Assembly: GCA_919902985.1 (NCBI GenBank)
Contig: CAKKSC010000022.1
Coordinates: 3,436 to 67,435, forward strand
Direction of reading: 5' to 3'
DNA: 64,000 bases
Source of the DNA: Desulfuromonadales bacterium
GTDB lineage: Bacteria > Desulfobacterota > JAENJC01
Part shown: piece after piece, positions 1 through 64,000 of the stretch
Layout: each line of letters starts with the position of its first letter
Numbering within the stretch: the first letter of the stretch is position 1
Notes under the pieces: model-generated
Seen by the model: the letters and a program-made list of their open reading frames with translations, nothing else
What the model was told of the DNA's origin: nothing
Database searches by the model: none
Translations under genes and position numbers: made by a program

Positions 1-432
1 TGCTGTTGAGTTTAACCCGCCAAACCATGTGCCTGGCGTTGCCGCACCCGCCAGATTGGACACAATCAAATCGGTCAGCGGGGTGACATTAACGGTGCCC
101 AAAGCTGAGGCAATGGAATGGTAAGAAGTGGTGTTGAGTGTGCCATTAATCGTGCCGCCGCTGACTTGCACTGCGCAGGGTGGTGTCTGTCCGGAGACAG
201 TGACTTGCCAGTCACCCGTGCTGCTCGTGGTGGTAGAGAGTGCGCTGCCTGCCGCACAACTGACGGTGATAGTGCCCCCAACTATCGGGGAGCCTACCGC
301 CGCAGTGCCACTCAGGGTGCTGGCAGCAGGGCTGCTGCTTCCACTGCCGCTACCGCATCCAGTCATGGCAAGCACCCCTGCAATGAGCAGCAAACACATG
401 GCTGCCAAAAAACTTTTTGATCGTTTGTTCAT
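1..432 (-). CDS. lipoprotein (partial; 3' end runs off window start)
   Basis: Reverse-strand ATG at 430-432 with AGGAGG 4 nt upstream; N-terminus MNKRSKSFLAAMCLLLIAGVLAMTGC = signal peptide + lipobox; Ser/Thr/Gly-rich mature region. Absent from ORF track because it leaves the window. Confidence 0.55.
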   Translation of the reverse strand, partial: MNKRSKSFLAAMCLLLIAGVLAMTGCGSGSGSSSPAASTLSGTAAVGSPIVGGTITVSCAAGSALSTTTSSTGDWQVTVSGQTPPCAVQVSGGTINGTLNTTSYHSIASALGTVNVTPLTDLIVSNLAGAATPGTWFGGLNSTA

Positions 433-478
433 AATGCCTCCTTTTTAATGTTTGAACAAATCAGGGTATTTCAGTTCA

Positions 479-575
479 GTAGGTTGGGTTAGGCGTTTTC
501 CTGCCGTATCCCAACAAAAGTGGTGGGACTGGCTAAACCGTTGGGTTACGCGATGAAACTGCTAACCCAACCTAC
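479..575 (-). promoter_or_regulatory. structured 5' leader with alternative helices (candidate attenuator/riboregulator) upstream of lipoprotein gene
   Basis: Perfect 14-nt inverted repeat gtaggttgggttag (479-492) / ctaacccaacctac (562-575). A second copy gttgggttac (540-549) can pair with the same partner, giving mutually exclusive structures. Further IRs and the palindrome GTTCTAAATTAGAAC lie at 588-650. Confidence 0.3.
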
Positions 576-671
576 GATTTGAAAAAGCGTAAATCGGGAA
601 CGGGGTCATATTGTTTCGTTCTAAATTAGAACCCGTCCCTGATTTACTTCGTTGCTCCCGATATAAGGAAA

Positions 672-698
672 GTCCCCCTCTCCGAAGATAAGGGGGAC
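672..698 (-). terminator. hairpin downstream of lipoprotein gene 714..1838
   Basis: GTCCCCC-N13-GGGGGAC stem-loop directly 3' of the minus-strand stop. The T-tract is weak. Confidence 0.35.
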
Positions 699-713
699 GA
701 CCTGTCGGGCAGT

Positions 714-1838
714 CTATTTTGAGGACTCCATTGCCATTTCAAGGAAGTGACCAAAGGCATTTTTAGTAAGAGCCGTATACTGGACAGGGTCCACAACAAC
801 CCCGGTGCGAGTGATGCTTGCACTGCTGCCTCGTCCTCCACCCATGGCTGCCATCATCCCAACGGCCTGAGTGATACCTCCTGCCACCTTGTCGCCGGTT
901 GATGTCTCATCCTTGATCTCTTTAACAAAGTCTTTCTGAGCGATGATCGGGTATTTGAGAAGGAATTCGGGATTTTTCCCGTTAGTCATGCACTCCTGCT
1001 TCCCGGAAAAAGGCGCCTTCCAGCATTTCATTGACTCGTTCGCCACGAACATGACCTGGCCCCGTACTGCAAGCCGCACCTCTCCTTTTACCGATGCCGT
1101 ATCTCTTGAGGCATGCTTCTGCATCCCGTCGCTGCTCCCCTCAAGTCTGGCGAAATCAACCATGATATCGACGTGGGCTGCGTCAGCCTTCAGGGAATCG
1201 ATAAGACGTCCCTCGTGCATCAATGGAGAATTGCCTGATGCCTGTGAGAAGGCCATTGAAAGGGCTTTCCCGGTTCCTACATAAGCAGGATTAAAGACCT
1301 TCTGTCCTTTTGGAGCAAGCACCTTGTACTTTGCCTTGCTCCCTGGAGGTGTGAACTCAAATGGGCTGTCCTTACCGCCTTCGTGCATCTTCAGGAAGTG
1401 CTCATTAGATGCAAGTTCTGAAGCAGGGACAATAGCCCGCCCGGATGCCTTGATACCCTGTTCCGCCTGCAAACAGAGGTCCTCTGCAAGCTGCTGCAAC
1501 TGTTCATCGCTTATGCCGCGCAGGTAATAGAATGAGCTTACTTTAGCATCAACCCGCCCTTTGCTTTCACTGGACGGAGCAAAGGCTCCAACACCTGTCT
1601 CAGCGCTGGCACTGGTCATCTCACCGACAAGGACATTGCAGGATGTGATGGCGATCTTGTCAAGATTCTTATTGTTCTTGGTGTTACGTGCATCGATGAA
1701 CTGGACGGCCTGGGAGGCGGCTGACTGAGAAGGGTCGAATTTTGGGTCAGGCTTAGTCATCCCCCCACAGCCGCTGAGAATGCCTCCAATAATGATCGGA
1801 TATACTATCTTTACTGGTATTCTGGTTCTGATTTTCAT
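714..1838 (-). CDS. lipoprotein of unknown function
   Basis: ORF 714..1889. Best start is the internal MKIRTRIPVKIVYPIIIGGILSGCGG (signal peptide + lipobox LSGC) preceded by AAGGAGAAAAC. No family recognised. Confidence 0.6.
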   Translation of the reverse strand: MKIRTRIPVKIVYPIIIGGILSGCGGMTKPDPKFDPSQSAASQAVQFIDARNTKNNKNLDKIAITSCNVLVGEMTSASAETGVGAFAPSSESKGRVDAKVSSFYYLRGISDEQLQQLAEDLCLQAEQGIKASGRAIVPASELASNEHFLKMHEGGKDSPFEFTPPGSKAKYKVLAPKGQKVFNPAYVGTGKALSMAFSQASGNSPLMHEGRLIDSLKADAAHVDIMVDFARLEGSSDGMQKHASRDTASVKGEVRLAVRGQVMFVANESMKCWKAPFSGKQECMTNGKNPEFLLKYPIIAQKDFVKEIKDETSTGDKVAGGITQAVGMMAAMGGGRGSSASITRTGVVVDPVQYTALTKNAFGHFLEMAMESSK

Positions 1839-2049
1839 GTTTTCTCCTTTTTGATTTTTATTGTCAGCCGGAAAGATGATTGTGAGCAAAACCCTTTCTT
1901 GTTATCATTGTTCCAACAGCCTTGGAATTTAGCTTTAGCGTACAAATCAGATGAGTCCAGTTCAATAGCCGGATAAATCATGATTTGTTGACGCGGCTAT
2001 TATCAAAGAGTTCGGGACACCTGTAAATAGCAGGAATTAACCTTTTTGC

Positions 2050-2067
2050 ATGACTAAAATTAGTCAT
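2050..2067. promoter_or_regulatory. perfect palindrome ATGACTAAAATTAGTCAT in divergent promoter region
   Basis: 8-2-8 inverted repeat between the divergently transcribed lipoprotein gene and the NarL-type regulator. Candidate operator. Confidence 0.3.
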
Positions 2068-2163
2068 TTATTTTAATGACGCATCGATGTATAAAGGAAA
2101 AGATAATCTATTTTCTGACAGTTATTTCTCTATCTGCAAAACAAAGGGGCTGGTGATTTAATC

Positions 2164-2841
2164 ATGATGCATGTCGTAATTGTTGAAGATGATCCCCTTG
2201 GAGGAAGCCTTTTAAGGGAATATGTTGATGGCGGAGAAGTTCGGGTCAACGCCCTTTATACGTCGGGAGAAGAGGCCGTGGAAGCGTTGGGGAAGCTGCC
2301 GCTGCCCGATGTCATCCTTATGGATGTGGGTCTTCCAGGCATGTCCGGGATTGAAACAACAGAGATCATAAAAAAGAAGTACCCTTCCATTGAAATCATT
2401 ATTCAGACTATTTTTGAAGATGCTGAGGTAATTACTGACGCCATTAAAGCCGGAGCGACAGGTTATCTCCTCAAGGCCTCCCCGAAGGAAGAAATTCTGA
2501 AAGCCATATGGGAGGTTAAGTCGGGCGGCTCATACTTATCCGGGAAGATTGCCAGGAAGGTATTGCAGCAATTCAACAGGTCTGAAACAACTTCCTCTCA
2601 GGAAGGCCTAAGGGAAGAGAGCGCCCACCGTTTTCAGCTCACACCCAGGGAAGAGTTAATCCTTGGGGAGCTGATCAGGGGAGCATCCTACAAGATGATT
2701 GCCGATGCACTATGCATCAGTGTTCATACGGTCAACAACCATGTCCGCAAGATTTACGAAAAGATGCACGTCAACTCACGGGGAGAGGCTGTTGCCCTGG
2801 CAACAGGATGGGATGAAGGGAGTTCTTCCATTCCCCGCTGA
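2164..2841 (+). CDS. NarL/FixJ-family response regulator (REC + LuxR-type HTH)
   Basis: N-terminal receiver (VIVEDDP...ILMDVGLPGMSG) and C-terminal LuxR HTH (YKMIADALCISVHTVNNHVRKIYEKM). Confidence 0.85.
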   Translation: MMHVVIVEDDPLGGSLLREYVDGGEVRVNALYTSGEEAVEALGKLPLPDVILMDVGLPGMSGIETTEIIKKKYPSIEIIIQTIFEDAEVITDAIKAGATGYLLKASPKEEILKAIWEVKSGGSYLSGKIARKVLQQFNRSETTSSQEGLREESAHRFQLTPREELILGELIRGASYKMIADALCISVHTVNNHVRKIYEKMHVNSRGEAVALATGWDEGSSSIPR

Positions 2842-2862
2842 GAACGCCTCTCTTCTATGTCC

Positions 2863-4119
2863 TTAAAAGAACGAGGTAACCCGCAAATAATAGTCGCGCA
2901 CGTTGGGGAAATTCATTCCACTATAGGTGTCCTGTACCTCCAGCTTGACTATCAGTGGCATGGGGAGGTTCCCGCGCTGCCAGCGTTCAATACCACTCCA
3001 AGAAATAGAGGCACGCCACTGATCTGCACGGACGCTTGTGTTTTTCTCCAGGGATGCTGTATCCGTTCCCTGTCCTGATCCGTATCGGTCACTTCCCTTG
3101 TCGTAACGATGCCATGTGCCGGACAAACGCCAGTTGGCCAGACTTTTTCCCAGTTCAACGTCGTATTCAAAGTAATCACCCAGGTCGCGCGTCACCCTTT
3201 CTTTAGTTGCCGATGTGGCCAACAGCTCGCCCGGAGCCGGAACCCGGACAGTTCTATGGTCCTCCATCTGGACGTTATGTTCTACGAGAAGGCGGGCGTC
3301 AAAACCGGCACCCAGGCTGCGGAAGTACTCCACCCTTGCCCTCAGGTCGGTACTGCCGTCTCCAAGAGGGACATCGAGAAGGTTATCAGGGTCGTCCTCC
3401 CTGGCCAGACCAAAGCGGACGCCAAGGCCGAGGATTGCGCTGTCATGTTTGCCCTTATGAAATCGCCATAGAATCCCGACAGTAGGATCAGAGAAACCGG
3501 ACACGGTCGTTTCTTCGATCCTTTTATATCCATAGCCAAAGGCAGGGTCCGTCAGTATTTTCTGGAGGCCTTCTGTTCCCACTGGCTCTGTAGCCCCGGC
3601 GCCAACGGGAGCGAAAGGGAAGTTTGCGGCGCCTATCGGCACACCTGGATTAAACGCGGGATTGAAACCGATATTCCCGCCTGAGACTGAAAAATTTGCG
3701 GCTGCTCTGCTCCGCCCGAAGGGAAGTTGCAATCCGAGAGTCAGGTTATCAGTCAGACCATAACCGACGAGAAGTTCAGCAAAGAGATTTTCAACTTTTG
3801 AGTCAATAGACATATTGCCAAGGGACATGCCGGGGCCAAAAACCGTCAGAGAAGGAAAGATGCTGCTCCCCAGATCGAGCCCATCGTATTTTTTGTCGAG
3901 ATCAACAAGGTTGCCATCTTCATCATACCACTTATCATAACCATTGACGCGTACCTCAAGTCGCGCTGCCCATCGTCCCCTGGGAGCCATGACATCCAGC
4001 CCATGCGACGCGGACGATTGTAACTTTTCCTCAGCATAAGCAGTTGAAGATATTACCGTGGACATAAAAAAGCATGTAATCATCAAGCGTAGTGCTCTGC
4101 CATAAAAAGCAGTTTCCAT
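2863..4119 (-). CDS. outer-membrane beta-barrel protein (porin-like)
   Basis: N-terminal signal peptide; alternating amphipathic segments; C-terminal ...RVTSFF with terminal Phe, typical of OM beta-barrels. Confidence 0.55.
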   Translation of the reverse strand: METAFYGRALRLMITCFFMSTVISSTAYAEEKLQSSASHGLDVMAPRGRWAARLEVRVNGYDKWYDEDGNLVDLDKKYDGLDLGSSIFPSLTVFGPGMSLGNMSIDSKVENLFAELLVGYGLTDNLTLGLQLPFGRSRAAANFSVSGGNIGFNPAFNPGVPIGAANFPFAPVGAGATEPVGTEGLQKILTDPAFGYGYKRIEETTVSGFSDPTVGILWRFHKGKHDSAILGLGVRFGLAREDDPDNLLDVPLGDGSTDLRARVEYFRSLGAGFDARLLVEHNVQMEDHRTVRVPAPGELLATSATKERVTRDLGDYFEYDVELGKSLANWRLSGTWHRYDKGSDRYGSGQGTDTASLEKNTSVRADQWRASISWSGIERWQRGNLPMPLIVKLEVQDTYSGMNFPNVRDYYLRVTSFF

Positions 4120-4155
4120 AAAGTGATTCCTCCCGGGATTTTTCTTAAATTACCC

Positions 4156-6009
4156 CTACAGCAAAAGTTCCATTGTAATGCACGTTCCTTCACCCGGATT
4201 TGACCGGATATTCAGTCCTGCATTCATTTCCCTGCATCGTCGCTCCATATTTTTCAGGCCGTGGCCACCGCCTGTCCGCCGGGCTGAATCAAAACCCCGC
4301 CCATCATCCTTAATTTCAAAAGTTATCTTTTCTGCATCATCTCTGATGTTTACAGTAATTGTCTTTGCATCCCCATATTTGATAGTATTGGTCAACGCCT
4401 CCTGGAATATGCGAAGCAGGTTGAGACTGACAATATGGGGAACCATCCGCTCTTCATTGATCAGTCTCCTCGATACGCTGCACTCGAGACCGGCCATCAG
4501 GGCAACTTCTTTGGTCTTTTCTCCCAGGTGAAACGACAGCACTCCCATCGTTGCCATTTCACCTTCCATGGTGAGTATAAGATTTCTCAGCTCTGCCAGA
4601 CCTTCGTCCAGTACCCCTCTCAGTTGAGAAAGCCGCATTTCCGGTTCGGGCGCGCCTCTGAGGATAAGATCAACCAGCATGACGCCATTGGAAAAATTTC
4701 TGCCCAGGCCGTCATGAATTTCTCTGGAGATTCGCTCCCTTTCATCCGTCACAGCCTGTTTCGTTTCCATTTCCCGCATCTGCGCATGTGAGATCTCGAT
4801 CTCTGTTCTGGCTGCATTGACTCTATTTTCAAGCTCCTTGTTCAATGCCTCCGCTTCATCAAGGGCCGTAATAAAGCGCCGTATGAGATGCCAGGCCATG
4901 ATCATGAAGATAATCGGCGCTGAATAGTGATTAAGGTGAAAGTCGGTAAAGCCTGTAGATGAAATAAGCCGGGACTGTAAGATCCAGTCATGCACAGCAG
5001 TTAGAAGTACAATGGCGATGCCGAGGCCCATCACCCCCGACTCCCGGCTCCCCTCGACCTTCCAATGGCGAAGGAGTTGGAAGGCAGTATAAAAACCGAG
5101 AAGCATGGAGCCGCTATACCAGAAGACCGCCACACCGTTCATCTCGCCCAGTTCGGCAAAGGCCAGTGCAACCCCCCCTGAAACAGCAAAAAGGAGATAA
5201 ATCGATTCGAGTACTCTTCTTTTGCGCTTAAGAAAACGGTGCGAGAATATGGCAAGAAAAATGGTCCACCAGGTCAGGCTCCCATATGCTACCCAGTCCC
5301 AGGCCTTCGCCGATAGAGGGATGTCATGAATAAACAGGTTAAGGCTAAAAATAGACCACATCAGAACGGAAAGCGCAAACCACAGGTAGGAGGTATCGTT
5401 GCGTCTTCTGACCCAGAGAGCAAACATGAAGACGCCTACAGCAAGAGTCTCCGGGAAAAGCATGGCGCTGATATCGTTCTGAAACAGCTTTCTTAACTCG
5501 AATCGACGCTGAAGCAGCTTAATATCACCTAACTGGAGAGGTGATAGCTGGATATCATAAGGATAACCTTTAATGCGCACATCGATAATGTTCTCACCGG
5601 AACGCCACAGCGCCGGAGGAACGGTAAAAAGGAGCGGCCGGTTCCAGTTGCGCGCAACAGGCTCTTCAAATGAGCCGCCGTCGCCGATAAACTGCCCGTT
5701 AAGAAAAACTGCGGCATTCATACTGAGTTTTTGAAGATAGATCCCCCAGGTATTTGCTGGGCAGGCATCCAGTTGAAGATGAAGACGATACCAGCCGTTT
5801 TGCCCTTTTTTGTAAAGCCCCTTTTCCCAATGATGGGGGAGCGTCAGCGGACGCCATTGATCCGGTGGGAGGATAGGGGGAGTTGAAGCATTGGAAAGGA
5901 CAAATCCCGCCTCTGAAATATCACGGAGACCGCTGCTATCGGAAGTTTGGCCGCCAAAAGCCACAGATGGTGCAAGGAGTAGCAGGAAAAAAACGAGCAG
6001 TTTATTCAT
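4156..6009 (-). CDS. 7TMR-DISM sensor histidine kinase (HisKA_3/NarX-type)
   Basis: Signal peptide, periplasmic 7TMR-DISM-like domain, 7 TM helices, then HisKA_3 (ERERISREIHDGLG) and HATPase (GGGHGLKNM). Likely partner of the NarL-type RR at 2164. Confidence 0.8.
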   Translation of the reverse strand: MNKLLVFFLLLLAPSVAFGGQTSDSSGLRDISEAGFVLSNASTPPILPPDQWRPLTLPHHWEKGLYKKGQNGWYRLHLQLDACPANTWGIYLQKLSMNAAVFLNGQFIGDGGSFEEPVARNWNRPLLFTVPPALWRSGENIIDVRIKGYPYDIQLSPLQLGDIKLLQRRFELRKLFQNDISAMLFPETLAVGVFMFALWVRRRNDTSYLWFALSVLMWSIFSLNLFIHDIPLSAKAWDWVAYGSLTWWTIFLAIFSHRFLKRKRRVLESIYLLFAVSGGVALAFAELGEMNGVAVFWYSGSMLLGFYTAFQLLRHWKVEGSRESGVMGLGIAIVLLTAVHDWILQSRLISSTGFTDFHLNHYSAPIIFMIMAWHLIRRFITALDEAEALNKELENRVNAARTEIEISHAQMREMETKQAVTDERERISREIHDGLGRNFSNGVMLVDLILRGAPEPEMRLSQLRGVLDEGLAELRNLILTMEGEMATMGVLSFHLGEKTKEVALMAGLECSVSRRLINEERMVPHIVSLNLLRIFQEALTNTIKYGDAKTITVNIRDDAEKITFEIKDDGRGFDSARRTGGGHGLKNMERRCREMNAGLNIRSNPGEGTCITMELLL

Positions 6010-6230
6010 AATATAATTTTCATAAAACCCTATTTAACTCTGTTTAAAGAATCTATAAACATACTGAAGTCATGTCAGTTGTCCCGAATACAGACGCAGT
6101 GCGCTTTTCGTGGATGAGAAGAATATCATAAGATAGGTAGCAACACAACGTAGAAAGAAACCTAAACTCATCGTTTTTAACCCTATTCTATGATAATCTA
6201 TGCGCATAAATCGATGATTGGGAGGCTACA

Positions 6231-7379
6231 GTGACAGAAGACAGGATCAGGGAAATCATACATGAAGCGGAGGAGTGTTATAACAGACTCGCTTCGACCA
6301 TAGTGGAGATACCCGATTACACACTCGACAGCCTACCAAAAGAAAAAAGTAACAGCTTTATAAATGGGGGACTTTATGAGTTCACAGCATACAGGAGGGA
6401 GTTTAAAGCACGGCTCATCTTCATCTGCCTTAAGGCCCCGGATGAGCAGGCCTATTTTCTGGAGAGGTTCAGGATTTACAGCATGGAAAGCCCTCAGGGG
6501 ATTGAAAGGGCAGATGACCCGGCGTATTTAAAAGGGACCGGGGAATCGGTTTATCTGAGGATACCGGCTGGTTCCACAATCCTTGATATCGGATGTGGGA
6601 CCGGTAAGTATCTTAAGGTTATGAATGGCAGAAATATTACTACTCTGGCCATGGATATATCAAAAGAGCTTATAGATGAGGACAGGAAGTCGCTGGATTT
6701 GAAGGGTGTCCGCTTCTTCCCAGGCGACTGTCTCGACCTGCGCTTTCTGAAAGAGAAGGAACTGGACTTTCTCACCGGGGTCAACATCCTGAATGTCCTC
6801 TATCCGGAGATGGTTGAGTCCTTGCTGGATCAGGGGGCAAGGGTGGCAAAAGGCGGTCTGTTTGCCTTTACACTCCCTGCCAGGGCAGATATTTGGACTG
6901 AGTACTCGCCGGATTTGGAGGACCATTCAGGAAGGGGGTTGAAAAGGGGCTCGGATGAGTATCTTGAGGTCGCCTCCAATCAGACCTTTCGTGGTCAGAT
7001 GAGGCTCTTCTCCCATGTCAGGAGACTGTGCTCTGAAAAAGGCTGGAAATGGAGGATATTCAGGTTTGTAGATAGCTCCATCCTGGACTCGTTTAAGTTT
7101 AACAAGACCCTGGATGTTAGATATCTGAAGGAAGGGGAGGATTCGCTCTTAAAGCTCCTTGAATTCCCTGTAAGGAGGGCAGGCCATTCGGAAGTCCCGC
7201 CAGAGGGTTCATTCCTCGTGTGCGCCATAGGTTACGGCTTGGAGGTGTACTTTGGAGGGGATGAGCTTCCGCCAGCTGAAGAGGTCAGTTATTTTAATGC
7301 CGATGCGCTGTTCGAGAGATTCGAGATCAGACAGGAGCAGAAAGAGTCCATAGCCCGCTGGAACCTGCCTTTTGTATAG
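6231..7379 (+). CDS. class I SAM-dependent methyltransferase-domain protein
   Basis: Motif I ILDIGCGTGKYL and acidic motif II LAMDIS; N- and C-terminal regions unassigned. Confidence 0.6.
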   Translation: MTEDRIREIIHEAEECYNRLASTIVEIPDYTLDSLPKEKSNSFINGGLYEFTAYRREFKARLIFICLKAPDEQAYFLERFRIYSMESPQGIERADDPAYLKGTGESVYLRIPAGSTILDIGCGTGKYLKVMNGRNITTLAMDISKELIDEDRKSLDLKGVRFFPGDCLDLRFLKEKELDFLTGVNILNVLYPEMVESLLDQGARVAKGGLFAFTLPARADIWTEYSPDLEDHSGRGLKRGSDEYLEVASNQTFRGQMRLFSHVRRLCSEKGWKWRIFRFVDSSILDSFKFNKTLDVRYLKEGEDSLLKLLEFPVRRAGHSEVPPEGSFLVCAIGYGLEVYFGGDELPPAEEVSYFNADALFERFEIRQEQKESIARWNLPFV

Positions 7380-7433
7380 TAATGACTACGACTCCGACAA
7401 ATTTTTTGCTTTTCACAAATGAATAAACATAGG

Positions 7434-7562
7434 AGCCTCTTGCAAAAGTCCCCAAAATACCCTTCGACAAGCTCAGGGTGAACGGGGTTGGGTTGAAATT
7501 ATTGAACTTTATTCGTTCGTGGTGAGCCTGTCGAACCACAAAAGATAGTTTTGCAAGAGGCT
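7434..7562. repeat. MITE/REP-like nested inverted-repeat element between convergent genes
   Basis: Terminal 13-bp perfect IR GCCTCTTGCAAAA / TTTTGCAAGAGGC plus an inner ~24-bp imperfect IR (cttcgacaagctcagggtgaacgg / ccgttcgtggtgagcctgtcgaac). One arm recurs at 27897-27945. Confidence 0.45.
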
Positions 7563-7568
7563 TATAGT

Positions 7569-8927
7569 TCAAAACATTACTTCCATGGCCTCCCGCACTG
7601 TCCCGACAGGTACGATCTCGATCCCGTCAATCCGTTGAGAAAGTTTGTTCCCTGAAGGAACGATGCACCTTGTAAATCCGAGCTTTGCGGCCTCCCCGAC
7701 CCTGAGTTCAGCCTGCGCGACTCCCCTGATCTCCCCGGTCAGCCCGATCTCGCCGATTATCACGGTCTTTGGGTCTATCGGCTTGTCGAGGAAGGATGAC
7801 GCGACTGCTGTTATTATGCCGAGGTCAACGGCAGGTTCGTCAATTTTAACTCCGCCTGCAACATTTACGAAGATGTCCTGACCTATCAGGTTCAGTCCAA
7901 CCTTCTTTTCAAGGACAGCGACAAGAAGGGAGACCCTGTTATGGTCAACCCCTATGGTTGTCCTGCGCGGGACTGCAAAATTAGTAGGCGACACAAGGGC
8001 CTGGAGCTCCACGAGGATAGGCCTCGTTCCCTCTAATGAGGTCACGACTGTGGAGCCGGATGCGTTTAACGGCCTCTCTGCCAGGAATATCTCGGATGGA
8101 TTGGATACCTCTTTAAGCCCGGAATCTGTCATCTCAAACACGCCTATCTCGTTTGTTGAGCCGTACCTGTTCTTTACGGCCCTGAGGATGCGATATGCGT
8201 GCCCCCTCTCCCCCTCGAAATATATGACAGTGTCAACCATATGCTCCAGGAGTCTCGGCCCCGCGATGGCCCCTTCCTTTGTGACATGCCCTATAAGGAA
8301 GGTTGATACACCTGTTCCCTTGGAGAGCTGCATGAGGCGACCAGCGCACTCCCTCACCTGGCTTATGCTGCCCGGGGCAGAGTCTATCTCGGTCGTAAAT
8401 ATGGTCTGGATCGAGTCTATAACAAGAAGTGCCGGCCTCAGCTTTTTGACCTCTTCCAGTATGGTCTCCAGTGATGTCTCTGCCGCCACAAAAAGGTCCT
8501 TTGCCTTAACTCCAAGCCTCTCGGCCCTCATCCTGGTCTGCCTCGCAGACTCCTCACCCGACACATAAAGCACAGGAAGGCCTTGGGATGCAACCATTTC
8601 CATGGCCTGAAGCAGAAGAGTCGATTTTCCTATGCCGGGGTCTCCCCCTATCAATATAAGGGAGCCCTTCGCAATCCCTCCGCCAAGGACCCTGTCGAAC
8701 TCCGCTATCCCGACCTGGACCCTGTGTTCATCCGTAACCTCTATGTCGCAGATAGGCACGGGAGGCTGGGGCTTTATAAGCTCCAGCCCCTTCTTAATTG
8801 AACGCTCCTTTTGAAACACCTCTTCAACAAAAGAGTTCCATGCGCCGCAGTCAGGACATCTTCCGAGCCACTTTGGCGCCTGGTATCCGCAGGACTGGCA
8901 TGAAAATACGGTGTTTGTCTTGGCCAT
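7569..8927 (-). CDS. radA: DNA repair protein RadA/Sms
   Basis: N-terminal C4 zinc finger (CQSCGYQAPKWLGRCPDCGAWNSF), RecA-like Walker A GGDPGIGKST, C-terminal Lon-like domain. Confidence 0.9.
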   Translation of the reverse strand: MAKTNTVFSCQSCGYQAPKWLGRCPDCGAWNSFVEEVFQKERSIKKGLELIKPQPPVPICDIEVTDEHRVQVGIAEFDRVLGGGIAKGSLILIGGDPGIGKSTLLLQAMEMVASQGLPVLYVSGEESARQTRMRAERLGVKAKDLFVAAETSLETILEEVKKLRPALLVIDSIQTIFTTEIDSAPGSISQVRECAGRLMQLSKGTGVSTFLIGHVTKEGAIAGPRLLEHMVDTVIYFEGERGHAYRILRAVKNRYGSTNEIGVFEMTDSGLKEVSNPSEIFLAERPLNASGSTVVTSLEGTRPILVELQALVSPTNFAVPRRTTIGVDHNRVSLLVAVLEKKVGLNLIGQDIFVNVAGGVKIDEPAVDLGIITAVASSFLDKPIDPKTVIIGEIGLTGEIRGVAQAELRVGEAAKLGFTRCIVPSGNKLSQRIDGIEIVPVGTVREAMEVMF

Positions 8928-9012
8928 TGTAAAAAACGCTCCAACTGTAAGTCACGGTATTATACCGAATGTTCAGATTGAGTCAATAACAAGGACGTTG
9001 AATACCATAAAC

Positions 9013-9041
9013 TTGACAGTCTTTCTTACAGGGAATAAGAT
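9013..9041 (+). promoter_or_regulatory. putative sigma70-type promoter for spy/cpxP-like gene
   Basis: TTGACA-N17-TAAGAT located ~28 nt upstream of the AAGGAGG RBS. Confidence 0.3.
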
Positions 9042-9068
9042 AAGAAAAAAATAAAAAGGAGGTTATCG

Positions 9069-9557
9069 ATGGGAAAAAATCATAGAATTATCCCGATGTC
9101 AATACTTGCTCTTATCGCTTGTGCAACACTATTGTCAGCTCAAATGAACGGTCCCGGGCACGAACATGACAAGAAGATGGGCAAAACGGAAAAGACAGAG
9201 CAACACAAAGGTCCTGGCATGGAGATGGACACGCCACGCTGGAAGCAGACGCTCACAGAAGAACAGAAGATGAAGGTCGATAAGATGCATCTGGAATTAA
9301 AAAAGGCCATGAACATACTTGAGTCAAAGATGAATCTGAAAGAGGTTGAGATGAATAACTTTGCTACACAAGATAATGCCGACACTAAAGCCCTTCATCG
9401 TGCTATAGACGAGATAATGGAGCTCAAAAAGGAGATGATGATAAAGAAATATGACCATATAATCGAAATGCGCTCCATACTTACACCTGAACAGCGTGTA
9501 TCCTTTGATCTTGGGCTCAGCAGCGGCATGGGCGGGATGCATCAGGGACATCATTAA
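9069..9557 (+). CDS. periplasmic Spy/CpxP/ZraP-family protein (LTXXQ motifs)
   Basis: Signal peptide; two LTXXQ motifs (LTEEQ, LTPEQ); Gly/His-rich C-terminus; strong RBS. Confidence 0.7.
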   Translation: MGKNHRIIPMSILALIACATLLSAQMNGPGHEHDKKMGKTEKTEQHKGPGMEMDTPRWKQTLTEEQKMKVDKMHLELKKAMNILESKMNLKEVEMNNFATQDNADTKALHRAIDEIMELKKEMMIKKYDHIIEMRSILTPEQRVSFDLGLSSGMGGMHQGHH

Positions 9558-10435
9558 AATGAAGCAACTGAATTTGAGAGGGTGGAAAACTCGGACAGGG
9601 TCAGGGTTTCTCCCCTCCTTGAACCATCTATCCCTGCCCTCTTCAAGGCTGCCTCTACATCATTCTTTAGGAGGCTCAGGCCGGAACTTAGGGCATTCAG
9701 CAGAGTCTTTCTCCTCTGGCCAAAGGCGGCCTTTACCACCTTCAGCATAAGCTCCTCGTTATCTGTCTTTACAGACGGCTCTGCAAGCATTTCAAGCCTT
9801 ACAACGGCAGAATCAACCTTTGGAGGCGGTGTGAATGCGTGAGGTGAAACCTTGAAAAGGAGAGAGGGCACTGTGTAAAGCTGGGCAAAGACGGAGAGGA
9901 TGCCGTAGTCCTTTGTGCATGGTTTTGCTACAAGCCTGTCGGCAACCTCTTTCTGGAACATAAGGGTCATGGACGAGATGTATTCCTTGCCCTCAAGCAG
10001 CCTGAAGAGAACTGGAGTGGATATGTTGTAGGGAAGATTTGCCACAACCTTGATCTTCCTGCCGACCCTTTTATACAACCCGCCTATGTCAAATTTAAGG
10101 GCATCGGCATTTATAATCTCAACATTATTTTCTGAGAACTTCTCTGAAAGGATCGAACAAAGCTCCCGGTCCAGTTCAACGGCCATGACCCTCTCTGCTT
10201 TTTGAGAAAGCAGGGATGTCATATCTCCAAAGCCCGGCCCTATCTCAAGGACAATGTCATCCTTCGAGACTCCGGCCCCGTCAATGATCTTGCGGATTAT
10301 ATTCTGGTCTCTGAGGAAGTGCTGACCAAAACGCTTTTTAGAAACAAAGGATGAGGGATGAGGGATAAGGGATGAATCAAAACTTTTATTTACTTCAGCC
10401 CTCATCCTTCCGCCCTCGGCCTTGTCTTTTTTCAT
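9554..10435 (-). CDS. rsmA: 16S rRNA (adenine1518/1519-N6)-dimethyltransferase RsmA/KsgA with N-terminal insertion
   Basis: KKRFGQHFL start motif and LEIGPGFGDMT SAM motif. About 25 extra residues after MKKDKAEG are encoded by a palindromic DNA element. Confidence 0.85.
   Translation of the reverse strand: MKKDKAEGGRMRAEVNKSFDSSLIPHPSSFVSKKRFGQHFLRDQNIIRKIIDGAGVSKDDIVLEIGPGFGDMTSLLSQKAERVMAVELDRELCSILSEKFSENNVEIINADALKFDIGGLYKRVGRKIKVVANLPYNISTPVLFRLLEGKEYISSMTLMFQKEVADRLVAKPCTKDYGILSVFAQLYTVPSLLFKVSPHAFTPPPKVDSAVVRLEMLAEPSVKTDNEELMLKVVKAAFGQRRKTLLNALSSGLSLLKNDVEAALKRAGIDGSRRGETLTLSEFSTLSNSVASF
10349..10407. repeat. palindromic element embedded in-frame at the 5' end of rsmA
   Basis: GGATGAGGGATGAGGGATAAGGGATGAA ... 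TTCAGCCCTCATCC: arms GGATGAGGG / CCCTCATCC around an AT-rich loop. Confidence 0.5.
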
Positions 10436-10457
10436 CCTTCCTCCTTCATCCCTTTCA

Positions 10458-11978
10458 CTATATCCCTGTTATCTCGTACTGCTCCTGATGGAATGTGTTT
10501 CTGGCCTTTATGATGATCTTCTTTCCAAGCAAGGTCTCAAGCTCTTCAACGCTCTGGCTTTCCTCATCATATAAAATGTCTGCTATCTCCGGGTTCACTG
10601 AGATCATAATCTTGTCGCCGGGAAGTTCAATATTGTCACGCCTTATCGCCCTGAATATCCCGTAACAGACCGTGTTCTTTGACTTTATCCTTCCCCTTCC
10701 ATCGCAGTACGGGCATGGCTCGCAAAGGGCCTGGTTCAGGCTCTCCCTCACCCTCTTCCGGGTCATCTCAATCAGGCCAAATTCCGATATCTTCAATATG
10801 TTCGTCCTGGCCTTGTCCTTCTTCAGGGCCTCCATCAGGGCATTGTATACCTTTTCCCTGTTTGCGGGCTTGTCCATGTCTATGAAGTCTATGATTATTA
10901 TGCCGCCAAGGTTTCTAAGACGGAGCTGATAAGCCACCTCCTTGACCGCCTCCAGATTGGTCTTAAGCACCGTGTCTTCGAGCTTCTTTTTACCGGTATA
11001 CCTGCCTGTATTTACGTCAATGGCGGCCAGGGCCTCGGTCTGGTCAATGATTATGTACCCGCCGGACTTGAGCCAGACCCTTTTTCCCAGGGCCCTGCTT
11101 ATCTCAAGCTCTATCCCGAAGGCATCGAATATAGGCTCATTCCTGTCGAAAAGCTCTACATACCCGGAAAGCTTTGGCATGAAGGTATTCACAAACTCCA
11201 TGGCCTTCGCGTATTCCTTCGGGGAGTCTATGACCAGACGGGATATATCTGTGGAGAACATGTCCCTTATGACCCTCAGGGTAAGGTTCAGCTCCGAGTG
11301 GATTAACGATGGGGCAGGTGCGCTTTCCCTCTTTTTCTGAATGCTGTCCCACAGCTTGACAAGATAATCCATATCAGCCTTCAGGTCGTCTTCGCTCTTC
11401 CCCTCACTTACCGTCCTGACAATAAACCCGGTTCCAGGGGGCTTCATCCTGAGGAGGATCTCCTTCAACCTCTTCCTCTCCTTATCGTCCTCAATCCTCC
11501 TCGATACCCCCACATGGTCCACAGTTGGGGTAAAAACGAGGTGCCTTCCAGCCAGGGAGAGATGGGATGTTATCCTGGCTCCCTTGGCTCCGAGAGGCTC
11601 CTTTGATACCTGGACAAGTATCTCCTGCCCCTCTTTTAAAAGGTCCTCAATCGGAACAGACGAGGCAGATGTGAACCTGGCAGGGCCAAACTCAGATTCA
11701 AACTCTATCCCCTCGTCCCCATCTTTCATGAATACCTCGTATTCGTCCAGCTCTTCCCTTACGTCCGTGACATAGAGAAAGGCGGTCCTTTCAAGCCCGA
11801 TATCCACAAAGGCCGCCTGCATGCCTGGAAGTATCTTTACCACCTTCCCTTTGTAAATGTTACCAAATATGCCGAGGTCGCCGCTCCTCTCCACGAAAAG
11901 CTCGGAAACCACGCCGTTCTCGAGGAGGGCAACCCTTGTCTCATATGATGGCGCGTTTATTATCAGTTCATTTGACAT
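10458..11978 (-). CDS. rng: Rne/Rng-family ribonuclease (RNase G-like)
   Basis: S1 domain, DNase I-like catalytic region and Zn-link CPYCDGRG; 506 aa fits RNase G size. Confidence 0.85.
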   Translation of the reverse strand: MSNELIINAPSYETRVALLENGVVSELFVERSGDLGIFGNIYKGKVVKILPGMQAAFVDIGLERTAFLYVTDVREELDEYEVFMKDGDEGIEFESEFGPARFTSASSVPIEDLLKEGQEILVQVSKEPLGAKGARITSHLSLAGRHLVFTPTVDHVGVSRRIEDDKERKRLKEILLRMKPPGTGFIVRTVSEGKSEDDLKADMDYLVKLWDSIQKKRESAPAPSLIHSELNLTLRVIRDMFSTDISRLVIDSPKEYAKAMEFVNTFMPKLSGYVELFDRNEPIFDAFGIELEISRALGKRVWLKSGGYIIIDQTEALAAIDVNTGRYTGKKKLEDTVLKTNLEAVKEVAYQLRLRNLGGIIIIDFIDMDKPANREKVYNALMEALKKDKARTNILKISEFGLIEMTRKRVRESLNQALCEPCPYCDGRGRIKSKNTVCYGIFRAIRRDNIELPGDKIMISVNPEIADILYDEESQSVEELETLLGKKIIIKARNTFHQEQYEITGI

Positions 11979-12963
11979 CTATGCTCCTTAGAAACCCTGC
12001 GCTGTCCTCAGGCAGGGCCATATTTATATACATTCCGGTCCCCATCTCAAATCCAGATGTCTGGTAAACCCTTGGCACTATGCTCAGGTACCAGTGGAAG
12101 AATTCAACATTTCCAAAGACGGGCCTCATGGAACGTATTGTATAATTAAAATCAGGATTATCAAGACCGTAATATACCTTTCCCAGCGTGGTCTTTATAA
12201 TCCTGGCCAAATCATTTATCTCTTCGTCTGTTATCCCTGAAAAGGAGGGGTTGTGCCTTCTGGGGAATACCCACATATGAAAAGGAGAGAGGGCTGCATA
12301 GGGGATAAATGAAACGAAGTGCTCTGTCTCCATTATTATCCTTGTTCCTTCCTGCAACTCATCTTTCAGGGTCTTACACATGAGGCAGTCGCCGGTGTCA
12401 TCAAAAAAGCGAATCCCCTCATCCATCCTCATCCTGACCTGGATGGGTGTCACAGGCAACCCTACCAGCTGGGAGTGGGGGTGCTCGATAGACGTTCCCG
12501 CCCTTTCCCCCTGGTTTTTAAATATTATGACATGCTCCACCCTCGGGTCTTTGTAGGCCTCCACAAACCTCTCCCTGTATACCCTGAGGATGTCTTCCAC
12601 CTGGCTTAGGGGAAGGATGGCCGTGGTCATGTTGTGAAATGGAGTCTCGACAATGACCTCATGGATACCCACCCCGCTTAAATTCCTCTTAATGCCGCCA
12701 TTCCCCCGCATTCTTTCTCCTTCAAGGGAGAGGGCCGAAAATTTGTTAGGCATGACCCTGATCTTCCACGCCTTTTCGTCCTTAAGGGAGAATGTCTCAG
12801 GAGGCGTCCTTTTCTCATTCCCCGGGCAGAAGGGGCAAGTCTCGGAATAGAGCGGAAGCGCCGGCCTCTCGGATTTTACCCTGAAGTCCTCTGGCCTCTT
12901 GGCCCTTTCTTTGGCAATTATAACCCACTCACGAGTAATAAGGTTTAGCCGTAGTTCCTGCAT
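11968..12963 (-). CDS. galactose-1-phosphate uridylyltransferase-family (HIT-like GalT) protein
   Basis: CPFCPGNE zinc motif and HPHSQ active-site motif. Confidence 0.75.
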   Translation of the reverse strand: MQELRLNLITREWVIIAKERAKRPEDFRVKSERPALPLYSETCPFCPGNEKRTPPETFSLKDEKAWKIRVMPNKFSALSLEGERMRGNGGIKRNLSGVGIHEVIVETPFHNMTTAILPLSQVEDILRVYRERFVEAYKDPRVEHVIIFKNQGERAGTSIEHPHSQLVGLPVTPIQVRMRMDEGIRFFDDTGDCLMCKTLKDELQEGTRIIMETEHFVSFIPYAALSPFHMWVFPRRHNPSFSGITDEEINDLARIIKTTLGKVYYGLDNPDFNYTIRSMRPVFGNVEFFHWYLSIVPRVYQTSGFEMGTGMYINMALPEDSAGFLRSIDVK

Positions 12964-13004
12964 TCTAACCTCCTTCCTTGTAGGGGCGAGGCGTTGCCTC
13001 GCCC

Positions 13005-15566
13005 CTACAATAAATGTGTCCTTGTCTTCACGATCCTCAGCAGCCTTGTTTCTTCATCCCCAAGCCCGAAAAGGGCATGCATAAGCTCGCCCGGCTTTAT
13101 GCCTCCTTCCTTCCCGGTCTTTATGGTCATCTCTATTTTATTGTCCACGCTATCAAGCCTTTCAATCAGGGGCCTTATGTCATACTCCTTCCCTGTCCGT
13201 TCTTTTTTAAACAGAAACATCTCTTTTTCCATAAAAGACCGAAGTATTGCCCCATCCTCCAGTGGGCCGGGGACAGTCCCCATTCTACGACTACGCTCCG
13301 CTTCGTCCGTAAATAGGGACAGTCCCCTGTGTATCTCGTAATCCGCCTTTGTAACCGCAGACGTAACGGCAGGGGATGAGATTGGGACATCAATGGCCGT
13401 TTCTATTCTGATCCCTTCAGGAAGTTGCAGGTTAAGTCTGTCCCTTGCCTCGCCAGACGCCAGATATCCCTCTATCTCAATGTCGGCAAACTCCTCCAGA
13501 GATTCCATTCCAAGTGATATTGGAGGAGAGAAGGTGATCTTTGGCGCAGGGTGAAAACCGGCGGAATAACGAACAGGGATACCTGCCCTTCTGACTGCCC
13601 TTGCAAAGAGGCTCGACAGTTCCAGGTGCCCGAGGAACCTGGCGTCTCCCATCTTAGAGTATGTGAGGCGAATCCGGCGGACAGCGAGGGTTTGCGCTGG
13701 TTTAAGAAGCGGTCTCGGACGCCTCCTGACCTCACCTTCTCCAACCCTGTTTTTTATCGTCTGAAAATCGCACAGTCCGCACCCCGTGCAGTCGTCATAT
13801 CGGCAGTCTGGTGTGAATACTTCGTCAAGGCCCTTCTTCGCCTCAAGCTTAAGGTATTTCTTTGAAATGCCTGAATCTATATGGTCCCAGGGCAGGGTTT
13901 CCTCCATCCCCCTTTTCCTGAGGTAAAAGAGAGGGTCTATGCCGCAATCTTCAAATGCCTTCTGCCAGAGGTCAAACCTGAACACCTCCCCCCATCCGTC
14001 AAACCTGCACCCAAGCTCAAAGGCCATGGCTATACTCTTTGACAGCCTCCTGTCACCTCTGGCAAAGACCCCCTCCAGCTCACTCATGGCAGGTTCGTGC
14101 CATTTGAAGGTCACCCTGTTTTTCTTCAGCTCCATCCTGAGGAGGTCGTGCCTCCTCTTTGTCTCCTTAAGGCCTATCTGCTCTTCCCACTGGAAAGGGG
14201 TATGGGGCTTAGGCACGAAGGTTGCGACCGACGCGGTGACGTTTTTCCCTCCGGCCTTTCTGGCAATTTTTAGGGTCTTGCCGGAAAGTTCGGCAATAGC
14301 CATTAAATCTTCATCCGTCTCTGTCGGGAGGCCTATCATGAAATAGAGTTTTATGGTCTCCCATCCCGCCTCAAATACCTGCTGGACTGAGTTCAGGAGG
14401 TCAGCCTCCGTTATCCCCTTGTTTATCACATCCCTGAGCCTCTCACTACCGGCCTCAGGGGCCATGGTGAAACCGGTCTTCCTGACCCGACTTATCTCCG
14501 ATATCAGTTCAGGGCTCATAGTGTCAACACGCATGGAAGGCAGCGAGATGGCAATTTTTTCATCTGAATATCTGTCCATCAGATTGGCAAGCAGATCACT
14601 TATACAGGAATAGTCTCCAGTGGAAAGGGAGAGGAGGGTCAGGTCCTCATATCCGGTGGAACGTAACGCCTTCTCTGCTATCTCCTGAAGCTTTTCCGGA
14701 GTCCTCTCCCTCGTAGGTCTGTATATCATCCCGGCCTGGCAGAACCTGCACCCTCTGGTGCATCCGCGCGTTACCTCCAGTGTCACCCTGTCATGGACTA
14801 TAGCCATGAAAGGGACTATCGGCCTGTCTGGATATGGAACCGTGTTTAGGTCTGCGACTGTCCTCTTTTCGACCTTTGGATAGTCATCATATTGTGGCCT
14901 TATCTCCTTCATCGTCCCATCATTGTTATAAGAGACGTCAAAGAAAGACGGCACATAGATGCCCTTTATGCCTGTCAAGGCTCGAAGGAGGCCCAACTTC
15001 CCACCTTCGCATCCTCTCAACTTCCAACTCCTGTATGCTTCCGCTATCTCAGGGAATGCCTCTTCCCCGTCTCCTATCAGCGCAGCATCCAGAAAATCGG
15101 CTACAGGCTCCGGGTTGAAGACACATGGGCCCCCTGCAATAATCAGAGGGAAGGACTCATCCCTCTCTGATGCCCATATAGGGATACCGGCCAGGTCCAT
15201 CATATTCAGCATGTTGGTATGAGAGAGGTCGTACTGGATTGAAAAACCTATTATGTCGAACTCCAGAAGATGGAGGTTTGATTCCAGGGAAGAAAGTGGA
15301 AGGGACCTTTCTCTTAGAATTTTCTCCATATCGATCCAGGGGGCATATACCCTCTCTGCCGCGACTTCCGGGATTCTGTTCAATATGTGATAGAGGATAT
15401 GGAGTCCCTGATGCGACATCCCAACTTCATATACATCAGGAAATGCCAGGGCGATCTTGACGTCTACCTTATCGAGATCTTTGTGGATTGAGTTGACCTC
15501 TGTCCCAAGGTAGCGGCTCGGCTTGCTGACGAGAGGCAGGAGGTCTTTAAAAGACGGGTTGTCCAT
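13005..15566 (-). CDS. B12-binding radical SAM protein fused to DUF2344-like C-terminal domain
   Basis: CTRGCRFC (Cx3Cx2C) cluster motif; N-terminal B12-binding-like region; 853 aa. Confidence 0.85.
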   Translation of the reverse strand: MDNPSFKDLLPLVSKPSRYLGTEVNSIHKDLDKVDVKIALAFPDVYEVGMSHQGLHILYHILNRIPEVAAERVYAPWIDMEKILRERSLPLSSLESNLHLLEFDIIGFSIQYDLSHTNMLNMMDLAGIPIWASERDESFPLIIAGGPCVFNPEPVADFLDAALIGDGEEAFPEIAEAYRSWKLRGCEGGKLGLLRALTGIKGIYVPSFFDVSYNNDGTMKEIRPQYDDYPKVEKRTVADLNTVPYPDRPIVPFMAIVHDRVTLEVTRGCTRGCRFCQAGMIYRPTRERTPEKLQEIAEKALRSTGYEDLTLLSLSTGDYSCISDLLANLMDRYSDEKIAISLPSMRVDTMSPELISEISRVRKTGFTMAPEAGSERLRDVINKGITEADLLNSVQQVFEAGWETIKLYFMIGLPTETDEDLMAIAELSGKTLKIARKAGGKNVTASVATFVPKPHTPFQWEEQIGLKETKRRHDLLRMELKKNRVTFKWHEPAMSELEGVFARGDRRLSKSIAMAFELGCRFDGWGEVFRFDLWQKAFEDCGIDPLFYLRKRGMEETLPWDHIDSGISKKYLKLEAKKGLDEVFTPDCRYDDCTGCGLCDFQTIKNRVGEGEVRRRPRPLLKPAQTLAVRRIRLTYSKMGDARFLGHLELSSLFARAVRRAGIPVRYSAGFHPAPKITFSPPISLGMESLEEFADIEIEGYLASGEARDRLNLQLPEGIRIETAIDVPISSPAVTSAVTKADYEIHRGLSLFTDEAERSRRMGTVPGPLEDGAILRSFMEKEMFLFKKERTGKEYDIRPLIERLDSVDNKIEMTIKTGKEGGIKPGELMHALFGLGDEETRLLRIVKTRTHLL

Positions 15567-15618
15567 GCATTATTTGTATCATAAGGAGCCACCTGTGTCT
15601 ATTAAATCATTCCCTCTT

Positions 15619-15897
15619 TTACCTACGCCTCTTCTGCATCTCTTCTTTATGAAACTTCTGATACAGGACATCCCACTCCCTGCTTCCGGCAGGAATATTC
15701 CTGGAATACGAAGATATCTTGTTCCTGACAATCGTATCCACATCGTCCTCTACATTCAGATAGTTGGCGATAGATCTTTTTATCTCATCAACCACCTTGT
15801 GTTCCTCATCCTCGTCATAATCTATCAATTCATCCTTCCACAATCCGTCGGCCACCAGGTGGGAGATATGGCTTATCCTGTCTTCGCTTAGTTTCAT
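15619..15897 (-). CDS. small acidic protein, DUF507-like (paralog 2)
   Basis: 92 aa; overlaps the upstream paralog by ATGA; family assignment from memory, moderate confidence. Confidence 0.5.
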   Translation of the reverse strand: MKLSEDRISHISHLVADGLWKDELIDYDEDEEHKVVDEIKRSIANYLNVEDDVDTIVRNKISSYSRNIPAGSREWDVLYQKFHKEEMQKRRR

Positions 15898-16175
15898 ATG
15901 GTCAGGTCCCTCTCTTTTACAAGTTTTTCCTTTATCTTGTTGAACATCTTCATATACTCCAGTTTGCCGCCCTTGAAATCGGCTTCGTAGGTCTCAAGAA
16001 ACTTTTTGACCTCTCTGTCCAGTTCCTCCTCTACCATCAAATCTCTGGTAATTATCTCTACAATTCGATGCAGCACCTTGTCTTCCGGGGCATTGACGGT
16101 CACCATATCCATCCCCTTCAGCTTTTTCAGGATAACCCTTGAAACCTCTTCTGTCTGTAGCTTTGTAAGCCTCAT
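15894..16175 (-). CDS. small acidic protein, DUF507-like (paralog 1)
   Basis: 93 aa; translationally coupled with the downstream paralog. Confidence 0.5.
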   Translation of the reverse strand: MRLTKLQTEEVSRVILKKLKGMDMVTVNAPEDKVLHRIVEIITRDLMVEEELDREVKKFLETYEADFKGGKLEYMKMFNKIKEKLVKERDLTI

Positions 16176-16449
16176 TTACACCTCCGATCTGAATATTAGC
16201 CAATATGAAGATAGGTGTCAACATTATACTCTTTTGACCAAGTTGCTTTCAAACATCTTCTTATCGGATTAACGAAAGCTTACTTGGTATTTATACCCGG
16301 ATGGGTATTATGCCTGAGTATGCAAAATTTTAATTGAATGCGAATTGGTATTAGAGCTGACTTGCCTCAGATACAAAGGGGTAAAATTATCTTTTATCGC
16401 TATTCAATCGGTATTGCTATCAGAGAGGAAAAATGCTAAAAAGATAAAA

Positions 16450-17328
16450 ATGGAAAGGTATACAAAGTCCTTTATCGCCTCTGCGCTCATATATGCCATA
16501 ATAGGTTCTTTTTTAGGTATTTTATATCTCCTGACCTCCGAAGGATTCATATCTATTAACGGGGTATCGATATACCCTCTGATCGTGGCAACCGTTCATG
16601 CATTCCTGCTGGGTTTCTTTACAATGATGATCTTCGGGGTGACGTACCACATAATCCCTATGTTTACGGAAAAGGGGTTCTACAGCCCCGTCCTCGCGTA
16701 TACCCATCTCTTCCTCTCCAATCTGGGGGTCATAGGTATAATCACTTTCCTTTTGTTCTCCACCTATTACCCAACGGAGAGCCATCCCATGGCAAAAGGC
16801 GCTGCTGTTCTTGAGGCGGCCTCCCTCATAGTATTTATCTTCAATATGCTCCTGACCTTCATCAAAGGTATCCCGGGAACCGGCCCTCCCAATCCATTCG
16901 GGACGACAGACAAGGAGACAGACCTTGTGGCCACCCGTTATACCAGCGCCAGCATTATTTATTTCCTGATAGGTTGCGTCCTGGGGGCATGGATGTTCTT
17001 AAGCCCGGGGGATATCTATTTTATTATGCCGGTCCATGCCCATATCAATCTTGTGGGGTTTGTGTCTATGATGATATTCGGGGTTTCATACCACATGTTC
17101 CCGAGGTTCGCAGGTAGGCCTCTTCACAGCATCCCGATCGCAAGGCGCCAGTTTACGGTTCTCAATGTCGGGCTTATTGGGATGGTTCTCCTCTTTGCCT
17201 TTGCAGAGAGGGATGGAGCGATATACAGAGTTATCCTTCCTCTATTTGGGACAGCAACTTCAGTCTCCATCGGTCTTTATGTGTACAATGTCTGGAAGAC
17301 CTTAGGCGCTAATCACCCCTCAACTTAA
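16450..17328 (+). CDS. polytopic membrane protein with internally duplicated His motif
   Basis: ~8 TM helices; duplicated HAFLLGFFTMMIFGVTYHIIPMF / HAHINLVGFVSMMIFGVSYHMFPRF. Start taken at the internal ATG after AGAGAGG. Confidence 0.5.
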   Translation: MERYTKSFIASALIYAIIGSFLGILYLLTSEGFISINGVSIYPLIVATVHAFLLGFFTMMIFGVTYHIIPMFTEKGFYSPVLAYTHLFLSNLGVIGIITFLLFSTYYPTESHPMAKGAAVLEAASLIVFIFNMLLTFIKGIPGTGPPNPFGTTDKETDLVATRYTSASIIYFLIGCVLGAWMFLSPGDIYFIMPVHAHINLVGFVSMMIFGVSYHMFPRFAGRPLHSIPIARRQFTVLNVGLIGMVLLFAFAERDGAIYRVILPLFGTATSVSIGLYVYNVWKTLGANHPST

Positions 17329-17364
17329 TCCTTTCCCCTGAGGGCGAGGAAAGAGAGTATAAAA

Positions 17365-18747
17365 ATGGCTAAGATTTATGAATCGGATACCATCGCTGCC
17401 ATAGCCACTCCCATGGGGGAGGGGGGGATAGGTATTGTTCGACTGAGCGGCTCGCTTTGCCCCGAAATTGCCAGGAGGATATTAAAGAGGAAGGCTGACG
17501 GCCCATGGGAATCTCACAGGCTTTACTATGGTCACGTCATTGATCCTGAATCAGGCATGATTGTGGATGAGTCGTTATGCGTCCTGATGAAGGGACCTAA
17601 GAGCTATACAAGGGAGGATGTGCTGGAGATCCATTGCCACGGAGGATCACTGGCAACGGAGCTGGTTCTGGAACTTGTATTGAGGGAAGGGGCAAGGCTG
17701 GCCGAGCCGGGAGAGTTCACAAAAAGGGCATTCCTGAATGGCCGCATCGACCTTACCCAGGCAGAGGCCGTCATAGACCTGATCCGGGCAAAGACATCGG
17801 CAGGACAGGTTGCCGCCTCAGAACAGTTATCCGGACGCCTCTACAGTGAGCTCATGGAGGCAAAGAAGAACCTTTCGTCCGTTCTTACTCATCTTGAGGC
17901 ATACATAGACTTTCCTGAAGAGGACATCGAACTTTCTACCAAAGATGGGTTTATAAAAAACTTAACCGAAGTGGGCACACTGCTAAACAGGCTTGTATCA
18001 TCTTACGAAGAGGGGAGAATATACAGGGACGGTCTGACAACAGTGATTGTAGGCAGGCCTAATGTAGGTAAATCATCCCTTTTAAACCAGCTGCTTAAGG
18101 AAAAGAGAGCGATTGTGACCTCTGTGCCTGGTACTACAAGGGACGTGATTGAAGAGTATATGAATATCAGAGGTGTCCCATTGAGGCTTGCTGATACGGC
18201 GGGGATAAGGGAGACTGAGGACCTGGTGGAGATAGAAGGTGTCAAGCTTGCCAGGGAGACCTTAGGCAGGGCAGACATAGTCCTTTTCGTCCTGGACGGA
18301 AGCCAGCCTATTACAGATGATGACAGGCGTCTTGCCGGGATACTGAAAGAAAAAGCGGTCATCATGGTAATAAATAAGAGCGACCTGCCAAAGAGGGTGA
18401 CCAGAGAAGAGATAGGAGAATTGCTGATTGATAAGCCCGTTATCTATCTCTCGGCGGAAAATGGAGAAGGGATGGAAACCCTCCATGAGGCCATCTTCAA
18501 GGCTGCGGTTCATGGAAAGGAGGCATCAGGGGGGTTGATAATAACCAGGGCAAGGCACAGGGACATATTGCATAAAGGGATTGTAGCTGTGAATGCGTCC
18601 ATTCAGGGGATAATAGGAGATGCCTCCCCTGAGTTCATAAGTATTGATCTAAGGGCAGCCCTGAACTCCATAAGTGATATTGTAGGTGAGACAACTCCCG
18701 ATGATATCCTGGACAGGATATTCAGCGAATTCTGTATCGGTAAGTAG
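17365..18747 (+). CDS. mnmE: tRNA modification GTPase MnmE
   Basis: G-domain GRPNVGKSSLLN; ends with the C-I-G-K motif. Confidence 0.9.
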   Translation: MAKIYESDTIAAIATPMGEGGIGIVRLSGSLCPEIARRILKRKADGPWESHRLYYGHVIDPESGMIVDESLCVLMKGPKSYTREDVLEIHCHGGSLATELVLELVLREGARLAEPGEFTKRAFLNGRIDLTQAEAVIDLIRAKTSAGQVAASEQLSGRLYSELMEAKKNLSSVLTHLEAYIDFPEEDIELSTKDGFIKNLTEVGTLLNRLVSSYEEGRIYRDGLTTVIVGRPNVGKSSLLNQLLKEKRAIVTSVPGTTRDVIEEYMNIRGVPLRLADTAGIRETEDLVEIEGVKLARETLGRADIVLFVLDGSQPITDDDRRLAGILKEKAVIMVINKSDLPKRVTREEIGELLIDKPVIYLSAENGEGMETLHEAIFKAAVHGKEASGGLIITRARHRDILHKGIVAVNASIQGIIGDASPEFISIDLRAALNSISDIVGETTPDDILDRIFSEFCIGK

Positions 18748-18773
18748 CTACATCTGAGGGCTATCTATGCAAT

Positions 18774-18905
18774 TTATGAGGAATGGGCGACAAGCTTCAT
18801 CTCCTTCCCGCAACAAACCAGTGTCCCACCCCCTGCCTCCAGAACCTCTACCTTATTGCCGCATATCTCACAGTAATAGACCTCGCCTTTTTCCTTTGCT
18901 CCCAT
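18774..18905 (-). CDS. desulforedoxin (43 aa)
   Basis: Reverse-strand [43 protein letters not shown] matches the desulforedoxin CxxC...CC fold; AAGGAGAG RBS. Below the ORF-track size cutoff. Confidence 0.85.
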
Positions 18906-18967
18906 CCCCTTCTCTCCTTCTTGCTAAGTTTTAAAATATTACCCTAACAACAAATTACAGCTACCCT

Positions 18968-19609
18968 TTATTTACTTCCGTACCGATGCCGCAGGAACTC
19001 AATAACCCCTGGAAGGATCGAAACAAATATGATACCTGTTATGACAAGTGTAAAGTTGTGCTTGACGGCAGGAATATTGCCGAACATATACCCTCCAAAT
19101 ATGAAGACAGCTATCCAGGCCACCCCTCCAACGATGTTATAGTTTATGAAGTGCCAATATGACATGCTTCCTACTCCAGCCACAAACGGGGCAAAGGTAC
19201 GGATTATGGGCATGAATCTGGCTATAACTATGGTCTTCCCACCGTGCCTTTCATAGAACTGATGGGTTCGTTCAAGGTATTCCCTTTTAAAAAACCGTGA
19301 CCCGCTCTGCTGAAAGACCTTCGGCCCCATATAGTGCCCTATCCAGTAGTTCAAAGTATCACCTGCCACAGCCGCTATAGTGAGAAGTCCAAACAGCCAG
19401 AAAGGGTCGAGAAAACCCATGGCGGCAATTGCCCCTGCCGCAAAGAGGAGGGAGTCTCCTGGAAGGATGGGCATTATGACAAGCCCTGTCTCACAAAAGA
19501 TGATGAGAAAGAGGACCATGTATGTCCATGTTCCATAGCTCTGTATAATGGTATTCAGGTGCTTGTCGAGGTGCATGAATAGATCGATGAAGCCTGTCAA
19601 TAATTCCAT
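18968..19609 (-). CDS. DedA/SNARE-associated family membrane protein
   Basis: Characteristic DedA motifs (FCETGLVIMPILPGDSLLFAAG). Confidence 0.8.
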   Translation of the reverse strand: MELLTGFIDLFMHLDKHLNTIIQSYGTWTYMVLFLIIFCETGLVIMPILPGDSLLFAAGAIAAMGFLDPFWLFGLLTIAAVAGDTLNYWIGHYMGPKVFQQSGSRFFKREYLERTHQFYERHGGKTIVIARFMPIIRTFAPFVAGVGSMSYWHFINYNIVGGVAWIAVFIFGGYMFGNIPAVKHNFTLVITGIIFVSILPGVIEFLRHRYGSK

Positions 19610-19618
19610 TGCTCTCCT

Positions 19619-20401
19619 TTAGATCGGAACAAAGTGGTTGAGAGGGTGGTTCCCCTTTCCAATGTCGTCAAACCCGCTCTTTATTCCATTAAGTACATAT
19701 CCCTTGGCCTTCGATACCGCTTCCTTAAGTTCTAACCCCCTTGCAAGGCCTGCGGCAATGGCGGCTGACAATGTGCAACCTGTCCCGTGGCTTAACTTCT
19801 GCACCCTTGTGGCCTCATAAGTCTCAAATTTAATTCCGTCAAAGAGGATGTCGACGGCCTTGCCTTCAAGATGTCCGCCCTTTATCAGGACGCTTTTTGA
19901 GCCTGTTTTACTGAACAGTGCAGTGGCAGCCTCTTTCATGGAGCTTATGTCAGTAACCTTCATTCCCGAGAGGATTGATGCCTCAAGAAGATTTGGTGTG
20001 ATAATGGTGCATAGGTTAATCAGCGTATCTTTTAATATCTGTACAGCTTCCTCTTCCAGTAAAGGTTCCCCGCTGCCGGAAATCAACACCGGATCAAGGA
20101 CTATGTTGGCTACCTTCGTCTCCTCAATAAACTGGCTCACAGCAATGACATTCTCAAGGGTCCCCAACATGCCGATCTTTACCGCATCAATCCTGATATC
20201 CTCGTGGATGCTCTTAAGCTGCTTTACCAGAAAGGCAGAAGGCACATGGGAAACATCCTGGACACCAACTGTGTTCTGGGCTGTAAGAGAGGTAATGGCG
20301 GCCATTCCATATACCCTGTATGCGCAGAATGTCTTTAAGTCTGCCTGAATACCTGCCCCCCCTGATGGGTCGGAGCCTGCTATGGATAATACAGTTTTCA
20401 T
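19619..20401 (-). CDS. thiD: hydroxymethylpyrimidine/phosphomethylpyrimidine kinase
   Basis: LSIAGSDPSGGAGIQADLKTF and ribokinase-like fold motifs. Confidence 0.85.
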   Translation of the reverse strand: MKTVLSIAGSDPSGGAGIQADLKTFCAYRVYGMAAITSLTAQNTVGVQDVSHVPSAFLVKQLKSIHEDIRIDAVKIGMLGTLENVIAVSQFIEETKVANIVLDPVLISGSGEPLLEEEAVQILKDTLINLCTIITPNLLEASILSGMKVTDISSMKEAATALFSKTGSKSVLIKGGHLEGKAVDILFDGIKFETYEATRVQKLSHGTGCTLSAAIAAGLARGLELKEAVSKAKGYVLNGIKSGFDDIGKGNHPLNHFVPI

Positions 20402-21018
20402 ATTTGAAATGCCTCAAGAAACTTTCTTGTTGCTCCCTCTATATCATCTGCTTTAAGAATGGCAGATATCACAGCAGCGCAGTCGGTCCCGGTGTCTATG
20501 ACTTCTTTAAGGTTCTCAAGGTTTATCCCGCCTATGGCCACAACCGGAATATTTACACTCTTCTTTACTTCTCGTAGCGCCTGTAATCCCTTGGCCTCTT
20601 CGGCACCTGCTTTGGTCTCTGTTTTAAATACAGGGCCGAAACCGATGTAATCGGCCCCTTCCTGTTCCGCCTTTAACGCCTGTTCTAAGTCATGGGTCGA
20701 GAGACCTATCACCCTGCCCTTTCCCAAAATCTTTCTTGCCTCGGCAATCGGCAGGTCGTCCTGGCCAAGATGTACTCCATCTGCATTTGACAGCAGGGCG
20801 ATGTCCGCCCTGTCGTTTACTATGAATAGGGACCCAGCCTTTCTTGCAAGCAACCCGATCTCTCTGGACTGCCTCAGAAGCTCCTTTGATGAAAGCCCTT
20901 TCCCCCTGAGTTGTAGAACCCTTGACCCTCCGGCCAATACTCTTTTGGCAAGCTCAATATTCGACAGATCAGGGCGGATAGAATTGTCTATTATTGCATT
21001 GAGGCCCTTGATTTTCAT
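20398..21018 (-). CDS. thiE: thiamine-phosphate synthase
   Basis: FIVNDRADIA...GVHLGQDDLP motifs; overlaps thiD by 4 nt. Confidence 0.85.
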   Translation of the reverse strand: MKIKGLNAIIDNSIRPDLSNIELAKRVLAGGSRVLQLRGKGLSSKELLRQSREIGLLARKAGSLFIVNDRADIALLSNADGVHLGQDDLPIAEARKILGKGRVIGLSTHDLEQALKAEQEGADYIGFGPVFKTETKAGAEEAKGLQALREVKKSVNIPVVAIGGINLENLKEVIDTGTDCAAVISAILKADDIEGATRKFLEAFQI

Positions 21019-21619
21019 CTTTTCATCGATATCATGAATATCGCCGTATCCGCGAAGAGGTTTGGCAATATCTTTGTAACCCTGTTCTTCCTGATGAATA
21101 CCGAGTCCAGCACGCTGAACCCCCTTTTCTCACAATATTCCTCAAAGTCTTTGATGCTTATAAAATGGACGTTTGGGGTATTGTACCACATGTAAGGGAG
21201 GGAGGGGGTTACTGGTGTTATCCCTCCGAAGAAGACCTGCAGGCGCACAGGGTAATAACCGAAATTCGGGACCCGATTATTACCTTCCTCCCGACCCGGA
21301 GGGCCTCTTTGACAACATTGTCCGGGTTCCAGACCTGCTGGAGGCTCTCGTTCAGTATAACGTAGTCGAAAGAGCCATCCCCATATTCGGACAATCCGCT
21401 GTCAATGTCGCCGTGATGGACACTGAGCCCCTTTTCAACACAGGAATATATGGCCTGTTCGCTGAACTCTATCCCTTGCCCCCTGACCTTATTTTCCTGC
21501 TCCAGCAGGTAGAGGAGATCCCCTTCCCCGCACCCTAGATCTAGGACCGAGGCCCCTCCCATCACTATGCCGAGGATCAATTTATGGTCCAGCTTAATCT
21601 CAGTATTTACCACATTCAT
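21015..21619 (-). pseudogene. metW: methionine biosynthesis protein MetW, interrupted by a 1-nt frameshift
   Basis: ORFs 21218..21619 and 21015..21248 are the N- and C-halves of MetW. The frames join (…VIIG / PNFGYYPVRLQVFFGG) if one G is added in the C/G homopolymer at 21272-21274. Confidence 0.7.
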
Positions 21620-22791
21620 TCTTTTACGGCCTTTTCAAGGAAATGCCTGATGAGATGCCCTTGCTGCTCCGATTCAATGAGGAAGGAATCGTGGCCGAAG
21701 GGTGCATCTATCTCGCAGTATGTAGCGTTTAGCCCGGCCATCTTGCAGGCCCTTACGATCTCTTTTGAGTGCTCAGGCGGATAGAGCCAGTCGGTCTTAA
21801 AGGATATGACGAGGACTCTCATATCGCTTTTCTTTAATGCAGGATGCAGACCTCCGGAGACGTCGAAATGGTCCATGGACTTGCTGATATACAGATATGA
21901 GTTTGCGTCAAACCGTTCAACGAATTTATTCCCCTGGTAGCTAAGATACTGCTCTACACCAAAGACAGCAGAAGACTTAAAAGGCGCGGCAATGTCCCGC
22001 CTCTTCGTGGTTTTTTCTTCAAGGGATTTTTCACTCATGTAAGTGATATGCCCGACCATCCGTGCCACGGCAAGCCCCGCAGCAGGCGGCGGGCCGTCGT
22101 AATAATCGCCTGATTTCCAGTTCGGGTCCGCCATGATCGCCTGTCTGCCGACCTCATTGAAGGCGATCTGCTGCGGCGTATGTCTTACCGTTGCGGCTAT
22201 GGGTATGGCGCTTCTCACCCTCTCAGGATAGGATGCCATCCACTGCAAGGCCTGCATCCCGCCCATGGAGCCGCCTGCAACTGCAAGGAGCTTGTCTATG
22301 CCAAGGTGATCGATCAAATGCCTTTGGGCGTTTACCATGTCGTCTATGGTTATCATTGGGAACTTGAGACCATAAGGCGCGCCGGTCTCAGGGTCTATCG
22401 AAGAAGGCCCGGTTGACCCCTTGCACCCGCCGATGACGTTGGAGCAGATGACAAAGTATTTGTCGGTATCAAATCCCTTTCCCGGCCCTATCAGGATGTC
22501 CCACCACCCCGGCTTTTCAGTGCCTTCACGGAACCCTGCGGCATGGGCATCGCCTGAGAAGGCATGAAGCACCAGGACAGCGTTAGACCTTTCGCTGTTC
22601 AGGCTCCCGTAAGTTTCATACGCCAGCATCACTGGAGAGAGCTTCCCGCCGCTCAAAGTGACAAGCTCGTTAAACGTAAAATATCGCGTCTTTACAATTC
22701 CAAGGCCTCCAGCCTTCTCCATATCTGCTTGTTGAGCTGCTTTGCCAGTCGTATTGTGTATATGGTTCATTATATCAATTCTGTTTCTCAT
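21616..22791 (-). CDS. metX: homoserine O-acetyltransferase
   Basis: Alpha/beta-hydrolase with GGSMGGMQ nucleophile elbow and the VLVLHAFSGDAHAAG region; the exact start among several Met codons is uncertain. Confidence 0.85.
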   Translation of the reverse strand: MRNRIDIMNHIHNTTGKAAQQADMEKAGGLGIVKTRYFTFNELVTLSGGKLSPVMLAYETYGSLNSERSNAVLVLHAFSGDAHAAGFREGTEKPGWWDILIGPGKGFDTDKYFVICSNVIGGCKGSTGPSSIDPETGAPYGLKFPMITIDDMVNAQRHLIDHLGIDKLLAVAGGSMGGMQALQWMASYPERVRSAIPIAATVRHTPQQIAFNEVGRQAIMADPNWKSGDYYDGPPPAAGLAVARMVGHITYMSEKSLEEKTTKRRDIAAPFKSSAVFGVEQYLSYQGNKFVERFDANSYLYISKSMDHFDVSGGLHPALKKSDMRVLVISFKTDWLYPPEHSKEIVRACKMAGLNATYCEIDAPFGHDSFLIESEQQGHLIRHFLEKAVKE

Positions 22792-22865
22792 ATTTTGTCA
22801 GTGCCCATTATGTCAAAATCTAAAACTGTTTGTCCAGAAGATAAAAAAACAGGAGTCAGAATTTT

Positions 22866-22906
22866 ATTTGCAATCGCGGCTTGTTTTCAGTTAAGCTATA
22901 ATACTG
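22866..22906 (+). promoter_or_regulatory. conserved ~40-nt upstream element, copy 1 (metX / cupin divergent region)
   Basis: atttgcaatcgcggcttgttttcagttaagctataatactg; ~85% identical to copy 2 at 28569-28608; contains TATAAT. Confidence 0.4.
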
Positions 22907-22934
22907 TAATTCGGTGCTAAGAGGAGTCTAAGTT

Positions 22935-23372
22935 GTGCTAATCCGTCATAAAGGAAATTTCCGCTGGGAGAACATTTCTCTCCTGGCCTATAAGGAGGAG
23001 GGCAACTGCTTCAGGGATATCACCCGGCAGATACTTTTTGAAGGGGCTGCGAACATCCCCTGCCAACTAAGGTATTTTGAGATTGCATCCGGCGGTCATT
23101 CGACTTTGGAGCATCATGAGCATCTGCATCTTGTGATTATTGCGAGAGGTGAAGGGCATGTGCTGATAGGGGATGAGATCCACAGTGTCAGGGAGAACGA
23201 TGTCATGGAGATACCCTCCCACACCTGGCACCAGTTCAGGGCTACCTCGGACAACCCTCTCGGTTTTTATTGTATAGTGAACATCGAACGCGACCGGCCG
23301 GTAAGGCCGAGCGAGGATGATCTTAAATATCTGCGCAGGAAACCGGAGATAGCGGCGTTCATAAGGACATAA
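22935..23372 (+). CDS. cupin-domain protein
   Basis: Cupin His motifs (HHEHLHLVII...GDEIHSV...H); GTG start 9 nt after AGAGGAG. Confidence 0.65.
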   Translation: MLIRHKGNFRWENISLLAYKEEGNCFRDITRQILFEGAANIPCQLRYFEIASGGHSTLEHHEHLHLVIIARGEGHVLIGDEIHSVRENDVMEIPSHTWHQFRATSDNPLGFYCIVNIERDRPVRPSEDDLKYLRRKPEIAAFIRT

Positions 23373-23412
23373 ACGGACATCGAATCATAGAAAAAGCCTT
23401 TAAAGAGGTGAA

Positions 23413-25146
23413 ATGAAAAACGCTATAAAGATGGATACAAATAGCTTGAGACGCCTTGCCGGGTCGCGCTCTTTTGAGCGAGGTGAGGCGTATTTTGAAG
23501 AGGGAAGGGTCGGCAGTCTTGTGGAAGACAAGGGGAGGATCACGGCCTTTGTTCACGGATCGAGCAAATACAGGGTAAAGTTATGGGATGAGGACGGCCT
23601 TGAATACGAATGTTCATGTCCTGTTGGCCAGGACGGTGATTTCTGCAAGCACTGCGTGGCAGTCGGCTTGACCTGGTTGGCAGGAAATGACAATAAGGGA
23701 AAGAACGCCCTCTCTTCAGGCTCAAAGGTTACCTTTAAAGATATACGCTCCTATCTGCTGACGCAAGACAAGGAAATGCTGACGGAGATGATTCTGGATC
23801 AGGCTGCGGAGGATGAACGACTGCGGAATAAGCTCCTATTGCAGGCGGCAAGCAGTAAAAAGGAAGGGATAAACCTGACTGCCTACAGGCAGGCGATTGA
23901 CAATGCCGTAAGTCCCGATGGGTATGTTGGTTATTATGAGATGTACGACTACTCTCAAGGGATAGATGAGGTGGTCTCCTCCGTCTCCGAACTGCTGAAA
24001 AAAGGCAAGGCCGCTAAAGTAATCGAACTCTGTGAGTATGCACTTCGTAAAGTTGAAAAGGCAATCAATCACGTGGATGACTCGGACGGTCACATGGGCG
24101 GCATCCTGGAAAGGCTTCAGGAGCTTCATCTCTCCGCCTGCAAAAAGGCCAAGCCCGACCCGGAGGCGCTTGCAAAAAGACTGTTTGATTGGGAAATAAG
24201 CGGAGAATGGGACACCTTTTACGGCGCAGTCAAGGCCTATTCGGAAGTCCTCGGCAAAAAAGGACTTGCCTTATACCGGCAGTTAGCAGAGGAGGAGTGG
24301 AAAAAGATAAAACCTCTTGGCCCTGGTGAGAAAGACTCTGACCGGTACGGCATGCGATTCAGAGTAACGCATATTATGGGAGACCTTGCAAAGGAATCCG
24401 GCGACATAGAAGCCCTTGTGGCAATAAAGAGCCGCGACCTGTCGAACTCTTATGACTTTTTGAATATTGCCGAGATTTACAAGGGGTCCGGCAACAGAAA
24501 AAAAGGATTAGATTGGGCGGAGCTCGGCCTCAAGACATTCCCTAAAAAGCCGGATTCTCGGCTCATGGATTTTGTGGCAGAGGAGTATCACCATCTCAAA
24601 CGCCACGACGAGGCGATGAAGCTGATATGGATGCAGTTTGAGGAAAATCACACTTTCCATACGTACGATAAATTGAAAACCCATGCGGACAAGACCGGAG
24701 AATGGCCAGCTTGGAGGGAAAAGGCCTTAAAAGCGATACGCGAGGATTTAAAGCGCAACATGAAGGTCGGCAAGTCCCCCTGGCCCTGGATGAAAGGACA
24801 TGACCACTCCCTACTTGTTGAGATTTTCCTCTTTGAGAAAAATATTGATGTCGCATGGAAAGAGGCCAACGATGGAGACTGTTCCGACTCCCTCTGGTTC
24901 AGGCTTGCGGAGGCACGCGAAAAAGGCCACCCGAATGATGCCATAGACGTTTATCAGAAGATGATAAACCCTATTGTTGACCGGAAGAACAACAGCTCAT
25001 ACGAAGAGGCAACAAAGCTTATCATGAAGATTCATGCGTTAATGAAGAATATCGGCGAAGAATCAAAGTTTGCGTCTTATCTAAACTCCGTCAGAAGCGC
25101 TCATAAACCTAAGAGGAACTTTATGAAGCTGTTGGAGCGGATATAA
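23413..25146 (+). CDS. SWIM zinc-finger domain protein
   Basis: N-terminal SWIM CxC-Xn-CxH (YECSCPVGQDGDFCKHC) and a long alpha-helical C-terminal region; RBS AAAGAGGTG. Confidence 0.7.
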   Translation: MKNAIKMDTNSLRRLAGSRSFERGEAYFEEGRVGSLVEDKGRITAFVHGSSKYRVKLWDEDGLEYECSCPVGQDGDFCKHCVAVGLTWLAGNDNKGKNALSSGSKVTFKDIRSYLLTQDKEMLTEMILDQAAEDERLRNKLLLQAASSKKEGINLTAYRQAIDNAVSPDGYVGYYEMYDYSQGIDEVVSSVSELLKKGKAAKVIELCEYALRKVEKAINHVDDSDGHMGGILERLQELHLSACKKAKPDPEALAKRLFDWEISGEWDTFYGAVKAYSEVLGKKGLALYRQLAEEEWKKIKPLGPGEKDSDRYGMRFRVTHIMGDLAKESGDIEALVAIKSRDLSNSYDFLNIAEIYKGSGNRKKGLDWAELGLKTFPKKPDSRLMDFVAEEYHHLKRHDEAMKLIWMQFEENHTFHTYDKLKTHADKTGEWPAWREKALKAIREDLKRNMKVGKSPWPWMKGHDHSLLVEIFLFEKNIDVAWKEANDGDCSDSLWFRLAEAREKGHPNDAIDVYQKMINPIVDRKNNSSYEEATKLIMKIHALMKNIGEESKFASYLNSVRSAHKPKRNFMKLLERI

Positions 25147-25247
25147 AACAGAAAAATTTAGACCAAATTATTCCGGATTCTTTCGCTTGACTATATTGCA
25201 ACTATGCGTAATACTTATGCTTAAGTAACTAATAGCAGGAGGCCTTC

Positions 25248-25529
25248 ATGCAAACAGCAATTTTGAAAACTGAGATTTATAAAGAAATATCCTTGCTGCG
25301 TGAGGACAAGTTAAGCGAGGTCAAAGACTTCATAGAATTTATCCTATCCCGCCAGAAACCTTCAAAAAAGGATGTTGTGCAATTAAAGGGAATTTGGGCG
25401 GACAAGGGTTTTGAAAAAATCGGAAATCTTGAGAAAGAACTTAAATCCATTCAAAAAATGACAATGCAGTCTATTATAAAAGCGAAAGGGCCGTCCAGGT
25501 CAATATTGCCATTATGCGGGCCTTTGTAA
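25248..25529 (+). CDS. DUF2281-like small protein (antitoxin-type), with a non-native 3' end
   Basis: N-terminal [27 protein letters not shown] pattern; the tail overlaps a decayed ORF6N-family remnant. Confidence 0.4.
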
Positions 25530-25689
25530 AACTCAGGGAAATCCTATCGACACATAAAGAACTTGCCCATAAATTGGCTGAGCATGAAAGGAAGATCGAG
25601 AACACGATGGAGAGATAAAAGTAATCTTTGACGCCATCCGCGGGCTAATGGCGGCACCGGAGCCGAAAAAGAAGAAGATAGGGTTTTGA
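25445..25689 (+). pseudogene. remnant of ORF6N-family gene (C-terminal part, stop + frameshift)
   Basis: ...[41 protein letters not shown], then in the +2 frame VIFDAIRGLMAAPEPKKKKIGF*, matching the usual C-terminus of ORF6N-domain proteins. Confidence 0.5.
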
Positions 25690-25825
25690 GCCTCCCCTCT
25701 TAAGATAAGAGGGTTTATGCCCTGTGGGTAGATTGAGGGGCGTTATGAAAGTGTTCCAGTGGGGAGTGAATTAGCTATGGTGTCCCCGGAATTTCTGAAG
25801 GGCGTATTAGGGGCGCTAAAGTGGT

Positions 25826-26041
25826 GTGCGGAGCGGGCTTAAATCAATCTGTTTGCTAATAAATATGGGAAGTGTCCCTCATTTCCCCTCATTTCCCCTT
25901 GGTATTCAAGAAACAAAGAGCGACAGCGCAACTAAGAACCGCAGGTTCTTGCGCCGTCTTCAACAGATAGATAAGCTTCCAAAACGTGACCAGGAAGCCC
26001 TTTTACGGACGATTGATGCTTTTCTTGCAAAGGGGGAATGA
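25826..26041 (+). CDS. hypothetical small protein
   Basis: 71-aa ORF followed 3 nt later by another small ORF; low confidence. Confidence 0.25.
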   Translation: MRSGLKSICLLINMGSVPHFPSFPLGIQETKSDSATKNRRFLRRLQQIDKLPKRDQEALLRTIDAFLAKGE

Positions 26042-26044
26042 TCT

Positions 26045-26221
26045 ATGCACGATAATTTCGATTCAGCCTTTGACGAACTCCTGGAGAAGGGGTTTATTGA
26101 ATACGTCGAGAAAAGACCGGACGGCGAACCGGAATACCGGCTCACCGCCAAAGGAATTAAGCAAAAGGGGCAGTTGGACTTATTGGAGAGAAAGAAGGGG
26201 GCTAATCTGAACCACCCGTAA
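26045..26221 (+). CDS. hypothetical small protein (58 aa)
   Basis: MHDNFDSAFDELLEKGFIEYVEKRPDGEPEYRLTAKGIKQKGQLDLLERKKGANLNHP; below the ORF-track cutoff; low confidence. Confidence 0.25.
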   Translation: MHDNFDSAFDELLEKGFIEYVEKRPDGEPEYRLTAKGIKQKGQLDLLERKKGANLNHP

Positions 26222-26224
26222 AAA

Positions 26225-27001
26225 TTAAGACCCCTTGAGATAGTAATAGAACATCCAGCTATTTTTGAACATGTGAAATACTATCGGGTGAATCAAAGAA
26301 CCACGTCTTTTATATAGCCACACAAAAAATAAGCCGGTAATAAACACACCGATGCTTGGTAATAAAGGATAAAAATGGGAATGTGTCCAAAGCAAAGATG
26401 ACAGGATGGCGGCAGCAAACCCGCCTAATTTCCTATAAAGTGGGCTATAAAGTAATCCTCGGAATACCGTCTCTTCTACTACCGGAGCAAGAATTACTGT
26501 ATTAAAAAAGTAGAATATGAAGACCTTCCAATTCAGTGATTTAATTTCATTTAACTGCGAATCTAAGGGATTAATAATCAAGTTAAAATTCAAAAAATAG
26601 ATGCTTAAAGCATTAAATAGCAACAGAACTGCGCAGAGCTTCACAATAAAGGGAAACTGGTTAAGTTTCAGATTAAATGCCGTGATAACAGACACCCTGT
26701 GTCTGTAAAAATATACGAGTGCCAAGATAAAGATAAAAGCATAGTCAACAAACGCATAAACCTCAAAGTTAAAAGAATTATATTCAAAGTATTGAACAAA
26801 AGGAATAGCGCTCCAAAACCATTGAATTAAAGCGAGGCTTAGATAAAAGATTAATATTATTATTACAGGGATTAAGGACCAGTTCTGCCTTTTAAGTGAT
26901 TCACTCTCAGGCTCGAACCGATCCTTAAATAATGTCAGCAATAGAAGAAGAATGACAGGGAAATATAAATAGATAAATAGTTGAAAATAGGCCATCCGCA
27001 T
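26225..27001 (-). CDS. CPBP-family intramembrane metalloprotease (CAAX protease/Abi), candidate immunity protein
   Basis: EExxxR motif (VVEETVFRGLLY) and FxxxH (WTHSHF) in a polytopic membrane protein; sits directly downstream of the RHS C-terminal fragment. Confidence 0.8.
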   Translation of the reverse strand: MRMAYFQLFIYLYFPVILLLLLTLFKDRFEPESESLKRQNWSLIPVIIILIFYLSLALIQWFWSAIPFVQYFEYNSFNFEVYAFVDYAFIFILALVYFYRHRVSVITAFNLKLNQFPFIVKLCAVLLLFNALSIYFLNFNLIINPLDSQLNEIKSLNWKVFIFYFFNTVILAPVVEETVFRGLLYSPLYRKLGGFAAAILSSLLWTHSHFYPLLPSIGVFITGLFFVWLYKRRGSLIHPIVFHMFKNSWMFYYYLKGS

Positions 27002-27004
27002 CGT

Positions 27005-27763
27005 TTACTTACAACTTGGTGGTGGCGTCTCAGCATTTGCTGGCTTAGGAGTAAATATATTTGGGTCAAGTATTATTGGAAGAAGAGTTCCTTTTGTTAC
27101 AGTCCTCACAACAGGAGCAATAACACCCTTCCAAGCAGCCTGACCTACCGTCACACCTCCATTTATCCCGACTGTTCCAAACTGTCCAGGTATTGCATTA
27201 CCGCCGGATGGAGTCATACCATTTAAATTAGAAGGTAAAGGTCCCGTATAATTACTCGGCGGAGTATATGGATTATCCGGCATAACGTTCGTAAACCCTG
27301 GGCCAGTTATTCCGAAAAGACCCGAAGGGTCAATCCAGTTCACCGGGTTATTTCCCACGTACCCGTACAGGCTCATATCACCGCCCGCAAACCCGATTGG
27401 GTCTTTTGCCGTCCATTTCCCTGTCTCCGCATCATAATCCCTGGCCCCAAACCTCGTCAGCCTTGTATCCCTGTCATACAAGCCGCCCGCAAAGCCAAAC
27501 GGCTGGAACCCAGGATTGGTATCGTTTATGACTTCTCCGAATTCGTTATAATCAAGCTGCTGCGCTATTGCGCCTGTGGAGGCATTTACCACAAGGCGAG
27601 GGCTTCCAAGATGATCGGTAATGATGCGATATGTAATGCCGCCTTTAATCATGTACTCCGGGATGTTCGTATTGTTAGCATAAACAAATCTTGAAACTAC
27701 GTTTCCAGCGCCGTGGGAAACCTTGGGGACGTTGTTTCTATTCATGTAATTCTTATGTGACAA
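27005..27763 (-). CDS. orphan RHS repeat-associated core + C-terminal toxin domain (5'-truncated)
   Basis: [16 protein letters not shown]...[19 protein letters not shown]...[12 protein letters not shown] hallmark, then a ~105-aa Gly/Pro-rich C-terminal domain. No YD-repeat body; weak TTG start without RBS. Confidence 0.75.
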
Positions 27764-28112
27764 CGTTCAGAAATCCAGGACACTTCCGCTATTCCTCTAC
27801 AATCTTCATCAGTACGTTTTTTATATTAATTTGACGTTAGAATTATTGCGCAGGGGGATAAAGGAGTCAATAAAAATGTTTCGATTAATAAGCCTTTCCT
27901 TCGACAAGCCTGCGACGAGCTCAGTCGAGCACTCAGGATGAACGGTTGTTGAGAGGACATCAAGGACAACTCCACCCCCACCGCTGACAAAACCGCTTAT
28001 AGTTCAAGCGTTCAAAATATCTACATGTGTTTCTGATATTGCTAATGTTGGCTGCGAATAGGGATTAGTTGTAAACCCCTGTGGTGCGGTGAATGAAAAA
28101 ATATTACGTCCG

Positions 28113-28457
28113 CTAAACTGCCGCGTACACGACCTTTCCCGTCCTTTTGATTTCGCCCAGGAATGAAGCTTTGTCCGCCTTGCTGAACTCATCAGGAGAA
28201 CAGCCTATGGGTTCTACAACTGATAAATATTTTGATATCGCCTTTGCCAGTTTTTCCTGTATCATCAAGATGCCCTTCCCGGCAAAAGAGGGTGATATTA
28301 TTGCAATATCCACATCGGAGAACTCTCTTGGGTTGCCATTTGCATAAGAGCCATACAAAACGATCTCCTTGACCTTTATCTTGTGAGCCTCAAGGTCGTA
28401 AACCACATTATCTATTATCTTCTTTAAATCTCCCTGAGATAGTTTTGCTTTAGCCAT
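28113..28457 (-). CDS. nucleotidyltransferase-domain protein (MNT-type)
   Basis: LYGSYANGNPREFSDVDIAI minimal nucleotidyltransferase motif; no intact HEPN partner next to it. Confidence 0.75.
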   Translation of the reverse strand: MAKAKLSQGDLKKIIDNVVYDLEAHKIKVKEIVLYGSYANGNPREFSDVDIAIISPSFAGKGILMIQEKLAKAISKYLSVVEPIGCSPDEFSKADKASFLGEIKRTGKVVYAAV

Positions 28458-28568
28458 TTTATAACCTCTTTGCTTTTCTTTAAATGCTCTTCTGCGGTCG
28501 TTTTGTTAAACTGCCTGGCCAGTTTTGCAAAATCTTCCGGGTATCGAAATCCAGTATAAAGGAATTTC

Positions 28569-28608
28569 ATTTGCAATCACAGCATATTTTCAGTTAAGCT
28601 GTATCCTG
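28569..28608 (+). promoter_or_regulatory. conserved ~40-nt upstream element, copy 2 (metY leader)
   Basis: atttgcaatcacagcatattttcagttaagctgtatcctg, 25 nt upstream of the metY start. Confidence 0.4.
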
Positions 28609-28633
28609 CAATCTTGTATAAGGAGTTGAATAA

Positions 28634-29926
28634 ATGAAACAGGAAAAGGAATTCGGGTTTGATACTCGGATGGTGCATGCAGGGCATATCCCGGACTCGC
28701 AGACCGGATCACGTGCCGTCCCCATCTATCAGACCTCTTCATTCGTCTTTTTTGACGCGGACCACGCGGCAGAGCTTTTTGACCTCAAGCAGTACGGGCA
28801 TATATACTCCAGGATCAGCAACCCGACCGTCTCGGTATTTGAGGAGCGCATGGCTTCGCTGGAGGGGGCTACAGGTGCGGTGGCTACTACTACTGGGATG
28901 TCTGCACAGCTTACAGTATTCATGACCCTCCTTGAACCTGGGGATGAGGTGGTCTCATCAGCCCATCTTTACGGGGGGACGCTGGTACAGTTCACCCATA
29001 CATTGAAAAGAATGGGAGTGTCCGTGACCTTTGTAGACCCTACCGATATAGGAGCATGGGAGCGGGCGATAACTCCCCGCACAAAGGCCCTGTATGGAGA
29101 ATTGATCGGAAACCCAAGGGGTAGCATCATGGACCTTGAAAAGATCGGGGTCCTGGCAGCCCAGCACTGCATACCCCTCATCATAGACAACACAATGGCA
29201 ACGCCGTACCTTTGTCGTCCCATGGGTTTCGGGGCATCCATAGTGGTCTATTCAGCCACCAAGTTCATCGGCGGGCATGGGAACTCCTTGGGAGGCGTGG
29301 TCCTTGACTCCGGTAAGTTCGATTATTCCCGTTTCCCAGCCATTGCCGAGCCGTCTCCGAAATACCACAACCTTCGCTTTTACGATACCTTCGGCCATTA
29401 CGGGTTTCTGATGAAGTTGAGGGTTGAGACGGTGCGTGACACAGGCTGTTGCCTCTCTCCAATGAACGCCTTTCTTCTGATACAAGGGCTTGAGACCCTC
29501 TCTCTCCGAATGGAGAGACATGTGGAGAATGCGCTGAAGATAGCCACTTTCCTGGAAGAGCACCCGAAGGTCGCGTGGGTAGCCTATGCAGGCCTGCCCA
29601 GCCACCCCCAGCATGATCTGGCCAATAAGTATATGCCTAAAGGTCCCGGCGCAGTCTTCTCCTTCGGGCTTAAGGATAAGGCAGGCGAAGATGTGCGCCT
29701 GTCAGGTAAAAGATTTATCGAAAATTTAAAGCTGTTCAGTCACCTGGCTAACATCGGAGATGTGCGCAGTCTCGTAATACATCCCGCCTCTACCACTCAC
29801 CAGCAGCTAACTGATGAAGAGTTGAAAGCGTGCGGAGTGGGGCCGGAACTTATCCGACTATCAATCGGAATCGAAAATGTGGAGGACCTTCTATGGGATC
29901 TGGAACAGGCGTTTCATGCTCTATAA
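28634..29926 (+). CDS. metY: O-acetylhomoserine aminocarboxypropyltransferase (sulfhydrylase)
   Basis: PLP-dependent Cys/Met metabolism enzyme (SATKFIGGHG lysine region); RBS AAGGAG. Confidence 0.9.
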   Translation: MKQEKEFGFDTRMVHAGHIPDSQTGSRAVPIYQTSSFVFFDADHAAELFDLKQYGHIYSRISNPTVSVFEERMASLEGATGAVATTTGMSAQLTVFMTLLEPGDEVVSSAHLYGGTLVQFTHTLKRMGVSVTFVDPTDIGAWERAITPRTKALYGELIGNPRGSIMDLEKIGVLAAQHCIPLIIDNTMATPYLCRPMGFGASIVVYSATKFIGGHGNSLGGVVLDSGKFDYSRFPAIAEPSPKYHNLRFYDTFGHYGFLMKLRVETVRDTGCCLSPMNAFLLIQGLETLSLRMERHVENALKIATFLEEHPKVAWVAYAGLPSHPQHDLANKYMPKGPGAVFSFGLKDKAGEDVRLSGKRFIENLKLFSHLANIGDVRSLVIHPASTTHQQLTDEELKACGVGPELIRLSIGIENVEDLLWDLEQAFHAL

Positions 29927-29940
29927 CTCTTAACTCAGTA

Positions 29941-30432
29941 TTGACTAAAGAGCAGAAGGAACTGTATCAAAATCCGGAAGATATCCGGAAGATATTGAAT
30001 GAATGCAAGACTATCGCCATTGTGGGGCTGTCCACCGACAAGCAGAAGGCGAGCTATTTCGTTGCATCGTATATGCGTTCATCGGGATATCGAATCATAC
30101 CGGTAAACCCCAGGGCAGAGCGGATACTGGGCGAAACTTGTTACCCGGACTTGAAGAGCATTCCCGAACCTGTGGACCTGGTGGATATTTTCCGGCCCTC
30201 TTACGATTGTCTGGAGATAGCACAGGAGGCAATCGCCTGTAAGGTGAAGGCCGTATGGTTACAGCTTAAAATCATTAATGAGGAGGCGGCTGAACTGGCG
30301 CGAAAGGCCGGTTTACTCGTTGCGATGGACTGTTGCATTAAAATGGAGCATGGGCGTTATTGCGGTGGACTGCACGAAGCAGGGATGAATACCGAGATCA
30401 TCTCGGCCCAGCGGGTTCATCGGTTTGTTTAA
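29941..30432 (+). CDS. CoA-binding domain protein
   Basis: KTIAIVGLSTDKQKASYFVASYM...IIPVNP Rossmann-like CoA-binding motif; TTG start inferred; the ORF extends upstream into metY. Confidence 0.55.
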   Translation: MTKEQKELYQNPEDIRKILNECKTIAIVGLSTDKQKASYFVASYMRSSGYRIIPVNPRAERILGETCYPDLKSIPEPVDLVDIFRPSYDCLEIAQEAIACKVKAVWLQLKIINEEAAELARKAGLLVAMDCCIKMEHGRYCGGLHEAGMNTEIISAQRVHRFV

Positions 30433-31487
30433 GTATTCATCAACACCAGCGCCTTTATTGAATCTCCTGCGTCAGCCGTTGTATTAAAGGCTTCCCCAGC
30501 CTGTTCAAGCGGGTATCTGTGTGTGACTATCTTTTCCGCGCTCACTACACCCATCTCAATCAGTTCCAGGGCCTCCCTTGTATCGAAAGGCCCGCAGGAG
30601 TACGAAGGGACAAGGGATATCTCGTTGAAATATATGTCATGGGGGTTTATAAGAAGGTTCTCCTCTTTTGGCGTAGGGGTGAAGAGAAGGACAGTCCCGC
30701 CTCTCCCGCAGCATTTTATTCCCTCCTCCATAGCTTTTATGGAGCTTGGCCCCACAACTACAATATCCGCCATGATCCCGCCGGTGGCATCTTTCACAGC
30801 ATCAAATAAATCCAGCTCCGTCAGATTTACTACCAGATCAGCCCCCATCCCCTTTGCGTAGTCGCACCTGAACTTTTGAAAATCTGCGGCTATCACCTTC
30901 TTTGCCCCGTAATGCTTCGCCAGAAGGACATTCAACTGCCCCATTGTGCCGAGGCCCTGTACCAGAACGATGTCCCCCTGCCTTATCCGTGCCCTTTTGA
31001 ACCCCTTGACCACGCAGGCCGTCGGCTCGGTAAGGGTCGCATCCTCCATCGAGATGCCGTCCGGCAAAAGAAGCGTATCTCCCTGAAGGTTCTCCTCCGG
31101 GATCTTCACATATTCCGCGATCCCGCCTGGGACTATCTTTGTCTTCCTCCATGTATCGCACTGGACATAATCACCCCGGCGGCAGAAGCGGCAGGTGAAG
31201 CATGGGCCATGATGGTGTATTGCAACTCTGTTCCCGACCTTAAAGTTCTTTACCTCTTTACCGACTTCTACAATGGTTCCCGCCGGTTCATGCCCAAGGA
31301 CAATAGGGGCCTTTTTCCTGATGTACCAGGGCATCACATCGCCGGAGCATATCCCGCAGGCGGAGGCCTTAACCAGCGCCTCCCTTGGGCCCACATCCGG
31401 GACAGGCATCTCTTCGATGCGTATATCTTTAAAGTCATATGCCACAGCGGCCTTCATAGTCTTGTTCATCGTTTGCATCCCTTTCAT
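30429..31487 (-). CDS. zinc-dependent alcohol dehydrogenase (MDR family)
   Basis: GICSGD...GHEPAG catalytic zinc motifs, C-x2-C-x2-C-x7-C structural zinc site, GLGTMG NAD motif. Confidence 0.8.
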   Translation of the reverse strand: MKGMQTMNKTMKAAVAYDFKDIRIEEMPVPDVGPREALVKASACGICSGDVMPWYIRKKAPIVLGHEPAGTIVEVGKEVKNFKVGNRVAIHHHGPCFTCRFCRRGDYVQCDTWRKTKIVPGGIAEYVKIPEENLQGDTLLLPDGISMEDATLTEPTACVVKGFKRARIRQGDIVLVQGLGTMGQLNVLLAKHYGAKKVIAADFQKFRCDYAKGMGADLVVNLTELDLFDAVKDATGGIMADIVVVGPSSIKAMEEGIKCCGRGGTVLLFTPTPKEENLLINPHDIYFNEISLVPSYSCGPFDTREALELIEMGVVSAEKIVTHRYPLEQAGEAFNTTADAGDSIKALVLMNT

Positions 31488-31899
31488 TAGCAGGTAATCA
31501 GATTAACATGTTATTGGGATATCGGCAAGATGATTGAAGAACCTATAACCCACCAACTACAGAGTTCTGTAGTTTGATCAACCTTTAAAAAAGCATTTGG
31601 GATGCAGATTTTTGCCGATTTTGCAAAGAGAAAGGAGACATTTAGGAAAGCCGGTAGAACCCAAGTTAAGCCGTTGTAAAAAAACTGTTACATCGCAATA
31701 TAGTGATTGGCATAAGGGGCCGTAACGAAATGGTTGGAAATGTAATGATTATTTCGTAACGGTCCCTAAAGGAAGATCAAGGTTCTTACGGGGATACTTT
31801 ATTAAAGACTGTTTAAATTTATAGGAGATAAAATGGAATTGTCGATAAAGAGAAGAGTAGGGAGGTGGGATAATCCACCTCCCCGGATCGATTACTCTT

Positions 31900-32211
31900 T
31901 TAAGAGCCTTGATGCTTTGCCTTTTCCTTTTGATATGCCTCTTTCCCTGCCTCATAGGCAGTCCTTACCTCGTCCTTCTTTTCCTGCATAGAGTTTTTGA
32001 TGGCTTCGAGACGCTCCTCGATCTCTTCCAGAGCGGCGTCATATCCTTCTTTTGTCCGCACTCTTGCCTTTTCTGCTCCCTCTCTTATCCGCCTCCTTGT
32101 TTCTTCCCCTGATGCAGGCGCATACAACAAGGCAATCCCTGCCCCAATCGCGCCTCCAAGCAAAAAGCCTAATACTGTGTTCGTCCCTCCTGAATGGTTA
32201 TTCCCGCACAT
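31900..32211 (-). CDS. YtxH-domain protein
   Basis: GFLLGGAIGAGIALLYAPASGEETRRRI N-terminus plus a coiled-coil tail. Confidence 0.55.
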   Translation of the reverse strand: MCGNNHSGGTNTVLGFLLGGAIGAGIALLYAPASGEETRRRIREGAEKARVRTKEGYDAALEEIEERLEAIKNSMQEKKDEVRTAYEAGKEAYQKEKAKHQGS

Positions 32212-32578
32212 TTTCTTTTCCCCCCTTTCTGAAATGTTTTAATCCGAACGTTATGCCTGCCATTACACCGGCCATCTTTAACACAGGCCCCTTGATAGCG
32301 TCTATAACAACCTCTGCAACCCCTGTTGCCTTTAAGGTCACATCTTTAAACTTCTTTACGGTCTCCTCCATGTCCCCCACCTGGCCGTTTACCCTGTGCG
32401 TTATCTCCTTTACATCCTCAAGGACCCTCTTCCCCTGCTCCGAAAACTCCTGAACTGCCTTCGCGGTTTGGCGAAGTTGGGTAATCGCAGGGATGAGGGA
32501 TACAACCAGTATTAAAAAGGAGATGGCAATTATGAATATGGAAAGTTCGGCCAGTGAAACAGTAAATGTCATATACAC
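32198..32578 (-). CDS. DUF948-domain membrane-anchored protein
   Basis: N-terminal TM helix followed by LIPAITQLRQTAKAV; typical neighbour of YtxH genes. Confidence 0.55.
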   Translation of the reverse strand: MYMTFTVSLAELSIFIIAISFLILVVSLIPAITQLRQTAKAVQEFSEQGKRVLEDVKEITHRVNGQVGDMEETVKKFKDVTLKATGVAEVVIDAIKGPVLKMAGVMAGITFGLKHFRKGGKENVRE

Positions 32579-32838
32579 CTCGGGATAATAAATCTACTAT
32601 AATCAGTCTTGAACTAAACTTACCCTGTTAATGTTGAGTTGTCAAGTAAGGGGGATCATATAATTGCCTTGACACTTACCGTTTTTGTCTGCTATTTTTT
32701 TGTATAGTAGCAGACTTGAATTGATATATGGGTCTGACATCATAAGTCGGTGAACGCCGCTGGTACTGATTATTAAAGCAAGGAGGCTTCATGTACTCAT
32801 TTAGCATCTATGACTTCTATGTAAAGGGGGGGGTGTTC

Positions 32839-33411
32839 ATGCACCCGATCCTTCTATGTTCCATCTTATCCCTTGCAATATTCATGGAAAGGCTCTGGAG
32901 CCTGAGAAGAAAAAAAGTCATCCCTGAAGCCCTCCTTCCAAAACTTGAAAGGCTTATTAATGAAGGAAAGATTACAGAGTCCATCGCCCTCTGTAAGGCC
33001 GATAATTCTTCTATGGCCAGGATAGTTATGGCAGGGATAAAGAACTCAGATAAAAAAAGGGAACTTATTAAGGAGGCGATGCAGGAGACAGGAAGCAGAG
33101 AGGCTGTCTATCTGGAGAAGTACCTGGAGGCGCTTTCCACTATTGCCGGGGTAAGTACCCTTCTTGGTCTGTTAGGTACCATACAGGGAATGATAATTAT
33201 TTTTTCCATGATAGCCATTGAATCTACAGTAAACCCCCAGGCTCTTGCAGGAGGCATATCCACAGCGCTTAACACGACAGCCGCCGGTCTGGTTGTTGCC
33301 ATACCGACAACCATATTCTACAAGTATCTTATGGGGAAGGCTGAGACAATGGTCGTCGAGATGGAAGAGTATGCGACCCGGATGGTAGATATAATTAAGG
33401 GGAACGATTAA
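32839..33411 (+). CDS. exbB: MotA/TolQ/ExbB proton-channel family protein
   Basis: Three TM helices with the conserved LSTIAGVSTLLGLLGTIQGMI region; start taken at the internal ATG. Confidence 0.8.
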   Translation: MHPILLCSILSLAIFMERLWSLRRKKVIPEALLPKLERLINEGKITESIALCKADNSSMARIVMAGIKNSDKKRELIKEAMQETGSREAVYLEKYLEALSTIAGVSTLLGLLGTIQGMIIIFSMIAIESTVNPQALAGGISTALNTTAAGLVVAIPTTIFYKYLMGKAETMVVEMEEYATRMVDIIKGND

Positions 33412-33827
33412 TGCGCTTCAGGAAACCAAGACACGGCAGGGGCTCAGTAAATATGGACGTGACCCCCATCCTGGATACGGCCTTTAACCTGCTCCTCTTC
33501 TTCGCCCTTTCCTTCAACTTCGGCGTTGCGCCGGGACTGAAGGTCAAGCTACCTGAAGCCTCGGCGGAAGCGTTGAAAAAAGAGAATAAGGAGATAACGG
33601 TGAGTATCTCCAAGGAAGGGGTACTCTCCCTTGAAGGGAAGACGGTGACTGTAAATGACCTTACCAGCAGATTCAAGGCCCTCCGGTCTAAAAACCCGGA
33701 TGCCATGGTGATAGTCCAGGGAGACGCAGAGGCCCTTCACGGAAAAGTTGTCCAAGTGATGGACGCTGCCAAGGGAGCAGGACTAAGTAAACTGGCTATT
33801 GCGACAAGACCTAAAGAAGGCAGGTAA
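33411..33827 (+). CDS. exbD: ExbD/TolR biopolymer transport protein
   Basis: Single TM helix (PILDTAFNLLLFFAL) plus periplasmic domain; start overlaps the exbB stop. Confidence 0.8.
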   Translation: MRFRKPRHGRGSVNMDVTPILDTAFNLLLFFALSFNFGVAPGLKVKLPEASAEALKKENKEITVSISKEGVLSLEGKTVTVNDLTSRFKALRSKNPDAMVIVQGDAEALHGKVVQVMDAAKGAGLSKLAIATRPKEGR

Positions 33828-33946
33828 CAGAACAGAGAAGATGGGTATTGACAAGGAACCAAGAAAAATGGTATAAATATTTAGTCATACTGTTGATATC
33901 CATCTTATTTTTTGGATGTTTTATATCTCTTGCAGGAGGTGTTTTA

Positions 33947-34248
33947 TGGCAATGATAAATTGTTGGGAAGCGAAAAACTGTGGCAGGGAGCCTGGAGGCA
34001 GCAAGGTCTCTGAGTTTGGTGTTTGTCCTGCGGCAACAGAGACGAAGCTTGACGGCTACCATAACGGCACAAACGCCGGCAGGGTCTGCTGGGCTGTTGC
34101 CGGGACCTATTGCGGAGGAAAGGTTCAAGGTACATTTGCGAATAAGGAAGAAAATTGCTCTGCCTGCGATTTTTATAAAGATGTTATTAAGGCAGAAGGG
34201 AAAAATTACACAGGAGTAATGCCGATTTTGAAAAAACTCAAATCTTAA
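33947..34248 (+). CDS. small Cys-rich two-CW-motif protein
   Basis: NCWEAKNCGREPGG and RVCWAVAGTYCGG repeats plus CSACDFY; about 100 aa; no signal peptide. Confidence 0.5.
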
Positions 34249-34406
34249 TTTCCTCAATAATCCCAGTATCGGATATCTGTTAATTCAATAATGTCCCGGG
34301 CTCTATGTCATTCCCTGGATGACTGGCGGGGAGTGGAACAGAGTCCTGTTGCATTAACAGCCAAAGAAGAGGATGGAAATGTCGGAAGTTCAGTACTGAA
34401 TAATAC

Positions 34407-34748
34407 TTACGAATTCCCCACCCTGCCTGCCTGGAACAGGCCGAGATGTTCCAGAGCCAGAGAGCTTTGGCTCAGAAACCTTATCCCCATGCCTTTAGGA
34501 AGTCCGTTATTCGACTCAGGACTTATGTTGTTCCAGACCACCTCCCCCAGCACCTCTACGGCGCTGTGCAGAGTAGGAAGGTTAAGATGGAGAACCACCA
34601 TGCTCCCAGGAGGGAGTGGTTTGTGTGAAGGCAAATAGATGCCTCCAGCGCTTATATTCAGGGAGAAGACGCTCTGTACTGAGTCATTACTGGTGAAATC
34701 CACATTGATCCTTATCGGTATACGGGGATTTTCCCTCTGATTACCCAA
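34407..34748 (-). CDS. PilZ-domain protein
   Basis: RIPIRINV ... NISAGGIYL c-di-GMP-binding PilZ motifs. Confidence 0.65.
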   Translation of the reverse strand: MGNQRENPRIPIRINVDFTSNDSVQSVFSLNISAGGIYLPSHKPLPPGSMVVLHLNLPTLHSAVEVLGEVVWNNISPESNNGLPKGMGIRFLSQSSLALEHLGLFQAGRVGNS

Positions 34749-36138
34749 TAGATGCTCCTTTGAAAAACCTGGTAATTATCTCTATATCTCCTTCAATTAA
34801 TGTCCTCATATCAAAAACAACCTCGTCCTGCTCTATCCTTGCAACAATTGCGTTGGAGTTCGTTCTCAGCTTCTTTTCCAGCCTGTTTGGGGATATCCCT
34901 TTTGCCTTAATAACCACAAGCTTTGTAGGTATCTCCTGAAGGGGCATTGCGCCTCCTCCAACCTGTGAGAAGCCGTCTCTTATGCTTACCTCAAACCTTC
35001 CGCCTGGGATGCCTCTGAGTCCTTTCAGCAACCTCCTTGCCGTCTTTGCCAGGTCCGCAACCTGGAGGGTCAGCATCCTTAACACAGGTATCTCATGGAA
35101 TGCCTTCAATTCATCCATGTATACCTTTAAAGTAGCCTCCAGTGCCGCAACAGTGAGCTTGTCAATCCTCAGCGCCCTTGTAAGAGGGTTTTTCTTAATG
35201 GCAGCTATGATTTCCTTCTTTCCGACGATAATCCCGGCCTGAGGGCCTCCAAGCAGCTTGTCTCCGCTGAATGTAATAACGTCTATCCCTCCTGCTACGG
35301 AGTCCTGGACCGTTGGCTCTCTTTTTATTCCATACCCGGAAAGGTCAACAAGGCTTCCGCTGCCGAGGTCGTTCATCACAGGGATATTATTCTCCTTGCC
35401 GAGCTTGGCTAAATCCTGAATAGGGACATCCGCCGTGAACCCGACCATGTCGAAGTTGCTCCTGTGGACCTTCATAATCAGTGATGTTTCAGGGGTCATT
35501 GCAGCCTCATAATCATTGAGATGTGTCCTGTTGGTGGTCCCAACCTCCACAAGACTTGCCGCGCTCTTTCTCATCACATCCGGTATTCTGAAGGAACCAC
35601 CTATTTCAACCAGTTCTCCGCGTGAGACTATGACCTCCTTCCCCTCCGCCAGGGTGTTGAGGACGAGCAGAACAGCAGCGGCGTTATTGTTGACAACCAA
35701 AGCGGCCTCTGACCCTGTAAGCCGGCAAAGAAGCGGTTCCAGGTGTGAATACCTTTCGCCCCTTTCCCCCTTCTCCAGGTCAAATTCAAGGTTGGCATAA
35801 GCAGTCGAGACTTCAATGAGGTTTTTCAATGCCGATACTGGAAGGGGCGCCCTTCCAAGGTTCGTATGGAGGATTACGCCAGTGGCATTTACAACCCTCG
35901 CCATACTGAGTTTCCCGCTTTTTTCTATCTCAGTCTCCACCTTCTTGCGGAACTCGCCAATATTAAACCTGTAAATCCTTGCTTCGCTGCCTTTTATCAA
36001 CTCCCTTTCTTTATCAAGGGCGGTCCTTATGGCTTCAACAACTATCGGGCGCGACCTTTCTTTTAGGAATCCGGCTGTCTTGCTGTCCTTAAGGATGGAA
36101 TCAACCGACGGCAGCTTTCTTAAAAGTTCCTTCTTCAT
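34741..36138 (-). CDS. selA: L-seryl-tRNA(Sec) selenium transferase
   Basis: SelA family PLP enzyme; size and motifs (FSGDKLLGGPQAGIIVG) fit. Confidence 0.85.
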   Translation of the reverse strand: MKKELLRKLPSVDSILKDSKTAGFLKERSRPIVVEAIRTALDKERELIKGSEARIYRFNIGEFRKKVETEIEKSGKLSMARVVNATGVILHTNLGRAPLPVSALKNLIEVSTAYANLEFDLEKGERGERYSHLEPLLCRLTGSEAALVVNNNAAAVLLVLNTLAEGKEVIVSRGELVEIGGSFRIPDVMRKSAASLVEVGTTNRTHLNDYEAAMTPETSLIMKVHRSNFDMVGFTADVPIQDLAKLGKENNIPVMNDLGSGSLVDLSGYGIKREPTVQDSVAGGIDVITFSGDKLLGGPQAGIIVGKKEIIAAIKKNPLTRALRIDKLTVAALEATLKVYMDELKAFHEIPVLRMLTLQVADLAKTARRLLKGLRGIPGGRFEVSIRDGFSQVGGGAMPLQEIPTKLVVIKAKGISPNRLEKKLRTNSNAIVARIEQDEVVFDMRTLIEGDIEIITRFFKGASIG

Positions 36139-36268
36139 TGCGACCGGATTATATTAACAAAGGCAGGCAGTGTCAAGGTTTAAACTGCTGTTATCTCTTG
36201 ACTTTCTGAGGTGCGGGTGCTAACCTGCGGCTATCAATTCCATCTCCTGCTGAAAGGAGCAATCAGAT

Positions 36269-37132
36269 ATGAAGATAAGAAAGGCTGTATTTCCGGCTGC
36301 CGGGCTTGGTACAAGATTCCTTCCCGTAACCAAGGCCATTCCAAAGGAGATGCTCCCCCTGGTTGACACACCGCTGATTCAATACTGCGTGGAGGAGGCC
36401 ATCGCTTCTGGTATAGAGGATGTAATAATAATCACAGGCCGCGGCAAGACGGCCATAGAAGACCATTTCGACACATCAAAAGAACTCGAGGTGTTGTTGG
36501 AGGAAAAGGGGAAGACAGACCTTTTGAAGATGGTCAGGGACATATCAAACCTTGTCAGGTTCTCATACACAAGACAAAAAGAAGCGTTGGGACTTGGGCA
36601 CGCAATCCTTTGCGCTAAAGACCTGGTGGGAGAAGAACCCTTTGCGGTATTTCTGGGAGATGATATCATAGATTCCAAGGTCCCTGCCATGAAACAGATG
36701 ACTGAGGTGTATAAAAAATACAGACACTCCGTCCTGGCAGTACAAAGGGTTCCAAGGGAGAATATATCAAGTTATGGGGTGATTAAAGGGACGGCAGCAG
36801 GTAACCACCTATTTGAAGTAACCGATCTGGTTGAAAAACCGAGGCCCGAAGATGCCCCATCTGACTTGGCGGTCATAGGGAGATATATCCTTACCCCGGA
36901 TGTCTTTGAGTATCTGGAAAATACCAGACCTGGGAAAAACGGGGAGATTCAACTGACCGATGCCCTAAAGGCAATGGCTGGCAGGCATCCCATATATGCC
37001 CTTGAGTTTGAGGGCGACAGGTACGATGCAGGGGACAAGCTTGGTTTTTTAAAGGCCACTGTCTCCCTTGCCCTGAAGAGGGACGATTTAAGAGATGAGT
37101 TTGTCGAATTTCTCAAGGGGTTAAAGCTTTAG
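36269..37132 (+). CDS. galU: UTP--glucose-1-phosphate uridylyltransferase
   Basis: KAVFPAAGLGTRFLPVTKAIPKEMLP N-terminal signature. Confidence 0.85.
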   Translation: MKIRKAVFPAAGLGTRFLPVTKAIPKEMLPLVDTPLIQYCVEEAIASGIEDVIIITGRGKTAIEDHFDTSKELEVLLEEKGKTDLLKMVRDISNLVRFSYTRQKEALGLGHAILCAKDLVGEEPFAVFLGDDIIDSKVPAMKQMTEVYKKYRHSVLAVQRVPRENISSYGVIKGTAAGNHLFEVTDLVEKPRPEDAPSDLAVIGRYILTPDVFEYLENTRPGKNGEIQLTDALKAMAGRHPIYALEFEGDRYDAGDKLGFLKATVSLALKRDDLRDEFVEFLKGLKL

Positions 37133-37190
37133 TGGTCAGGGGTCAGTGATCAGTGGTCAGTTACTGACAACCGGCCACTGACCACCTTTT
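37133..37190 (+). terminator. palindromic repeat (family B) acting as galU terminator
   Basis: TGGTCAGGGGTCAGTGATCAGTGGTCAGTTACTGACAACCGGCCACTGACCACC followed by TTTT; nested stems GTGGTCAG / CTGACCAC. Confidence 0.5.
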
Positions 37191-37203
37191 GGGGGGAGAA
37201 GAT

Positions 37204-37653
37204 ATGGGATCATCACCAAAGCAAGGGAAAGAAAAGACAACAAAGATTGAAAGTGAGATAGACGAGATAGATGAGCCATTCTTTGCCGTCTTCGGATTCG
37301 AATCTAACAAGGAAGAAGGTTTCCCAGTGATAGATGTCTTCGAAAACTCCGACAATATCTTTATAGAGGCCGAACTGCCCGGCATAGACAGGGAGAGGAT
37401 GCGGATAAGTGTAGCTGAAGGGGAGCTGGTGATAGAGGGAGATAAGGCTGGAGACAGGGAGGAGAACGGCAAGGTAAACTATATATGCATAGAGAGGAGC
37501 TTTGGGAAGTTTTGCAGGACGGTAGAGATACCCAAGGCTGCTGACACAAGCAAGGTAAGGGCCAGATACAAGGAAGGGATACTTCTAGTCACCATCCCGA
37601 AGGTTAAAGAACAAAGAAAGAAAAAGAGAAAGATAGAGATAGAGATAGAGTAA
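37204..37653 (+). CDS. Hsp20/alpha-crystallin family small heat-shock protein
   Basis: Alpha-crystallin domain (FPVIDVFENSDNIFIEAELPG...GILLVTIPK); ATG after GGGGGAGAAG. Confidence 0.85.
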   Translation: MGSSPKQGKEKTTKIESEIDEIDEPFFAVFGFESNKEEGFPVIDVFENSDNIFIEAELPGIDRERMRISVAEGELVIEGDKAGDREENGKVNYICIERSFGKFCRTVEIPKAADTSKVRARYKEGILLVTIPKVKEQRKKKRKIEIEIE

Positions 37654-37679
37654 AAATACAAGATATCTGGAGGTAGATA

Positions 37680-40091
37680 GTGGAAGAAAAGGAAACAGAA
37701 GCTGAAGAGTTAAAAATACCTGACACATTGCCGCTTCTTCCAGTCAGGGATATAGTGGTGTTCCCGTACATGATACTCCCTCTCTTCATAGGGAGGGAGA
37801 TGTCCATAAAGGCGGTAGATGATGCCCTTGCTAAGGACCGGCTGATTCTCCTTGTTGCCCAAAAGGATATAAGCGACGAGGACCCCAAGCCGGAAGGAAT
37901 CCATAAAGTCGGGACTGTGGCAATGATAATGAGGATGCTGAAGCTGCCCGACGGAAGGGTAAAAATCCTGGTGCAAGGTCTGACCAAGGCTGCAATAGAT
38001 GAATACGTCCAGTTGAGCCCCACGTATCTTGTTAAGCTGACCAAGATGAAAGAGCCGCCAATCCCGGAGATCTCTCTGGAAACCGAGGCCCTGATGAGGG
38101 CAGTCAAGGAGCAGGTTGGGAAGATAATATCAATGGGGAAGGTACTTTCCCCTGACGTTATCCTGATCCTGGACAGTATAAACGACCCAGGCAGGCTGGC
38201 AGACCTTGTAGCCTCCAACCTTGGGTTGAAGATAGAGGAATCCCAGCAGATCCTTGAGATCGTTGATCCCCTTGAACGCCTTAACAAGATAAATGAGTTT
38301 TTGAACAGGGAGGTCCAACTCCTTACAATGCAGGTCAAGATCCAGTCCCAGGCAAGAGAGGAGATGACTAAGACCCAGAGGGAGTACTATCTCAGGGAGC
38401 AGCTAAGGGCTATCCAGTCTGAACTGGGCGAGATTGATGAAAAGGCCGAGGAAATCACTGACCTCAAGGAGAAGATAAAGGCCGCGAAGATGCCTGAAGA
38501 GGTCGAAAAGGAGTCTAACAAGCAGCTAAAGAGGCTTGAACAGATGCATCCAGATGCTGCTGAATCGGGTGTGATAAGGACATATATAGAATGGCTTACG
38601 GAGCTCCCGTGGAGCGTAGCGACCCAGGACAACCTTGACCTGAAGGCCGCCCAATCGGTGCTGGATGAGGACCACTATGACCTTGAGAAGGTAAAGGAGA
38701 GGATAGTCGAATACCTTGGAGTCAGAAAACTTAAGGAAAAGATGAAGGGGCCGATCCTCTGCTTTGTGGGTCCTCCCGGCGTCGGGAAGACATCTTTGGG
38801 AAAATCTATTGCAAGGGCGCTGGGAAGGAAATTTTTAAGAGTATCACTTGGCGGTATGAGGGACGAGGCGGAGATAAGGGGGCATAGAAGGACATACGTA
38901 GGGGCCCTTCCCGGAAGGATAATCCAGGGGATAAAGCAGGCCGGCACCAATAATCCGATATTCATGCTGGATGAGATAGACAAGGTAGGGACTGACTGGA
39001 GAGGAGACCCATCATCAGCCCTTCTGGAGGTGCTGGATCCGGAGCAGAACTTTGCCTTCAGCGACCACTATCTTAACCTGCCTTTTGACCTCTCCAATGT
39101 GATGTTTATTACGACAGCAAACCTGCTGGATCCTATCCCTCCTGCTCTTAGGGACAGAATGGAGGTAATATCTCTTTCCGGTTATACCGAGGAGGAGAAG
39201 GTAAAGATAGCAAAAAAGTACCTCATCCCGAGACAGGTGGAGGAAAACGGTCTGAAGGCTGAGAATATAGACATTACAGACGAAGGACTCAGGATGATCA
39301 TTTCCCACTATACAAGGGAAGCAGGACTCAGGAATCTCGAAAGAGAGATTGCCGGCGTATGCCGCAAGGTGGCAAGGAGGATAGCCGAGGGGCAGAAAGA
39401 CGTTACTAAGATCACTGCAGCCAATATTCACCGCTTTCTTGGGGTGCCCAAGATACTGCCTGAGGCAGAGCAGGAGAAGAGTGAGGTCGGAGTTGCCACA
39501 GGTCTTGCCTGGACCGAGGCAGGAGGCGAGATCCTTTATATAGAGACTTCCATACTCAAGGGAAAGGGAAGCCTTATCCTTACCGGACATCTGGGAGATG
39601 TGATGAAGGAATCGGCTCAGGCTGCACTCAGTTATGCCAGGTCGAAGGCCATGGATTTCGATATCCCTGAAGACTTCTATGAAAAGAACGATATCCATAT
39701 ACACGTTCCTGCCGGCGCTATTCCAAAAGACGGGCCTTCGGCAGGGGTCACAATGGCCACATCTCTTATTTCCGCATTGACAAAGATACCTGTCAGCAAG
39801 GATGTGGCGATGACTGGAGAGATAACCTTGAGGGGAAGGGTTCTCCCTATCGGAGGGTTGAAGGAAAAGGCCCTGGCTGCACTGATGGCTGGGATAAAGA
39901 CCGTAATAATCCCCAGCAGGAACAAGAAGGACCTTGAGGATATTCCAAAGGAGCTGCGGAAGAAGATAACCTTCATTTTTGCCGACCATATAGATGAAAT
40001 ACTTAAAGTTGCCTTGGTGAAGAAGAAGGATGCCAGTAAGAAGCCGAATAGGCGTCCGGTAAAGACTGTCGGCAGGCGGTCAAGAGCATAA
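37680..40091 (+). CDS. lon: ATP-dependent Lon protease
   Basis: Lon N-domain, AAA+ module GPPGVGKTS, protease domain with PKDGPSAG; GTG start. Confidence 0.95.
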
Positions 40092-40108
40092 AAGTGAAGG
40101 CGAAGAGG

Positions 40109-40137
40109 TAAAAGATAAAAGATAAAAGATAAAAGAT
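40109..40137. repeat. tandem heptamer (AAAAGAT)x4 in AT-rich intergenic region
   Basis: taaaagataaaagataaaagataaaagat directly after the lon stop, followed by ttttaacc repeats. Confidence 0.6.
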
Positions 40138-40234
40138 TTTAAACCTTTCGCCTTTTGCCTTTAACCTTTTAACCTGTTATTCAAGGAGAAACCATCTGTT
40201 AACGGAACTAAAAAAGGGCGGCCTTCAGAGAAAG

Positions 40235-43200
40235 ATGTTTATTCTGATGCTGACGGTAGGTATCCTTCCCGGGCTTGTTGGTATAGCCTTTATATCTTTG
40301 ATGGGTGAAAAGCTCATGCTGCAGTCTATAGGCCCTGGGTTGGTAGGGACTGCGGAAAAGGCGGCATCTGAAGTTGATACAATTTTGGGCCTTCGTAACA
40401 GGGAGGCCGGCGAGCTCGGTAAAAATAAAGCACTTCTGGAGCTTATCAGGAATAATAAAGACAGGTATAATTCGAAGAATGAAAATAAGATACTGGAAGA
40501 GCTTGAGGCGCTCTGGAAATCTGCTGACCCTGCCCTCCTCAAGGCTACCCTTGAAAATGAGGCTTCCTTAATCCTTAGAGGGAGAGTCGACAAAGAGCCT
40601 GATACATTTTGCCACTTTATAGTTACTGATTCAAAAGGAGGTCTTATAGCAGCCTCCCATCCTGTCCCCAACTTTTCTTATTCAGGGGAGGTTTGGTGGA
40701 AAGAGGCTATGGGGGGAGGATCATATTTGAAGCCCCCCCACATGTGTTCTGCAGGCAGAGGAAATTACAACTTGTTTTTTGCCGTGCCAATAATGGAATC
40801 CGAAGGCAAAGAGCCTCTTGGCGTGTTGAAAGTGGAGTTCCAGGTGGGCAAGATCCTTGCCCCATTGAAAAACTTCCGGTATGGTAAAACCGGGCACTTA
40901 CAGATTATTGACTCATCAGGTCTTGTGTTTGCGGAGGCGCTTGGCGTTGAGAATGCCTCTTTCCCCCAATCACTTCTAAAGACTATAAATCAGACAAAGA
41001 CGGGATGGACTATCTCAGTCGATGAGCATGGCGTGAAGTCGGCAATAGCCTTTGCCCCTATAAAGGCACAGGATTGGGACGTTATCCTTACTCAGAATAT
41101 GGAGGAAATATACGCACCTCTGAAGACCCTCGCATGGGGAACAGCCGTCCCCGGTTTATTCACCGTTATACTACTGGCTCTGATTTGGTTTAACATCTCA
41201 AAAAGAATGATTATTAAACCTATCTCACATCTGAGTGAAGGGGCCCACCTTATAGGTCACGGTTACCTGGATTACAGACTCAACATAAAGACAGGAGATG
41301 AGCTTGAAAGCCTTGCTAATGAATTCAATACCATGGCGGGAAATCTCAGCGCATCCCAGGAAAAGCTTAAGATGTGGAATGAGGAGCTTAGGGAAGAAGT
41401 AATGAGGCGGACGGCCGAGCTGGAAGAGGCAAATGAGGAATTAAAGGAAAGCAAAGAGGATATGGAAGACTCCCTCCAGCAGGTGATGGGCTTAAATGAG
41501 GAACTCAAGGACAGCAGAGTGGAGCTGAATAAGAAAAATGCTGACCTTGGCAGCGCCAACCTCAAACTGAGAGAGATGGACAAGCTAAAATCGGAGTTCC
41601 TTGCCAATATGTCCCACGAGCTAAGAACACCTCTTACGGCAATCATTGGGTTCTCTGAGCTTCTGGTAGACGGGGTAATGGGGGACATGAACGAGGAACA
41701 GGCCGGTTGTGTGGGAGACATACTAACCAGCGGTCAGCACCTGCTTAAGCTGATTAACGATATATTGGACCTCTCAAAGATAGAGGCAGGGAAGATGGAG
41801 CTGCACCACGAGACATTTGACCTGGGAGCGACGATATCGTTCATCAGAAAAACGACGGCGGCCCTGATTGAAGAGAAAAAGCAGATATTAAAGATCGAAG
41901 TGTCCGAAGGAATCCCAGATATCTATGCCGACAAGGGGAAGATAAAACAACTCTTACTCAACCTGGTAGGGAATGCCATAAAATTTACACCGGAAGGAGG
42001 GACTATTACTATAGGTGCGGAGTTCAAGGATAGCTATTTTGTGCTTTCAGTATCGGACACAGGGATAGGAATAAAACCGGAAGACAGGGAGAGGATATTC
42101 CAGGAGTTTCAGCAGGGAGAAGGTTCCATATCCAGGGAGTATGAAGGCACTGGCCTTGGTCTCACCTTGACCAGGAAGTTTGCAGAGATGCACGGCGGTA
42201 TCCTGGAGCTGGAAAGCGAGGTGGGAAAAGGGAGCAGGTTCACGGCTTATATCCCGGTTATGCTTGAAAAAAGGTCTTCATTGAGAAAAGAGGAGATTAG
42301 TCCGGTGGAGGAATCCAGGGAAACCAAAGAGATGACAAAACCTTCAGCAGGGCAGGAGACTCAGCCCCTTATCCTTGTGGTGGAAGACGACCCGAAGCTG
42401 TCCAAACTTCTCTCTGTTTATCTGACTCAGTCTGGATACAGAGTAGAAGCTGCAACGGATGGCGATGAGGCGATAAAAAAGGCCGCTATACTCCAGCCGT
42501 TCGCCATCACCCTTGACATCATGCTCCCTAAAAAGGATGGATGGGAGGTCATACAGGAGTTAAAGGCAATTCCTGAGACAAGAGATATACCAGTGATCAT
42601 AGTTTCCATGGTGGAAAATCAGGACCTCGGTTTCTCTCTTGGTGCGCTTGATTATCTTGTAAAACCAGTTACCAGGGAGGCCCTTCTTGGAAGTCTCGAG
42701 AGATACAACGATAAGACAAGGTTCACAAAGGGGGCTATAAATATTCTGGTTGTGGATGATGACCCGAAGATATTGGAATTCCTTTCTACCATCCTGACGA
42801 GGGATGGTTACCATGTAAAATCGGCTTCAGGGGGGGAGGAAGGGCTTCGAATGGCCATTGAACAGTTGCCCGACCTTATCATCCTTGATCTGATGATGCC
42901 AAAGGTCAGTGGGCTTGATGTCGTAAGAGAGCTTAAGAAGCATCCTGACGCCAAAGAGATACCGGTCCTTGTCCTCACTGCAAAAGACCTGACAAAGGAG
43001 GAGAAGGACACCCTCCTGGCGGATGTCGCAAAGGTTGTCCAGAAGGGAGAGCTGTCTAAGGAAGATCTAATAGATGAGATACGGAGGATCGAGGTACTCC
43101 ATCCTGGCAGGGCTGGGCTGTTCGACCATGTAACTGGATTGCTTAACCGCAGATACTTCATAAGCCGGCTGTCTCACGAGATCAACAGGTCTCACAGGTA

Positions 43201-43621
43201 CGGCAGGGACCTTTCCATATCGCTCATAGACGTAGACCATTTTGGGCACTACAACGAGGTAAACGGCTATTTGCTTGGCGATACGCTGCTTAAGGATATT
43301 GCCATGCTCCTCAATAAAAACCTGAGAAAGGCCGACATTGCCATGCGCTACACCGGAGGAAAATTTGCTGTTATATTCCCTGAAACTGGGAAGAATGCCG
43401 CAATGGCGGTTGCCGGTAAACTCTGCACCCTTATAGAGGTGTATCCATTCCCAAAGAGGGAGAATCAGCCTCTTGGAAGAGTGACGATAAGCATATCCCT
43501 TGCGACATATCCAGCCGACGGTATTGAAACCGGAGAGTTGATAAAAAGGCTGGAAAACGCCATAGAAAAGACGGTAAAAGTGGGTGGGAACAGGGCTATG
43601 GATGTGGGAGAGGCACTATGA
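40235..43621 (+). CDS. hybrid sensor histidine kinase (Cache-like sensor, HAMP, HisKA, HATPase, 2x REC, degenerate GGDEF)
   Basis: H-box SHELRTPL, HATPase GTGLGLTL, two receiver domains, and a C-terminal GGDEF-like domain carrying YTGGKFAVIF in place of GG(D/E)EF. Confidence 0.85.
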   Translation: MFILMLTVGILPGLVGIAFISLMGEKLMLQSIGPGLVGTAEKAASEVDTILGLRNREAGELGKNKALLELIRNNKDRYNSKNENKILEELEALWKSADPALLKATLENEASLILRGRVDKEPDTFCHFIVTDSKGGLIAASHPVPNFSYSGEVWWKEAMGGGSYLKPPHMCSAGRGNYNLFFAVPIMESEGKEPLGVLKVEFQVGKILAPLKNFRYGKTGHLQIIDSSGLVFAEALGVENASFPQSLLKTINQTKTGWTISVDEHGVKSAIAFAPIKAQDWDVILTQNMEEIYAPLKTLAWGTAVPGLFTVILLALIWFNISKRMIIKPISHLSEGAHLIGHGYLDYRLNIKTGDELESLANEFNTMAGNLSASQEKLKMWNEELREEVMRRTAELEEANEELKESKEDMEDSLQQVMGLNEELKDSRVELNKKNADLGSANLKLREMDKLKSEFLANMSHELRTPLTAIIGFSELLVDGVMGDMNEEQAGCVGDILTSGQHLLKLINDILDLSKIEAGKMELHHETFDLGATISFIRKTTAALIEEKKQILKIEVSEGIPDIYADKGKIKQLLLNLVGNAIKFTPEGGTITIGAEFKDSYFVLSVSDTGIGIKPEDRERIFQEFQQGEGSISREYEGTGLGLTLTRKFAEMHGGILELESEVGKGSRFTAYIPVMLEKRSSLRKEEISPVEESRETKEMTKPSAGQETQPLILVVEDDPKLSKLLSVYLTQSGYRVEAATDGDEAIKKAAILQPFAITLDIMLPKKDGWEVIQELKAIPETRDIPVIIVSMVENQDLGFSLGALDYLVKPVTREALLGSLERYNDKTRFTKGAINILVVDDDPKILEFLSTILTRDGYHVKSASGGEEGLRMAIEQLPDLIILDLMMPKVSGLDVVRELKKHPDAKEIPVLVLTAKDLTKEEKDTLLADVAKVVQKGELSKEDLIDEIRRIEVLHPGRAGLFDHVTGLLNRRYFISRLSHEINRSHRYGRDLSISLIDVDHFGHYNEVNGYLLGDTLLKDIAMLLNKNLRKADIAMRYTGGKFAVIFPETGKNAAMAVAGKLCTLIEVYPFPKRENQPLGRVTISISLATYPADGIETGELIKRLENAIEKTVKVGGNRAMDVGEAL

Positions 43622-44010
43622 ACAAGATCCTTATTGTCGAGGACAACGAGATGAACCTGAAGCTTATCAGGACCGTGCTGAAGGCAAAAGGATTTCTGTT
43701 AGCGGAGGCCAGGGACGGAGAAGAGGCCCTGAAAATGGCAGTCGCTGAGAGGCCGGACATAATCCTTATTGACATCCAGATCCCAAAGATAGACGGTCTT
43801 GAAGTAACCAGAAGGATTAGGGCAATAGATGACCTTAAAGATAGACAGATAATAGCTATTACAGCCCATGCTATGGAGGGAGACAGGAATAAGATCCTTG
43901 AGGCGGGGTGTGATGGCTACATAGCAAAACCAATAAACACAAGAACCTTCATTGACGAGATTGAAGCGATCTTAAAACAGAAGGATGAAAGGCTGAAGGA
44001 TGAGGGCTGA
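43618..44010 (+). CDS. single-domain response regulator (REC)
   Basis: ILIVEDNEMN...LIDIQIPKIDG...KP receiver motifs; start overlaps the HK stop. Confidence 0.8.
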   Translation: MNKILIVEDNEMNLKLIRTVLKAKGFLLAEARDGEEALKMAVAERPDIILIDIQIPKIDGLEVTRRIRAIDDLKDRQIIAITAHAMEGDRNKILEAGCDGYIAKPINTRTFIDEIEAILKQKDERLKDEG

Positions 44011-45079
44011 AGGCATCCCACATCCCCCGTCCTTACGGGACATCGGCGAATTCGGCCTGATTAAGAGGATTGCACGGAAGGCAAAGAGAAAAGATACATC
44101 CGTCCTTATTGGGATCGGTGATGACGCGGCGGTGCTTACCCCCCCCATCTCCCCCTTATTAAGGGGGGGCGAAGGGGGGGTGGCGCCCCTACTGGTAACA
44201 ACAGATTCGCTCATAGAGGATGTGCATTTCAGACGGGATTATCAGCCGGAAGCCATAGGATGGAAGGCCCTGGCAGTAAATATAAGCGATATTGCCGCAA
44301 TGGGGGGAGTCCCAGAGCATTACCTCCTTTCGCTTGGGGTCCCGGAAGGGATATCAATCGAGTATATAGACCGTTTTGTTAGGGGTATGACTGAAGCAGC
44401 TGAGGAATATGGGCTCTCCATGATCGGGGGGGACACCACCTCATCTCCTGACAAGTTTTATATATCCGTTACCGTATTGGGGAAGGGAAGCGAGACCCTC
44501 TTACTAAGGAAAGGTGCAAGGGCTGGAGATGTTATATTTGTCACAGGGACGTTAGGGGATTCGGCGCTGGGGCTTAAGATATTAGAAGATAAGAAGGTAA
44601 GCATTTGGGAAGATGAACGTTTCTCAACCGCTCAACCTCTCAACCGCTCAACCTCTCAACTCATAAACCGCCATCTCAGGCCCACTCCAAGGGTCAAGGA
44701 AGGCATACAACTGGCAAAGACCGGCATGGTTACATCTATGATAGATATAAGCGACGGACTCCTGTGTGACCTTGGGCATATATGCGAAGAGAGCAGGGTG
44801 GGGGCCAGGGTACGGATAGACGAGCTTCCACTGTCACAGGGATTCAATACCTTCTCGGCCAAATATGGCGGAATAGAGCTTGCCTTGAGCGGTGGTGAGG
44901 ATTACGAACTTTTGTTTACAGTGCGAAGCAAAGATGTTAAAAGCTTCATGAGTATGACCGAAGGGACAAAATATACGCCCATAGGCGAGGTCATGAAGGA
45001 CAGGGTAATTGAGGTAATTGGAGCCGATGGCAGCAGGTATCTTCCCAAAAGTAGCGGATACGAGCACTTCAGAAGGTAA
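44000..45079 (+). CDS. thiL: thiamine-monophosphate kinase with two internal repeat insertions
   Basis: GIGDDAAVL...LVTTDSLIEDVHF and GGDTTSSPD ThiL/AIR-synthase-like motifs; 359 aa (longer than usual). Confidence 0.8.
   Translation: MRAEGIPHPPSLRDIGEFGLIKRIARKAKRKDTSVLIGIGDDAAVLTPPISPLLRGGEGGVAPLLVTTDSLIEDVHFRRDYQPEAIGWKALAVNISDIAAMGGVPEHYLLSLGVPEGISIEYIDRFVRGMTEAAEEYGLSMIGGDTTSSPDKFYISVTVLGKGSETLLLRKGARAGDVIFVTGTLGDSALGLKILEDKKVSIWEDERFSTAQPLNRSTSQLINRHLRPTPRVKEGIQLAKTGMVTSMIDISDGLLCDLGHICEESRVGARVRIDELPLSQGFNTFSAKYGGIELALSGGEDYELLFTVRSKDVKSFMSMTEGTKYTPIGEVMKDRVIEVIGADGSRYLPKSSGYEHFRR
44139..44180 (+). repeat. GC-rich palindromic mini-element in-frame in thiL
   Basis: CCCCCCCCATCTCCCCCTTATTAAGGGGGGGCGAAGGGGGGG encoding PPISPLLRGGEGGV. 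Confidence 0.6.
44623..44661 (+). repeat. tandem repeat (CTCAACCGCTCAACCT)x2.4 inside thiL
   Basis: ctcaaccgctcaacctctcaaccgctcaacctctcaact encoding QPLNRSTSQLINR. Confidence 0.6.
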
Positions 45080-45965
45080 AGAGAGACTGCCGGCTATCTC
45101 TGACCTGGTTAGAGAGAGGCATGGGGCCTTGCTCCAGAGGGACACAGCGGCCATCCATTACTCGGAAGCCACCTTTAAGGCAATAAGGGATATCCTCTTT
45201 GAAAGAGAAGGGTTTGATTTAGATTCGTATAAAGACAAATGCATCCAGAGGAGGATATCATTCAGGATAAGGACATCAGGATGCAAGAACACTGAAGAGT
45301 ATATTGAACTCCTCAATAAGAAGGAAGAGGAGGTAAAGAAGCTTCTTAACGCCTTAACTATTAATGTAACGGAGTTTTTCAGGAACCAATCCACCTTTGA
45401 CAAGCTGAAAGATATCGTATTTCCTGACATATTTGCAGCAAATGGAGGGGGTAGAACGGTAAGGATATGGAGCGCCGGGTGCGCCAGCGGGGAAGAGCCT
45501 TATACCATTGCCATCATCCTGAAAGAGTTTTTCCCTGAAGAGTTAAAAAGATTCAACATAGAAATAACGGCAACCGATGTAGATGAAGGGGTTCTGAAAA
45601 AGGCCGCTGAAGGTCATTATCAAAGGGACAAGCTGGTCGGCATGGTTCCCGAGCTGAGGGTCAGGTTTTTTAAGGAAGATGGCGATAAGTACGGGCTTTC
45701 CAACGAGATAAAAAAAATGGTAACTTTCAGGAAAGAGGATATATTTCAGGAAAGACTGAACAGGGACAAAGACCTTATCATCTGCAGGAACCTGCTGATA
45801 TATTTTTCCAGAGAGAAACAGGAGTGGGTACTGAATGAATTCTGGAAAACCCTCAACCCCGGCGGATTTCTTATCCTTGGCAGGGCAGAGATACTGGTAG
45901 GAGAGAGCAGAAAACTGTTTTCAACCATATGCCCGAGAGAAAGGATATATAGAAAATCGTTTTGA
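45018..45965 (+). CDS. cheR: chemotaxis protein methyltransferase CheR
   Basis: CheR N-terminal helical domain plus SAM-MTase (RIWSAGCASGEEPYTIAI); start overlaps the thiL 3' end and is uncertain. Confidence 0.85.
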   Translation: MEPMAAGIFPKVADTSTSEGKERLPAISDLVRERHGALLQRDTAAIHYSEATFKAIRDILFEREGFDLDSYKDKCIQRRISFRIRTSGCKNTEEYIELLNKKEEEVKKLLNALTINVTEFFRNQSTFDKLKDIVFPDIFAANGGGRTVRIWSAGCASGEEPYTIAIILKEFFPEELKRFNIEITATDVDEGVLKKAAEGHYQRDKLVGMVPELRVRFFKEDGDKYGLSNEIKKMVTFRKEDIFQERLNRDKDLIICRNLLIYFSREKQEWVLNEFWKTLNPGGFLILGRAEILVGESRKLFSTICPRERIYRKSF

Positions 45966-46021
45966 AACTATTGTAGAGACGCCCAGCCGGGGCGTCTCTA
46001 CAATAATAAAGGAGGTTCATT

Positions 46022-47278
46022 ATGAGAGTGGAACTTGGTCAAAAGTTTATTATCGGATTCATACTGGTAATAGGGGCTGTGGTGATGGTCCCTTACCTGA
46101 TCGGCTTTCTCCAGATGGAGGGCTGGATAAACCAGCTTATTTCTACTTTGGCAGCCATTATTGTGGGGCTCACGATAGGAATATTCATGGCAAGGAGCTT
46201 TAGCAAGGACTTCAGGGAGATTACTTACTCCGCAGAGATGATAAGCAAGGGGGACCTGACTCATAAGATTCCCCCTTACAGTAAGGTGTTTCCGGATGAA
46301 ACTGCAGACATTGCTGACGCTATAAACAGGATGCTCTCAAACCTGCAGGATCTGGTCAGGCACATAAAAGAGGTGTCGGACAGGGTCTCTGAGGCAGCTC
46401 AGGGACTTTCTGCGACTGCCGAAGAGATGAACGCATCTACCGAGGAGATCGGTTCTACCATGGAGCATGTCTCAAAGGGGGCCGAGCAGCAGGTCGAGCT
46501 GGCGGAAAAGACATCAAGGCTTATAAAGGAGATGGCATCGTCCATAGAGCTTATAGCTATAAGCGCAAAAGATGCTGCGGATTCGGCGACTTCAACCAGC
46601 CATACAGCAGAAAATGGCGGGAATATGGCACGGGCTGCCATGGAAAAAATGAGAAAGGTGTTTGACAGTATAGATGATTCCAGGGTGTCCGTCATGAACC
46701 TCGGCGACAAGGTAGGTCAGATCGGGAAGATTGCCGATGTTATAACGAGGATCGCCCAACAGACCAACCTGTTGGCCCTGAACGCAACCATCGAAGCAGC
46801 CAGGGCCGGTGAATATGGAAGGGGATTTGCTGTGGTTGCAGAGGAGGTGCGCAAGCTTGCGGAGAGCACGGCCAACTCTGCTGAGGAGATCACTACTATC
46901 ATCGAGGAAGTAGAAAAGGAAAGCGGGAAGACACTGGGGTCTATGAAGGAAAGCACAAGGGAGATAGAGGCAGGGAAAGAGGTCATAAATACTACAACAA
47001 AATCGTTTGAGGATGTAGTAAGGATCGTCATGGAGACAACGATGAAGGTTAAGAAGATATCCGATCTATCCCAGAAAGGGACTGAGGGGGCAGAAAAGAT
47101 GGTCAAGGCCATAGATGAGATAGCAAAAGTGGCGGAAGACAATGCCGCGGCTACAGAGCAGATATCTGCAGCAACTGAGCAACAGACCGCCTCCATGGAG
47201 GAAATGGCAAGGGCAGCCCAGGAGCTGTCCGATACCTCCGAGCAACTGAAAGGCGTTGTATCAAGGTTCAGTGTATAG
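46022..47278 (+). CDS. methyl-accepting chemotaxis protein
   Basis: Two TM helices, HAMP, and the conserved MCP signalling domain ([35 protein letters not shown]). Confidence 0.85.
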
Positions 47279-47285
47279 GGGACAT

Positions 47286-47717
47286 ATGCAGCAGGTAATG
47301 ACATTTCAGATTGGGAACGAGTTTTACGGCATTGATGTCGCAAAGGTGAGTGAGATTGTGGAGTTTACTCAACTGACGCCTTTACCCAAGGCCCCTGTAT
47401 GGATAAACGGGATATTGAACCATCATGGACGGATAGCAACCGTATTGAACCTCTCCACTTTTTTCGACTTCATTCCTACCAGTGAGAACAATTTAAGGAG
47501 GATTGCTGTAATAGACAATTCGTTAATGGATATTGGGGTCCTCCTGGAGGGGCATTTAGAAGTTATCTCTGAATGGGAAGCCAAGACAGAGATATCGGCT
47601 GATCCAGAATTTTTGAAAAGCAAATACGTCGCCAACGTACTTGTTTCCAGGGGTAGAGTCGTCAATCTGCTTGATACGGACAGACTCATAACTGACCTGG
47701 ATGGATATTTTGTGTAA
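47286..47717 (+). CDS. cheW: chemotaxis coupling protein CheW
   Basis: CheW-like domain (FQIGNEFYGIDVAKVSEIV...GRIATVLNL); ATG after AGGGGA. Confidence 0.85.
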   Translation: MQQVMTFQIGNEFYGIDVAKVSEIVEFTQLTPLPKAPVWINGILNHHGRIATVLNLSTFFDFIPTSENNLRRIAVIDNSLMDIGVLLEGHLEVISEWEAKTEISADPEFLKSKYVANVLVSRGRVVNLLDTDRLITDLDGYFV

Positions 47718-47761
47718 TAAAATTCACATGAGCCATAGGCTCACAAAGGAGCCTGAAAATT

Positions 47762-47875
47762 AACCCACCCTCACTTCAATCCTCTACCCACGTGGCATAA
47801 ATCATTGAGGGAGAGGAAACCTCTCTTATTCCCTCCCCTTCACAAGGGGAGGGTTAGGGTGAGGATGGGGTAAAT
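47762..47875. repeat. intergenic cluster of GC-rich hairpins related to the in-frame palindromic elements
   Basis: aacccaccctcacttcaatcctc ... GAGAGG-aaac-CCTCTC ... CCCTCCCCTT-caca-AGGGGAGGG ... gggttagggtgagg. Confidence 0.4.
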
Positions 47876-47907
47876 AGGGGATTTTCGGAGCAAAATAAGG
47901 AGGGAAT

Positions 47908-48279
47908 ATGTCTTATAAGGTACTTGTAGTTGATGACGCAGCCTTTATGAGGAACATGATCAAGGATGTCTTTGGCTCAATGCCCGGGTTTACAGTGATA
48001 GGGGAGGCTTCCAACGGCATAGAGGCGATAGAGAAATACAAGGAACTGCGGCCTGACCTGGTCACCATGGATATCGTGATGCCGCTCAAGAGCGGAATAG
48101 AAGCGGCCAGAGAGATAACCAACGCGGACCGTGAGGCCAGGATAATAATGTGCAGCGCCCTGGGGCAGGAAAGTCTTGTTATGGAGGCCATTGACGCCGG
48201 AGCCAGTGACTTTATAGTAAAGCCCTTCAAGGCAGAGAAGGTACAGGAAGTTGTAAGCAGGGTTCTTAGGATTAAATAA
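47908..48279 (+). CDS. cheY: chemotaxis response regulator CheY
   Basis: Single REC domain (VLVVDDAAFMR...VTMDIVMPLKSG...KP). Confidence 0.85.
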   Translation: MSYKVLVVDDAAFMRNMIKDVFGSMPGFTVIGEASNGIEAIEKYKELRPDLVTMDIVMPLKSGIEAAREITNADREARIIMCSALGQESLVMEAIDAGASDFIVKPFKAEKVQEVVSRVLRIK

Positions 48280-48303
48280 GGTGTAGAGGGGTCGTTTTTA
48301 TTT

Positions 48304-50265
48304 ATGGATATGTCCAAATATAAAAGCATGTTTTTAACTGAGGCCAGGGAACATCTTGGTAATATGAACCAGGTTGTGCTTGTTCTGGAAAAAGATCCTG
48401 GAGACAAGGGGAATATAGACTCACTTTTCAGATCGGCCCATTCAGTTAAAGGCATGGCTGCATCCATGGGTTATGATGGTATAGCTGAGCTTAGCCATAA
48501 AATGGAAGATATGATGGACAAGTTTCGCAAGGGGGAGATGCCTATAACGCCGGAGGCGACCGACATCCTTCTGGAAGGAGTTGACGCCCTTGGGCAGATG
48601 ATAGATGCGGTGGAGCAGGACAGGATATCTGATGTGGATGTCTCCAGGACAATAGAACGGATAAAGGGGTACGGGGCACAAAAGTCAGTGGTCAGTCTGA
48701 ACCCTGCTACTGAAGTCGAGCCACCGGCCACTGACTACCGGCCACTGACCACCGGGTTCAATATCTCCATAGAAATCTCCCAGGACTCTCCGGCGCCTTC
48801 TGTCAGGGCCGTCCTGATACTTAGAAAACTAAAAGAGCTTGGAGAGGTCATATCGACAAACCCTTCCGAGGCGGACCTGAAAGGCAGGAAGTTGTCAGGG
48901 CCGTTGTCTGTTAAGTTTGTATCTGACACGGCTCAGGAGAAGATTGAAGAGGTTGTCAGGGGGATGGGAGAGGTGTCTTCCCTAAAGGTCGAGCCTCTGA
49001 AAGATGAGGTTCAGGCTCCTGATTTTAGAACTCCAATCGCCGCTCCCCAAAAAGAATCGGTGAAAAGTGAAGCAGAGGAACCGAAGGGATCGAGACCCGA
49101 AATCCCTTCAATAGGGCCTTTGCAGCAGACCGTTAAGGTCAATACCGCCCTTCTCGACTATTTTGTGAATGCCATTGGCGAACTAATCATAAATAAGTCC
49201 AGGCTCCATGATATCTCACGGGGGATACCTTCCAAGGAGTTAAGTGATGGGCTAAACCATCTTGACAGGCTTGTAAGAGACCTGCAAAACCAGGTGATGA
49301 GCGTCAGGATGATGCCTATGGAAAGCTTAATGGAGAGGTTCCCAAGGATTGTCCGGGACCTGGCCAGGAAAGAGGGGAAAGAAGTCACTCTTAACATGGA
49401 GGGGCAGGACATAGAACTGGACCGTTCCATTATAGAAGGACTGGGAAATCCTCTGATACATATAATCAGGAATGCTGTGGACCACGGCATTGAACTGCCT
49501 GACGACAGAAGGGCCGCCGGCAAACCTCTCCCTGCCAAGATTTTAATAAAGGCATCCAGGGAAAAGGACCAGGTTTTCATAGAGATATCCGATGACGGAA
49601 AGGGAATGGACCCTGAAAGGCTTAAGGAAGCAGCAATAAACAAGGGGCTGATAACCCCTGAACAGGCAGCAGGGATGAGTAAAAAGGAAGCGCTCCTCCT
49701 TACATGTATTCCCGGCTTCAGCACGGCCAAGGTCGTTTCCGACATATCAGGAAGAGGCGTCGGGATGGACGCCGTGAAGTCGGCAATAGAGCCTATCGGC
49801 GGCAGTATTGATATAGATTCCAGGCCGGGGGCAGGGACAAGGATTACACTTAAGCTCCCTCTGACAGTCGCCATAATCCAGTCCCTTTTGATTGAAGCCG
49901 CCCAGGAGATATATGCCATTCCGATAAGCAGGGTGCTGAAGACTATGGAGATAGACAGGGATACTGTGAAGACCAGTCAGAAGCAGAGTCTGATAGATTT
50001 TGACGGCTTTCTTATACCTCTCCTCAGCATTAGGAAGATATTTACACTGCCGCCCTTGGCAGGGCAGGCCAAATTTATACCGGTTGTAGTCACTGAGGTT
50101 AAAGGTAAGATCGTAGGACTAGTGGTAGACAGGCTGGTTGGACAACAGGAAACCTTTATAAGGCCGCTTGGAAGGCCCCTCAACAAGATAGGCGGCCTGT
50201 CCGGAACCACTGTCCTCGGTAACGGCCGGACCATTTTTTTATTGGATGTGGGGAATATAGTATGA
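48304..50265 (+). CDS. cheA: chemotaxis histidine kinase CheA
   Basis: P1 Hpt (SAHSVKG), dimerisation domain, HATPase and C-terminal CheW-like domain; a repeat-derived linker insertion after P1. Confidence 0.9.
   Translation: MDMSKYKSMFLTEAREHLGNMNQVVLVLEKDPGDKGNIDSLFRSAHSVKGMAASMGYDGIAELSHKMEDMMDKFRKGEMPITPEATDILLEGVDALGQMIDAVEQDRISDVDVSRTIERIKGYGAQKSVVSLNPATEVEPPATDYRPLTTGFNISIEISQDSPAPSVRAVLILRKLKELGEVISTNPSEADLKGRKLSGPLSVKFVSDTAQEKIEEVVRGMGEVSSLKVEPLKDEVQAPDFRTPIAAPQKESVKSEAEEPKGSRPEIPSIGPLQQTVKVNTALLDYFVNAIGELIINKSRLHDISRGIPSKELSDGLNHLDRLVRDLQNQVMSVRMMPMESLMERFPRIVRDLARKEGKEVTLNMEGQDIELDRSIIEGLGNPLIHIIRNAVDHGIELPDDRRAAGKPLPAKILIKASREKDQVFIEISDDGKGMDPERLKEAAINKGLITPEQAAGMSKKEALLLTCIPGFSTAKVVSDISGRGVGMDAVKSAIEPIGGSIDIDSRPGAGTRITLKLPLTVAIIQSLLIEAAQEIYAIPISRVLKTMEIDRDTVKTSQKQSLIDFDGFLIPLLSIRKIFTLPPLAGQAKFIPVVVTEVKGKIVGLVVDRLVGQQETFIRPLGRPLNKIGGLSGTTVLGNGRTIFLLDVGNIV
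48684..48753 (+). repeat. palindromic repeat (family B) in-frame in the cheA P1-P2 linker
   Basis: GTCAGTGGTCAGT...CCGGCCACTGACTACCGGCCACTGACCACC; shares CCGGCCACTGACCACC and the GTGGTCAGT arm with the galU terminator repeat at 37133-37190. Confidence 0.5.
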
Positions 50266-50305
50266 GGTAAGGGGCGGGTTTGATACCCGCCTATAACGGG
50301 GTTAT

Positions 50306-50908
50306 ATGAAACGGCTAAACGAAAGCGATCTCGATTTTCTCAGGGAGCTCTCCAATATAGGTGTAGGACACGCGGCTACAGCCCTTTCCCAGCTTATCGG
50401 AAGGCAGGTAGGGATGAGGGTCCCGAAAGTCAGTATAGTAGACCTGGCGTCAGTTCCCGAACTAATGGGTGGGAGCGAAAAAATTGTGAGCGGTGTTTAC
50501 CTCCAGGTATTAGGAGATGCCAGAGGCGCTATCCTGCTGATATTCCCTGATGACAGCTCAAGGGCACTGATAAGCTTGCTGCTGAAAAGAGTTGACGAGC
50601 CTCTTTCAGAGATGGGAGCATCAACACTCAAGGAAGTTGGAAATATCCTTGCATCTGCCTATTTGAGCGTCCTTGGGAACATGCTTGATATAACCCTGAT
50701 CCCCTCGATCCCCTCTCTGGCCCACGACATGGTCGGCGCAGTAGTAGATATTGTATTATCCGATCTGGGCGAGATTGGCGACACTGCATTTGTCTTTGAG
50801 ACTGAATTTTATGACATGACTAATGATATAAAGGGGCATTTTTTCCTCCTTCCTGGCCCTGACTCCATAGATGTTATAATGAGAGCCATCGGGAGCAAGA
50901 ATGGATAA
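50306..50908 (+). CDS. cheC: CheC-like chemotaxis phosphatase
   Basis: CheC/CheX fold motifs (ELSNIGVGHAATALSQL; second repeat EVGNILASAYL). Confidence 0.7.
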   Translation: MKRLNESDLDFLRELSNIGVGHAATALSQLIGRQVGMRVPKVSIVDLASVPELMGGSEKIVSGVYLQVLGDARGAILLIFPDDSSRALISLLLKRVDEPLSEMGASTLKEVGNILASAYLSVLGNMLDITLIPSIPSLAHDMVGAVVDIVLSDLGEIGDTAFVFETEFYDMTNDIKGHFFLLPGPDSIDVIMRAIGSKNG

Positions 50909-51398
50909 GGTAGTGGTCAGAATAGCGGATTACAGGATTGCTGAGGCGCCGGCAACCCTCGTCACTTACGGTCTTGGGTCGTGCGTAGCCGTTGCCCTCT
51001 ATGACACTGAGACAAGGATGGGCGGTTTATGCCATATAATGCTTCCCAGCAGCTCCAAAGCAAGGGATTCAGGGAACCCAAAAAAGTTCGCCGACATCTG
51101 CATCTCCGAGATGTTAGAGGATATGGAGAATAGAGGCTGTAATGTGGACAGGATGGTGGCCAAGATAGCCGGGGGCGCCAGGATGTTTGATCTCCCGAAC
51201 AAGGAAAAATCATCTTCTATAGGGGAGAGAAACCGTGATGCAGTATTGATCGAGCTTGCAAAGAGAAGGATCCCGCTGATTGCGGAGGATACCGGCGAAA
51301 ACTATGGACGGACTATGGAGTTCCACCTCGGGAACGGTGATATGCTGGTAATATCTCTGCGTGGCGGAACAAAGGTGTATAGAGACGAGGCACTATGA
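50901..51398 (+). CDS. cheD: chemoreceptor glutamine deamidase CheD
   Basis: GLGSCVAVALYD...GGLCHIMLP catalytic Cys/His region. Confidence 0.8.
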   Translation: MDKVVVRIADYRIAEAPATLVTYGLGSCVAVALYDTETRMGGLCHIMLPSSSKARDSGNPKKFADICISEMLEDMENRGCNVDRMVAKIAGGARMFDLPNKEKSSSIGERNRDAVLIELAKRRIPLIAEDTGENYGRTMEFHLGNGDMLVISLRGGTKVYRDEAL

Positions 51399-52147
51399 AT
51401 GTTAATGTATTAACAGAACTCCTGGATGGCGTAAAAAACGGGACCGTTTCAACCGAATCAGCCCTGTCCAGGCTTAAGGCGCTCCCTTTTGAGGACATGG
51501 GTCAGGCCGTAATTGACAGCCACAGGGAGTTGAGGCAGGGGTTCCCAGAGGTCATCCTCGGAGAAGGGAAAAGCACAGCGCAGATAATAAGCATAATCGA
51601 AAAACTGCGTTCCAACGGCTCCAGCATCCTGGCCACCAGGATTGATGCTGCAAAGGCGGTAGCGATCATCAAGGCAGTCCCATCTGTTCAATACAACAGC
51701 GATGCCAGAACCCTTACCTTTATGGAAGGAGAGTTTAAAGAAAAAGGAAAGGGTATCATCATGGTGATATCCGCCGGAACATCAGATATCCCTGTTGCGG
51801 AAGAGGCCGCAATTACGGCCTTTATGATGGGGAACAGGGTGGACAGGCTTTATGACGTTGGAGTGGCCGGTATCCATAGACTCTTTTTCCACAGGGAGCG
51901 TATAACCTCTGCCGGCGTCCTGATTGTCTGCGCCGGGATGGAAGGCGCCCTCCCGAGCGTTGTGGGAGGGATAGTGGCCAGACCGGTCATTGCAGTGCCT
52001 ACGAGCGTTGGGTACGGTGCCAGCTTTGGCGGCATCAGCGCCCTTCTCGGGATGCTCAACTCCTGTGCCCCTGCTGTAACGGTGGTGAATATTGACAATG
52101 GCTTCGGGGCAGGTTATGCGGCAAGCCTGATAAATAGAAAAGATTGA
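51395..52147 (+). CDS. larB: nickel-pincer cofactor biosynthesis protein LarB (PurE-like)
   Basis: PurE-like core (AGMEGALPSVV...VPTSVGYG...VVNIDNGFGA) with an N-terminal extension. Confidence 0.8.
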   Translation: MNVNVLTELLDGVKNGTVSTESALSRLKALPFEDMGQAVIDSHRELRQGFPEVILGEGKSTAQIISIIEKLRSNGSSILATRIDAAKAVAIIKAVPSVQYNSDARTLTFMEGEFKEKGKGIIMVISAGTSDIPVAEEAAITAFMMGNRVDRLYDVGVAGIHRLFFHRERITSAGVLIVCAGMEGALPSVVGGIVARPVIAVPTSVGYGASFGGISALLGMLNSCAPAVTVVNIDNGFGAGYAASLINRKD

Positions 52148-52148
52148 T

Positions 52149-53375
52149 ATGATAGCATACTTTGATTGTTTTTCAGGTATCAGCGGTGATATGATTGTGG
52201 GGGCCTTCCTGGATGCCGGAGTTCCGTTTGAGTGGCTGAAGGATGAGCTGGAGAAACTCTCACTGAAAGGATATAAGCTGGGGGTAGAGGACGTTAAACG
52301 GGGAGGAATAGGAGGGAAGAAATTCCATGTAGAGACCCCCCCCCTCAATCCCCTCCTTAGTAAGGGGGGGGTAGTTGAGAGAAGACTTGGAGACATAACG
52401 GGGATAATCGAGAAAAGCACCCTCTCGAAAGATGTTAAAGAGCTGAGCATTCTGGTATTTCAAAGACTTGCCGGGGCAGAGGCAAGGGTACACAGGATCG
52501 GGGTTGACGATATACACTTCCATGAGGTAGGCGGAGTAGACTCCATTATTGATATTGTGGCAGCATCCCTGTCCCTCTCTTTTCTGAAAATAAAAGAGGT
52601 TTATGCATCAGAGATTCCAGTGTCTCACGGCATAATATTGAGTAGTCACGGGAGGTTGCCTCTGCCCGCGCCTGCCACGATGGAGCTGCTGAAGGATGTC
52701 CCTGTTTGTCAAAGTTCAACAACAGGCGAGCTTGTGACACCAACCGGTGCAGCCTTTCTTTCCGTAGTATGCAAAGGGTTTGGTCCCATCAGACCTATGA
52801 GGCTTAAAGGTATTGGATATGGGGCTGGAGAAAGGGATAATGAAGGTCTTCCGAACCTGCTGAGGGTAATGATTGGAGAGCCACCCCCCCTCAATCCCCC
52901 CCTTAATAAGGGGGGGGCGAAAGGGGGGGTAGAGGTTGACTCCGTCATGGTCATAGAGTCCAACATAGACGACATGAGCCCTGAGATTTACGGTTTTGTC
53001 ATGGAGCGGCTCTTTGATGAGGGGGCGCTGGATGTTTCTCTGATACCTGTCTACATGAAAAAAGGGAGGCCTGGAACCATTGTCCAGGTCTTGTGTGAGG
53101 CTGGGATGGAAAAGTCGCTTGGAGAGTTGCTCCTTAAGGAGACCTCGACAATAGGTGTCAGGTTTTACAGGACGGACAGATTGAAGCTGCAGCGGGAAAC
53201 CGTTGAGGTAAAGACCAGGTTTGGCACAGTAAGAGCGAAGGTGGCAAGGTCTCCATGGGGGAACAAGGCGCGGCCTGAGTACGAAGACTGCAGGAAGGTG
53301 GCTATGGATATGGGAGCTCCCCTTCTGGATGTCTATACAGAAGCTGTTAAGGAGTTTAAGGAAAATGACGAATAG
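52149..53375 (+). CDS. larC: nickel-pincer cofactor biosynthesis protein LarC (DUF111) carrying two in-frame palindromic insertions
   Basis: N-terminus MIAYFDCFSGISGDMIVGAFLDAGV matches the LarC family. Confidence 0.8.
   Translation: MIAYFDCFSGISGDMIVGAFLDAGVPFEWLKDELEKLSLKGYKLGVEDVKRGGIGGKKFHVETPPLNPLLSKGGVVERRLGDITGIIEKSTLSKDVKELSILVFQRLAGAEARVHRIGVDDIHFHEVGGVDSIIDIVAASLSLSFLKIKEVYASEIPVSHGIILSSHGRLPLPAPATMELLKDVPVCQSSTTGELVTPTGAAFLSVVCKGFGPIRPMRLKGIGYGAGERDNEGLPNLLRVMIGEPPPLNPPLNKGGAKGGVEVDSVMVIESNIDDMSPEIYGFVMERLFDEGALDVSLIPVYMKKGRPGTIVQVLCEAGMEKSLGELLLKETSTIGVRFYRTDRLKLQRETVEVKTRFGTVRAKVARSPWGNKARPEYEDCRKVAMDMGAPLLDVYTEAVKEFKENDE
52336..52371 (+). repeat. GC-rich palindromic mini-element in-frame in larC (copy 1)
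   Basis: CCCCCCCCCTCAATCCCCTCCTTAGTAAGGGGGGGG encoding PPLNPLLSKGG. Confidence 0.6.
52884..52929 (+). repeat. GC-rich palindromic mini-element in-frame in larC (copy 2)
   Basis: CCCCCCCTCAATCCCCCCCTTAATAAGGGGGGGGCGAAGGGGGGG encoding PPPLNPPLNKGGAKGG. Confidence 0.6.
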
Positions 53376-54789
53376 AGGTCCGAAGGTCCTGATCGTTGAT
53401 GGAGATAGAGTAATCAGGAATGTAGTCATGGAGATGCTGACTAATTGGGGATATGAGGGGATAGAGGCCGGGAACGGCAAGGATGCCCTGCGCAGAGTGA
53501 TGGTTGATAAGCCGGACCTTATTCTTCTTGACCTGATCATGCCTGATATTAACGGGTTTGAGGTATGCTGGAAAATAAGAAAGGAAATGAATGTCCTTGC
53601 AACACCGATTATCATTTTGACCGCAAGAGGCGAAAAAGATGACATCCTGAAAGGGCTTGAGGTTGGAGCAAACGATTATATAGTTAAGCCCGCAGAACCG
53701 TTGGAGCTTGAGGCAAGGATAAAGACACATCTCCGCATCAAGAGACTGTATGACGATGCAAGCGCAGAGAAAGAAGATCTGACAAGGCTCCTGGAGCTAT
53801 CCAAGGCAGTTTCATCTACCCTTAATTCACGGGACATATTTTATACTATTGTCAAGAGTGTGGGAAAGGTAATAGATGTTGACAGATGCTCCATTGTCAG
53901 GGTTGGAAGGAAGAAGGGGGTAGGTTATGTTGTGACAACCTACGAAAACCCCGGCATAAAGAATCTTGCCATAGACCTCGAGAAGTACCCTGAGATTAGA
54001 AGTGCCCTTGAGGTAAAGGGGACCGTTATAATAGACGATATACAAAACGATCCGAGGATGACCTCCGTGAAAGATATTATTAAGGAACTTGGTTTAAGCT
54101 CCCTGCTGGTTATTCCCATAATACTAAGTAAGGAGGTTATAGGAACCCTTATGCTCAGGATATCCAGAAAGGAAACGAACTTTTCCCCAAGGGAAGTCAA
54201 GCTATGTCAGGCCATTGCCAGCCTTGCAGCCAGCGCCCTGACAAATGCCCACCTCTTCGAATCCGGCGAGATCTCTAATCTGGAACTGGAAAAACTAGCC
54301 ATAACCGATGGCCTGACAGGGGCATACAACCATCGTCACTTTCGCACAAGACTGGACGAGGAGTTTACCCGCGCCAAAAGATACGCTACACCGCTGTCCT
54401 GTATAATGATGGATATAGACCACTTTAAACAAATCAACGATGCATTCGGCCATGCTCAGGGCGATATGGTACTTAGCGAGATAACCGATGTGATAAAGAA
54501 TAATGTGAGGAAGAGCGATATCGTGGCCCGCTACGGAGGAGAAGAGTTTGTGGCGCTCCTGCCAAATACTGATGAAGAGGGGGCCTTTGTACAGGCCGAA
54601 AGATTAAGAGAGGCTGTCAAGGGTTACAGATGTTCTGGCAGAGACAGGTGTATAATGGTAACTATCAGCCTGGGGGTTTCAACCTTCCCGTCTCCAGAGA
54701 TATCTACTGCCGATGACCTGGTGGGTAAGGCAGATGATGCACTGTATAGGGCGAAGAGAAGCGGAAGGAACAGGACGGTAGAGGCATAG
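53368..54789 (+). CDS. response regulator with GAF and GGDEF domains (diguanylate cyclase)
   Basis: REC (VLIVDGD...LDLIMPDINGF), GAF, and GGDEF with an intact RYGGEEF active site. Confidence 0.85.
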   Translation, partial: TNRGPKVLIVDGDRVIRNVVMEMLTNWGYEGIEAGNGKDALRRVMVDKPDLILLDLIMPDINGFEVCWKIRKEMNVLATPIIILTARGEKDDILKGLEVGANDYIVKPAEPLELEARIKTHLRIKRLYDDASAEKEDLTRLLELSKAVSSTLNSRDIFYTIVKSVGKVIDVDRCSIVRVGRKKGVGYVVTTYENPGIKNLAIDLEKYPEIRSALEVKGTVIIDDIQNDPRMTSVKDIIKELGLSSLLVIPIILSKEVIGTLMLRISRKETNFSPREVKLCQAIASLAASALTNAHLFESGEISNLELEKLAITDGLTGAYNHRHFRTRLDEEFTRAKRYATPLSCIMMDIDHFKQINDAFGHAQGDMVLSEITDVIKNNVRKSDIVARYGGEEFVALLPNTDEEGAFVQAERLREAVKGYRCSGRDRCIMVTISLGVSTFPSPEISTADDLVGKADDALYRAKRSGRNRTVEA

Positions 54790-54800
54790 GAGGTTATTAA

Positions 54801-57653
54801 TTGAATTATAAAGAAACAATAAACCTTCCCTTAACAGAGTTCCCCATGAGGGCGAACCTTAACCAGAAGGAACCTGAACTCCTTAAGGAATGGGATGAGG
54901 CAGGACTTTATCAAAAGATCAGGGACAAGTCAAAGGGAAGGCCGAGATACATCCTCCATGACGGGCCACCTTACGCCAACGGCCATATACACATAGGGCA
55001 CTCCATAAACAAAATTTTGAAAGATATTGTTGTAAAGTCGCGGCAGATGTCCGGCTTCGACGCCCCTTATATCCCGGGATGGGACTGCCACGGCTTGCCT
55101 ATAGAACTTCAGGTGGATAGGGACCTTGGCTCAAAGAAGCAGGGAATGAGCAAGCTTGATATCCGCAGGCACTGCCGTGAGTATGCCGGAAAGTTCATAG
55201 ATATCCAGAGGGACGAGTTTAAGAGACTCGGCATCCTCGGAGACTGGGGAAGGCCCTATCTAACGATGGACTTCGCCTATGAAGCCGCTACAGCAAAGGA
55301 GCTTGGAAAGTTCTTTGAAAAGGGCGCAGTTTACAAGGGCCGCAAGCCTGTCCACTGGTGCTCATCCTGCCAGACGGCCCTGGCAGAGGCGGAGGTGGAG
55401 TACAATGAAAAGACATCGCCGTCGATTTACGTGAAGTTTAAGGTAGGGGCGTATGGCAATACGCCCTTACAAAAAATAGTTGGTGACCGGCATGCCTCCA
55501 TCGTTATCTGGACAACCACCCCCTGGACCATACCTGCCAATATGGCTATATCGGTACACCCTGATTATGACTATTCGATTGTTGAAACTCCCCCCATCCT
55601 CCTTCTTGCTAAAGAAGGGGAGCCGGAGGCGGGGGAGTTCTTGATCCTTGCCACAGAACTCGTCCCTTCCTGCATGGAGAAATGGGGCATTTCAGATTAC
55701 AAGACCATAGCGAAGGTCAAGGGCAATGAACTCAAGGGTATAGTCTGCAGGCATCCTTTTGTCGAGCGCTACTCTGTTGTCGTCACAGGCACCCATGTTG
55801 CCCTCGATGCCGGGACCGGCTGTGTTCACACTGCCCCGGGTCATGGAGAGGACGATTACCGCATAGGACTCGAATATGGTCTTGAGATATATACCCCGGT
55901 TGACAAGGCAGGGAGATTTACTGATGACGTCCCGTTCTTTGCCGGTGAGCAGGTATTCAAGGCCAACAAGGGTGTCATAGAAAAGCTTAATGAGGTTGGG
56001 GCTCTGATAAAGGAGGAGTCCATTCAGCACTCCTATCCTCACTGCTGGAGATGCAAGGGGCCGATCATCTTCAGGGCCACGGAGCAGTGGTTCATTTCCA
56101 TGGAAAGGAACGACCTCAGGAAGAAGGCCATTGATGCAATAAACAAAGAAATCCGCTGGATACCACACTGGGGGAAGGACCGTATTCTTGGAATGATTAC
56201 CAACAGGCCTGACTGGTGTATATCGAGGCAGAGGACATGGGGTGTGCCAATTACTGTCTTTTACTGCAAGGGTTGCGGCGAGATCCTTTCTGATAAGGCT
56301 GTATTCGACCACGTGGTCTCACTCTTCAAAAATGGCGGAGCTGATGTCTGGTTTGATAAGGAGGTAAGCGAGCTACTGCCTCCCGGTTCTAAATGCAAGA
56401 AGTGCGAAGGAAGCGAATTCGAAAAGGAAATGGACATACTTGACGTATGGTTCGACTCAGGGGTGAGCCATGCAGCTGTATTGGAGTCGAGGGAAGAACT
56501 CTCCTCCCCTGCCGACCTTTATTTAGAGGGGAGCGACCAGCACAGGGGATGGTTCCATTCCTCCCTCCTTGCCTCTATGGGGACCAGGGACAGGGCCCCT
56601 TACAAGGCAGTCCTGACCCACGGTTTCGTGGTGGACGGCGAGGGGAAGAAGATGTCCAAATCTTCAGGAAATGTCGTCGCCCCGCAGGAGATAATAAAAA
56701 AATATGGTGCAGAGGTCTTGAGGCTCTGGGTTGCGGCAGAGGACTACAGGGACGACATCCGTATTTCAGAAGGAATAGTCGTCCAGCTCTCCGATGCATA
56801 TAAGAAAATAAGAAACACCTTCCGTTATTTATTGAGTAACATTTATGACTTTGACCCTTCAAAACAGCTGGTGCAGTACAAAGATATGCTTGAGATAGAC
56901 AGGTGGGCGTTGCTTCGGCTCTATACCCTTTCAAACAGGGTTGAAAAGGCTTATAACGATTTCGAGTTCCATCAGATATACCATTCGACCCACGCCTTCT
57001 GCGTAAACGATCTTTCATCCTTTTACTTCGATATCCTGAAGGACAGACTTTATACAGCCAGAAAAGATTCTGTCGAGAGGCGTTCGGCCCAGACGGCACT
57101 CTTCCACATTCTCAATTCAATGGTAAGATTGATGGCCCCCATATTCTCCTTCACATGCGAGGAAGTATGGAAATTTATGCCAACAACTCCCCCCAACCCC
57201 CTCTTTAGTAAAGAGGGGGTGCCGAAGGCGGGGGAGTTTAAAAGAGAAGAGTCCGTCCATCTTGTCTCTTTCCTTAAATCTAACGAGGAATGGAAGGATG
57301 ATGAGCTTCTGAAAAGCTGGGAGATGCTTCGATCAGTCAGGGAAGAGGTTCTAAAGGTCCTTGAGGTGGCCAGAAGAGAGAAGATGATAGGCAACTCCCT
57401 TGAAGCGGAGGTAACTCTTTACGCTCCGGATGACCTCTACAAGTTGCTCAGGGTCTACGAAGGTCAACTGAAATACATATTCATCGTATCCAGTGTCATC
57501 CTCTACAGTGAAGATAGAGGGAAGCCTGTCGAGGTCACGGTAGCACAGGCATCCGGGCAGAAGTGCGAGAGGTGCTGGAACTACGACATGACGGTTGGTA
57601 TTAACGGTGAACATCCGACTGTGTGTGACAGGTGCGTGAGGGCGGTGAGTTAA
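54801..57653 (+). CDS. ileS: isoleucine--tRNA ligase (type 1) carrying two in-frame palindromic insertions
   Basis: HIGH ([11 protein letters not shown]) and KMSKS motifs, C-terminal zinc finger CERCWNY...CDRC; TTG start. Confidence 0.95.
55588..55637 (+). repeat. GC-rich palindromic mini-element in-frame in ileS (copy 1)
   Basis: CTCCCCCCATCCTCCTTCTTGCTAAAGAAGGGGAGCCGGAGGCGGGGGAG encoding [17 protein letters not shown]. Confidence 0.6.
57187..57236 (+). repeat. GC-rich palindromic mini-element in-frame in ileS (copy 2)
   Basis: CTCCCCCCAACCCCCTCTTTAGTAAAGAGGGGGTGCCGAAGGCGGGGGAG encoding [17 protein letters not shown]; near-identical architecture to copy 1. Confidence 0.6.
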
Positions 57654-58169
57654 GTGGACGGGAAAAAAAGATATGTCCTTTTAATCGCCATAGCCGGGCT
57701 GGTTCTGCTCCTGGACCAGCTCACAAAGATTTATATAGTCTCGAGATTCAGCCTGTATGAGTCGCTCACCATTATAGAGGACTTTTTTCACATCACATAT
57801 ATTAGAAACCCCGGGGCAGCATTCGGGATATTTGCCGGAAGCGCCGCTTCATTCAGGATCCCATTCTTCCTGACCCTCTCTTTTGTTGCAATCATTGGAA
57901 TGCTGTTTTTTTATAAGACTGTAGCAGAAGAACTCCTTCGTATCGCCCTTTCACTTATACTGGGAGGGGCTTTAGGGAACATGATAGACAGGGCGAGGTT
58001 TGGCGAGGTAATTGATTTTATTGACGTCCATTGGTATAGTAATCACTGGCCCGCCTTCAATGTGGCAGATTCCGCCATTACCATAGGTGTCGGGCTCATG
58101 ATACTGGATATGCTTATAAAAGAAAACGGCTCTCACCGCAAAGGCGCAAAGGACGCAGAGAAAGACTAA
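57654..58169 (+). CDS. lspA: lipoprotein signal peptidase II
   Basis: NPGAAFG and FNVADSAI LspA motifs; GTG start overlapping the ileS stop. Confidence 0.85.
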   Translation: MDGKKRYVLLIAIAGLVLLLDQLTKIYIVSRFSLYESLTIIEDFFHITYIRNPGAAFGIFAGSAASFRIPFFLTLSFVAIIGMLFFYKTVAEELLRIALSLILGGALGNMIDRARFGEVIDFIDVHWYSNHWPAFNVADSAITIGVGLMILDMLIKENGSHRKGAKDAEKD

Positions 58170-58207
58170 TATAAAAAACCTATGCTGGCTTCAACTCAAA
58201 GCGAATT

Positions 58208-58975
58208 ATGCATCCCATCTTAATTAAACTCGGACCCTTCACCATCTATTCCTATGGATTCTTCCTCGCCATAGGGTTTATGCTGGCCATCGTCTATGTG
58301 ACAAGAGAGGCAAAAAGGGTAGGAGTAGACCCTCAGAAGGTTTCAGACATGGCCTTCTACCTCATAGTTTCGGCCCTTGTCGGAGCGAGACTTCTTTTTG
58401 TTCTTACTGAGCTCCACGACTTTGTTGAAAACCCTCTTGAGGTGTTCAAGATATGGAAGGGGGGGCTCGTCTTCTACGGTGGGTTTATCGGAGCCCTCAT
58501 TGCAGGGATATGGTATGTAAAGCGGAAGAATATGCCTCTTTGGAAGACCGCCGACATAATCGCCCCTGCCATTGCCCTTGGGCAGTCACTGGGAAGGATA
58601 GGTTGTTTTTCCGCAGGGTGCTGCTATGGAAAAGAGTGCGATCTCCCCTGGGCAGTTACATTCACAGACCCGAACTCCCTTGCCAGGCTTGGGGTTCCAC
58701 TGCATCCTACCCAGCTCTATGAGTCCGCCCTTGATTTCGGAATATTCCTGTTCCTTATTGTCTTTAGAAAAAGAAAGACCTTTGAAGGCCAGCTGATCTG
58801 GCTTTATTCCCTTCTGTATGCCGTTGCGCGCCTCGTTGTCGAGTCTTTCAGGGGAGACCCGAGAGGGTTTGTTGGAGGTATGCTGGCCACTTCCCAGCTC
58901 ATAGGTATCGTCATGATACCCATCTCAATATTTATGCTTATGAAACTTGGCAGGAAGAAGCCCGGTTTTAAATGA
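58208..58975 (+). CDS. lgt: prolipoprotein diacylglyceryl transferase
   Basis: Lgt signature (GPFTIYSYGFFLAIGF ... G-rich loop GRIGCFSAGCCYG). Confidence 0.9.
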   Translation: MHPILIKLGPFTIYSYGFFLAIGFMLAIVYVTREAKRVGVDPQKVSDMAFYLIVSALVGARLLFVLTELHDFVENPLEVFKIWKGGLVFYGGFIGALIAGIWYVKRKNMPLWKTADIIAPAIALGQSLGRIGCFSAGCCYGKECDLPWAVTFTDPNSLARLGVPLHPTQLYESALDFGIFLFLIVFRKRKTFEGQLIWLYSLLYAVARLVVESFRGDPRGFVGGMLATSQLIGIVMIPISIFMLMKLGRKKPGFK

Positions 58976-59004
58976 TCTGATATCTTTCAATCCAACAGTT
59001 AAAC

Positions 59005-59037
59005 AAAAAAGCCCTCTGGAGTCCCAGGGGGCTTTTT
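59005..59037. terminator. bidirectional rho-independent terminator between lgt and glnA
   Basis: AAAAAAGCCCTCTGGAGTCCCAGGGGGCTTTTT: ~10-bp stem flanked by an A-tract and a T-tract. Confidence 0.6.
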
Positions 59038-59061
59038 ATTGTCGTTTTATCAAAACATTTC

Positions 59062-60474
59062 TTAGCAGTCGTAATAGAGTGCGAACTCGTAAGGTGTCGG
59101 CCTCATGGCCATTGGTTTTACCTCTTTGTCAGTCTTGTACTCAATCCAGGTCTCGATAACGTCTTTTGTGAATACATCGCCCTTCAGCAGGAACTCATGA
59201 TCATTCTGAAGTGCAGTAAGGGCTTCTTCCAGAGAACCGCAGCATGAAGGAACCTTGGAAAGCTCCTCTGGAGACAGGCCGTATATATCTTTATCAAGAG
59301 GATCTCCCGGATTTATCTTGTTCTGGATGCCATCCAGGCCGGCCATCAGCATGGCGGAAAATGCCAGGTAGCCGTTGCATGCAGGATCAGGGAACCTTAC
59401 CTCAATCCTCTTCGCCTTAGGAGAAGGTGAATACATAGGAATCCTGATGGATGCAGACCTGTTCCTCCCGGAATATGCCAGGTTCACAGGCGCCTCAAAC
59501 CCTGGGACCAGTCTTCTGTATGAGTTGGTTGTCGGGTTGCAGATAGCGTTAAGGGCCTTTGCATGCTTCAGGATGCCGCCAATATAGTAAAGAGCCATCT
59601 TGCTCATCCCGCCGTACTCTTCACCGGCAAACAGTGGCTTCCCGCCTTTCCAGAGACTCTGGTGACAATGCATGCCGCTGCCGTTGTCTCCAAAAAGAGG
59701 CTTTGGCATGAAGGTCACGGTCTTGTTGTGCATGTAGGCCACATTCTTAATTATGTGTTTGAACCACTGGAGCTGGTCACCCATTTTAAGGAGGGAGTTG
59801 AATCTTATGTCAATCTCTGCCTGTCCTGCGCTGGCAACTTCGTGGTGCTGTCTCTCGACAGGTATCCCCATGCTCTCCATGATCATGCACATTTCAGTCC
59901 TGATGTCCTGCTGGCTGTCAGTTGGGGAAACAGGGAAGTAGCCTTCCTTATAACGAGGCTTGTAACCGAGGTTTGGCCCTTCCTCTCTGCCGCTGTTCCA
60001 GCGACCCTCAATGGAGTCGATATAATAAAAACCATGATTACCATGCTGGTCAAAGCGTATATCATCGAATATAAAAAACTCCGGTTCGGGGCCAAAATAT
60101 GCGGTGTCAGCAATCCCTGTTGACTTGAGATATGCCTCCGCCTTCTTCGCTATGCTCCTGGGGTCCCTGCTGTAGGTTTCCCTGGTTATAGGGTCTATGA
60201 TATCGCAGATAAGGCTAAGGGTTGCCTCCTCCATGAATGGGTCCATTACCGCTGTGGACGGGTCCGGGATAACGAGCATGTCGCTCGCATGGATAGGCTG
60301 CCATCCCCTTATGCTTGAGCCGTCAAAACCCAGCCCCTCCTCGAATATCTCCTCTTTCAACTCTGAGACAGGGATGGTGAAATGCTGCCAGATACCTACG
60401 AAGTCCAGAAACTTCAGGTCTACCATCTTGGCGTTGTTTTCGTTTGAAAATTTTACTACGTCCTTAGGTGTCAT
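59062..60474 (-). CDS. glnA: glutamine synthetase type I
   Basis: GS beta-grasp N-domain and catalytic domain motifs ([21 protein letters not shown]-like). Confidence 0.95.
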
Positions 60475-60545
60475 CTTTACTCCTCCTTATATTTTAGTGA
60501 ATAGCAATACAGTTATTTTCTATTCACTTTTGCCTGTTACCGGAG

Positions 60546-60899
<354 letters not shown>

Positions 60900-61296
60900 T
60901 CAATATCGGTTGCTTTTAACATAAAAAAAAGAGCATTGCAAGGAAGAATGAAAAACCTCCATTACTGCTTCAAAAACTTGTATATTTAAAGCACTGCAAG
61001 GGGTATGCCGTATTGTAATATATTGATTTTGCTGGGGTTGGCCCTTTTGCTAAGCCTAAAATTGATATTAGCTGCTCATTAGTTAAGCAAGAAAATATTT
61101 TACCATCTTTCAAGTGTGAACAATATCGCCTGTTTAAAAATATCTGCCCATGTTGCGGGCAGTTGCATAATGATTGTGCAGATTGTTGAGAGGGGAGGAA
61201 CTGAGATGTTGTGGTTGCAATGAATGGATACTCATGGTATTTTTGTAGCATCAATAGGCGTTTATTTTATATAAAATATTAGCAGGGAGGTGCAGT

Positions 61297-61671
61297 ATGA
61301 CAGCAAGAAATCAGGTTTACAGGTGTGAGAAGTGCGGCAATATCGTTGAGGTGCTTAATGCTGGTGGCGGGACACTGGTATGCTGCGGGGCAGATATGAC
61401 ACTTCTTGTTGAGAACACAGTGGACGCGTCGAAAGAGAAGCATGTCCCGGTAATAGAAAGGACTGCGGATGGGATAAAGGTGAAGGTCGGAGCTGTTCCG
61501 CATCCTATGGAGGACAAGCACTTCATCATGTGGATTGAATTGATTGCAGATGGGAATGTCTACCGTCAGTTCCTGACGCCTGGGAGTGCTCCTGTGACCT
61601 TCTTCCCTGTGGCAGCCGGAAATGTGACCGCAAGAGAGTATTGCAACCTTCACGGTCTGTGGAAAAGCTGA
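61297..61671 (+). CDS. dfx: desulfoferrodoxin (2Fe superoxide reductase)
   Basis: N-terminal desulforedoxin-like CxxC...CC plus a C-terminal neelaredoxin domain (HVPVIE...H...CNLHGLWK). Confidence 0.9.
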
Positions 61672-61710
61672 TACAAGACTGCCGGAATCATATGTCAGAG
61701 GTAAGCAGCC

Positions 61711-62379
61711 ATGCGCATCCTTATTGTGGAAGATGAAAAGGCCCTTGCCAATAATCTGAAAAGAGGCCTTTCTGAAGAAGGTTATAGCGCAGATGTGGCC
61801 TATGATGGAGAAGAGGGCGGCTTTATGGCAGAGACCGAGCCATATGACCTGATCATTCTCGATATAATGCTTCCAAAGGTTGACGGCTTCACTCTCCTCA
61901 AGAACATCAGAAAACAGGGGATTAAGGCCCCAGTCCTTATGTTGACAGCGAAGGACGCGATATCAGACAAGATCAAGGGGCTTGACACCGGGGCCGATGA
62001 CTATATTATAAAACCATTCGATTTCGATGAACTCCTGGCCAGGGTCAGGGCCCTGCTTAGGCGGAAGGGGGAAGTGAAGTCAGCGGTTATAGGTATTGGT
62101 GACCTGGAGATAGACACAGCAGGGCATCAGGTCAAAAGGGGAGGGAAGGATATAAACCTTTCAGCAAGGGAATATGCCCTTCTGGAATACCTGGCCTATA
62201 ATAAAGATAAGGTTGTAACAAGGATCGATATATCGGAACATATATATGACTATGACTTTGACCTTGACAGTAACATTATAGATGTCTATATAAACTTCCT
62301 TAGAAACAAGATTGATAAGGGGTTTGAAAAAAAACTGATCCATACCGTTCGGGGAGCGGGGTATATACTTAAAGAGTGA
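61711..62379 (+). CDS. OmpR-family response regulator
   Basis: REC domain plus a winged-helix Trans_reg_C domain (LSAREYALLEYLAYN...VHTVRGAGY). Confidence 0.85.
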   Translation: MRILIVEDEKALANNLKRGLSEEGYSADVAYDGEEGGFMAETEPYDLIILDIMLPKVDGFTLLKNIRKQGIKAPVLMLTAKDAISDKIKGLDTGADDYIIKPFDFDELLARVRALLRRKGEVKSAVIGIGDLEIDTAGHQVKRGGKDINLSAREYALLEYLAYNKDKVVTRIDISEHIYDYDFDLDSNIIDVYINFLRNKIDKGFEKKLIHTVRGAGYILKE

Positions 62380-62420
62380 AATTGTAGGGACTCCCCGCCG
62401 GAGCTTCTCTGCCTTGTGCT

Positions 62421-63803
62421 ATGTTTAGATCTATAAAAACACGTCTTCTTATCTGGTTGCTTTCTGCCCTTGCCGTCATAATGATAAGCCTCGGACTTTT
62501 CCTGTACAACCGTCTTGATATTATTGTGATAGATATGGTTGACCACCTCCTTTCAGACAAGGCGGAACTCTTGAAGGGGCTTGTCCACGAGCATAATGGG
62601 GAGATCGAGTTTGAGATATCTGATGTGACTTTAGGGGATTATTCGATAAAGGATTCAGGGCATTATTTTGAGATAGCCGACGCCGAAGGTAAGACTCTCG
62701 TAAAATCAAGGTCGCTCGGTGATTATAGCTTTGCAGGATCACACTCTCCTAAAGATACAGGATTTTTTACAGGGCCGGGACCGTCTCCGGTATCTGTTCG
62801 CCTGTTTGTTCACGAGTTTCTCACATTTGAAAATGAAAGATTTGTTCTCTATGTTGCGGAAGAGTTAAAGGAAGAGCTTGGCCTACTGAGGGCCTTCAAG
62901 GTGTTCCTGCTCAGTGTTTTTCCTCTGACCATATTGCTTACTGGAGTCGGGAGCATATTTATTGTGCAGCTTTCCCTTAGACCGTTGACCTCCTTTTCCC
63001 AACAGATTGGTTTGATCACAGAGAAAAGGCTCCATGAAAGGGTAGACTCACAGGGGGTCGATGCAGAGCTTAAGGAGCTTGCCTCTTCCTTCAATGAGAC
63101 GATGGACCGCCTGGAGAAGGCCTTTCAGGCCCAGAGGGACTTTTTGTCCGATGCATCACATGAACTCAGGACACCTACCGCTGTGATAAAGAGCACGGCA
63201 GATATTACCTTGCGGCGGGAGAGGTCTGCTGTCGAATACAGGGAGGCATTGGGAACTGTAAAGGATGCGGCTGAGAGGATGGGAGGGCTTATAGACAGGC
63301 TTCTGAAGCTGTCCAGACTTGATGCAGAGCAGAGCGAGAAAAAAGAAAGGGTCAACCTGAAAGACGTCCTGAAAACGGCTATAAAAACGATCGCTCCGCT
63401 GGCTGAAGCTCAGGGGATAGATATCTATACAGAAAAGGCAGTTGATGTGGCTGTGGAAGGAGATAAAGACCAGCTTTCAGAGCTCTTCCTCAGTATCCTT
63501 GATAATTCCATTAAATACAACAGGCCAAAGGGGAGCGTAAACCTTTCCCTGGCAAGATTGGATAATTGGGCAGTTGTAAAGGTGGCAGATACCGGTATTG
63601 GAATTGCGCCGGAGGCTTTGGACAAGGTATTTGACAGATTCTACAGAGAAGATGTCTCCAGGGGTGAGATTCCGGGGACTGGCCTGGGGCTTCCAATAGC
63701 AAAGGGTATTGCCGAGGGCCACGGCGGGAGGATAGAGGTTGAGAGCAGGGTAGGGGAGGGCAGCACGTTTACCGTATACCTGCCTCTGAATAGCTCTTCC
63801 TAA
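62421..63803 (+). CDS. sensor histidine kinase (2 TM, HAMP, HisKA, HATPase)
   Basis: H-box SHELRTP and HATPase motifs (GTGLGLPIAK); probable partner of the upstream OmpR-type RR. Confidence 0.85.
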   Translation: MFRSIKTRLLIWLLSALAVIMISLGLFLYNRLDIIVIDMVDHLLSDKAELLKGLVHEHNGEIEFEISDVTLGDYSIKDSGHYFEIADAEGKTLVKSRSLGDYSFAGSHSPKDTGFFTGPGPSPVSVRLFVHEFLTFENERFVLYVAEELKEELGLLRAFKVFLLSVFPLTILLTGVGSIFIVQLSLRPLTSFSQQIGLITEKRLHERVDSQGVDAELKELASSFNETMDRLEKAFQAQRDFLSDASHELRTPTAVIKSTADITLRRERSAVEYREALGTVKDAAERMGGLIDRLLKLSRLDAEQSEKKERVNLKDVLKTAIKTIAPLAEAQGIDIYTEKAVDVAVEGDKDQLSELFLSILDNSIKYNRPKGSVNLSLARLDNWAVVKVADTGIGIAPEALDKVFDRFYREDVSRGEIPGTGLGLPIAKGIAEGHGGRIEVESRVGEGSTFTVYLPLNSSS

Positions 63804-63994
63804 CCTGCGGCAATCTTGACGACTATCTTGAATACGTGGGATGGCCTGCCTGCCGCCAGTCTGGGGGCATGACCGTCTTCTGGATATAGCACAGTTAGTT
63901 GTCCAGCCTTAAGATAAACTGGCGTCACCTCACCCTCAGGCGCCGTGCCGAAACAGATGTCCTTTTCCTCGTCATATTCTTCTGTAATAACCAT
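63800..63994 (-). CDS. hypothetical small protein (possibly longer; frame stays open to the window edge)
   Basis: 64-aa ORF converging on the HK gene; no family recognised. Confidence 0.25.
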   Translation of the reverse strand: MVITEEYDEEKDICFGTAPEGEVTPVYLKAGQLTVLYPEDGHAPRLAAGRPSHVFKIVVKIAAG

Positions 63995-64000
63995 CCGTTC

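Follow-up and report, generated by a model that had tools for sequence, protein, structure and literature searches.

Short C- and G-rich palindromes lie inside three housekeeping genes of the window (the whole 64-kb stretch of DNA analysed here), and raise the question of how such sequences came to be part of thiL, larC and ileS and how the encoded proteins accommodate them. The first-pass annotation had listed five of them as copies of one mini-element, and all five are present. The core sequence CCCCYYTTANTAARRGGGG, searched with up to two mismatches, gave 4 matches in the window versus 0.06 expected, and four or more matches were obtained in 0 of 100 shuffles. Hairpins with C-rich arms numbered seven in the window versus about 0.55 in shuffles. 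The unit bounds given below are refined and take in the conserved terminal A...T or AACT...AGTT.

Two types of palindrome in three genes

44000..45079, plus strand: thiL, thiamine-monophosphate kinase, ORF of 359 aa (PDB ThiL match, E = 3e-55)
44138..44181, plus strand: type A palindromic element in thiL, A-C8-ATCT-C5-TTATTAA-G7-CGAA-G7-T; predicted translation TPPISPLLRGGEGGV
52149..53375, plus strand: larC, nickel-pincer cofactor nickel-insertion protein, ORF of 408 aa (PDB LarC match, E = 6.5e-87; PF01969 in homologs)
52335..52372, plus strand: truncated type A element, larC site 1 (larC-1), A-C9-TCAAT-CCCCTCC-TTAGTAA-G8-T; predicted translation TPPLNPLLSKGGV
52883..52930, plus strand: full type A element, larC site 2 (larC-2), A-C7-TCAAT-C7-TTAATAA-G8-CGAAA-G7-T; predicted translation PPPLNPPLNKGGAKGGV
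54801..57653, plus strand: ileS, isoleucyl-tRNA synthetase, ORF of 950 aa (PDB IleRS match, E = 9e-299)
55586..55639, plus strand: degenerate type B element, ileS site 1 (ileS-1; CP1/editing-domain region), AACTCCCCCC-ATC-CTCCTTCTTGCTAAAGAAGGGGAG-CCGGAGGC-GGGGGAGTT; predicted to be translated, 18 residues
57185..57238, plus strand: intact type B element, ileS site 2 (ileS-2), AACTCCCCCC-AA-CCCCCTCTTTAGTAAAGAGGGGG-TGCCGAAGGC-GGGGGAGTT; predicted to be translated, about 18-19 residues

The elements measure 36-54 nt and encode 8-18 residues. They share a palindromic design, as had been proposed, but fall into two subfamilies instead of a single type. Type A, found in thiL and larC, follows the plan A-C7-spacer-C7-TTAnTAA-G7-spacer-G7-T; type B, found in ileS, is a 54-nt three-way junction of the form AACTCCCC...CCCCCTCTTTAnTAAAGAGGGGG...GGGGAGTT. 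The larC-1 copy has neither the 3' spacer nor the outer G run (its stretch in the LarC reading frame is TPPLNPLLSKGGVV), and the ileS-1 copy is degenerate. Folding of the DNA gave -16 kcal/mol for the thiL copy, -20.2 kcal/mol (z -3.8) for larC-2, -17.8 kcal/mol (z -4.3) for ileS-1, which forms a three-way junction, and -22 kcal/mol (z -6.7) for ileS-2. These folds span z values from -2 to -6.7; only the truncated larC-1 copy folds weakly (-9.8 kcal/mol, z -0.8).

All five elements lie inside long plus-strand ORFs, and the frame stays open through each. Judged from the sequence, the copies are probably translated as part of ThiL, LarC and IleS, in agreement with the first-pass annotation; IleS has 950 aa here versus 920-930 aa in typical relatives. 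Their orientation relative to the host gene is identical in 5/5 copies. A common reading frame, which had also been claimed, holds only approximately: the thiL copy reads TTA-TTA-AGG (L-L-R), whereas both larC type A copies read CTT-ANT-AAG (L-x-K).

Three further hairpins had been grouped with these elements. Their membership is not clear: those at 672-698 and 25695-25713 are more like terminator stem-loops of the usual kind, placed immediately 3' of ORFs, and 47762-47875 is a different, BoxC/TMECO-like repeat.

Filled and empty sites

Comparison with relatives, outgroups and structures bears out the earlier view that the segments are insertions in loops. The thiL, larC-1 and ileS-2 copies are missing from syntenic relatives whose ThiL, LarC and IleS share about 83-92% identity with those of the window; in more remote orthologs, at about 45-60% identity (Geobacter, Nitrospirota, Desulfobacterales), all five sites are empty. 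In ThiL of L005, L126, L128 and L129 the element is replaced by 6-9 unrelated residues (VLTPPISPLLRGGEGGVA here versus VINVGVTGRS in relatives), a net gain of about 8 codons. The larC-1 site reads I/V-K/E-E-E-Q in L001, L004, L126, L127 and L128 (TPPLNPLLSKGGV versus IKEEQ), a net gain of 8 codons. The ileS-2 copy is cleanly missing from L004, L126, L127, P0126, P0127 and all outgroups; its segment, 24 residues with flanks, stands against PAVAGREE in relatives, a net gain of 16 codons. Filled sites thus exceed empty ones by a net 24 or 48 nt, with 2-6 ancestral codons lost. Neither a clear target-site duplication nor a clean cut-and-paste signature was found at filled sites.

The codons of larC site 2 are occupied in close relatives by type A, type B or other repeats, and distant orthologs show no insertion there. 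The ileS-1 site is empty in L127 and the outgroups, retains the outer arms alone in L126, contains 18 extra nt in L004 and holds a type A-like copy in L129. Oddly, the repeat family found at a given set of codons differs between sister lineages, and copies occur in several states of decay (truncation, loss of the inner hairpin, insertion in the loop). The LarC tree shows types A and B to be polyphyletic at larC site 2, a pattern that simple vertical inheritance after a single insertion cannot explain. This turnover may reflect repeated insertion into existing hairpins, or allele exchange by homologous recombination.

In the structures, the thiL element lies opposite a gap in PDB ThiL 1vqv/3c9r, the ileS-1 and ileS-2 elements correspond to gaps of 13 and 18 residues versus PDB IleRS 8c9e, and PDB LarC chains are also gapped at the element positions. 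The AlphaFold model of LarC has pLDDT values below 50 only in the two elements (residues 67-74 and 250-259), both of which are coil between strands.

A family shared by several phyla

The motif search outside the window, suggested by the first-pass annotation, revealed that the family is widespread and often in coding sequence. The expectation that it would be lineage-specific was not confirmed: it is a cross-phylum family, with copies also inside core genes of Cyanobacteria and Nitrospirota. A strict type A pattern found at least 121 copies in at least 119 genome stretches (53 from Cyanobacteria, 43 from Nitrospirota and others, among the matches listed), and 56 of the 121 listed (46%) fall within frames that run free of stops for at least 150 aa. 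For type B, 56 metagenome copies with conserved AA...TT ends were found, 16 of them in such frames. Host genes elsewhere include those for MetRS, MutS, PurL, TopA, CarB, PFOR and TnpB, and the family also occurs in the isolate genomes of Crocosphaera WH 8501, Calothrix PCC 7716 and Baaleninema PCC 7105. Viral contigs contained almost no copies.

The spacers TCAAT, TTTAATT and TTTAGTT are subfamily-specific and shared across loci and genera, and terminal bases recur in the same way (AA...TT, AT...AT); flanks elsewhere are A...T, AT...AT or AA...TT. The central base is unconstrained and the spacers vary. No mobilising gene was found for the family, nor a parent IS or half-sites that would enclose a longer parent element; none of the 119 type A loci has a recurrent RAYT-like neighbour, and the elements have no match in Rfam. 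In the literature searched, we did not find this palindrome family described.

Origin of the coding copies

We consider it probable that the elements are selfish, non-autonomous REP/RPE-like palindromes that are dispersed and inserted at the DNA level, translated through and tolerated in loops. In this view, copies became lodged as DNA in stretches of thiL, larC and ileS that encode loops, where they would be transcribed and translated with the gene. The composition of the repeat would aid its survival in genes. Built from runs of C and of G, its arms encode Pro-Pro...Gly-Gly in any frame and either orientation, residues suited to loops. Stop codons can arise only from the AT-rich centre TTAnTAA and in only one frame per strand; four of six frames are therefore stop-free, all giving PP..L.(K/R)GG (PP-x-x-PP-L-x-(K/R)-GG), and about two thirds of random insertions would stay open. 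Coding copies elsewhere use only the two stop-free frames. Open insertions would add a P-P-x-x-P-(P)-L-x-(K/R)-G-G-x-x-G-G loop of 8-18 residues, and selection would then retain only copies whose net length is a multiple of three and which sit in permissive surface loops. Single-strand (HUH/RAYT-type) or repair/recombination-mediated copying, presumably acting in trans, would agree with three features: the hairpin form, the orientation shared by all five copies, whose host genes are co-directional, and the missing target duplications.

That the hairpins are instead kept for a function, exapted or selected as a translational pause (hairpin plus Pro-Pro), an RNA stability signal or a triplex/recombination hot spot, seems unlikely, yet several observations point that way. 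At four-fold sites the larC-2 copy differs from L001 at 0 of 11 positions inside the element versus 44 of 162 (27%) outside, a hint of constraint or homogenisation at the DNA or RNA level and not of a purely neutral passenger. Orthologous cyanobacterial copies, in proteins 55-61% identical, keep their C/G runs (0-1 of 9-10 sites changed versus about 70% outside), but this comparison is biased, since the pattern used to find both copies itself demands the runs. Arm complementarity is often retained while spacers vary, some copies being perfect palindromes, and G/C-rich intrastrand triplex motifs are reported to be over-represented in cyanobacteria (PMC4666352). Against a function, the ileS-1 copy changes at the background rate (3/8 versus 96/348), some copies are truncated or have lost the inner hairpin, and three of the five sites are without the element in close relatives. 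The host proteins are unrelated, the positions being alike only as loops, and a terminator T-run was found in 0/5 of the 3' flanks.

Repeated local origin, by homopolymer slippage and quasi-palindrome (template-switch) mutation with convergence on tolerated Pro/Gly-coding C/G runs, appears quite improbable. It would account for the missing transposase, target duplication and parent element, for the repeated hits on the same codons in different lineages, and for the free central base and variable spacers. However, near-identical 50-nt type B copies with the idiosyncratic TGCCGAAGGC mini-hairpin occur in at least seven other, unrelated genes on metagenome contigs, the shared subfamily spacers and ends are likewise hard to reconcile with convergence, and ancestral sequences of empty sites (e.g. 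IKEEQ, AVAG) offer no starting C or G runs. Removal before the mature protein, as a tiny intron, by translational bypass (byp-like hopping) or by protein splicing, is very improbable. Strong hairpins in coding RNA do recall byp elements of yeast mitochondria, and two non-ORF copies (L018 and L073) regain a long frame once the element is deleted; with 49 boundary combinations tried for each, chance or sequencing error could be expected to yield roughly these 2 rescues in 65. An excised segment would need neither the open frames of 5/5 copies here and 56/121 listed elsewhere nor the exclusive use of the two stop-free frames; net length differences from empty sites are multiples of three, Rfam families give no match, and the segments are much too small for an intein. 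The chance that chimeric joins at low-complexity C/G runs produced the elements during assembly or binning is practically negligible. Homopolymer runs are error-prone and many matches come from metagenome-assembled genomes, but a separate assembly of another sample (L134) matches the window at 100% identity across 5,730 nt that contain four of the copies, which answers the artefact check proposed at the outset. Moreover, the protein clusters P0001 and P0121 contain 4 and 11 member sequences with elements, reading frames are intact, and the family is present in complete genomes from cultured cyanobacteria.

The dispersed selfish palindromes favoured here resemble several known systems. Small dispersed repeats (SDR) of Nostoc, reportedly the subject of work by Elhai et al. 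in 2008, and the GC clusters/byp elements of yeast mitochondria are dispersed hairpin-forming repeats of 21-55 nt without coding capacity, the latter sitting inside protein genes. The likeness to SDR lies in their description as tiny dispersed hairpins; the yeast elements differ in being organellar, and byp elements are bypassed, not translated.

MITEs (Nezha, Correia/NEMIS, ERIC) are short non-autonomous inverted-repeat elements, and ERIC and Anabaena MITEs make in-frame fusions; they usually measure 70-300 bp, have terminal inverted repeats that match a parent IS and generate target-site duplications (PMC10969869). The elements here are similarly short, non-autonomous and in part in frame, but the whole unit is one hairpin, a parent IS was not found and duplication is not evident. 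G/C-rich intrastrand triplex motifs consist of C and G blocks with short loops and are tied to local genome variability (PMC4666352), and triplexes could in principle also form from type A, whose blocks run C-C-G and C-G-G. Neither the palindrome nor in-frame coding copies are described in that paper, and the core sequence is absent from its supplements. Its TMECO motif (CCCTCNCCC-N3-6-GGGNGAGGG-N3-GGGNGAGGG) is intergenic and described in Proteobacteria; in the window, resemblance to TMECO is limited to the intergenic repeat 47831-47875.

The passages on Rickettsia palindromic elements (RPEs; Ogata et al. 2000) in PMC10969869 and PMC3733652 describe them as palindromic, in frame in unrelated housekeeping genes and translated at fold-compatible positions, with no transposase of their own known. 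At about 100-150 bp they add some 30-50 residues to a protein, and they are restricted to Rickettsia and relatives. The analogy drawn by the first-pass annotation holds for the in-frame palindromic insertion, the extra peptide, predicted to be translated here, and the lack of a known own transposase. In contrast, the elements here are 36-54 bp long with C-run/G-run arms, add 8-18 residues and range over Cyanobacteria, Nitrospirota, the Desulfobacterota/Nitrospirota-like lineage of the window and others; in-frame palindromic repeats are, moreover, already known beyond Rickettsia as intragenic GTAG/CGTC REPs (PMC3733652). REPs and REPINs are multi-copy hairpins 20-40 nt long, with a proposed mode of movement in trans as single-stranded hairpins (PMC3733652, PMC3116915), and a minority lie in ORFs of Opitutus terrae, R. 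conorii and Thauera, probably in linkers or loops (PMC3733652). The family shares with them short multi-copy hairpins, some inside ORFs, but has homopolymer-run arms and no GTAG or CGTC tag; no RAYT was found nearby, and nearly half of the listed type A copies lie in long open frames whereas REPs are mainly extragenic. Genuine GTAG-type REPs are also present in the window, at 12978-13010 and 45969-46005.

Architecture and reading of the coding elements

The five palindromic segments which the first-pass annotation had located in thiL, larC and ileS were all found in place, each within a long ORF on the + strand:

thiL, 44000-45079, + strand: host ORF of one element (44138-44181)
larC, 52149-53375, + strand: host ORF of two elements (larC-1, 52335-52372; larC-2, 52883-52930)
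ileS, 54801-57653, + strand: host ORF of two elements (ileS-1, 55586-55639; ileS-2, 57185-57238)

All five are read through, in frame and without stops. They measure 38-54 nt and encode 13-18 residues; the element peptide is TPPISPLLRGGEGGV in ThiL, and TPPLNPLLSKGGVV and PPPLNPPLNKGGAKGGV in LarC. A single architecture had been proposed for all copies. This holds for thiL, larC-1 and larC-2, which we call type A, but not for ileS-1 and ileS-2, which form a second subfamily, type B. Type A is a near-perfect palindrome with n at its centre, in the order A-C7-9, a 4-5-nt spacer, C5-7, TTAnTAA, G7-8, the spacer CGAA(A) and G7-T. The 54-nt unit of type B reads AACTCCCCCC-(AA/ATC)-CCCCCTCTTTA-n-TAAAGAGGGGG-(TGCCGAAGGC/CCGGAGGC)-GGGGGAGTT and folds as a three-way junction of an outer stem, an inner hairpin and a GCC-GAA-GGC mini-hairpin. 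The larC-1 copy is truncated, its 3' spacer and outer G run being missing, and the ileS-1 copy is degenerate. Folding as single-stranded DNA yielded -16 to -22 kcal/mol for four copies (z-scores -2.1 to -6.7) and a weak -9.8 kcal/mol for larC-1. With up to 2 mismatches allowed, the window has 4 matches to the core CCCCYYTTANTAARRGGGG vs 0.06 expected, and hairpins with C-rich arms occur 7 times vs ~0.55 in shuffles, so that the elements are not a product of chance.

Orientation and frame had both been described as constant. The CGAA-type spacer lies 3' in all five copies, which therefore share one orientation; the frame, however, differs (TTA-TTA-AGG in thiL, CTT-AnT-AAG in larC). Six-frame translation of the units revealed four open frames, each giving P-P-x-x-P-(P)-L-x-(K/R)-G-G-x-x-G-G, while the TAA in the element centre closes the third frame on either strand.

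All five coding copies lie inside 13 kb of co-directional + strand genes with positive GC skew; the other 51 kb of the window contain none, a distribution with a rough probability of ~0.01 for five random points.

Insertion sites, decay and turnover

That the segments are insertions into loops, as had been suggested, is borne out by empty sites in relatives, gaps in structural alignments and coil segments of a LarC model. A search for LarC homologs revealed a tight clade of 62-87% identical sequences, with the next matches down at ~50%. Where the window encodes TPPLNPLLSKGGV at larC site 1, the sampled relatives display V/I-K/E-E-E-Q, with one homolog (P0014) as the sole exception; at site 2, the LarC homolog alignment showed no insertion in distant orthologs. 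For comparison at the codon level we used syntenic contigs of relatives (L001-L006 and L126-L129). The thiL site is empty in L005, L126, L128 and L129, the larC-1 site in five relatives and the ileS-2 site in L004, L126 and L127; the net gains in the window are ~8, 8 and 16 codons, respectively. An IleRS search found the homologs P0126 and P0127 also empty at ileS-2, and no insertion at either ileS site in Geobacter and Nitrospirota outgroups (~60% identity). In alignments to solved ThiL, LarC and IleRS structures, gaps lie opposite the element positions. Only residues 67-74 and 250-259 of the LarC AlphaFold model (mean pLDDT 84) fall below a pLDDT of 50; these are the two elements, each forming a coil between β-strands.

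The nearest named IleRS and LarC proteins are only ~50-60% identical (Geobacter, Nitrospirota, Desulfobacterales), and close relatives of the window lineage come from Hainich groundwater and similar metagenomes. Window positions 52293-58022, which take in four of the five copies, are matched at 100% identity by a contig from Hainich well H52 (L134), another sample and assembly; identity across these copies excludes an assembly error.

In relative L126 (12648-15429), only the outer arms are left at ileS site 1, AACTCCCC-AG-CCGGAGGC-GGGGGAGTT, the inner hairpin being gone with an in-frame loss of 27 nt. The same site in L004 (8412-11247) has 18 extra nt (CACCCATCCGGGTATAAA) within the inner hairpin. 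Read from sequence, this arm remnant, the extra nt and the truncated larC-1 indicate that the elements decay.

The same codons hold different repeats in different relatives. At larC site 2, type A is present in the window, L001, P0010 and P0014, type B in L004, L127 and L128, a GTAG-type REP in L126 (TGTAGGGGCGATTCGCGAATCGCCCCTACT), CGAACCC heptamers in L129 and other sequence elsewhere. ileS site 2 carries type B in the window and a SGVVESGLSP-type repeat in L129 and P0122; ileS site 1 is occupied by type B, by a copy resembling type A (L129) or, in P0122 and P0126, by a DHRPPTTDH-type repeat. After removal of the variable columns, the LarC tree showed site-2 type A to be polyphyletic, with P0002 (type A) sister to P0003 (type B). 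Possible routes to this turnover are re-insertion into existing hairpins, allele exchange by recombination, or strong filtering to few permissive loops.

Further in-frame repeats were observed in these proteins. The thiL of L127 contains a GTAG-type REP member, and ThiL of L129 displays GSRGQGVKG...TLEPSNP-type repeats at its N-terminus and in mid-protein. Another family (...RTERSGVVESGLSP...) is found in L129 (IleS site 2 and LarC site 1), P0122, P0013 and P0019, in loops that carry type A or B in the window.

Comparison of four-fold sites in larC-2 between the window and L001 showed 0 of 11 changed inside the element and 44 of 162 outside (P ~0.03); this pair (LarC 87% identical), chosen by protein homology, provides the only unbiased comparison, and a weak one. 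For ileS-1 the counts are 3 of 8 inside vs 96 of 348 outside. Cyanobacterial orthologs had 0-1 of 9-10 sites changed inside vs ~70% outside, figures that are compromised because the search pattern selected both orthologs of each pair. Such sequence comparisons give at most a hint of DNA-level constraint or homogenisation of the hairpin.

A dispersed family and its persistence in genes

The element had been regarded as lineage-specific. A strict type A scan of one genome per GTDB species, with 26 specified bases and essentially no chance matches expected by calculation, showed instead that it also occurs in Cyanobacteria, Nitrospirota and other phyla, and that the motif is widespread in coding and non-coding copies. 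At least 121 copies were detected in at least 119 genome stretches, at least 53 of them cyanobacterial (Nostoc, Calothrix PCC 7716, Crocosphaera WH 8501, Microcoleus, Baaleninema and others) and at least 43 from Nitrospirota, including Thermodesulfovibrionia, with other phyla scattered. Among the matches listed, 56 of 121 copies fall within stop-free frames that span 150 aa or more and extend for 30 aa or more to either side of the element, compared with 68% of random 41-nt segments from the same loci; type A is thus somewhat depleted from genes, though far from excluded. Its hosts include MetRS, MutS, PurL, topoisomerase I, CarB, RnfC, P-type ATPase, PFOR, glycosidases, kinases and a TnpB subfamily with the element at one fixed site. 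Among the same listed matches, both orientations and both open frames are in use, any base is accepted at the centre (C 34, A 34, G 31, T 22), and cyanobacterial copies are flanked by AT...AT, those of Nitrospirota by A...T. As regards the inverted doublets typical of REPINs, copies are mostly single, with adjacent copies at a few cyanobacterial loci.

The type B pattern was found in 56 copies in metagenome contigs, 16 of them within stop-free frames of 150 aa or more; 47-49 of the 56 end with AA...TT. Seven or more different genes contain near-identical copies of its TGCCGAAGGC subfamily, a pattern that marks a copied repeat rather than local convergence. Almost no copies are present in viral contigs (1 and 3 matches among 2.9 million), which led us to discard phage as a vector.

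Two kinds of host deserve separate mention. Cyanobacterial TnpB proteins (IS200/IS605 OrfB; PF01385, PF12323, PF07282; genome stretches L063, L067, L108, L115 and L013) carry in-frame type A at a fixed position adjoining VVE of the RuvC region (ESPLTPLNKGGTxGGI), and the element thus also moves as a passenger of IS copies. A Nitrospiraceae MAG (L088, 6000-7107) has two adjacent cobalamin-pathway-like genes, a class I/II aminotransferase and a 458-aa protein that looks CobB-like, with one strict type A copy each and an additional PPYPPLAKGGKGG segment in the second; several elements can accordingly accumulate in one operon.

The earlier analogy to Rickettsia palindromic elements (RPEs) proved apt: the behaviour is closest to these, and also near that of the intragenic REPs with GTAG/CGTC tags that Di Nocera et al. 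catalogued (PMC3733652), precedents which make in-frame palindromic loop repeats an already known kind. A 2024 MITE review still treats RPEs as the outstanding case. The elements nevertheless fail defining features of RPE, REP/REPIN, MITE and TMECO. Like RPEs, they are palindromic repeats in frame within functional ORFs and absent from orthologs; RPEs, however, have ~100-150 bp and ~30-50 residues compared with 38-54 nt and 13-18 residues here, and are confined to Rickettsia and close relatives, whereas the present elements were found in Cyanobacteria, Nitrospirota and a Desulfobacterota/Nitrospirota-like groundwater lineage. This separation is by size and hosts. With REPs and REPINs they share a short (20-40 nt) imperfect palindrome in many dispersed copies, but the GTAG/CGTC tag is missing (TAG follows the G run in 5 of 121 type A copies among the matches listed), and REPs are predominantly extragenic, whereas all five window copies are coding. 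The intergenic TMECO/BoxC pattern, an intrastrand triplex motif (CCCTCNCCC-N3-6-GGGNGAGGG-N3-GGGNGAGGG; PMC4666352), fits none of the five. The core sequence is absent from the supplements of that paper, Rfam and tRNA scans of the window gave no matches, and general literature searches surfaced only RPE, REP, MITE and triplex work. Core DNA sequence and peptide motif had no match in the literature searched; an earlier description under another name, for instance among the small dispersed repeats of Nostoc (Elhai et al. 2008), is possible.

Several routes of movement and escape were weighed. A MITE should carry terminal inverted repeats matching a parent IS and be flanked by a target-site duplication. 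No such terminal repeats were found: half-sites bounding longer DNA were sought, and solo half-sites proved to be mutated full copies only. Filled vs empty sites show no duplicated target, 2-6 ancestral codons being lost and the terminal AT...AT or AA...TT being itself palindromic. Clustering of ORFs from 119 8-kb loci among the matches listed revealed neither a recurrent neighbour resembling RAYT, the Y1 HUH transposase of REPs, nor any recurrent small family; the sole transposase-like cluster was TnpB, rejected as the associated transposase as it is host of an in-frame element, not neighbour. Removal before the mature protein, as intron, intein or by translational bypass, was likewise rejected, the ORFs being intact with the element present. 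Among the listed type A matches, deletion regains a long frame in only 2 of 65 non-ORF copies; so low a yield and the exclusive use of stop-free frames make removal at the RNA or protein level unlikely. In the two cases, from Nitrospirota MAGs (L018, 1119-1161; L073, 816-855), deletion (±3 nt) fuses the flanking frames, giving ORFs of 504 and 506 aa, which may reflect frameshifted genes, homopolymer sequencing errors or chance.

The finding is thus real and the first-pass interpretation essentially right. We consider it likely that this is a selfish, non-autonomous hairpin repeat, translated through and tolerated by virtue of its Pro/Gly arms and of loop insertions in multiples of three; its mode of movement we infer. 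C and G arms encode Pro and Gly in every frame, which would confer tolerance in genes, and the survivors would be loop insertions only, with a net length divisible by three. A more far-reaching reading, which we hold to be rather improbable, is an undescribed, cross-phylum, coding-adapted selfish DNA that replaces earlier repeats at the same loops. Its sequence would be shaped so that any frame in either orientation gives a Pro/Gly loop, and constraint at the DNA level may also maintain it. Missing GTAG tag, target duplication and parent IS would argue for a non-REP/RAYT, non-IS/MITE route, and preferential replacement at loops would explain different repeat families at identical codons of sisters.

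In-frame selfish DNA in essential genes has so far passed mostly for a peculiarity of Rickettsia, with a handful of intragenic REPs besides. The ~40-nt palindrome described here does likewise in two or more large free-living phyla and in this groundwater lineage. Cross-phylum spread, high core-gene occupancy, no recognisable mobilisation signature and repeat-family turnover at identical codons make it worth pursuing. Should the coding-adapted reading be true, core enzymes of Cyanobacteria, Nitrospirota and related groundwater lineages would have a general source of loop insertions that is still active. The finding itself, if it holds, provides a simple rule for repeat survival in genes, C/G runs being Pro/Gly in all frames. 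Recurring loop insertions would then affect alignments, homology models and gene calls in metagenome-assembled genomes, and long C/G homopolymers would make essential genes frameshift-prone. Filled/empty polymorphism among close relatives and cultured cyanobacterial carriers would offer a tractable system for the mobilising activity.

Other hairpins and repeats in the window

Three intergenic hairpins had been listed as related. Two of them look like terminator-type stem-loops directly 3' of ORFs: 672-698 (GTCCCCCT...AGGGGGAC) follows ORF 714-1889 (-), and 25695-25713 (CCCTCTTA-AGA-TAAGAGGG) follows ORF 25248-25529 (+). T-rich sequence comes after both stem-loops, so these are probably ordinary terminators and not family members. 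The third, at 47762-47875, is a BoxC/TMECO-like repeat and belongs to a family other than that of the coding elements. Within the intergenic stretch 47718-47907, positions 47831-47875 read CCCTCCCC-TTCACAA-GGGGAGGG-TTA-GGGTGAGG, nearly fitting the TMECO/BoxC consensus of Holder et al. 2015 (PMC4666352), and are nested in longer arms (47763-47775 and 47866-47880).

Two further intergenic hairpins, perfect over 15-16 bp, lie at 12978-13010 and 45969-46005 (TTGTAGGGGCGAGGC...GCCTCGCCCCTACAA and TATTGTAGAGACGCCC...GGGCGTCTCTACAATA); by their GTAG motif and intergenic place they look like classical GTAG-tagged REPs. An intergenic inverted repeat of GGTCAGT-like heptamers at 37141-37183 (GGTCAGTGATCAGTGGTCAGT / ACTGACAACCGGCCACTGACC) is possibly related to the DHRPPTTDH-type segment of ileS site 1. 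ORF 46022-47278, which encodes a conserved 418-aa protein with no Pfam match in relatives, contains a small hairpin at 46272-46288 (CCCCTTACAGTAAGGTG) that could be a decayed family core or a chance match.

Follow-up and report, generated by a model that had tools for sequence, protein, structure and literature searches.

Two palindromic segments in frame within larC of an uncultured bacterium: probable copies of a dispersed hairpin-forming repeat

Introduction

The closest known systems to the element found in larC are the intragenic REPs and the RPEs of Rickettsia. Intragenic REPs (repetitive extragenic palindromes) carry a GTAG or CGTC tag and are located within genes (Di Nocera et al. 2013, PMC3733652), and the REP/REPIN-RAYT systems have been described by Bertels & Rainey 2011 (PMC3116915). 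RPEs (Ogata et al. 2000 in Science), as far as they are summarised in PMC10969869, are palindromic repeats of a selfish type found in frame in unrelated metabolic genes at positions compatible with fold and function; according to this summary they measure about 100–150 bp, are restricted to Rickettsia, and encode one conserved peptide per family. The G-rich heptamer repeats of Nostoc and Xanthomonas occur preferentially as four units and are able to form quadruplexes (Rehm et al. 2015, PMC4692102). They are reportedly depleted within coding sequence (PMC4692102), whereas copies of the element treated here lie in frame inside genes.

This element was encountered in the larC gene of an uncultured lineage, the nearest named relatives of which are labelled Deltaproteobacteria, Geobacter or Nitrospirota. 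The window, i.e. the whole stretch of DNA which was analysed, is 64 kb long. The original prediction, made from the sequence alone, was that larC carries two copies of one palindromic element which does not belong to LarC. The evidence favours the view that the two segments are copies of a dispersed, noncoding, nested-hairpin repeat which became lodged in frame and is turned over by conversion or replacement, and this is considered probable.

The larC Gene and Its Two Copies of the Element

The larC reading frame, which codes for the nickel-pincer cofactor nickel-insertion protein, matches the Pfam family PF01969 over its full length (residues 3–396, E 1.6e-135), and the NCBIfam models LarC1 and LarC2 match amino acids 78–242 and 266–382, respectively. 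The dN/dS of larC versus orthologs is 0.12–0.17, i.e. purifying selection, and histidines 115, 123, 125, and 167 are kept, which suggests at the level of the sequence that the host gene is functional. The protein of the window includes the peptide stretch PPLNPPLNKGGAK.

Table 1. Positions of larC, its neighbour larB, the copies of the element, and the GTAG-REP-like palindromes in the window
Feature	Position	Strand	Composition and remarks
larB	51395-52147		directly upstream of larC
larC (nickel-pincer cofactor nickel-insertion protein)	52149..53375	+	ORF, 408 aa; hosts both copies
larC copy 1, three-run	52335..52372	+	A-C9 / TCAAT / CCCCTCC-TTAGTAA-G8 / T
larC copy 2, four-run nested hairpin	52883..52930	+	A-C7 / TCAAT / C7-TTAATAA-G8 / CGAAA / G7-T
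thiL copy, type A	44138..44181	+	A-C8 / ATCT / C5-TTATTAA-G7 / CGAA / G7-T
ileS site A copy, type B	55586..55639	+	AACTCCCCCC...CCTTCTT-GCTA-AAGAAGG...GCCGGAGGC-GGGGGAGTT; 18 aa encoded
ileS site B copy, type B	57185..57238	+	AACTCCCCCC-AA-CCCCCTCTTT-AGT-AAAGAGGGGG-TGCCGAAGGC-GGGGGAGTT; 19 aa encoded
GTAG-REP-like palindrome, separate family	12978-13010		
GTAG-REP-like palindrome, separate family	45969-46005		

The core which the two copies had been said to share was confirmed as the exact 16-mer CCCCCCCTCAATCCCC, found in each of them, at 52338 and 52884; these are its two occurrences in the 64 kb window, and allowing three mismatches added one further match, with a shuffle mean of 1.49. Within the window the TCAAT linker is confined to the two larC copies. 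The loop difference described earlier (TTAGTAA versus TTAATAA) and the absence of the CGAAA-G7 tail from copy 1 are seen in the sequence, and both copies are translated in frame inside the single reading frame of 408 amino acids. Copy 1 is translated to T63-PPLNPLLSKGG-V75, and copy 2 to PPPLNPPLNKGGAKGG, approximately residues 245–260, which lies in the linker between LarC1 and LarC2. Both other frames of copy 2 stop immediately, either at TAA in the loop or at TAG just past the last G-run.

Folded as single-stranded DNA, copy 2 gives a nested hairpin with an energy of -20.2 kcal/mol (z = -3.7), and the fold of copy 1, where the inner arm is mismatched, is on par with shuffles (z = -0.8). With a G-quadruplex defined by four G3+ tracts and loops of 1–7 nt on one strand, G8-CGAAA-G7 of copy 2 and G7-CGAA-G7 of the thiL copy would by inspection fit the motif G3N1G3N(5-6)G3N1G3. 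Three contigs, assembled independently from other sequencing runs, match the locus at 100% identity across 10.6–12 kb, with equal homopolymer run lengths in all three, and the larC copies are therefore no assembly artefact.

Position of the Segments in the LarC Protein

Ortholog alignment, structure, and a presence/absence survey all supported the view that the segments are foreign to LarC. In an alignment of 34 sequences both are missing from homologues at 52% identity or less, and they are missing from the solved LarC structures 12bi and 6bwo, the M. thermoacetica protein (12bi) having 8 amino acids fewer at site 1 and 10 fewer at site 2. The Pfam and NCBIfam models are likewise without them; the LarC1 model ends before copy 2 and the LarC2 model starts after it. 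Native LarC residues were rejected as an explanation on the basis of these distant homologues, structures, and models. Copy 1 is absent even in 16 of 18 close relatives (62–89% identity), and where these relatives have 15 nt (xKEEQ) the window genome has 39 nt. Both sites vary from one sister genome to the next, and members of the family are scattered through many other genes.

Copy 1 ends 3 residues ahead of the position aligned with H70 of M. thermoacetica LarC. The linker which accommodates copy 2 comprises 23 amino acids in the window versus 13 in solved LarC, and is flexible in the cryo-EM structure (PMC13510736). In an AlphaFold model with a mean pLDDT of 85.8, values below 50 were obtained for residues 66–75 and 249–259, plus a three-residue loop at 126–128. 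The segments thus map to low-confidence loops of an otherwise confident model, and both inserts are predicted to be disordered loops at tolerant spots of the protein. They are presumably neutral for LarC function. Mutagenesis of the M. thermoacetica LarC linker showed that its length and composition affect activity, so that strict neutrality of copy 2 is not guaranteed.

Related Copies in the Window and in Other Genomes

The window contains five copies of the family, all intragenic and in frame, with one in thiL, two in larC, and two in ileS (Table 1). The thiL copy encodes PPISPLLRGGEGG, the element being read there in another frame. At ileS site A the DNA is predicted to form a three-way fold of -18.3 kcal/mol (z = -4.3), and at site B a fold of -22.3 kcal/mol (z = -6.2); the net gain at site B is 48 nt for an element of 52–54 nt.

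In metagenomes, more than 120 stretches with the same C-run-TCAAT-C7-TT core were found in unrelated genes. Four-run TCAAT copies of metagenomes lie in long reading frames in 25 of 32 cases, and three-run copies of genomes in 69 of 125. A third or fourth run was present in 137 of 150 genome hits of the architecture, and all ten host reading frames tested, in Cyanobacteria, Nitrospirota, and others, are real genes. The same arrangement of runs is present in Cyanobacteria, Planctomycetota, and Nitrospirota, including finished genomes of cultured cyanobacteria, and one such copy lies between both Pfam domains of an alanine racemase. As these are sequences of low complexity, the resemblance to the elements of other phyla could be due to convergence. 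The TCAAT subfamily showed an apparent strand bias (35 sense and 7 antisense) which three-run elements in named genomes did not reproduce (37 to 32). Orthologous duplicates and the TGA in ATTGA probably inflate the ratio of 35:7, and the bias was set aside as evidence. Viral contigs yielded only 10 stretches, and hence no sign of phage carriage. Searches of the literature brought up no account of the DNA motif, of the peptides (PPLxKGG), or of poly-C/poly-G hairpin repeats.

The interpretation of the two larC copies as stages of a decay series held in part. A full four-run copy at site 1 in another lineage, L010, and the mismatched inner arm of copy 1 agree with decay, but three-run hairpins are the commonest form elsewhere (125 of 150 genome hits), so copy 1, instead of being truncated, may represent the standard form with three runs.

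Turnover at the Sites and Conservation of the DNA

Among the relatives compared, copy 1 has a counterpart only in L010, which is not a sister of the window genome; L011 has GTAAAGGGGGGGG at site 1 without the C-rich half. Site 2 is filled in sister genomes by type A, by type B, by a GTAG-REP-like palindrome (L006), by (TCATCCC)x4, or by (CGAACCCT)x4, and four-unit heptamer or octamer repeats are found at the same larC and ileS sites in sister genomes. The thiL site is empty in orthologs or holds a different GTAG-type palindrome. The element at ileS site A is missing from outgroup IleRS and varies between relatives. The one at site B is found only in the window genome when compared to five relatives aligned at the DNA level and to all outgroup IleRS, a different GTAG-REP-like insert being present there in L011/P0125 and P0122. 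In two separate sister pairs types A and B are swapped, both with 51 nt and with unchanged flanks. The two types differ at four stem positions on both arms with no pair broken. The stems came out of register when types A and B were aligned with MAFFT, and these compensatory differences were therefore read from the sequences alone.

Inside the element none of 12 and none of 13 four-fold sites differ, whereas in the flanks 54% and 51% of such sites do (P = 8e-5 and 1e-4, dS ~1.5). The identical type-A sequence occurs at site 2 in lineages with flanks saturated at synonymous sites. The frame in which type B is read in ileS differs from that in larC of relatives, and the TCAAT subfamily uses all three frames, in genes for IleRS, PurL, a P-type ATPase, GH63, and Kelch proteins. 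The conserved unit is the DNA and not the peptide. Conservation at synonymous sites together with subtype swaps at a fixed site points to a genomic pool as the source of replacement or gene conversion; selection on DNA or RNA structure would account just as well for runs which are perfect at synonymous sites.

Comparison with Known Systems

The element family consists of a short imperfect palindrome in many dispersed copies. With REPs it shares the short (20–50 nt) GC-rich palindrome, the arrangement as singlets, inverted doublets, and tandem arrays, the in-frame location of some copies within housekeeping genes (uvrA, uvrC, and replication genes among them), and the lack of target-site duplication, with insertions proposed to be neutral because they lie in linkers or loops. 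In contrast to REPs it has no 5' GTAG or CGTC tag and ends with 5'-AC(T)C6...G6(A)GT-3'; where GTAG is found at all, it lies 3' of the copy and overlaps the last G-run, and the copies in thiL, ileS, and other phyla are without it. Further differences are the stems, which are homopolymeric C and G runs in two nested tiers, a run architecture common to several phyla, and the lack of preference for extragenic sites, five of five window copies and the 25 of 32 four-run metagenome copies being located in genes or long reading frames. True GTAG-REP-like palindromes coexist with the element in the same genomes as a separate family.

Like RPEs, the element is inserted in frame at structurally tolerated positions of functional genes. 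Unlike these it measures 38–54 nt and is read in three frames, its hosts are free-living environmental lineages, and its sites turn over between repeat families. Small dispersed repeats (SDR) and G-rich heptamer repeats are similarly very small, capable of forming hairpins, and without a known transposase, and such small repeats co-occur and nest with heptamer tandem repeats. The SDR of Nostocales are reportedly 21–27 nt long and differ in sequence from the element. Homopolymeric-tract contingency loci mediate phase variation in Neisseria, Haemophilus, and Campylobacter. The element resembles them in its coding C and G runs of 7–9, where a slip by one base truncates the protein, but its runs belong to a dispersed palindrome in housekeeping genes and show no length polymorphism in independent assemblies. 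A MITE was rejected, as the element is below 55 nt versus 70–300 bp, shows no duplication in five comparisons, and replaces target bases. Introns and inteins were rejected because the elements are far too short, and a CRISPR-like array was rejected as well. A terminator and promoter scan found nothing at the elements, and an intrinsic terminator was rejected. In Rfam, run at gathering and at E-value thresholds, there was no match at the gathering threshold in the window; the best one below it, Pab91 with 29.5 bits versus 71, is at chance level.

Alternative Explanations

The element might be kept for a function, be it through structure of the mRNA or DNA (hairpin, G-quadruplex, or i-motif) together with poly-proline pausing, or as a slippery site for recoding or phase variation. 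In larC, translation would then pause at the LarC1/LarC2 boundary, or a slip in C7/G8 would give LarC1 on its own, in parallel to the programmed larC1/larC2 frameshift of L. plantarum. Copy 2 does lie exactly at the domain junction where L. plantarum frameshifts, its alternative frames stop at once, and its G8-N5-G7 matches the quadruplex motif, but the same element is found in unrelated genes, in three frames, and in loops which are no domain boundaries. Synonymous sites within the runs have been conserved over dS ~1.5, LarC activity depends on linker length and composition, and the copy in alanine racemase separates two Pfam domains; against this, sister genomes hold unrelated sequences or nothing at these places, the homopolymers do not vary in length among three independent assemblies, and there is neither an Rfam family nor a terminator signature. 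A functional role is thus judged unlikely. It is very unlikely that the nested hairpins are a cross-phylum DNA switching between hairpin, quadruplex, and i-motif, actively maintained as a pause or recoding device of linkers which releases LarC1 alone in larC. If true, a slip in the larC C7/G8 runs would mimic the programmed frameshift of Lactiplantibacillus plantarum.

Quite unlikely, too, is a local origin, in which a native stretch rich in purines underwent template switching or slippage and intragenic conversion gave rise to copy 1 from copy 2, at a distance of 546 bp. It is partly refuted by the identical core in unrelated genes of metagenomes, and speaks poorly to the related copies in thiL and ileS and to the identical type A at site 2 between saturated flanks, even if it would agree with replaced target nucleotides in place of a target-site duplication, with a native site-1 sequence GTAAAGGAAGAG which resembles the 3' half of the element, GTAAGGGGGGGG, with the half-element of L011, and with the restriction of the TCAAT linker to larC within the window. 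That the segments are native conserved residues of LarC, or a sequencing or assembly artefact such as poly-G, has hardly any probability left. Close relatives are similar in total length (394–404 amino acids), but the alignments and the three identical assemblies refute this reading; the segments are lacking in the family models, in the solved structures, and in homologues of no more than 52% identity, and the architecture recurs in finished genomes of cultured cyanobacteria.

Origin and Significance of the Element

For the favoured explanation, a dispersed noncoding repeat lodged in frame, the following course of events can be proposed. A repeat of 38–54 nt, built of outer C-run, short linker, inner C-run, TT-NNN-AA loop, inner G-run, short linker, and outer G-run, would have been dispersed in the genome lineage and come to lodge in frame inside larC. 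C-runs encode proline and G-runs glycine in whatever frame or strand, and most loop variants are free of stops, so that the insert would usually be a harmless disordered Pro...Gly loop. The occupied site would then turn over, the copy being overwritten by the current subfamily of the respective genome through gene conversion or re-insertion, or alternatively replaced by other repeat classes; overwriting of occupied sites would keep the runs perfect at synonymous positions. Gene conversion is presumably the homogenising process. By analogy with REP/REPIN and RAYT, copying may proceed through a hairpin or single-strand intermediate by a trans-acting enzyme. A tblastn search for a Y1 transposase or RAYT in 1.95 Mb of element-bearing loci gave no match with an approximate IS200 TnpA query of low sensitivity for RAYT. 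Codon-aligned comparisons of filled and empty sites revealed no target-site duplication at five sites, and the junctions are untidy.

These findings would extend selfish DNA in coding genes past the RPEs of Rickettsia and the GTAG/CGTC REPs to a much smaller, homopolymer-based hairpin family which gives Pro...Gly in any frame and has look-alikes in Cyanobacteria, Planctomycetota, and Nitrospirota, likewise in housekeeping genes. The repeated overwriting of one site by different repeat families, with runs that are perfect at synonymous positions, provides a tractable case for gene conversion or re-insertion among dispersed micro-repeats. As the inserts bring in low-complexity segments and long homopolymers, they may confuse alignments, domain boundaries, and the calling of frameshifts and pseudogenes in metagenome-assembled genomes. 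The sites of insertion amount to a natural linker-scanning experiment which marks tolerant positions in LarC, IleRS, and ThiL. In LarC these are the loop by the histidine patch and the LarC1-LarC2 linker, which tolerates a near doubling of its length, and this bears on the recent finding that the linker influences activity.

Sequence and Translation of the Two larC Segments

Both larC segments are nested palindromes in which runs of C and G surround a TT-NNN-AA loop. The window agrees exactly with their description in the original prediction, and also with their translation in frame within LarC. The reading frame additionally matches the NCBIfam models LarC1 (amino acids 78–242) and LarC2 (amino acids 266–382) and adjoins larB on its upstream side. 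Copy 1 is translated to T63-PPLNPLLSKGG and copy 2 to PPPLNPPLNKGGAKGG, which is placed exactly between the two NCBIfam models. The exact 16-mer CCCCCCCTCAATCCCC occurs only twice in the 64 kb window. As single-stranded DNA, copy 2 folds to a hairpin of two tiers (-20.2 kcal/mol, z = -3.7); copy 1, which lacks the outer G-run and has a mismatch in its inner arm, folds no more stably than shuffled sequences. Three contigs, independently assembled from the data of other sequencing runs, match the window at 100% identity over 10.6–12 kb, which shows that both segments and the lengths of their runs are genuine. An independent assembly contig (L001) stops midway through the hairpin of ileS site B, equivalent to window position 57212, as would be expected of a repeat that disrupts assembly from short reads.

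Features of the window and their positions
Feature	Position	Description
larC	52149-53375	408-aa ORF holding both copies in frame; full-length Pfam PF01969 match
Copy 1 (larC site 1)	52335-52372	A-C9-TCAAT-CCCCTCC-TTAGTAA-G8-T
Copy 2 (larC site 2)	52883-52930	A-C7-TCAAT-C7-TTAATAA-G8-CGAAA-G7-T
thiL copy	44138-44181	type A, in frame
ileS copy	55586-55639	type B, in frame
ileS copy	57185-57238	type B, in frame
Third variable ileS site	55447-55466	small palindrome GGGCGTATGGCAATACGCCC
GTAG-tagged REP-like perfect palindrome	12978-13010	TTGTAGGGGCGAGGCG-TTG-CCTCGCCCCTACAA
GTAG-tagged REP-like perfect palindrome	45969-46005	TATTGTAGAGACGCCC-AGCCG-GGGCGTCTCTACAATA
thiL repeat	44622-44661	in-frame CTCAACC(G/T), ~five units, encoding STAQPLNRSTSQL
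Palindrome of another type	47826-47870	CCCTCCCCTTCACAAGGGGAGGG then TTAGGGTGAGG; intergenic, upstream of cheY-like gene
cheA repeat	48716-48753	in-frame repeated 14-nt unit ACTGAC(T/C)ACCGGCC
LarC residues 77-79	52377-52385	E-R-R or E-R-K in this clade

Inserts in LarC and Variation among Related Genomes

Among 34 aligned LarC proteins, homologues of 52% identity or less carried neither segment. The solved full-length LarC 12bi from M. thermoacetica lacks eight residues at site 1, and its site-2 linker has 13 residues as compared to 23 in the window protein. The AlphaFold2 model of the window LarC, of good overall confidence (mean pLDDT 85.8), drops below 50 only at residues 66–75, 126–128, and 249–259, the first and the last of these being the two elements. 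Site 1 is the loop joining strand 54–62 to helix 80–89, ending three residues ahead of the equivalent of H70 in the M. thermoacetica histidine patch, and site 2 is the LarC1-LarC2 linker, described as long and flexible in a cryo-EM study (PMC13510736). Alignment, structural mapping, and the polymorphism of the larC sites among sister genomes all support the original view of the segments as repeats foreign to LarC. Native sequence or an artefact was rejected as an explanation and has hardly any probability left, the segments being absent from distant homologues and identical in three contigs. Purifying selection on the window larC is evident from a dN/dS of 0.12–0.17, and histidines H115, H123, H125, and H167 are retained; no evidence for a new LarC function was obtained. 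The counterpart of residues 77–79 in M. thermoacetica is H70-R-H72, within a histidine patch reported to be essential.

Nine syntenic loci from sister genomes were compared, which share the gene order thiL-cheR-mcp-cheW-cheY-cheA-cheC-cheD-larB-larC-GGDEF-ileS. At larC site 1 the element is found only in the window genome and in a non-sister locus (L010, protein P0014), there as full four-run form with two C-runs, two G-runs, and the tail ACAAAA-G7; two relatives carry different, longer inserts and the remaining fourteen some 15 nt that code for xKEEQ or xEEEQ. The content of site 2 varies from genome to genome: type A in the window genome, L004, L009, and L010, type B (AACTCCCCCC...CCCCCTCTTT-AGT-AAAGAGGGGG...GGGGGAGTT) in L005, L007, and L252, a GTAG-REP-like palindrome in L006, (TCATCCC)x4 in L008, and (CGAACCCT)x4 in L011. 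Variation of this kind is also seen at the site in thiL and at three sites in ileS, and the IleRS proteins of outgroups (Geobacter, Nitrospirota, and others) are without the inserts, with typically 924 amino acids versus 950 here. The two larC copies may form a decay series, as also proposed originally, given the missing tail and mismatch of copy 1 and the four-run form in L010; since three-run forms, with one run fewer, are common in their own right, copy 1 may instead be an ordinary element of that form.

Further repeats were observed. The equivalent of the third ileS site holds in-frame heptamer repeats in L005–L011, (CAGGGGT)n, (CAGTGGT)n, or (GAGAAGC)n. A type-B element at ileS site A of L005 (~9190-9260) contains an extra 18 nt (CACCCATCCGGGTATAAA) in its 3' inner arm, which suggests that the elements are themselves targets of further insertion. 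The two GTAG-tagged palindromes of the window are intergenic or at gene ends, and palindromes of this type lie in frame in larC (L006), thiL (L007, L008), and ileS/larC (L011, 'SGVVESGLSP') of relatives. Ortholog sequences differ at the site of the thiL repeat. The palindrome upstream of the cheY-like gene gave a sub-threshold Rfam match to whalefall-1 (21 bits, threshold 37), and similar copies occur in L011 (7874-7927).

A Dispersed Family

A metagenome scan with the query CCCCCTCAATCCCCYCCTT gave more than 120 stretches among the matches listed, with 32 four-run and 33 three-run elements after removal of duplicates. Of the 32 four-run copies among these listed matches, 25 fall within long ORFs, and elements are hosted by genes for IleRS, PurL, a P-type ATPase, GH63-like hydrolases, and a Kelch protein. 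Three frames are used (PPLNPPLxKGG, PPQSPPYQGG, and PPSIPPLxRGG), and type B reads QLPPSPSLVKRGSEGEL in the larC of relatives, a frame other than that used in ileS. The consensus element encodes a stop-free Pro-Pro...Gly-Gly peptide in two of three frames per strand, the remaining frame having a TGA within the ATTGA linker. Judged from these sequences, DNA rather than peptide is the conserved unit of the family.

Species-representative genomes were scanned for C7-TT-NNN-AA-G7, extra runs not being demanded. The 150 matches listed came from Microcoleus, Oscillatoria, and other Cyanobacteria, Gemmataceae, Isosphaerales, Pirellulaceae, Nitrospirae/Thermodesulfovibrionia, Patescibacteria, and others; 137 of them carry one or two additional C6+/G6+ runs within 7 nt (125 three-run, 12 four-run). 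Singlets, inverted doublets, and tandem arrays were seen, with inter-run linkers varying by lineage. All ten host ORFs tested are real genes: LeuRS, CobA/HemD, PrmC, an aminotransferase, sarcosine oxidase alpha, TPR-CHAT, and, with in-frame hairpins, alanine racemase (L091 1727-2950), where the hairpin sits between the two Pfam domains, UvrA (L023 1807-4587), UvrC (L045 2998-5148), and DnaX (L060 3-2909). These elements may be homologous to the window family or may resemble it by convergence. Viral contigs contributed 10 stretches only. One contig (L261 4070-11352, IMG/VR 3300032160_001195), which may be planctomycete rather than viral, has ten C7-TTCGCAA-G7-CAG-G7 hairpins within 7 kb, each ending a ~200–300 bp repeat unit, like a larger composite element.

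Turnover and Possible Origin

At four-fold degenerate sites of larC, the window genome and L009 disagree in 54% of cases outside the elements (dS ~1.5), as compared to none of 12 in the site-2 element (P = 8e-5); between L004 and L009 none of 13 differ there (P = 1e-4). Types A and B alternate at site 2 in two close pairs (L004 and L252, L009 and L007), with an equal 51-nt span and flanks otherwise alike, and, read by eye, show differences at four positions of the stem, present on both arms with pairing kept. Because of the synonymous-site conservation, the type swaps, and the paired stem differences, the comparison indicates that resident copies do not slowly diverge in place but are overwritten, through gene conversion or re-insertion, from a pool within the genome. 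The conservation may also reflect selection acting on the structure.

We consider it probable that a REP-like nested-hairpin micro-repeat lands at, or is copied into, many sites, that intragenic copies would persist only where additional residues are tolerated, and that these would with time become homogenised or be replaced. The effect in LarC would simply be the addition of two disordered Pro/Gly loops, presumably neutral, with homogenisation probably by gene conversion and some enzyme presumably acting on an intermediate that is a hairpin or single-stranded. A simple transposon is disfavoured by the lack of target-site duplication at five filled-versus-empty site comparisons and by larC site 1, where 39 nt stand in place of 15 target nt; a Y1 transposase was not detected by tblastn with an IS200 TnpA query in 1.95 Mb of element-bearing loci, a weak test. 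A functional translational pause or recoding element would fit the position of copy 2 at a domain boundary, the immediate stops in both alternative frames, and the quadruplex potential, yet is improbable in view of site turnover to unrelated sequences and of elements in unrelated genes with every frame used. Slightly less probable still is a local de novo origin of the larC segments, which is contradicted by their dispersal across metagenomes.

Relation to Known Repeats

Of the known cases, those closest to this REP-like repeat comprise intragenic REPs (Di Nocera et al. 2013, PMC3733652), REP/REPIN-RAYT systems, and Rickettsia palindromic elements (summarised in PMC10969869). REPs of the intragenic kind are reported to be frequent in genes for replication and repair (PMC3733652), and the architecture described here likewise occurs in UvrA, UvrC, and DnaX of other phyla. 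Unlike REPs, the window-family elements carry no GTAG or CGTC tag and are not preferentially extragenic. No RAYT was found in a weak search of element-bearing loci. They are far shorter than the Rickettsia elements and read in several frames, and lack inverted terminal repeats of MITE type or target-site duplications. The elements behave like REPs or Rickettsia palindromic elements yet depart from them in defining features. G-rich heptamer repeats of Nostoc and Xanthomonas prefer four units and reportedly are under-represented within coding sequences (Rehm et al. 2015, PMC4692102), whereas here heptamers occupy the same intragenic hot spots as the elements. No published account of a poly-C/poly-G nested hairpin family was found in the literature searched, the coverage of which was incomplete. 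The larC case is a clear, well-documented example of in-frame hairpin repeats of an apparently undescribed variant family, of interest for its turnover at fixed hot spots and its synonymous-site conservation.

Follow-up and report, generated by a model that had tools for sequence, protein, structure and literature searches.

Bacterial MITEs such as Correia/NEMIS, RUP, ERIC and the Coxiella QMITE1 measure 70-400 bp, possess terminal inverted repeats of 15-30 bp and generate a target-site duplication. A different kind of repeat is represented by the Rickettsia palindromic elements (RPEs; Ogata et al. 2000), which are described, in the passages of PMC10969869 and PMC3733652 that cover them, as palindromic selfish repeats located in frame in unrelated housekeeping genes and read through as an extra peptide compatible with the fold and function of the protein. 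According to the same passages, RPEs are about 100-150 bp long (the value of about 150 bp is given in PMC10969869), are restricted to Rickettsia and carry a CGTC terminal tag (PMC3733652). Intragenic examples, within ORFs coding for known proteins, have also been reported for REPs (Di Nocera et al. 2013, PMC3733652). In Geobacter metallireducens, multicopy intragenic sequences are interpreted as regulatory RNA or protein-binding sites in the relevant section of Aklujkar et al. (2009, PMC2700814). Finally, the mitochondrial genes of Nematomorpha contain coding palindromes, i.e. perfect inverted repeats of up to 284 bp of which both arms are translated (PMC6649704). Until now, selfish DNA lying in frame in essential genes has been a Rickettsia curiosity, accompanied by scattered intragenic REPs elsewhere.

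Here, we report two in-frame copies of a short hairpin-forming repeat, which we have chosen to refer to as the A element, within ileS, the essential isoleucyl-tRNA synthetase gene, of an uncultured bacterium of the sulfate-reducer type. The gene lies in the window, i.e. the whole 64-kb stretch of DNA that was analyzed. These two segments probably belong to a family of selfish DNA repeats, non-autonomous and folding into a nested hairpin, the copies of which survive only in permissive loops where they are read through. The host protein matches the solved IleRS of PDB entry 8c9e (E = 9e-299), and the synteny larC-GGDEF-ileS-lspA-lgt is kept in relatives. The gene and its two copies are the following:

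54801 to 57653, plus strand: ileS ORF, 950 aa, the host gene, intact, with HIGH and KMSKS motifs.
55586 to 55639, plus strand: copy 1, an A element of the ileS subtype (the old copy), in frame, 18 aa corresponding to residues 263-280; outer stem 55586-55594/55631-55639, inner hairpin 55601-55607/55612-55618, mini-hairpin GCC-GGA-GGC at 55622-55630.
57185 to 57238, plus strand: copy 2, an A element equal to the subtype consensus (the recent copy), in frame, 18 aa corresponding to residues 796-813; outer stem 57185-57193/57230-57238, inner 11-bp hairpin 57196-57206/57210-57220, mini-hairpin GCC-GAA-GGC at 57221-57229.

A search for the pattern CTCCCCC-N(20-50)-GGGGGAG returned exactly two matches in the 64-kb window, at 55588-55637 and 57187-57236, both on the plus strand, compared with a mean of 0.07 matches in the shuffled window, where two matches were reached in 1 of 100 shuffles. 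These are the positions at which a preliminary description of this DNA had placed two near-identical copies of one element. Their relatedness, their reading frame and the peptides that had been given for them were confirmed, and the repeat search extends the pair to 54 nt; "near-identical" is nevertheless too strong a term, as 45 of the 54 positions (83%) are shared. The outer arms that had been described are present and slightly longer than reported, forming a 9-bp perfect terminal inverted repeat, AACTCCCCC / GGGGGAGTT, which is conserved in nine ileS-subtype copies. Each ileS copy also exhibits an extra small hairpin, GCC-GRA-GGC, on its 3' side. The DNA fold was calculated at -18.3 kcal/mol for copy 1 (z = -4.3 versus shuffles) and at -22.3 kcal/mol for copy 2 (z = -6.3 versus shuffles), and the covariance model scored them at 71.5 and 87.2 bits, respectively, copy 2 being the top match. 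No match to a covariance model of Rfam 15 reached the gathering score anywhere in the window, nor was there one at E <= 1 between 55400 and 57400, and a tRNA scan of the sequence found nothing.

With regard to the protein, both 54-nt copies align as gaps in the IleRSs of the PDB when the window IleRS is compared with solved structures. Neither segment is present in distant IleS orthologs: the loop comprises 5 aa at site 1 in 99 of 116 IleRS homologs and 2-4 aa at site 2 in 110 of 116. Both segments are, as judged from these alignments, lineage-specific insertions in loops and not ancestral sequence. Site 1, occupied by copy 1, is the tip of a beta-hairpin early in the CP1/editing domain, and site 2, occupied by copy 2, is a linker located past the last helix of the anticodon-binding domain. 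In the AF2 model of IleRS (pLDDT 88, pTM 0.82), both inserts adopt low-confidence coil. The insert of copy 1 is modeled between strands 257-263 and 279-284 with a block-mean pLDDT of 63-70, and residues 798-812 of the copy 2 insert have a pLDDT below 50. Both inserts are therefore predicted by the model to be floppy surface loops.

A comparison of ileS across relatives revealed that the two copies differ in age. Copy 1 is orthologous in three lineages, namely the window and the relatives L085 and L081. The ileS of L085 is 89.8% identical to that of the window at the nucleotide level, and its copy 1 is identical at 46 of 54 positions and contains an extra 18 nt. In L081, the ileS of which is 84% identical, copy 1 has been reduced by a 27-nt internal deletion to the arms ACTCCCC...GCCGGAGGCGGGGGAGTT. 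Between the window and L085, copy 1 diverges faster than ileS itself (85% versus 89.8% identity). Since it is orthologous in three lineages and carries an internal deletion in one of them, copy 1 is best regarded as an old, decaying insertion. Copy 2, on the other hand, is missing from L085, L081, L082 and most relatives, and is identical to the consensus of nine ileS-subtype copies. It is nearly identical to copies in unrelated genes, with 53 of 54 positions shared with an RND-adaptor ORF in L112, 53 with mutL in L168 (in the opposite orientation), 53 with a gene of the Mu-like phage IMGVR_UViG_3300032024_000274 in L208 and 52 with copA in L166 (also in L180). Copy 2 is thus, from these comparisons, a recent insertion; its identity to the consensus, its absence from L085 and its 52-53/54 match to unrelated genes indicate that it was not derived from copy 1.

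Insertion polymorphism is also observed among the relatives. L086 and L082 are 90.5% identical at the nucleotide level, and L086 harbors a canonical A copy in the site 2 loop of ileS that is empty in L082. When the window is compared with its relatives by blastn, the alignments are interrupted precisely at A elements, and in relatives the ileS loops are either empty or occupied by other subtypes, tandem heptamers or a GTAG-tagged REP doublet. This patchy occupancy could be due partly to homologous recombination between strains, as opposed to repeated independent insertion. The mobility proposed in the preliminary description is thus well supported by the insertion polymorphism and by the matches in unrelated loci. 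Its argument that two copies in a single gene point to spreading does not hold: because the same loops take up other repeats elsewhere, the pair is explained by the unusual permissiveness of two loops and not by local spread. Likewise, its view of an active element rather than an ancient fixed sequence applies to copy 2, whereas copy 1 is old and decaying.

The A element is not confined to ileS. In the window, five copies were found, with more in relatives, at covariance-model E values ranging from 1e-8 to 1e-23. Their length is 44-54 nt, the ileS subtype measuring exactly 54 nt (18 codons), and their termini are either AACTCCCCC / GGGGGAGTT or ACCCCCCC / GGGGGGGT. As had been proposed, the ileS subtype is distinct from the related but different copies in thiL and larC, which are listed here together with a second type of repeat:

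44137 to 44182, plus strand: A element of the canonical subtype in thiL, ACCCCCCCC-ATCT-CCCCCTTATTAAGGGGG-GGCGAA-GGGGGGGT, encoding TPPISPLLRGGEGGV; covariance model 39.1 bits.
52334 to 52373, plus strand: truncated A element at larC site 1, lacking the right inner arm and the 3' loop, encoding TPPLNPLLSKGGV; covariance model 20.6 bits.
52882 to 52931, plus strand: A element of the canonical subtype at larC site 2, encoding PPPLNPPLNKGGAKGGV; covariance model 47.4 bits.
13269 to 13328, minus strand: type-B element (REP doublet), a pair of palindromes, GGGAC(T/A)GTCCCC, tagged with GTAG/GTAA and placed in inverted orientation on either side of a spacer.

We read the truncation at larC site 1 as slippage between two G-runs; this site is empty in L081, L082, L083 and L085. 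Site 2 of larC is occupied by a canonical A element in the window, by the ileS subtype in L085, by a third A subtype in L082 and by unrelated repeats in L081, L083 and L084. The copy number of the A element is a lower bound, the metagenome search having been performed with GCCGRAGGCGGGGGAGTT, a pattern generic in GC-rich DNA; it returned at least 120 stretches, with four true elements among the matches listed.

A copies are found in frame in ileS (two), larC (two), thiL, an RND-adaptor gene, copA, mutL and a phage gene, and one copy is intergenic (L112, 2575-2621, 12 nt downstream of a stop codon). In total, about 14 of 15 independent copies are intragenic. As the window is about 90% coding, this proportion provides no evidence of a preference for coding sequence, only of non-exclusion from genes. 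The approximately 14 independent intragenic copies, which use three frame/orientation combinations, all lack stop codons and keep the frame. Two of the six possible readings of the element contain TAG or TAA, and the chance of about 14 copies all being stop-free is (2/3)^14, i.e. about 0.003. The decayed copies in the ileS of L081 and at larC site 1, which no longer fold well, are still in frame. The C-run...G-run palindrome explains why the element is stop-free in most frames of either strand, where it encodes Pro-Pro...Leu-x-Lys...Gly-Gly. About 11 of the 14 coding copies use a single combination of orientation and frame, which could result from selection on the encoded peptide or from a strand bias. 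From their open reading frames, A elements are presumably translated as part of the host protein.

The type-B element at 13269-13328 is in frame in a radical-SAM/DUF2344 gene, and its family fills site 2 of ileS in the relatives L083 and L084. A elements were found exactly centered in type-B hairpins in L112, L166, L168 and L084. Tandem heptamers and octamers were also observed to share loops with the A element.

These observations suggest the following mechanism. As single-stranded DNA or RNA, the A element would fold into a 9-bp outer stem (AACTCCCCC / GGGGGAGTT) enclosing an inner stem of 7-11 bp with a TTA-N-TAA center, to which the ileS subtype would add the GCC-GRA-GGC mini-hairpin. New copies would land anywhere, and would persist in genes only if they are stop-free and frame-preserving and if they fall in a surface loop able to tolerate about 15 extra flexible residues. 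Two such loops would be offered by ileS, where the inserts would be translated as disordered loops making no contribution to the enzyme. Copy 1 would have entered before the split of the window, L085 and L081 lineages and would since have decayed through point changes as well as a deletion and an insertion within the element, with slippage between homopolymer runs as a probable route of decay. Copy 2 would postdate the divergence from L085 and would stem from a master sequence that is active at present and would also have entered the efflux-adaptor, copA, mutL and Mu-like phage genes.

With regard to the mobilizing activity, a Pfam scan of 30 window ORFs (positions 714-44010) detected no transposase, RAYT, IS200/IS605 or recombinase gene, and no IS with A-element ends was found in the sequence examined. 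The flanks of at least eight A copies exhibit no target-site duplication, no direct repeat and no target consensus. Given this lack of target-site duplication, the use of both orientations and the insertions inside other hairpin repeats, we infer that the element is mobilized in trans by an enzyme acting on the folded single strand. In four comparisons of filled with empty alleles, the element stands in place of about 6-15 nt of the loop and is not simply inserted, which is equally compatible with a repair or templated process and with transposition followed by trimming of the loop. A microhomology join at site 2 of ileS was considered and rejected: the GCGGGG of the empty site in L085 resembles the 3' end of the element, but the junctions misfit.

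One explanation that dispenses with transposition is that break repair or gene conversion copies A sequences between loci. Fragile hairpins would be cleaved, for example by SbcCD-type nucleases, and repaired by short-homology templated synthesis from a member of the family, and this repair would replace the occupant of the loop and trim neighboring bases. Such a process would account for the 6-15 nt replaced without a clean insertion in the four filled/empty comparisons, for the different subtypes in the same loop of close relatives (larC site 2 in the window, L085 and L082), for the absence of target-site duplication from the flanks of the copies inspected (at least eight), and for the location of A elements exactly in the middle of type-B hairpins in L112, L166, L168 and L084. 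It is nevertheless unlikely, as complete elements were gained by empty loops without repeat homology (ileS site 2 in the window and L086, larC site 1), and full-length, consensus-identical 54-mers with sharp boundaries are found in unrelated genes and in a phage. Moreover, since loop sequences evolve quickly, the apparent replacement may be the result of later trimming. It is far less probable that the inserts are adaptive, lineage-specific IleRS modules, involved in tRNA contact, partner binding or regulation and kept by selection at the protein level. Copy 1 has indeed been retained in three lineages that have diverged by at least 10-16% at the nucleotide level, the bias in frame and orientation is strong (about 11/14), and in the alignment insert 2 is near the C-terminal tRNA-binding region. 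However, the same 18 codons are found in an efflux adaptor, CopA, MutL and a phage protein, close relatives have no inserts or have truncated or unrelated replacements, copy 1 diverges faster than its gene (85% versus 89.8%), and AF2 models both inserts as low-confidence coil.

Precedents for sequences bypassed by the ribosome are the 50-nt gap in gene 60 of phage T4 and the "byp" elements of Magnusiomyces mitochondria, which the A element resembles by its size of about 50 nt and its strong hairpin. We consider it highly improbable, however, that A elements escape translation through bypass or through removal of the hairpin from the mRNA. Every intragenic copy is stop-free and in frame in the three frame/orientation combinations, which would be needless if it were skipped; the ileS copies have neither an in-frame stop nor, at their borders, matched take-off and landing codons; poorly folding decayed copies (L081, larC site 1) stay in frame; and no Rfam match was obtained. 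Intein, intron and bypass readings of the A element were rejected on the grounds of the wrong size, the open frame of all copies and the lack of an in-frame stop. Homopolymer C/G runs are error-prone, and one 323-kb contig (P0127) has a frameshift inside copy 2, which might suggest low-complexity GC hairpins mis-assembled into ileS. The probability of such an assembly or binning artefact is nonetheless negligible, given that the identical protein or segment was recovered from several independent assemblies (ENA, NCBI, JGI, Logan), that copy 1 is orthologous in L085 and L081, and that the ileS ORF is intact.

If the ileS segments are copies of a selfish hairpin repeat, a more specific and rather speculative possibility is that the A element is a "protein-loop parasite": an 18-codon, orientation-agnostic Pro...Gly hairpin whose niche would be mainly coding sequence, which would prefer other DNA hairpins (REP doublets, earlier copies), travel on phages and be mobilized by an undescribed hairpin-recognizing enzyme or repair pathway, with a few target bases being replaced and none duplicated. 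The permissive loops of IleRS, LarC, MutL and CopA would then be hypervariable cassettes, the occupant of which differs between sister species, and Mu-like phages would carry the element between hosts. At the practical level, A elements inflate apparent protein divergence and cause frameshift errors at C/G homopolymers in long-read assemblies. They can also lead to errors in the alignment of orthologs and in the use of indels as phylogenetic markers for MAGs. They also provide a natural experiment on the tolerance of proteins to loop insertions and on short hairpin repeats that move without target duplication.

Compared with the systems described so far, the A element resembles the RPEs in being palindromic, in frame in unrelated genes and read through. 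It differs from them in its length of 44-54 nt, its nested C-run/G-run hairpin, the lack of a CGTC tag and of any sequence similarity to RPEs, and its host, an uncultured Thermodesulfobacteriota/"Deltaproteobacteria" lineage; it is also carried by a Mu-like phage. With RAYT-mobilized REPs and REPINs it shares the features of short, GC-rich, imperfect palindromes present in many copies, without target-site duplication and in part within ORFs, and the type-B element found here looks like a genuine GTAG-tagged REP doublet. In contrast, no A copy has GTAG or CGTC at either end, the A element is a single nested hairpin rather than a doublet of two palindromic REPs, and the scan of 30 window ORFs revealed no RAYT gene. 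REPs are, furthermore, overwhelmingly extragenic, whereas A copies are mostly inside genes (about 14/15, in a window that is about 90% coding). Like MITEs, the element is non-autonomous, has terminal inverted repeats, is polymorphic in insertion between strains and occasionally forms in-frame fusions, but it measures 54 nt with a 9-bp inverted repeat, and its flanks (at least eight copies) show no duplication. The intragenic sequences of Geobacter metallireducens occur in a related bacterial group and resemble the tandem heptamers and octamers that share loops with the A element, whereas neither a nested C-run/G-run hairpin nor in-frame loop turnover is described in the relevant section of that report (PMC2700814). 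The palindromes of Nematomorpha are likewise hairpin-forming inverted repeats within coding sequence, but they are mitochondrial and do not form a dispersed family of near-identical short copies. What is new here is a much smaller and structurally distinct family found in an uncultured lineage that is free-living, a gene with two dated copies, one old and decaying and the other new and consensus-identical, the independent re-occupation of the same loops in sister species, and copies on a transposable phage. Overall, the A element looks like a smaller, structurally distinct family that behaves like RPEs and intragenic REPs.

Both ileS segments are members of a dispersed family of repeats, the A element, a short nested hairpin. 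The pattern CTCCCCC-N(20-50)-GGGGGAG was found exactly twice in the window (55588-55637 and 57187-57236; shuffled mean 0.07), and the repeat search lengthened this pair to 54 nt. ORF 54801-57653, which contains both copies in frame, encodes a complete IleRS (E = 9e-299 against PDB 8c9e; HIGH and KMSKS motifs). The two in-frame copies of the preliminary description are therefore confirmed, and its term "near-identical" is too strong for an identity of 83% (45/54). Scanning the window with a covariance model trained on the ileS subtype returned exactly five A copies, the canonical ones being richer in C/G than the ileS subtype.

A copies in the window
44137-44182, canonical subtype, in thiL
52334-52373, canonical subtype, larC site 1
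52882-52931, canonical subtype, larC site 2
55586-55639, plus strand, ileS subtype, ileS site 1 (copy 1)
57185-57238, plus strand, ileS subtype, ileS site 2 (copy 2)

Folded as single strands, the ileS copies pair their outer arms over 9 bp (AACTCCCCC / GGGGGAGTT) and enclose an inner 7-11-bp hairpin centred on TTnnnTAAA; on the 3' side they have a mini-hairpin, GCC-GRA-GGC, which the otherwise similarly nested canonical copies lack. The DNA fold energies are -18.3 kcal/mol (z = -4.3) for copy 1 and -22.3 kcal/mol (z = -6.3) for copy 2. The element is a C-run...G-run palindrome, and both strands start with the C-run and end with the G-run. Read by eye, four of the six frames of the 54-mer are open, giving a Pro-rich and then Gly-rich peptide, while the other two meet a central TAG/TAA. 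As judged from the sequences, every intragenic copy would be read through (about 14 independent copies, all stop-free; by chance (2/3)^14, about 0.003).

With regard to the protein, both segments are alignment gaps (13 and 18 residues, respectively) relative to solved IleRS structures (8c9e, 1ffy). The insertions follow S. aureus residues 257, early in the CP1/editing domain, and 774, beyond the final helix of the anticodon-binding domain (own count from the 1ffy alignment). The segments are not conserved in distant IleS proteins: site 1 comprises 5 aa in 99 of 116 homologs and site 2 only 2-4 aa in 110, with other insertions at both sites in a few unrelated lineages. In the AlphaFold2 model (mean pLDDT 88, pTM 0.82), both inserts are predicted to be coil loops, the first at a beta-hairpin tip (strands 257-263 and 279-284; block-mean pLDDT 63-70) and the second with pLDDT < 50 over residues 798-812.

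A third IleS loop is also hypervariable (window ~55440-55480, residues ~214-226). It reads QWSGVSGQGSVVK, GQRPVVSGRLK, GQGSGVRGQLK or VLAPYVSRLTSNV in relatives and differs in the window; judging by sequence, the relatives' peptides look like translated ACTGACC-type heptamer repeats. Near this position, a distant deltaproteobacterial MAG carries a C/G nested hairpin inside ileS (L019 10653-10698), and a C-run/G-run nested hairpin is also present in a Nitrospirae MAG (L014 4910-4954). These two were the only clear cases across distant ileS neighbourhoods totalling about 1.4 Mb. The general C-run/G-run hairpin design may be widespread across lineages.

A protein search retrieved IleS orthologs at 80-92% identity. 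Six contigs of close relatives (L081-L086) share the gene order of the window (thiL ... cheA-cheC-cheD-larB-larC-GGDEF-ileS-lspA-lgt), and the blastn alignments are interrupted precisely at A elements. Insertion is polymorphic among these near relatives: copy 1 is kept in L085 and persists as a remnant in L081, and copy 2 is absent from L085, L081 and L082.

Occupancy of the insertion sites in close relatives
ileS site 1, L085 (ileS 89.8% nt identity): copy-1 ortholog, 46/54 identity, 18 extra nt within
ileS site 1, L081 (84% nt): remnant ACTCCCC...GCCGGAGGCGGGGGAGTT, 27-nt internal deletion
ileS site 1, L084 (77%): near-perfect canonical A copy
ileS site 1, L082 and L086: (CTCCCAA)x3
ileS site 1, L083: GACCAC-type repeats
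ileS site 2, L085, L081 and L082: empty
ileS site 2, L083 and L084: type B hairpin, 61 nt
ileS site 2, L086 (90.5% nt identity to the empty L082): canonical A copy
larC site 1: filled in the window only, versus the relatives compared
larC site 2: canonical in the window, ileS subtype in L085 and, in L082, a third A subtype read in a different frame
larC site 2, L081, L083 and L084: unrelated repeats

The extra 18 nt of the copy in L085 (9210-9281), the closest relative, are CACCCATCCGGGTATAAA and lie inside the 3' arm of the inner stem. On an ENA contig of 323,689 nt, an otherwise 100% identical ileS (protein P0127) has a frameshift inside copy 2 (window 57185-57238), likely a homopolymer error of long-read assembly; if real, it would mean an essential gene broken at the C-run.

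Copy 2 is the exact consensus of nine subtype copies, whereas copy 1 differs from that consensus at nine positions. In metagenomes, the pattern matches listed were mostly chance GC-rich sequence, true 54-mers being counted in at least three other genes, whose products were named by reading translations rather than by family-library scores. Consensus-identical copies occupy unrelated loci and a phage, at 52-53/54 identity to copy 2.

Further 54-mers of the ileS subtype
L112, 2691-2744: RND-adaptor-like protein, in frame and close to the C-terminus
L166/L180 (L166 4469-4522): nucleotide-binding region of a CopA-type ATPase
L168, 1307-1360: MutL, reverse orientation
L208, 2-55 and 3841-3894 (viral scan): one in frame in a phrog_2113 gene

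The family is not limited to genes, because one A copy in L112 follows a stop codon at a distance of 12 nt. L208 is a Mu-like phage contig with MuA-like and MuB-like transposition genes and Gam. This 13.8-kb contig (IMGVR_UViG_3300032024_000274) also holds an A variant (~5309-5370) and two hairpins of family C, and its repeat density, about 1 per 3 kb, exceeds that of the host window.

Copy 2 is a member of a recently active lineage. The two ileS copies are of different age and of independent origin, and their co-occurrence reflects two permissive loops. The preliminary description had taken the pair as a sign of an active, spreading element; this holds for the family, which is mobile and was recently active, and not for local spread within ileS.

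No target-site duplication or target motif was visible at the flanks of eight or more copies, and both orientations are used, which is why we favour mobilisation in trans as a folded single strand. Purifying selection would remove all copies except those that are free of stops, keep the frame and sit in tolerant loops, and slippage between the homopolymer runs would make copies decay, as possibly at larC site 1 and, separately, in L081. No transposase was found among 30 scanned window ORFs. Spread by a repair or gene-conversion route is kept alive as a rival by four filled/empty comparisons, in which the element takes the place of about 6-15 nt of loop sequence and is not a pure addition: among them window 52334-52373 versus L085 5924-5939 (net +24 nt), window 57185-57238 versus L085 ileS site 2 (net +48 nt) and L086 3275-3324 versus L082 ileS site 2 (net +33 nt).

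Other repeat families share these genomes and loops. Type B, GGGGACTGTCCC-AGATTTAC...GTAG-AATC-GGGACTGTCCCC, comprises two inverted GTAG/GTAA-headed palindromes, the architecture by which PMC3733652 defines a REP doublet (REPIN).

Other repeats in the window
13269-13328, minus strand: type B, 60 nt, GGGGACTGTCCC-TATTTACGGACGAAGCGGAGCGTAGTCGTAGAATG-GGGACTGTCCCC, in frame in a radical-SAM/DUF2344 gene (ORF 13005-15566); looks like a GTAG/GTAA-tagged REPIN
47819-47871: family C nested hairpin, CATCCCCACCCCAA-CCCTCCCCTT-GAA-GGGGAGGG-TTAGGGTGAGGATGGGG, intergenic (ORF end 47717, next start 47908)
44622-44671 (thiL), 48716-48755 (cheA-like ORF 48304-50265), 37131-37186, 10349-10451 and 14992-15029: tandem 7-8-nt repeats, mostly intragenic

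An A-type hairpin sits exactly between type B arms (GGGGACTG...[A]...GTAGAATCGGGACTGTCCCCG) in four different genes (L112 2691-2744, L166 4469-4522, L168 1307-1360 and, at larC site 1, L084 7420-7510), at least two of these composites having formed independently. This suggests either a preference for existing hairpins as targets or movement of the composites as whole units. Family C recurs at L084 5087-5170, L112 4105-4148 and L208 3007-3087 and 9297-9346. Tandem heptamers and octamers are numerous alongside A; the window units are CTCAACCG x4.8, CCACCGGCCACTGA x2.5, AGTGGTC x4.4, GGATGAG x3.9, TTCATCC x3 and CCCAACTT x4.9, and the relatives' (CTCCCAA)x3 and GACCAC(C/T) occupy loops that hold A in the window. 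Separately, 18792-18883 and 61313-61404 form a 92-nt inverted repeat (73% complementarity, 42 kb apart), with one arm adjoining mnmE and the other inside a desulfoferrodoxin-like ORF; the match may be coincidental or stem from a gene fragment.

A literature search returned no description of a C-run/G-run 18-codon element, which is absence of evidence and not proof of novelty, and the A element had no Rfam match in the window. In Geobacter metallireducens, multicopy sequences "even within genes" are reported (PMC2700814), including four-fold heptanucleotide repeats; the window tandem repeats resemble these, which are a precedent for them and not for the A element. Membership fails for MITEs, given the lack of a target-site duplication and of the usual MITE size, and for REP/REPIN, given that the A element has no GTAG head and is not extragenic. 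It fails likewise for Rickettsia palindromic elements, which are ~100-150 bp in size and carry a CGTC tag (PMC3733652; PMC10969869), neither of which the A element shares. Nevertheless, in its behaviour the A element resembles the Rickettsia elements, as well as the intragenic REPs recorded by Di Nocera et al. (PMC3733652), and follows a known phenomenon, that of in-frame selfish palindromes.
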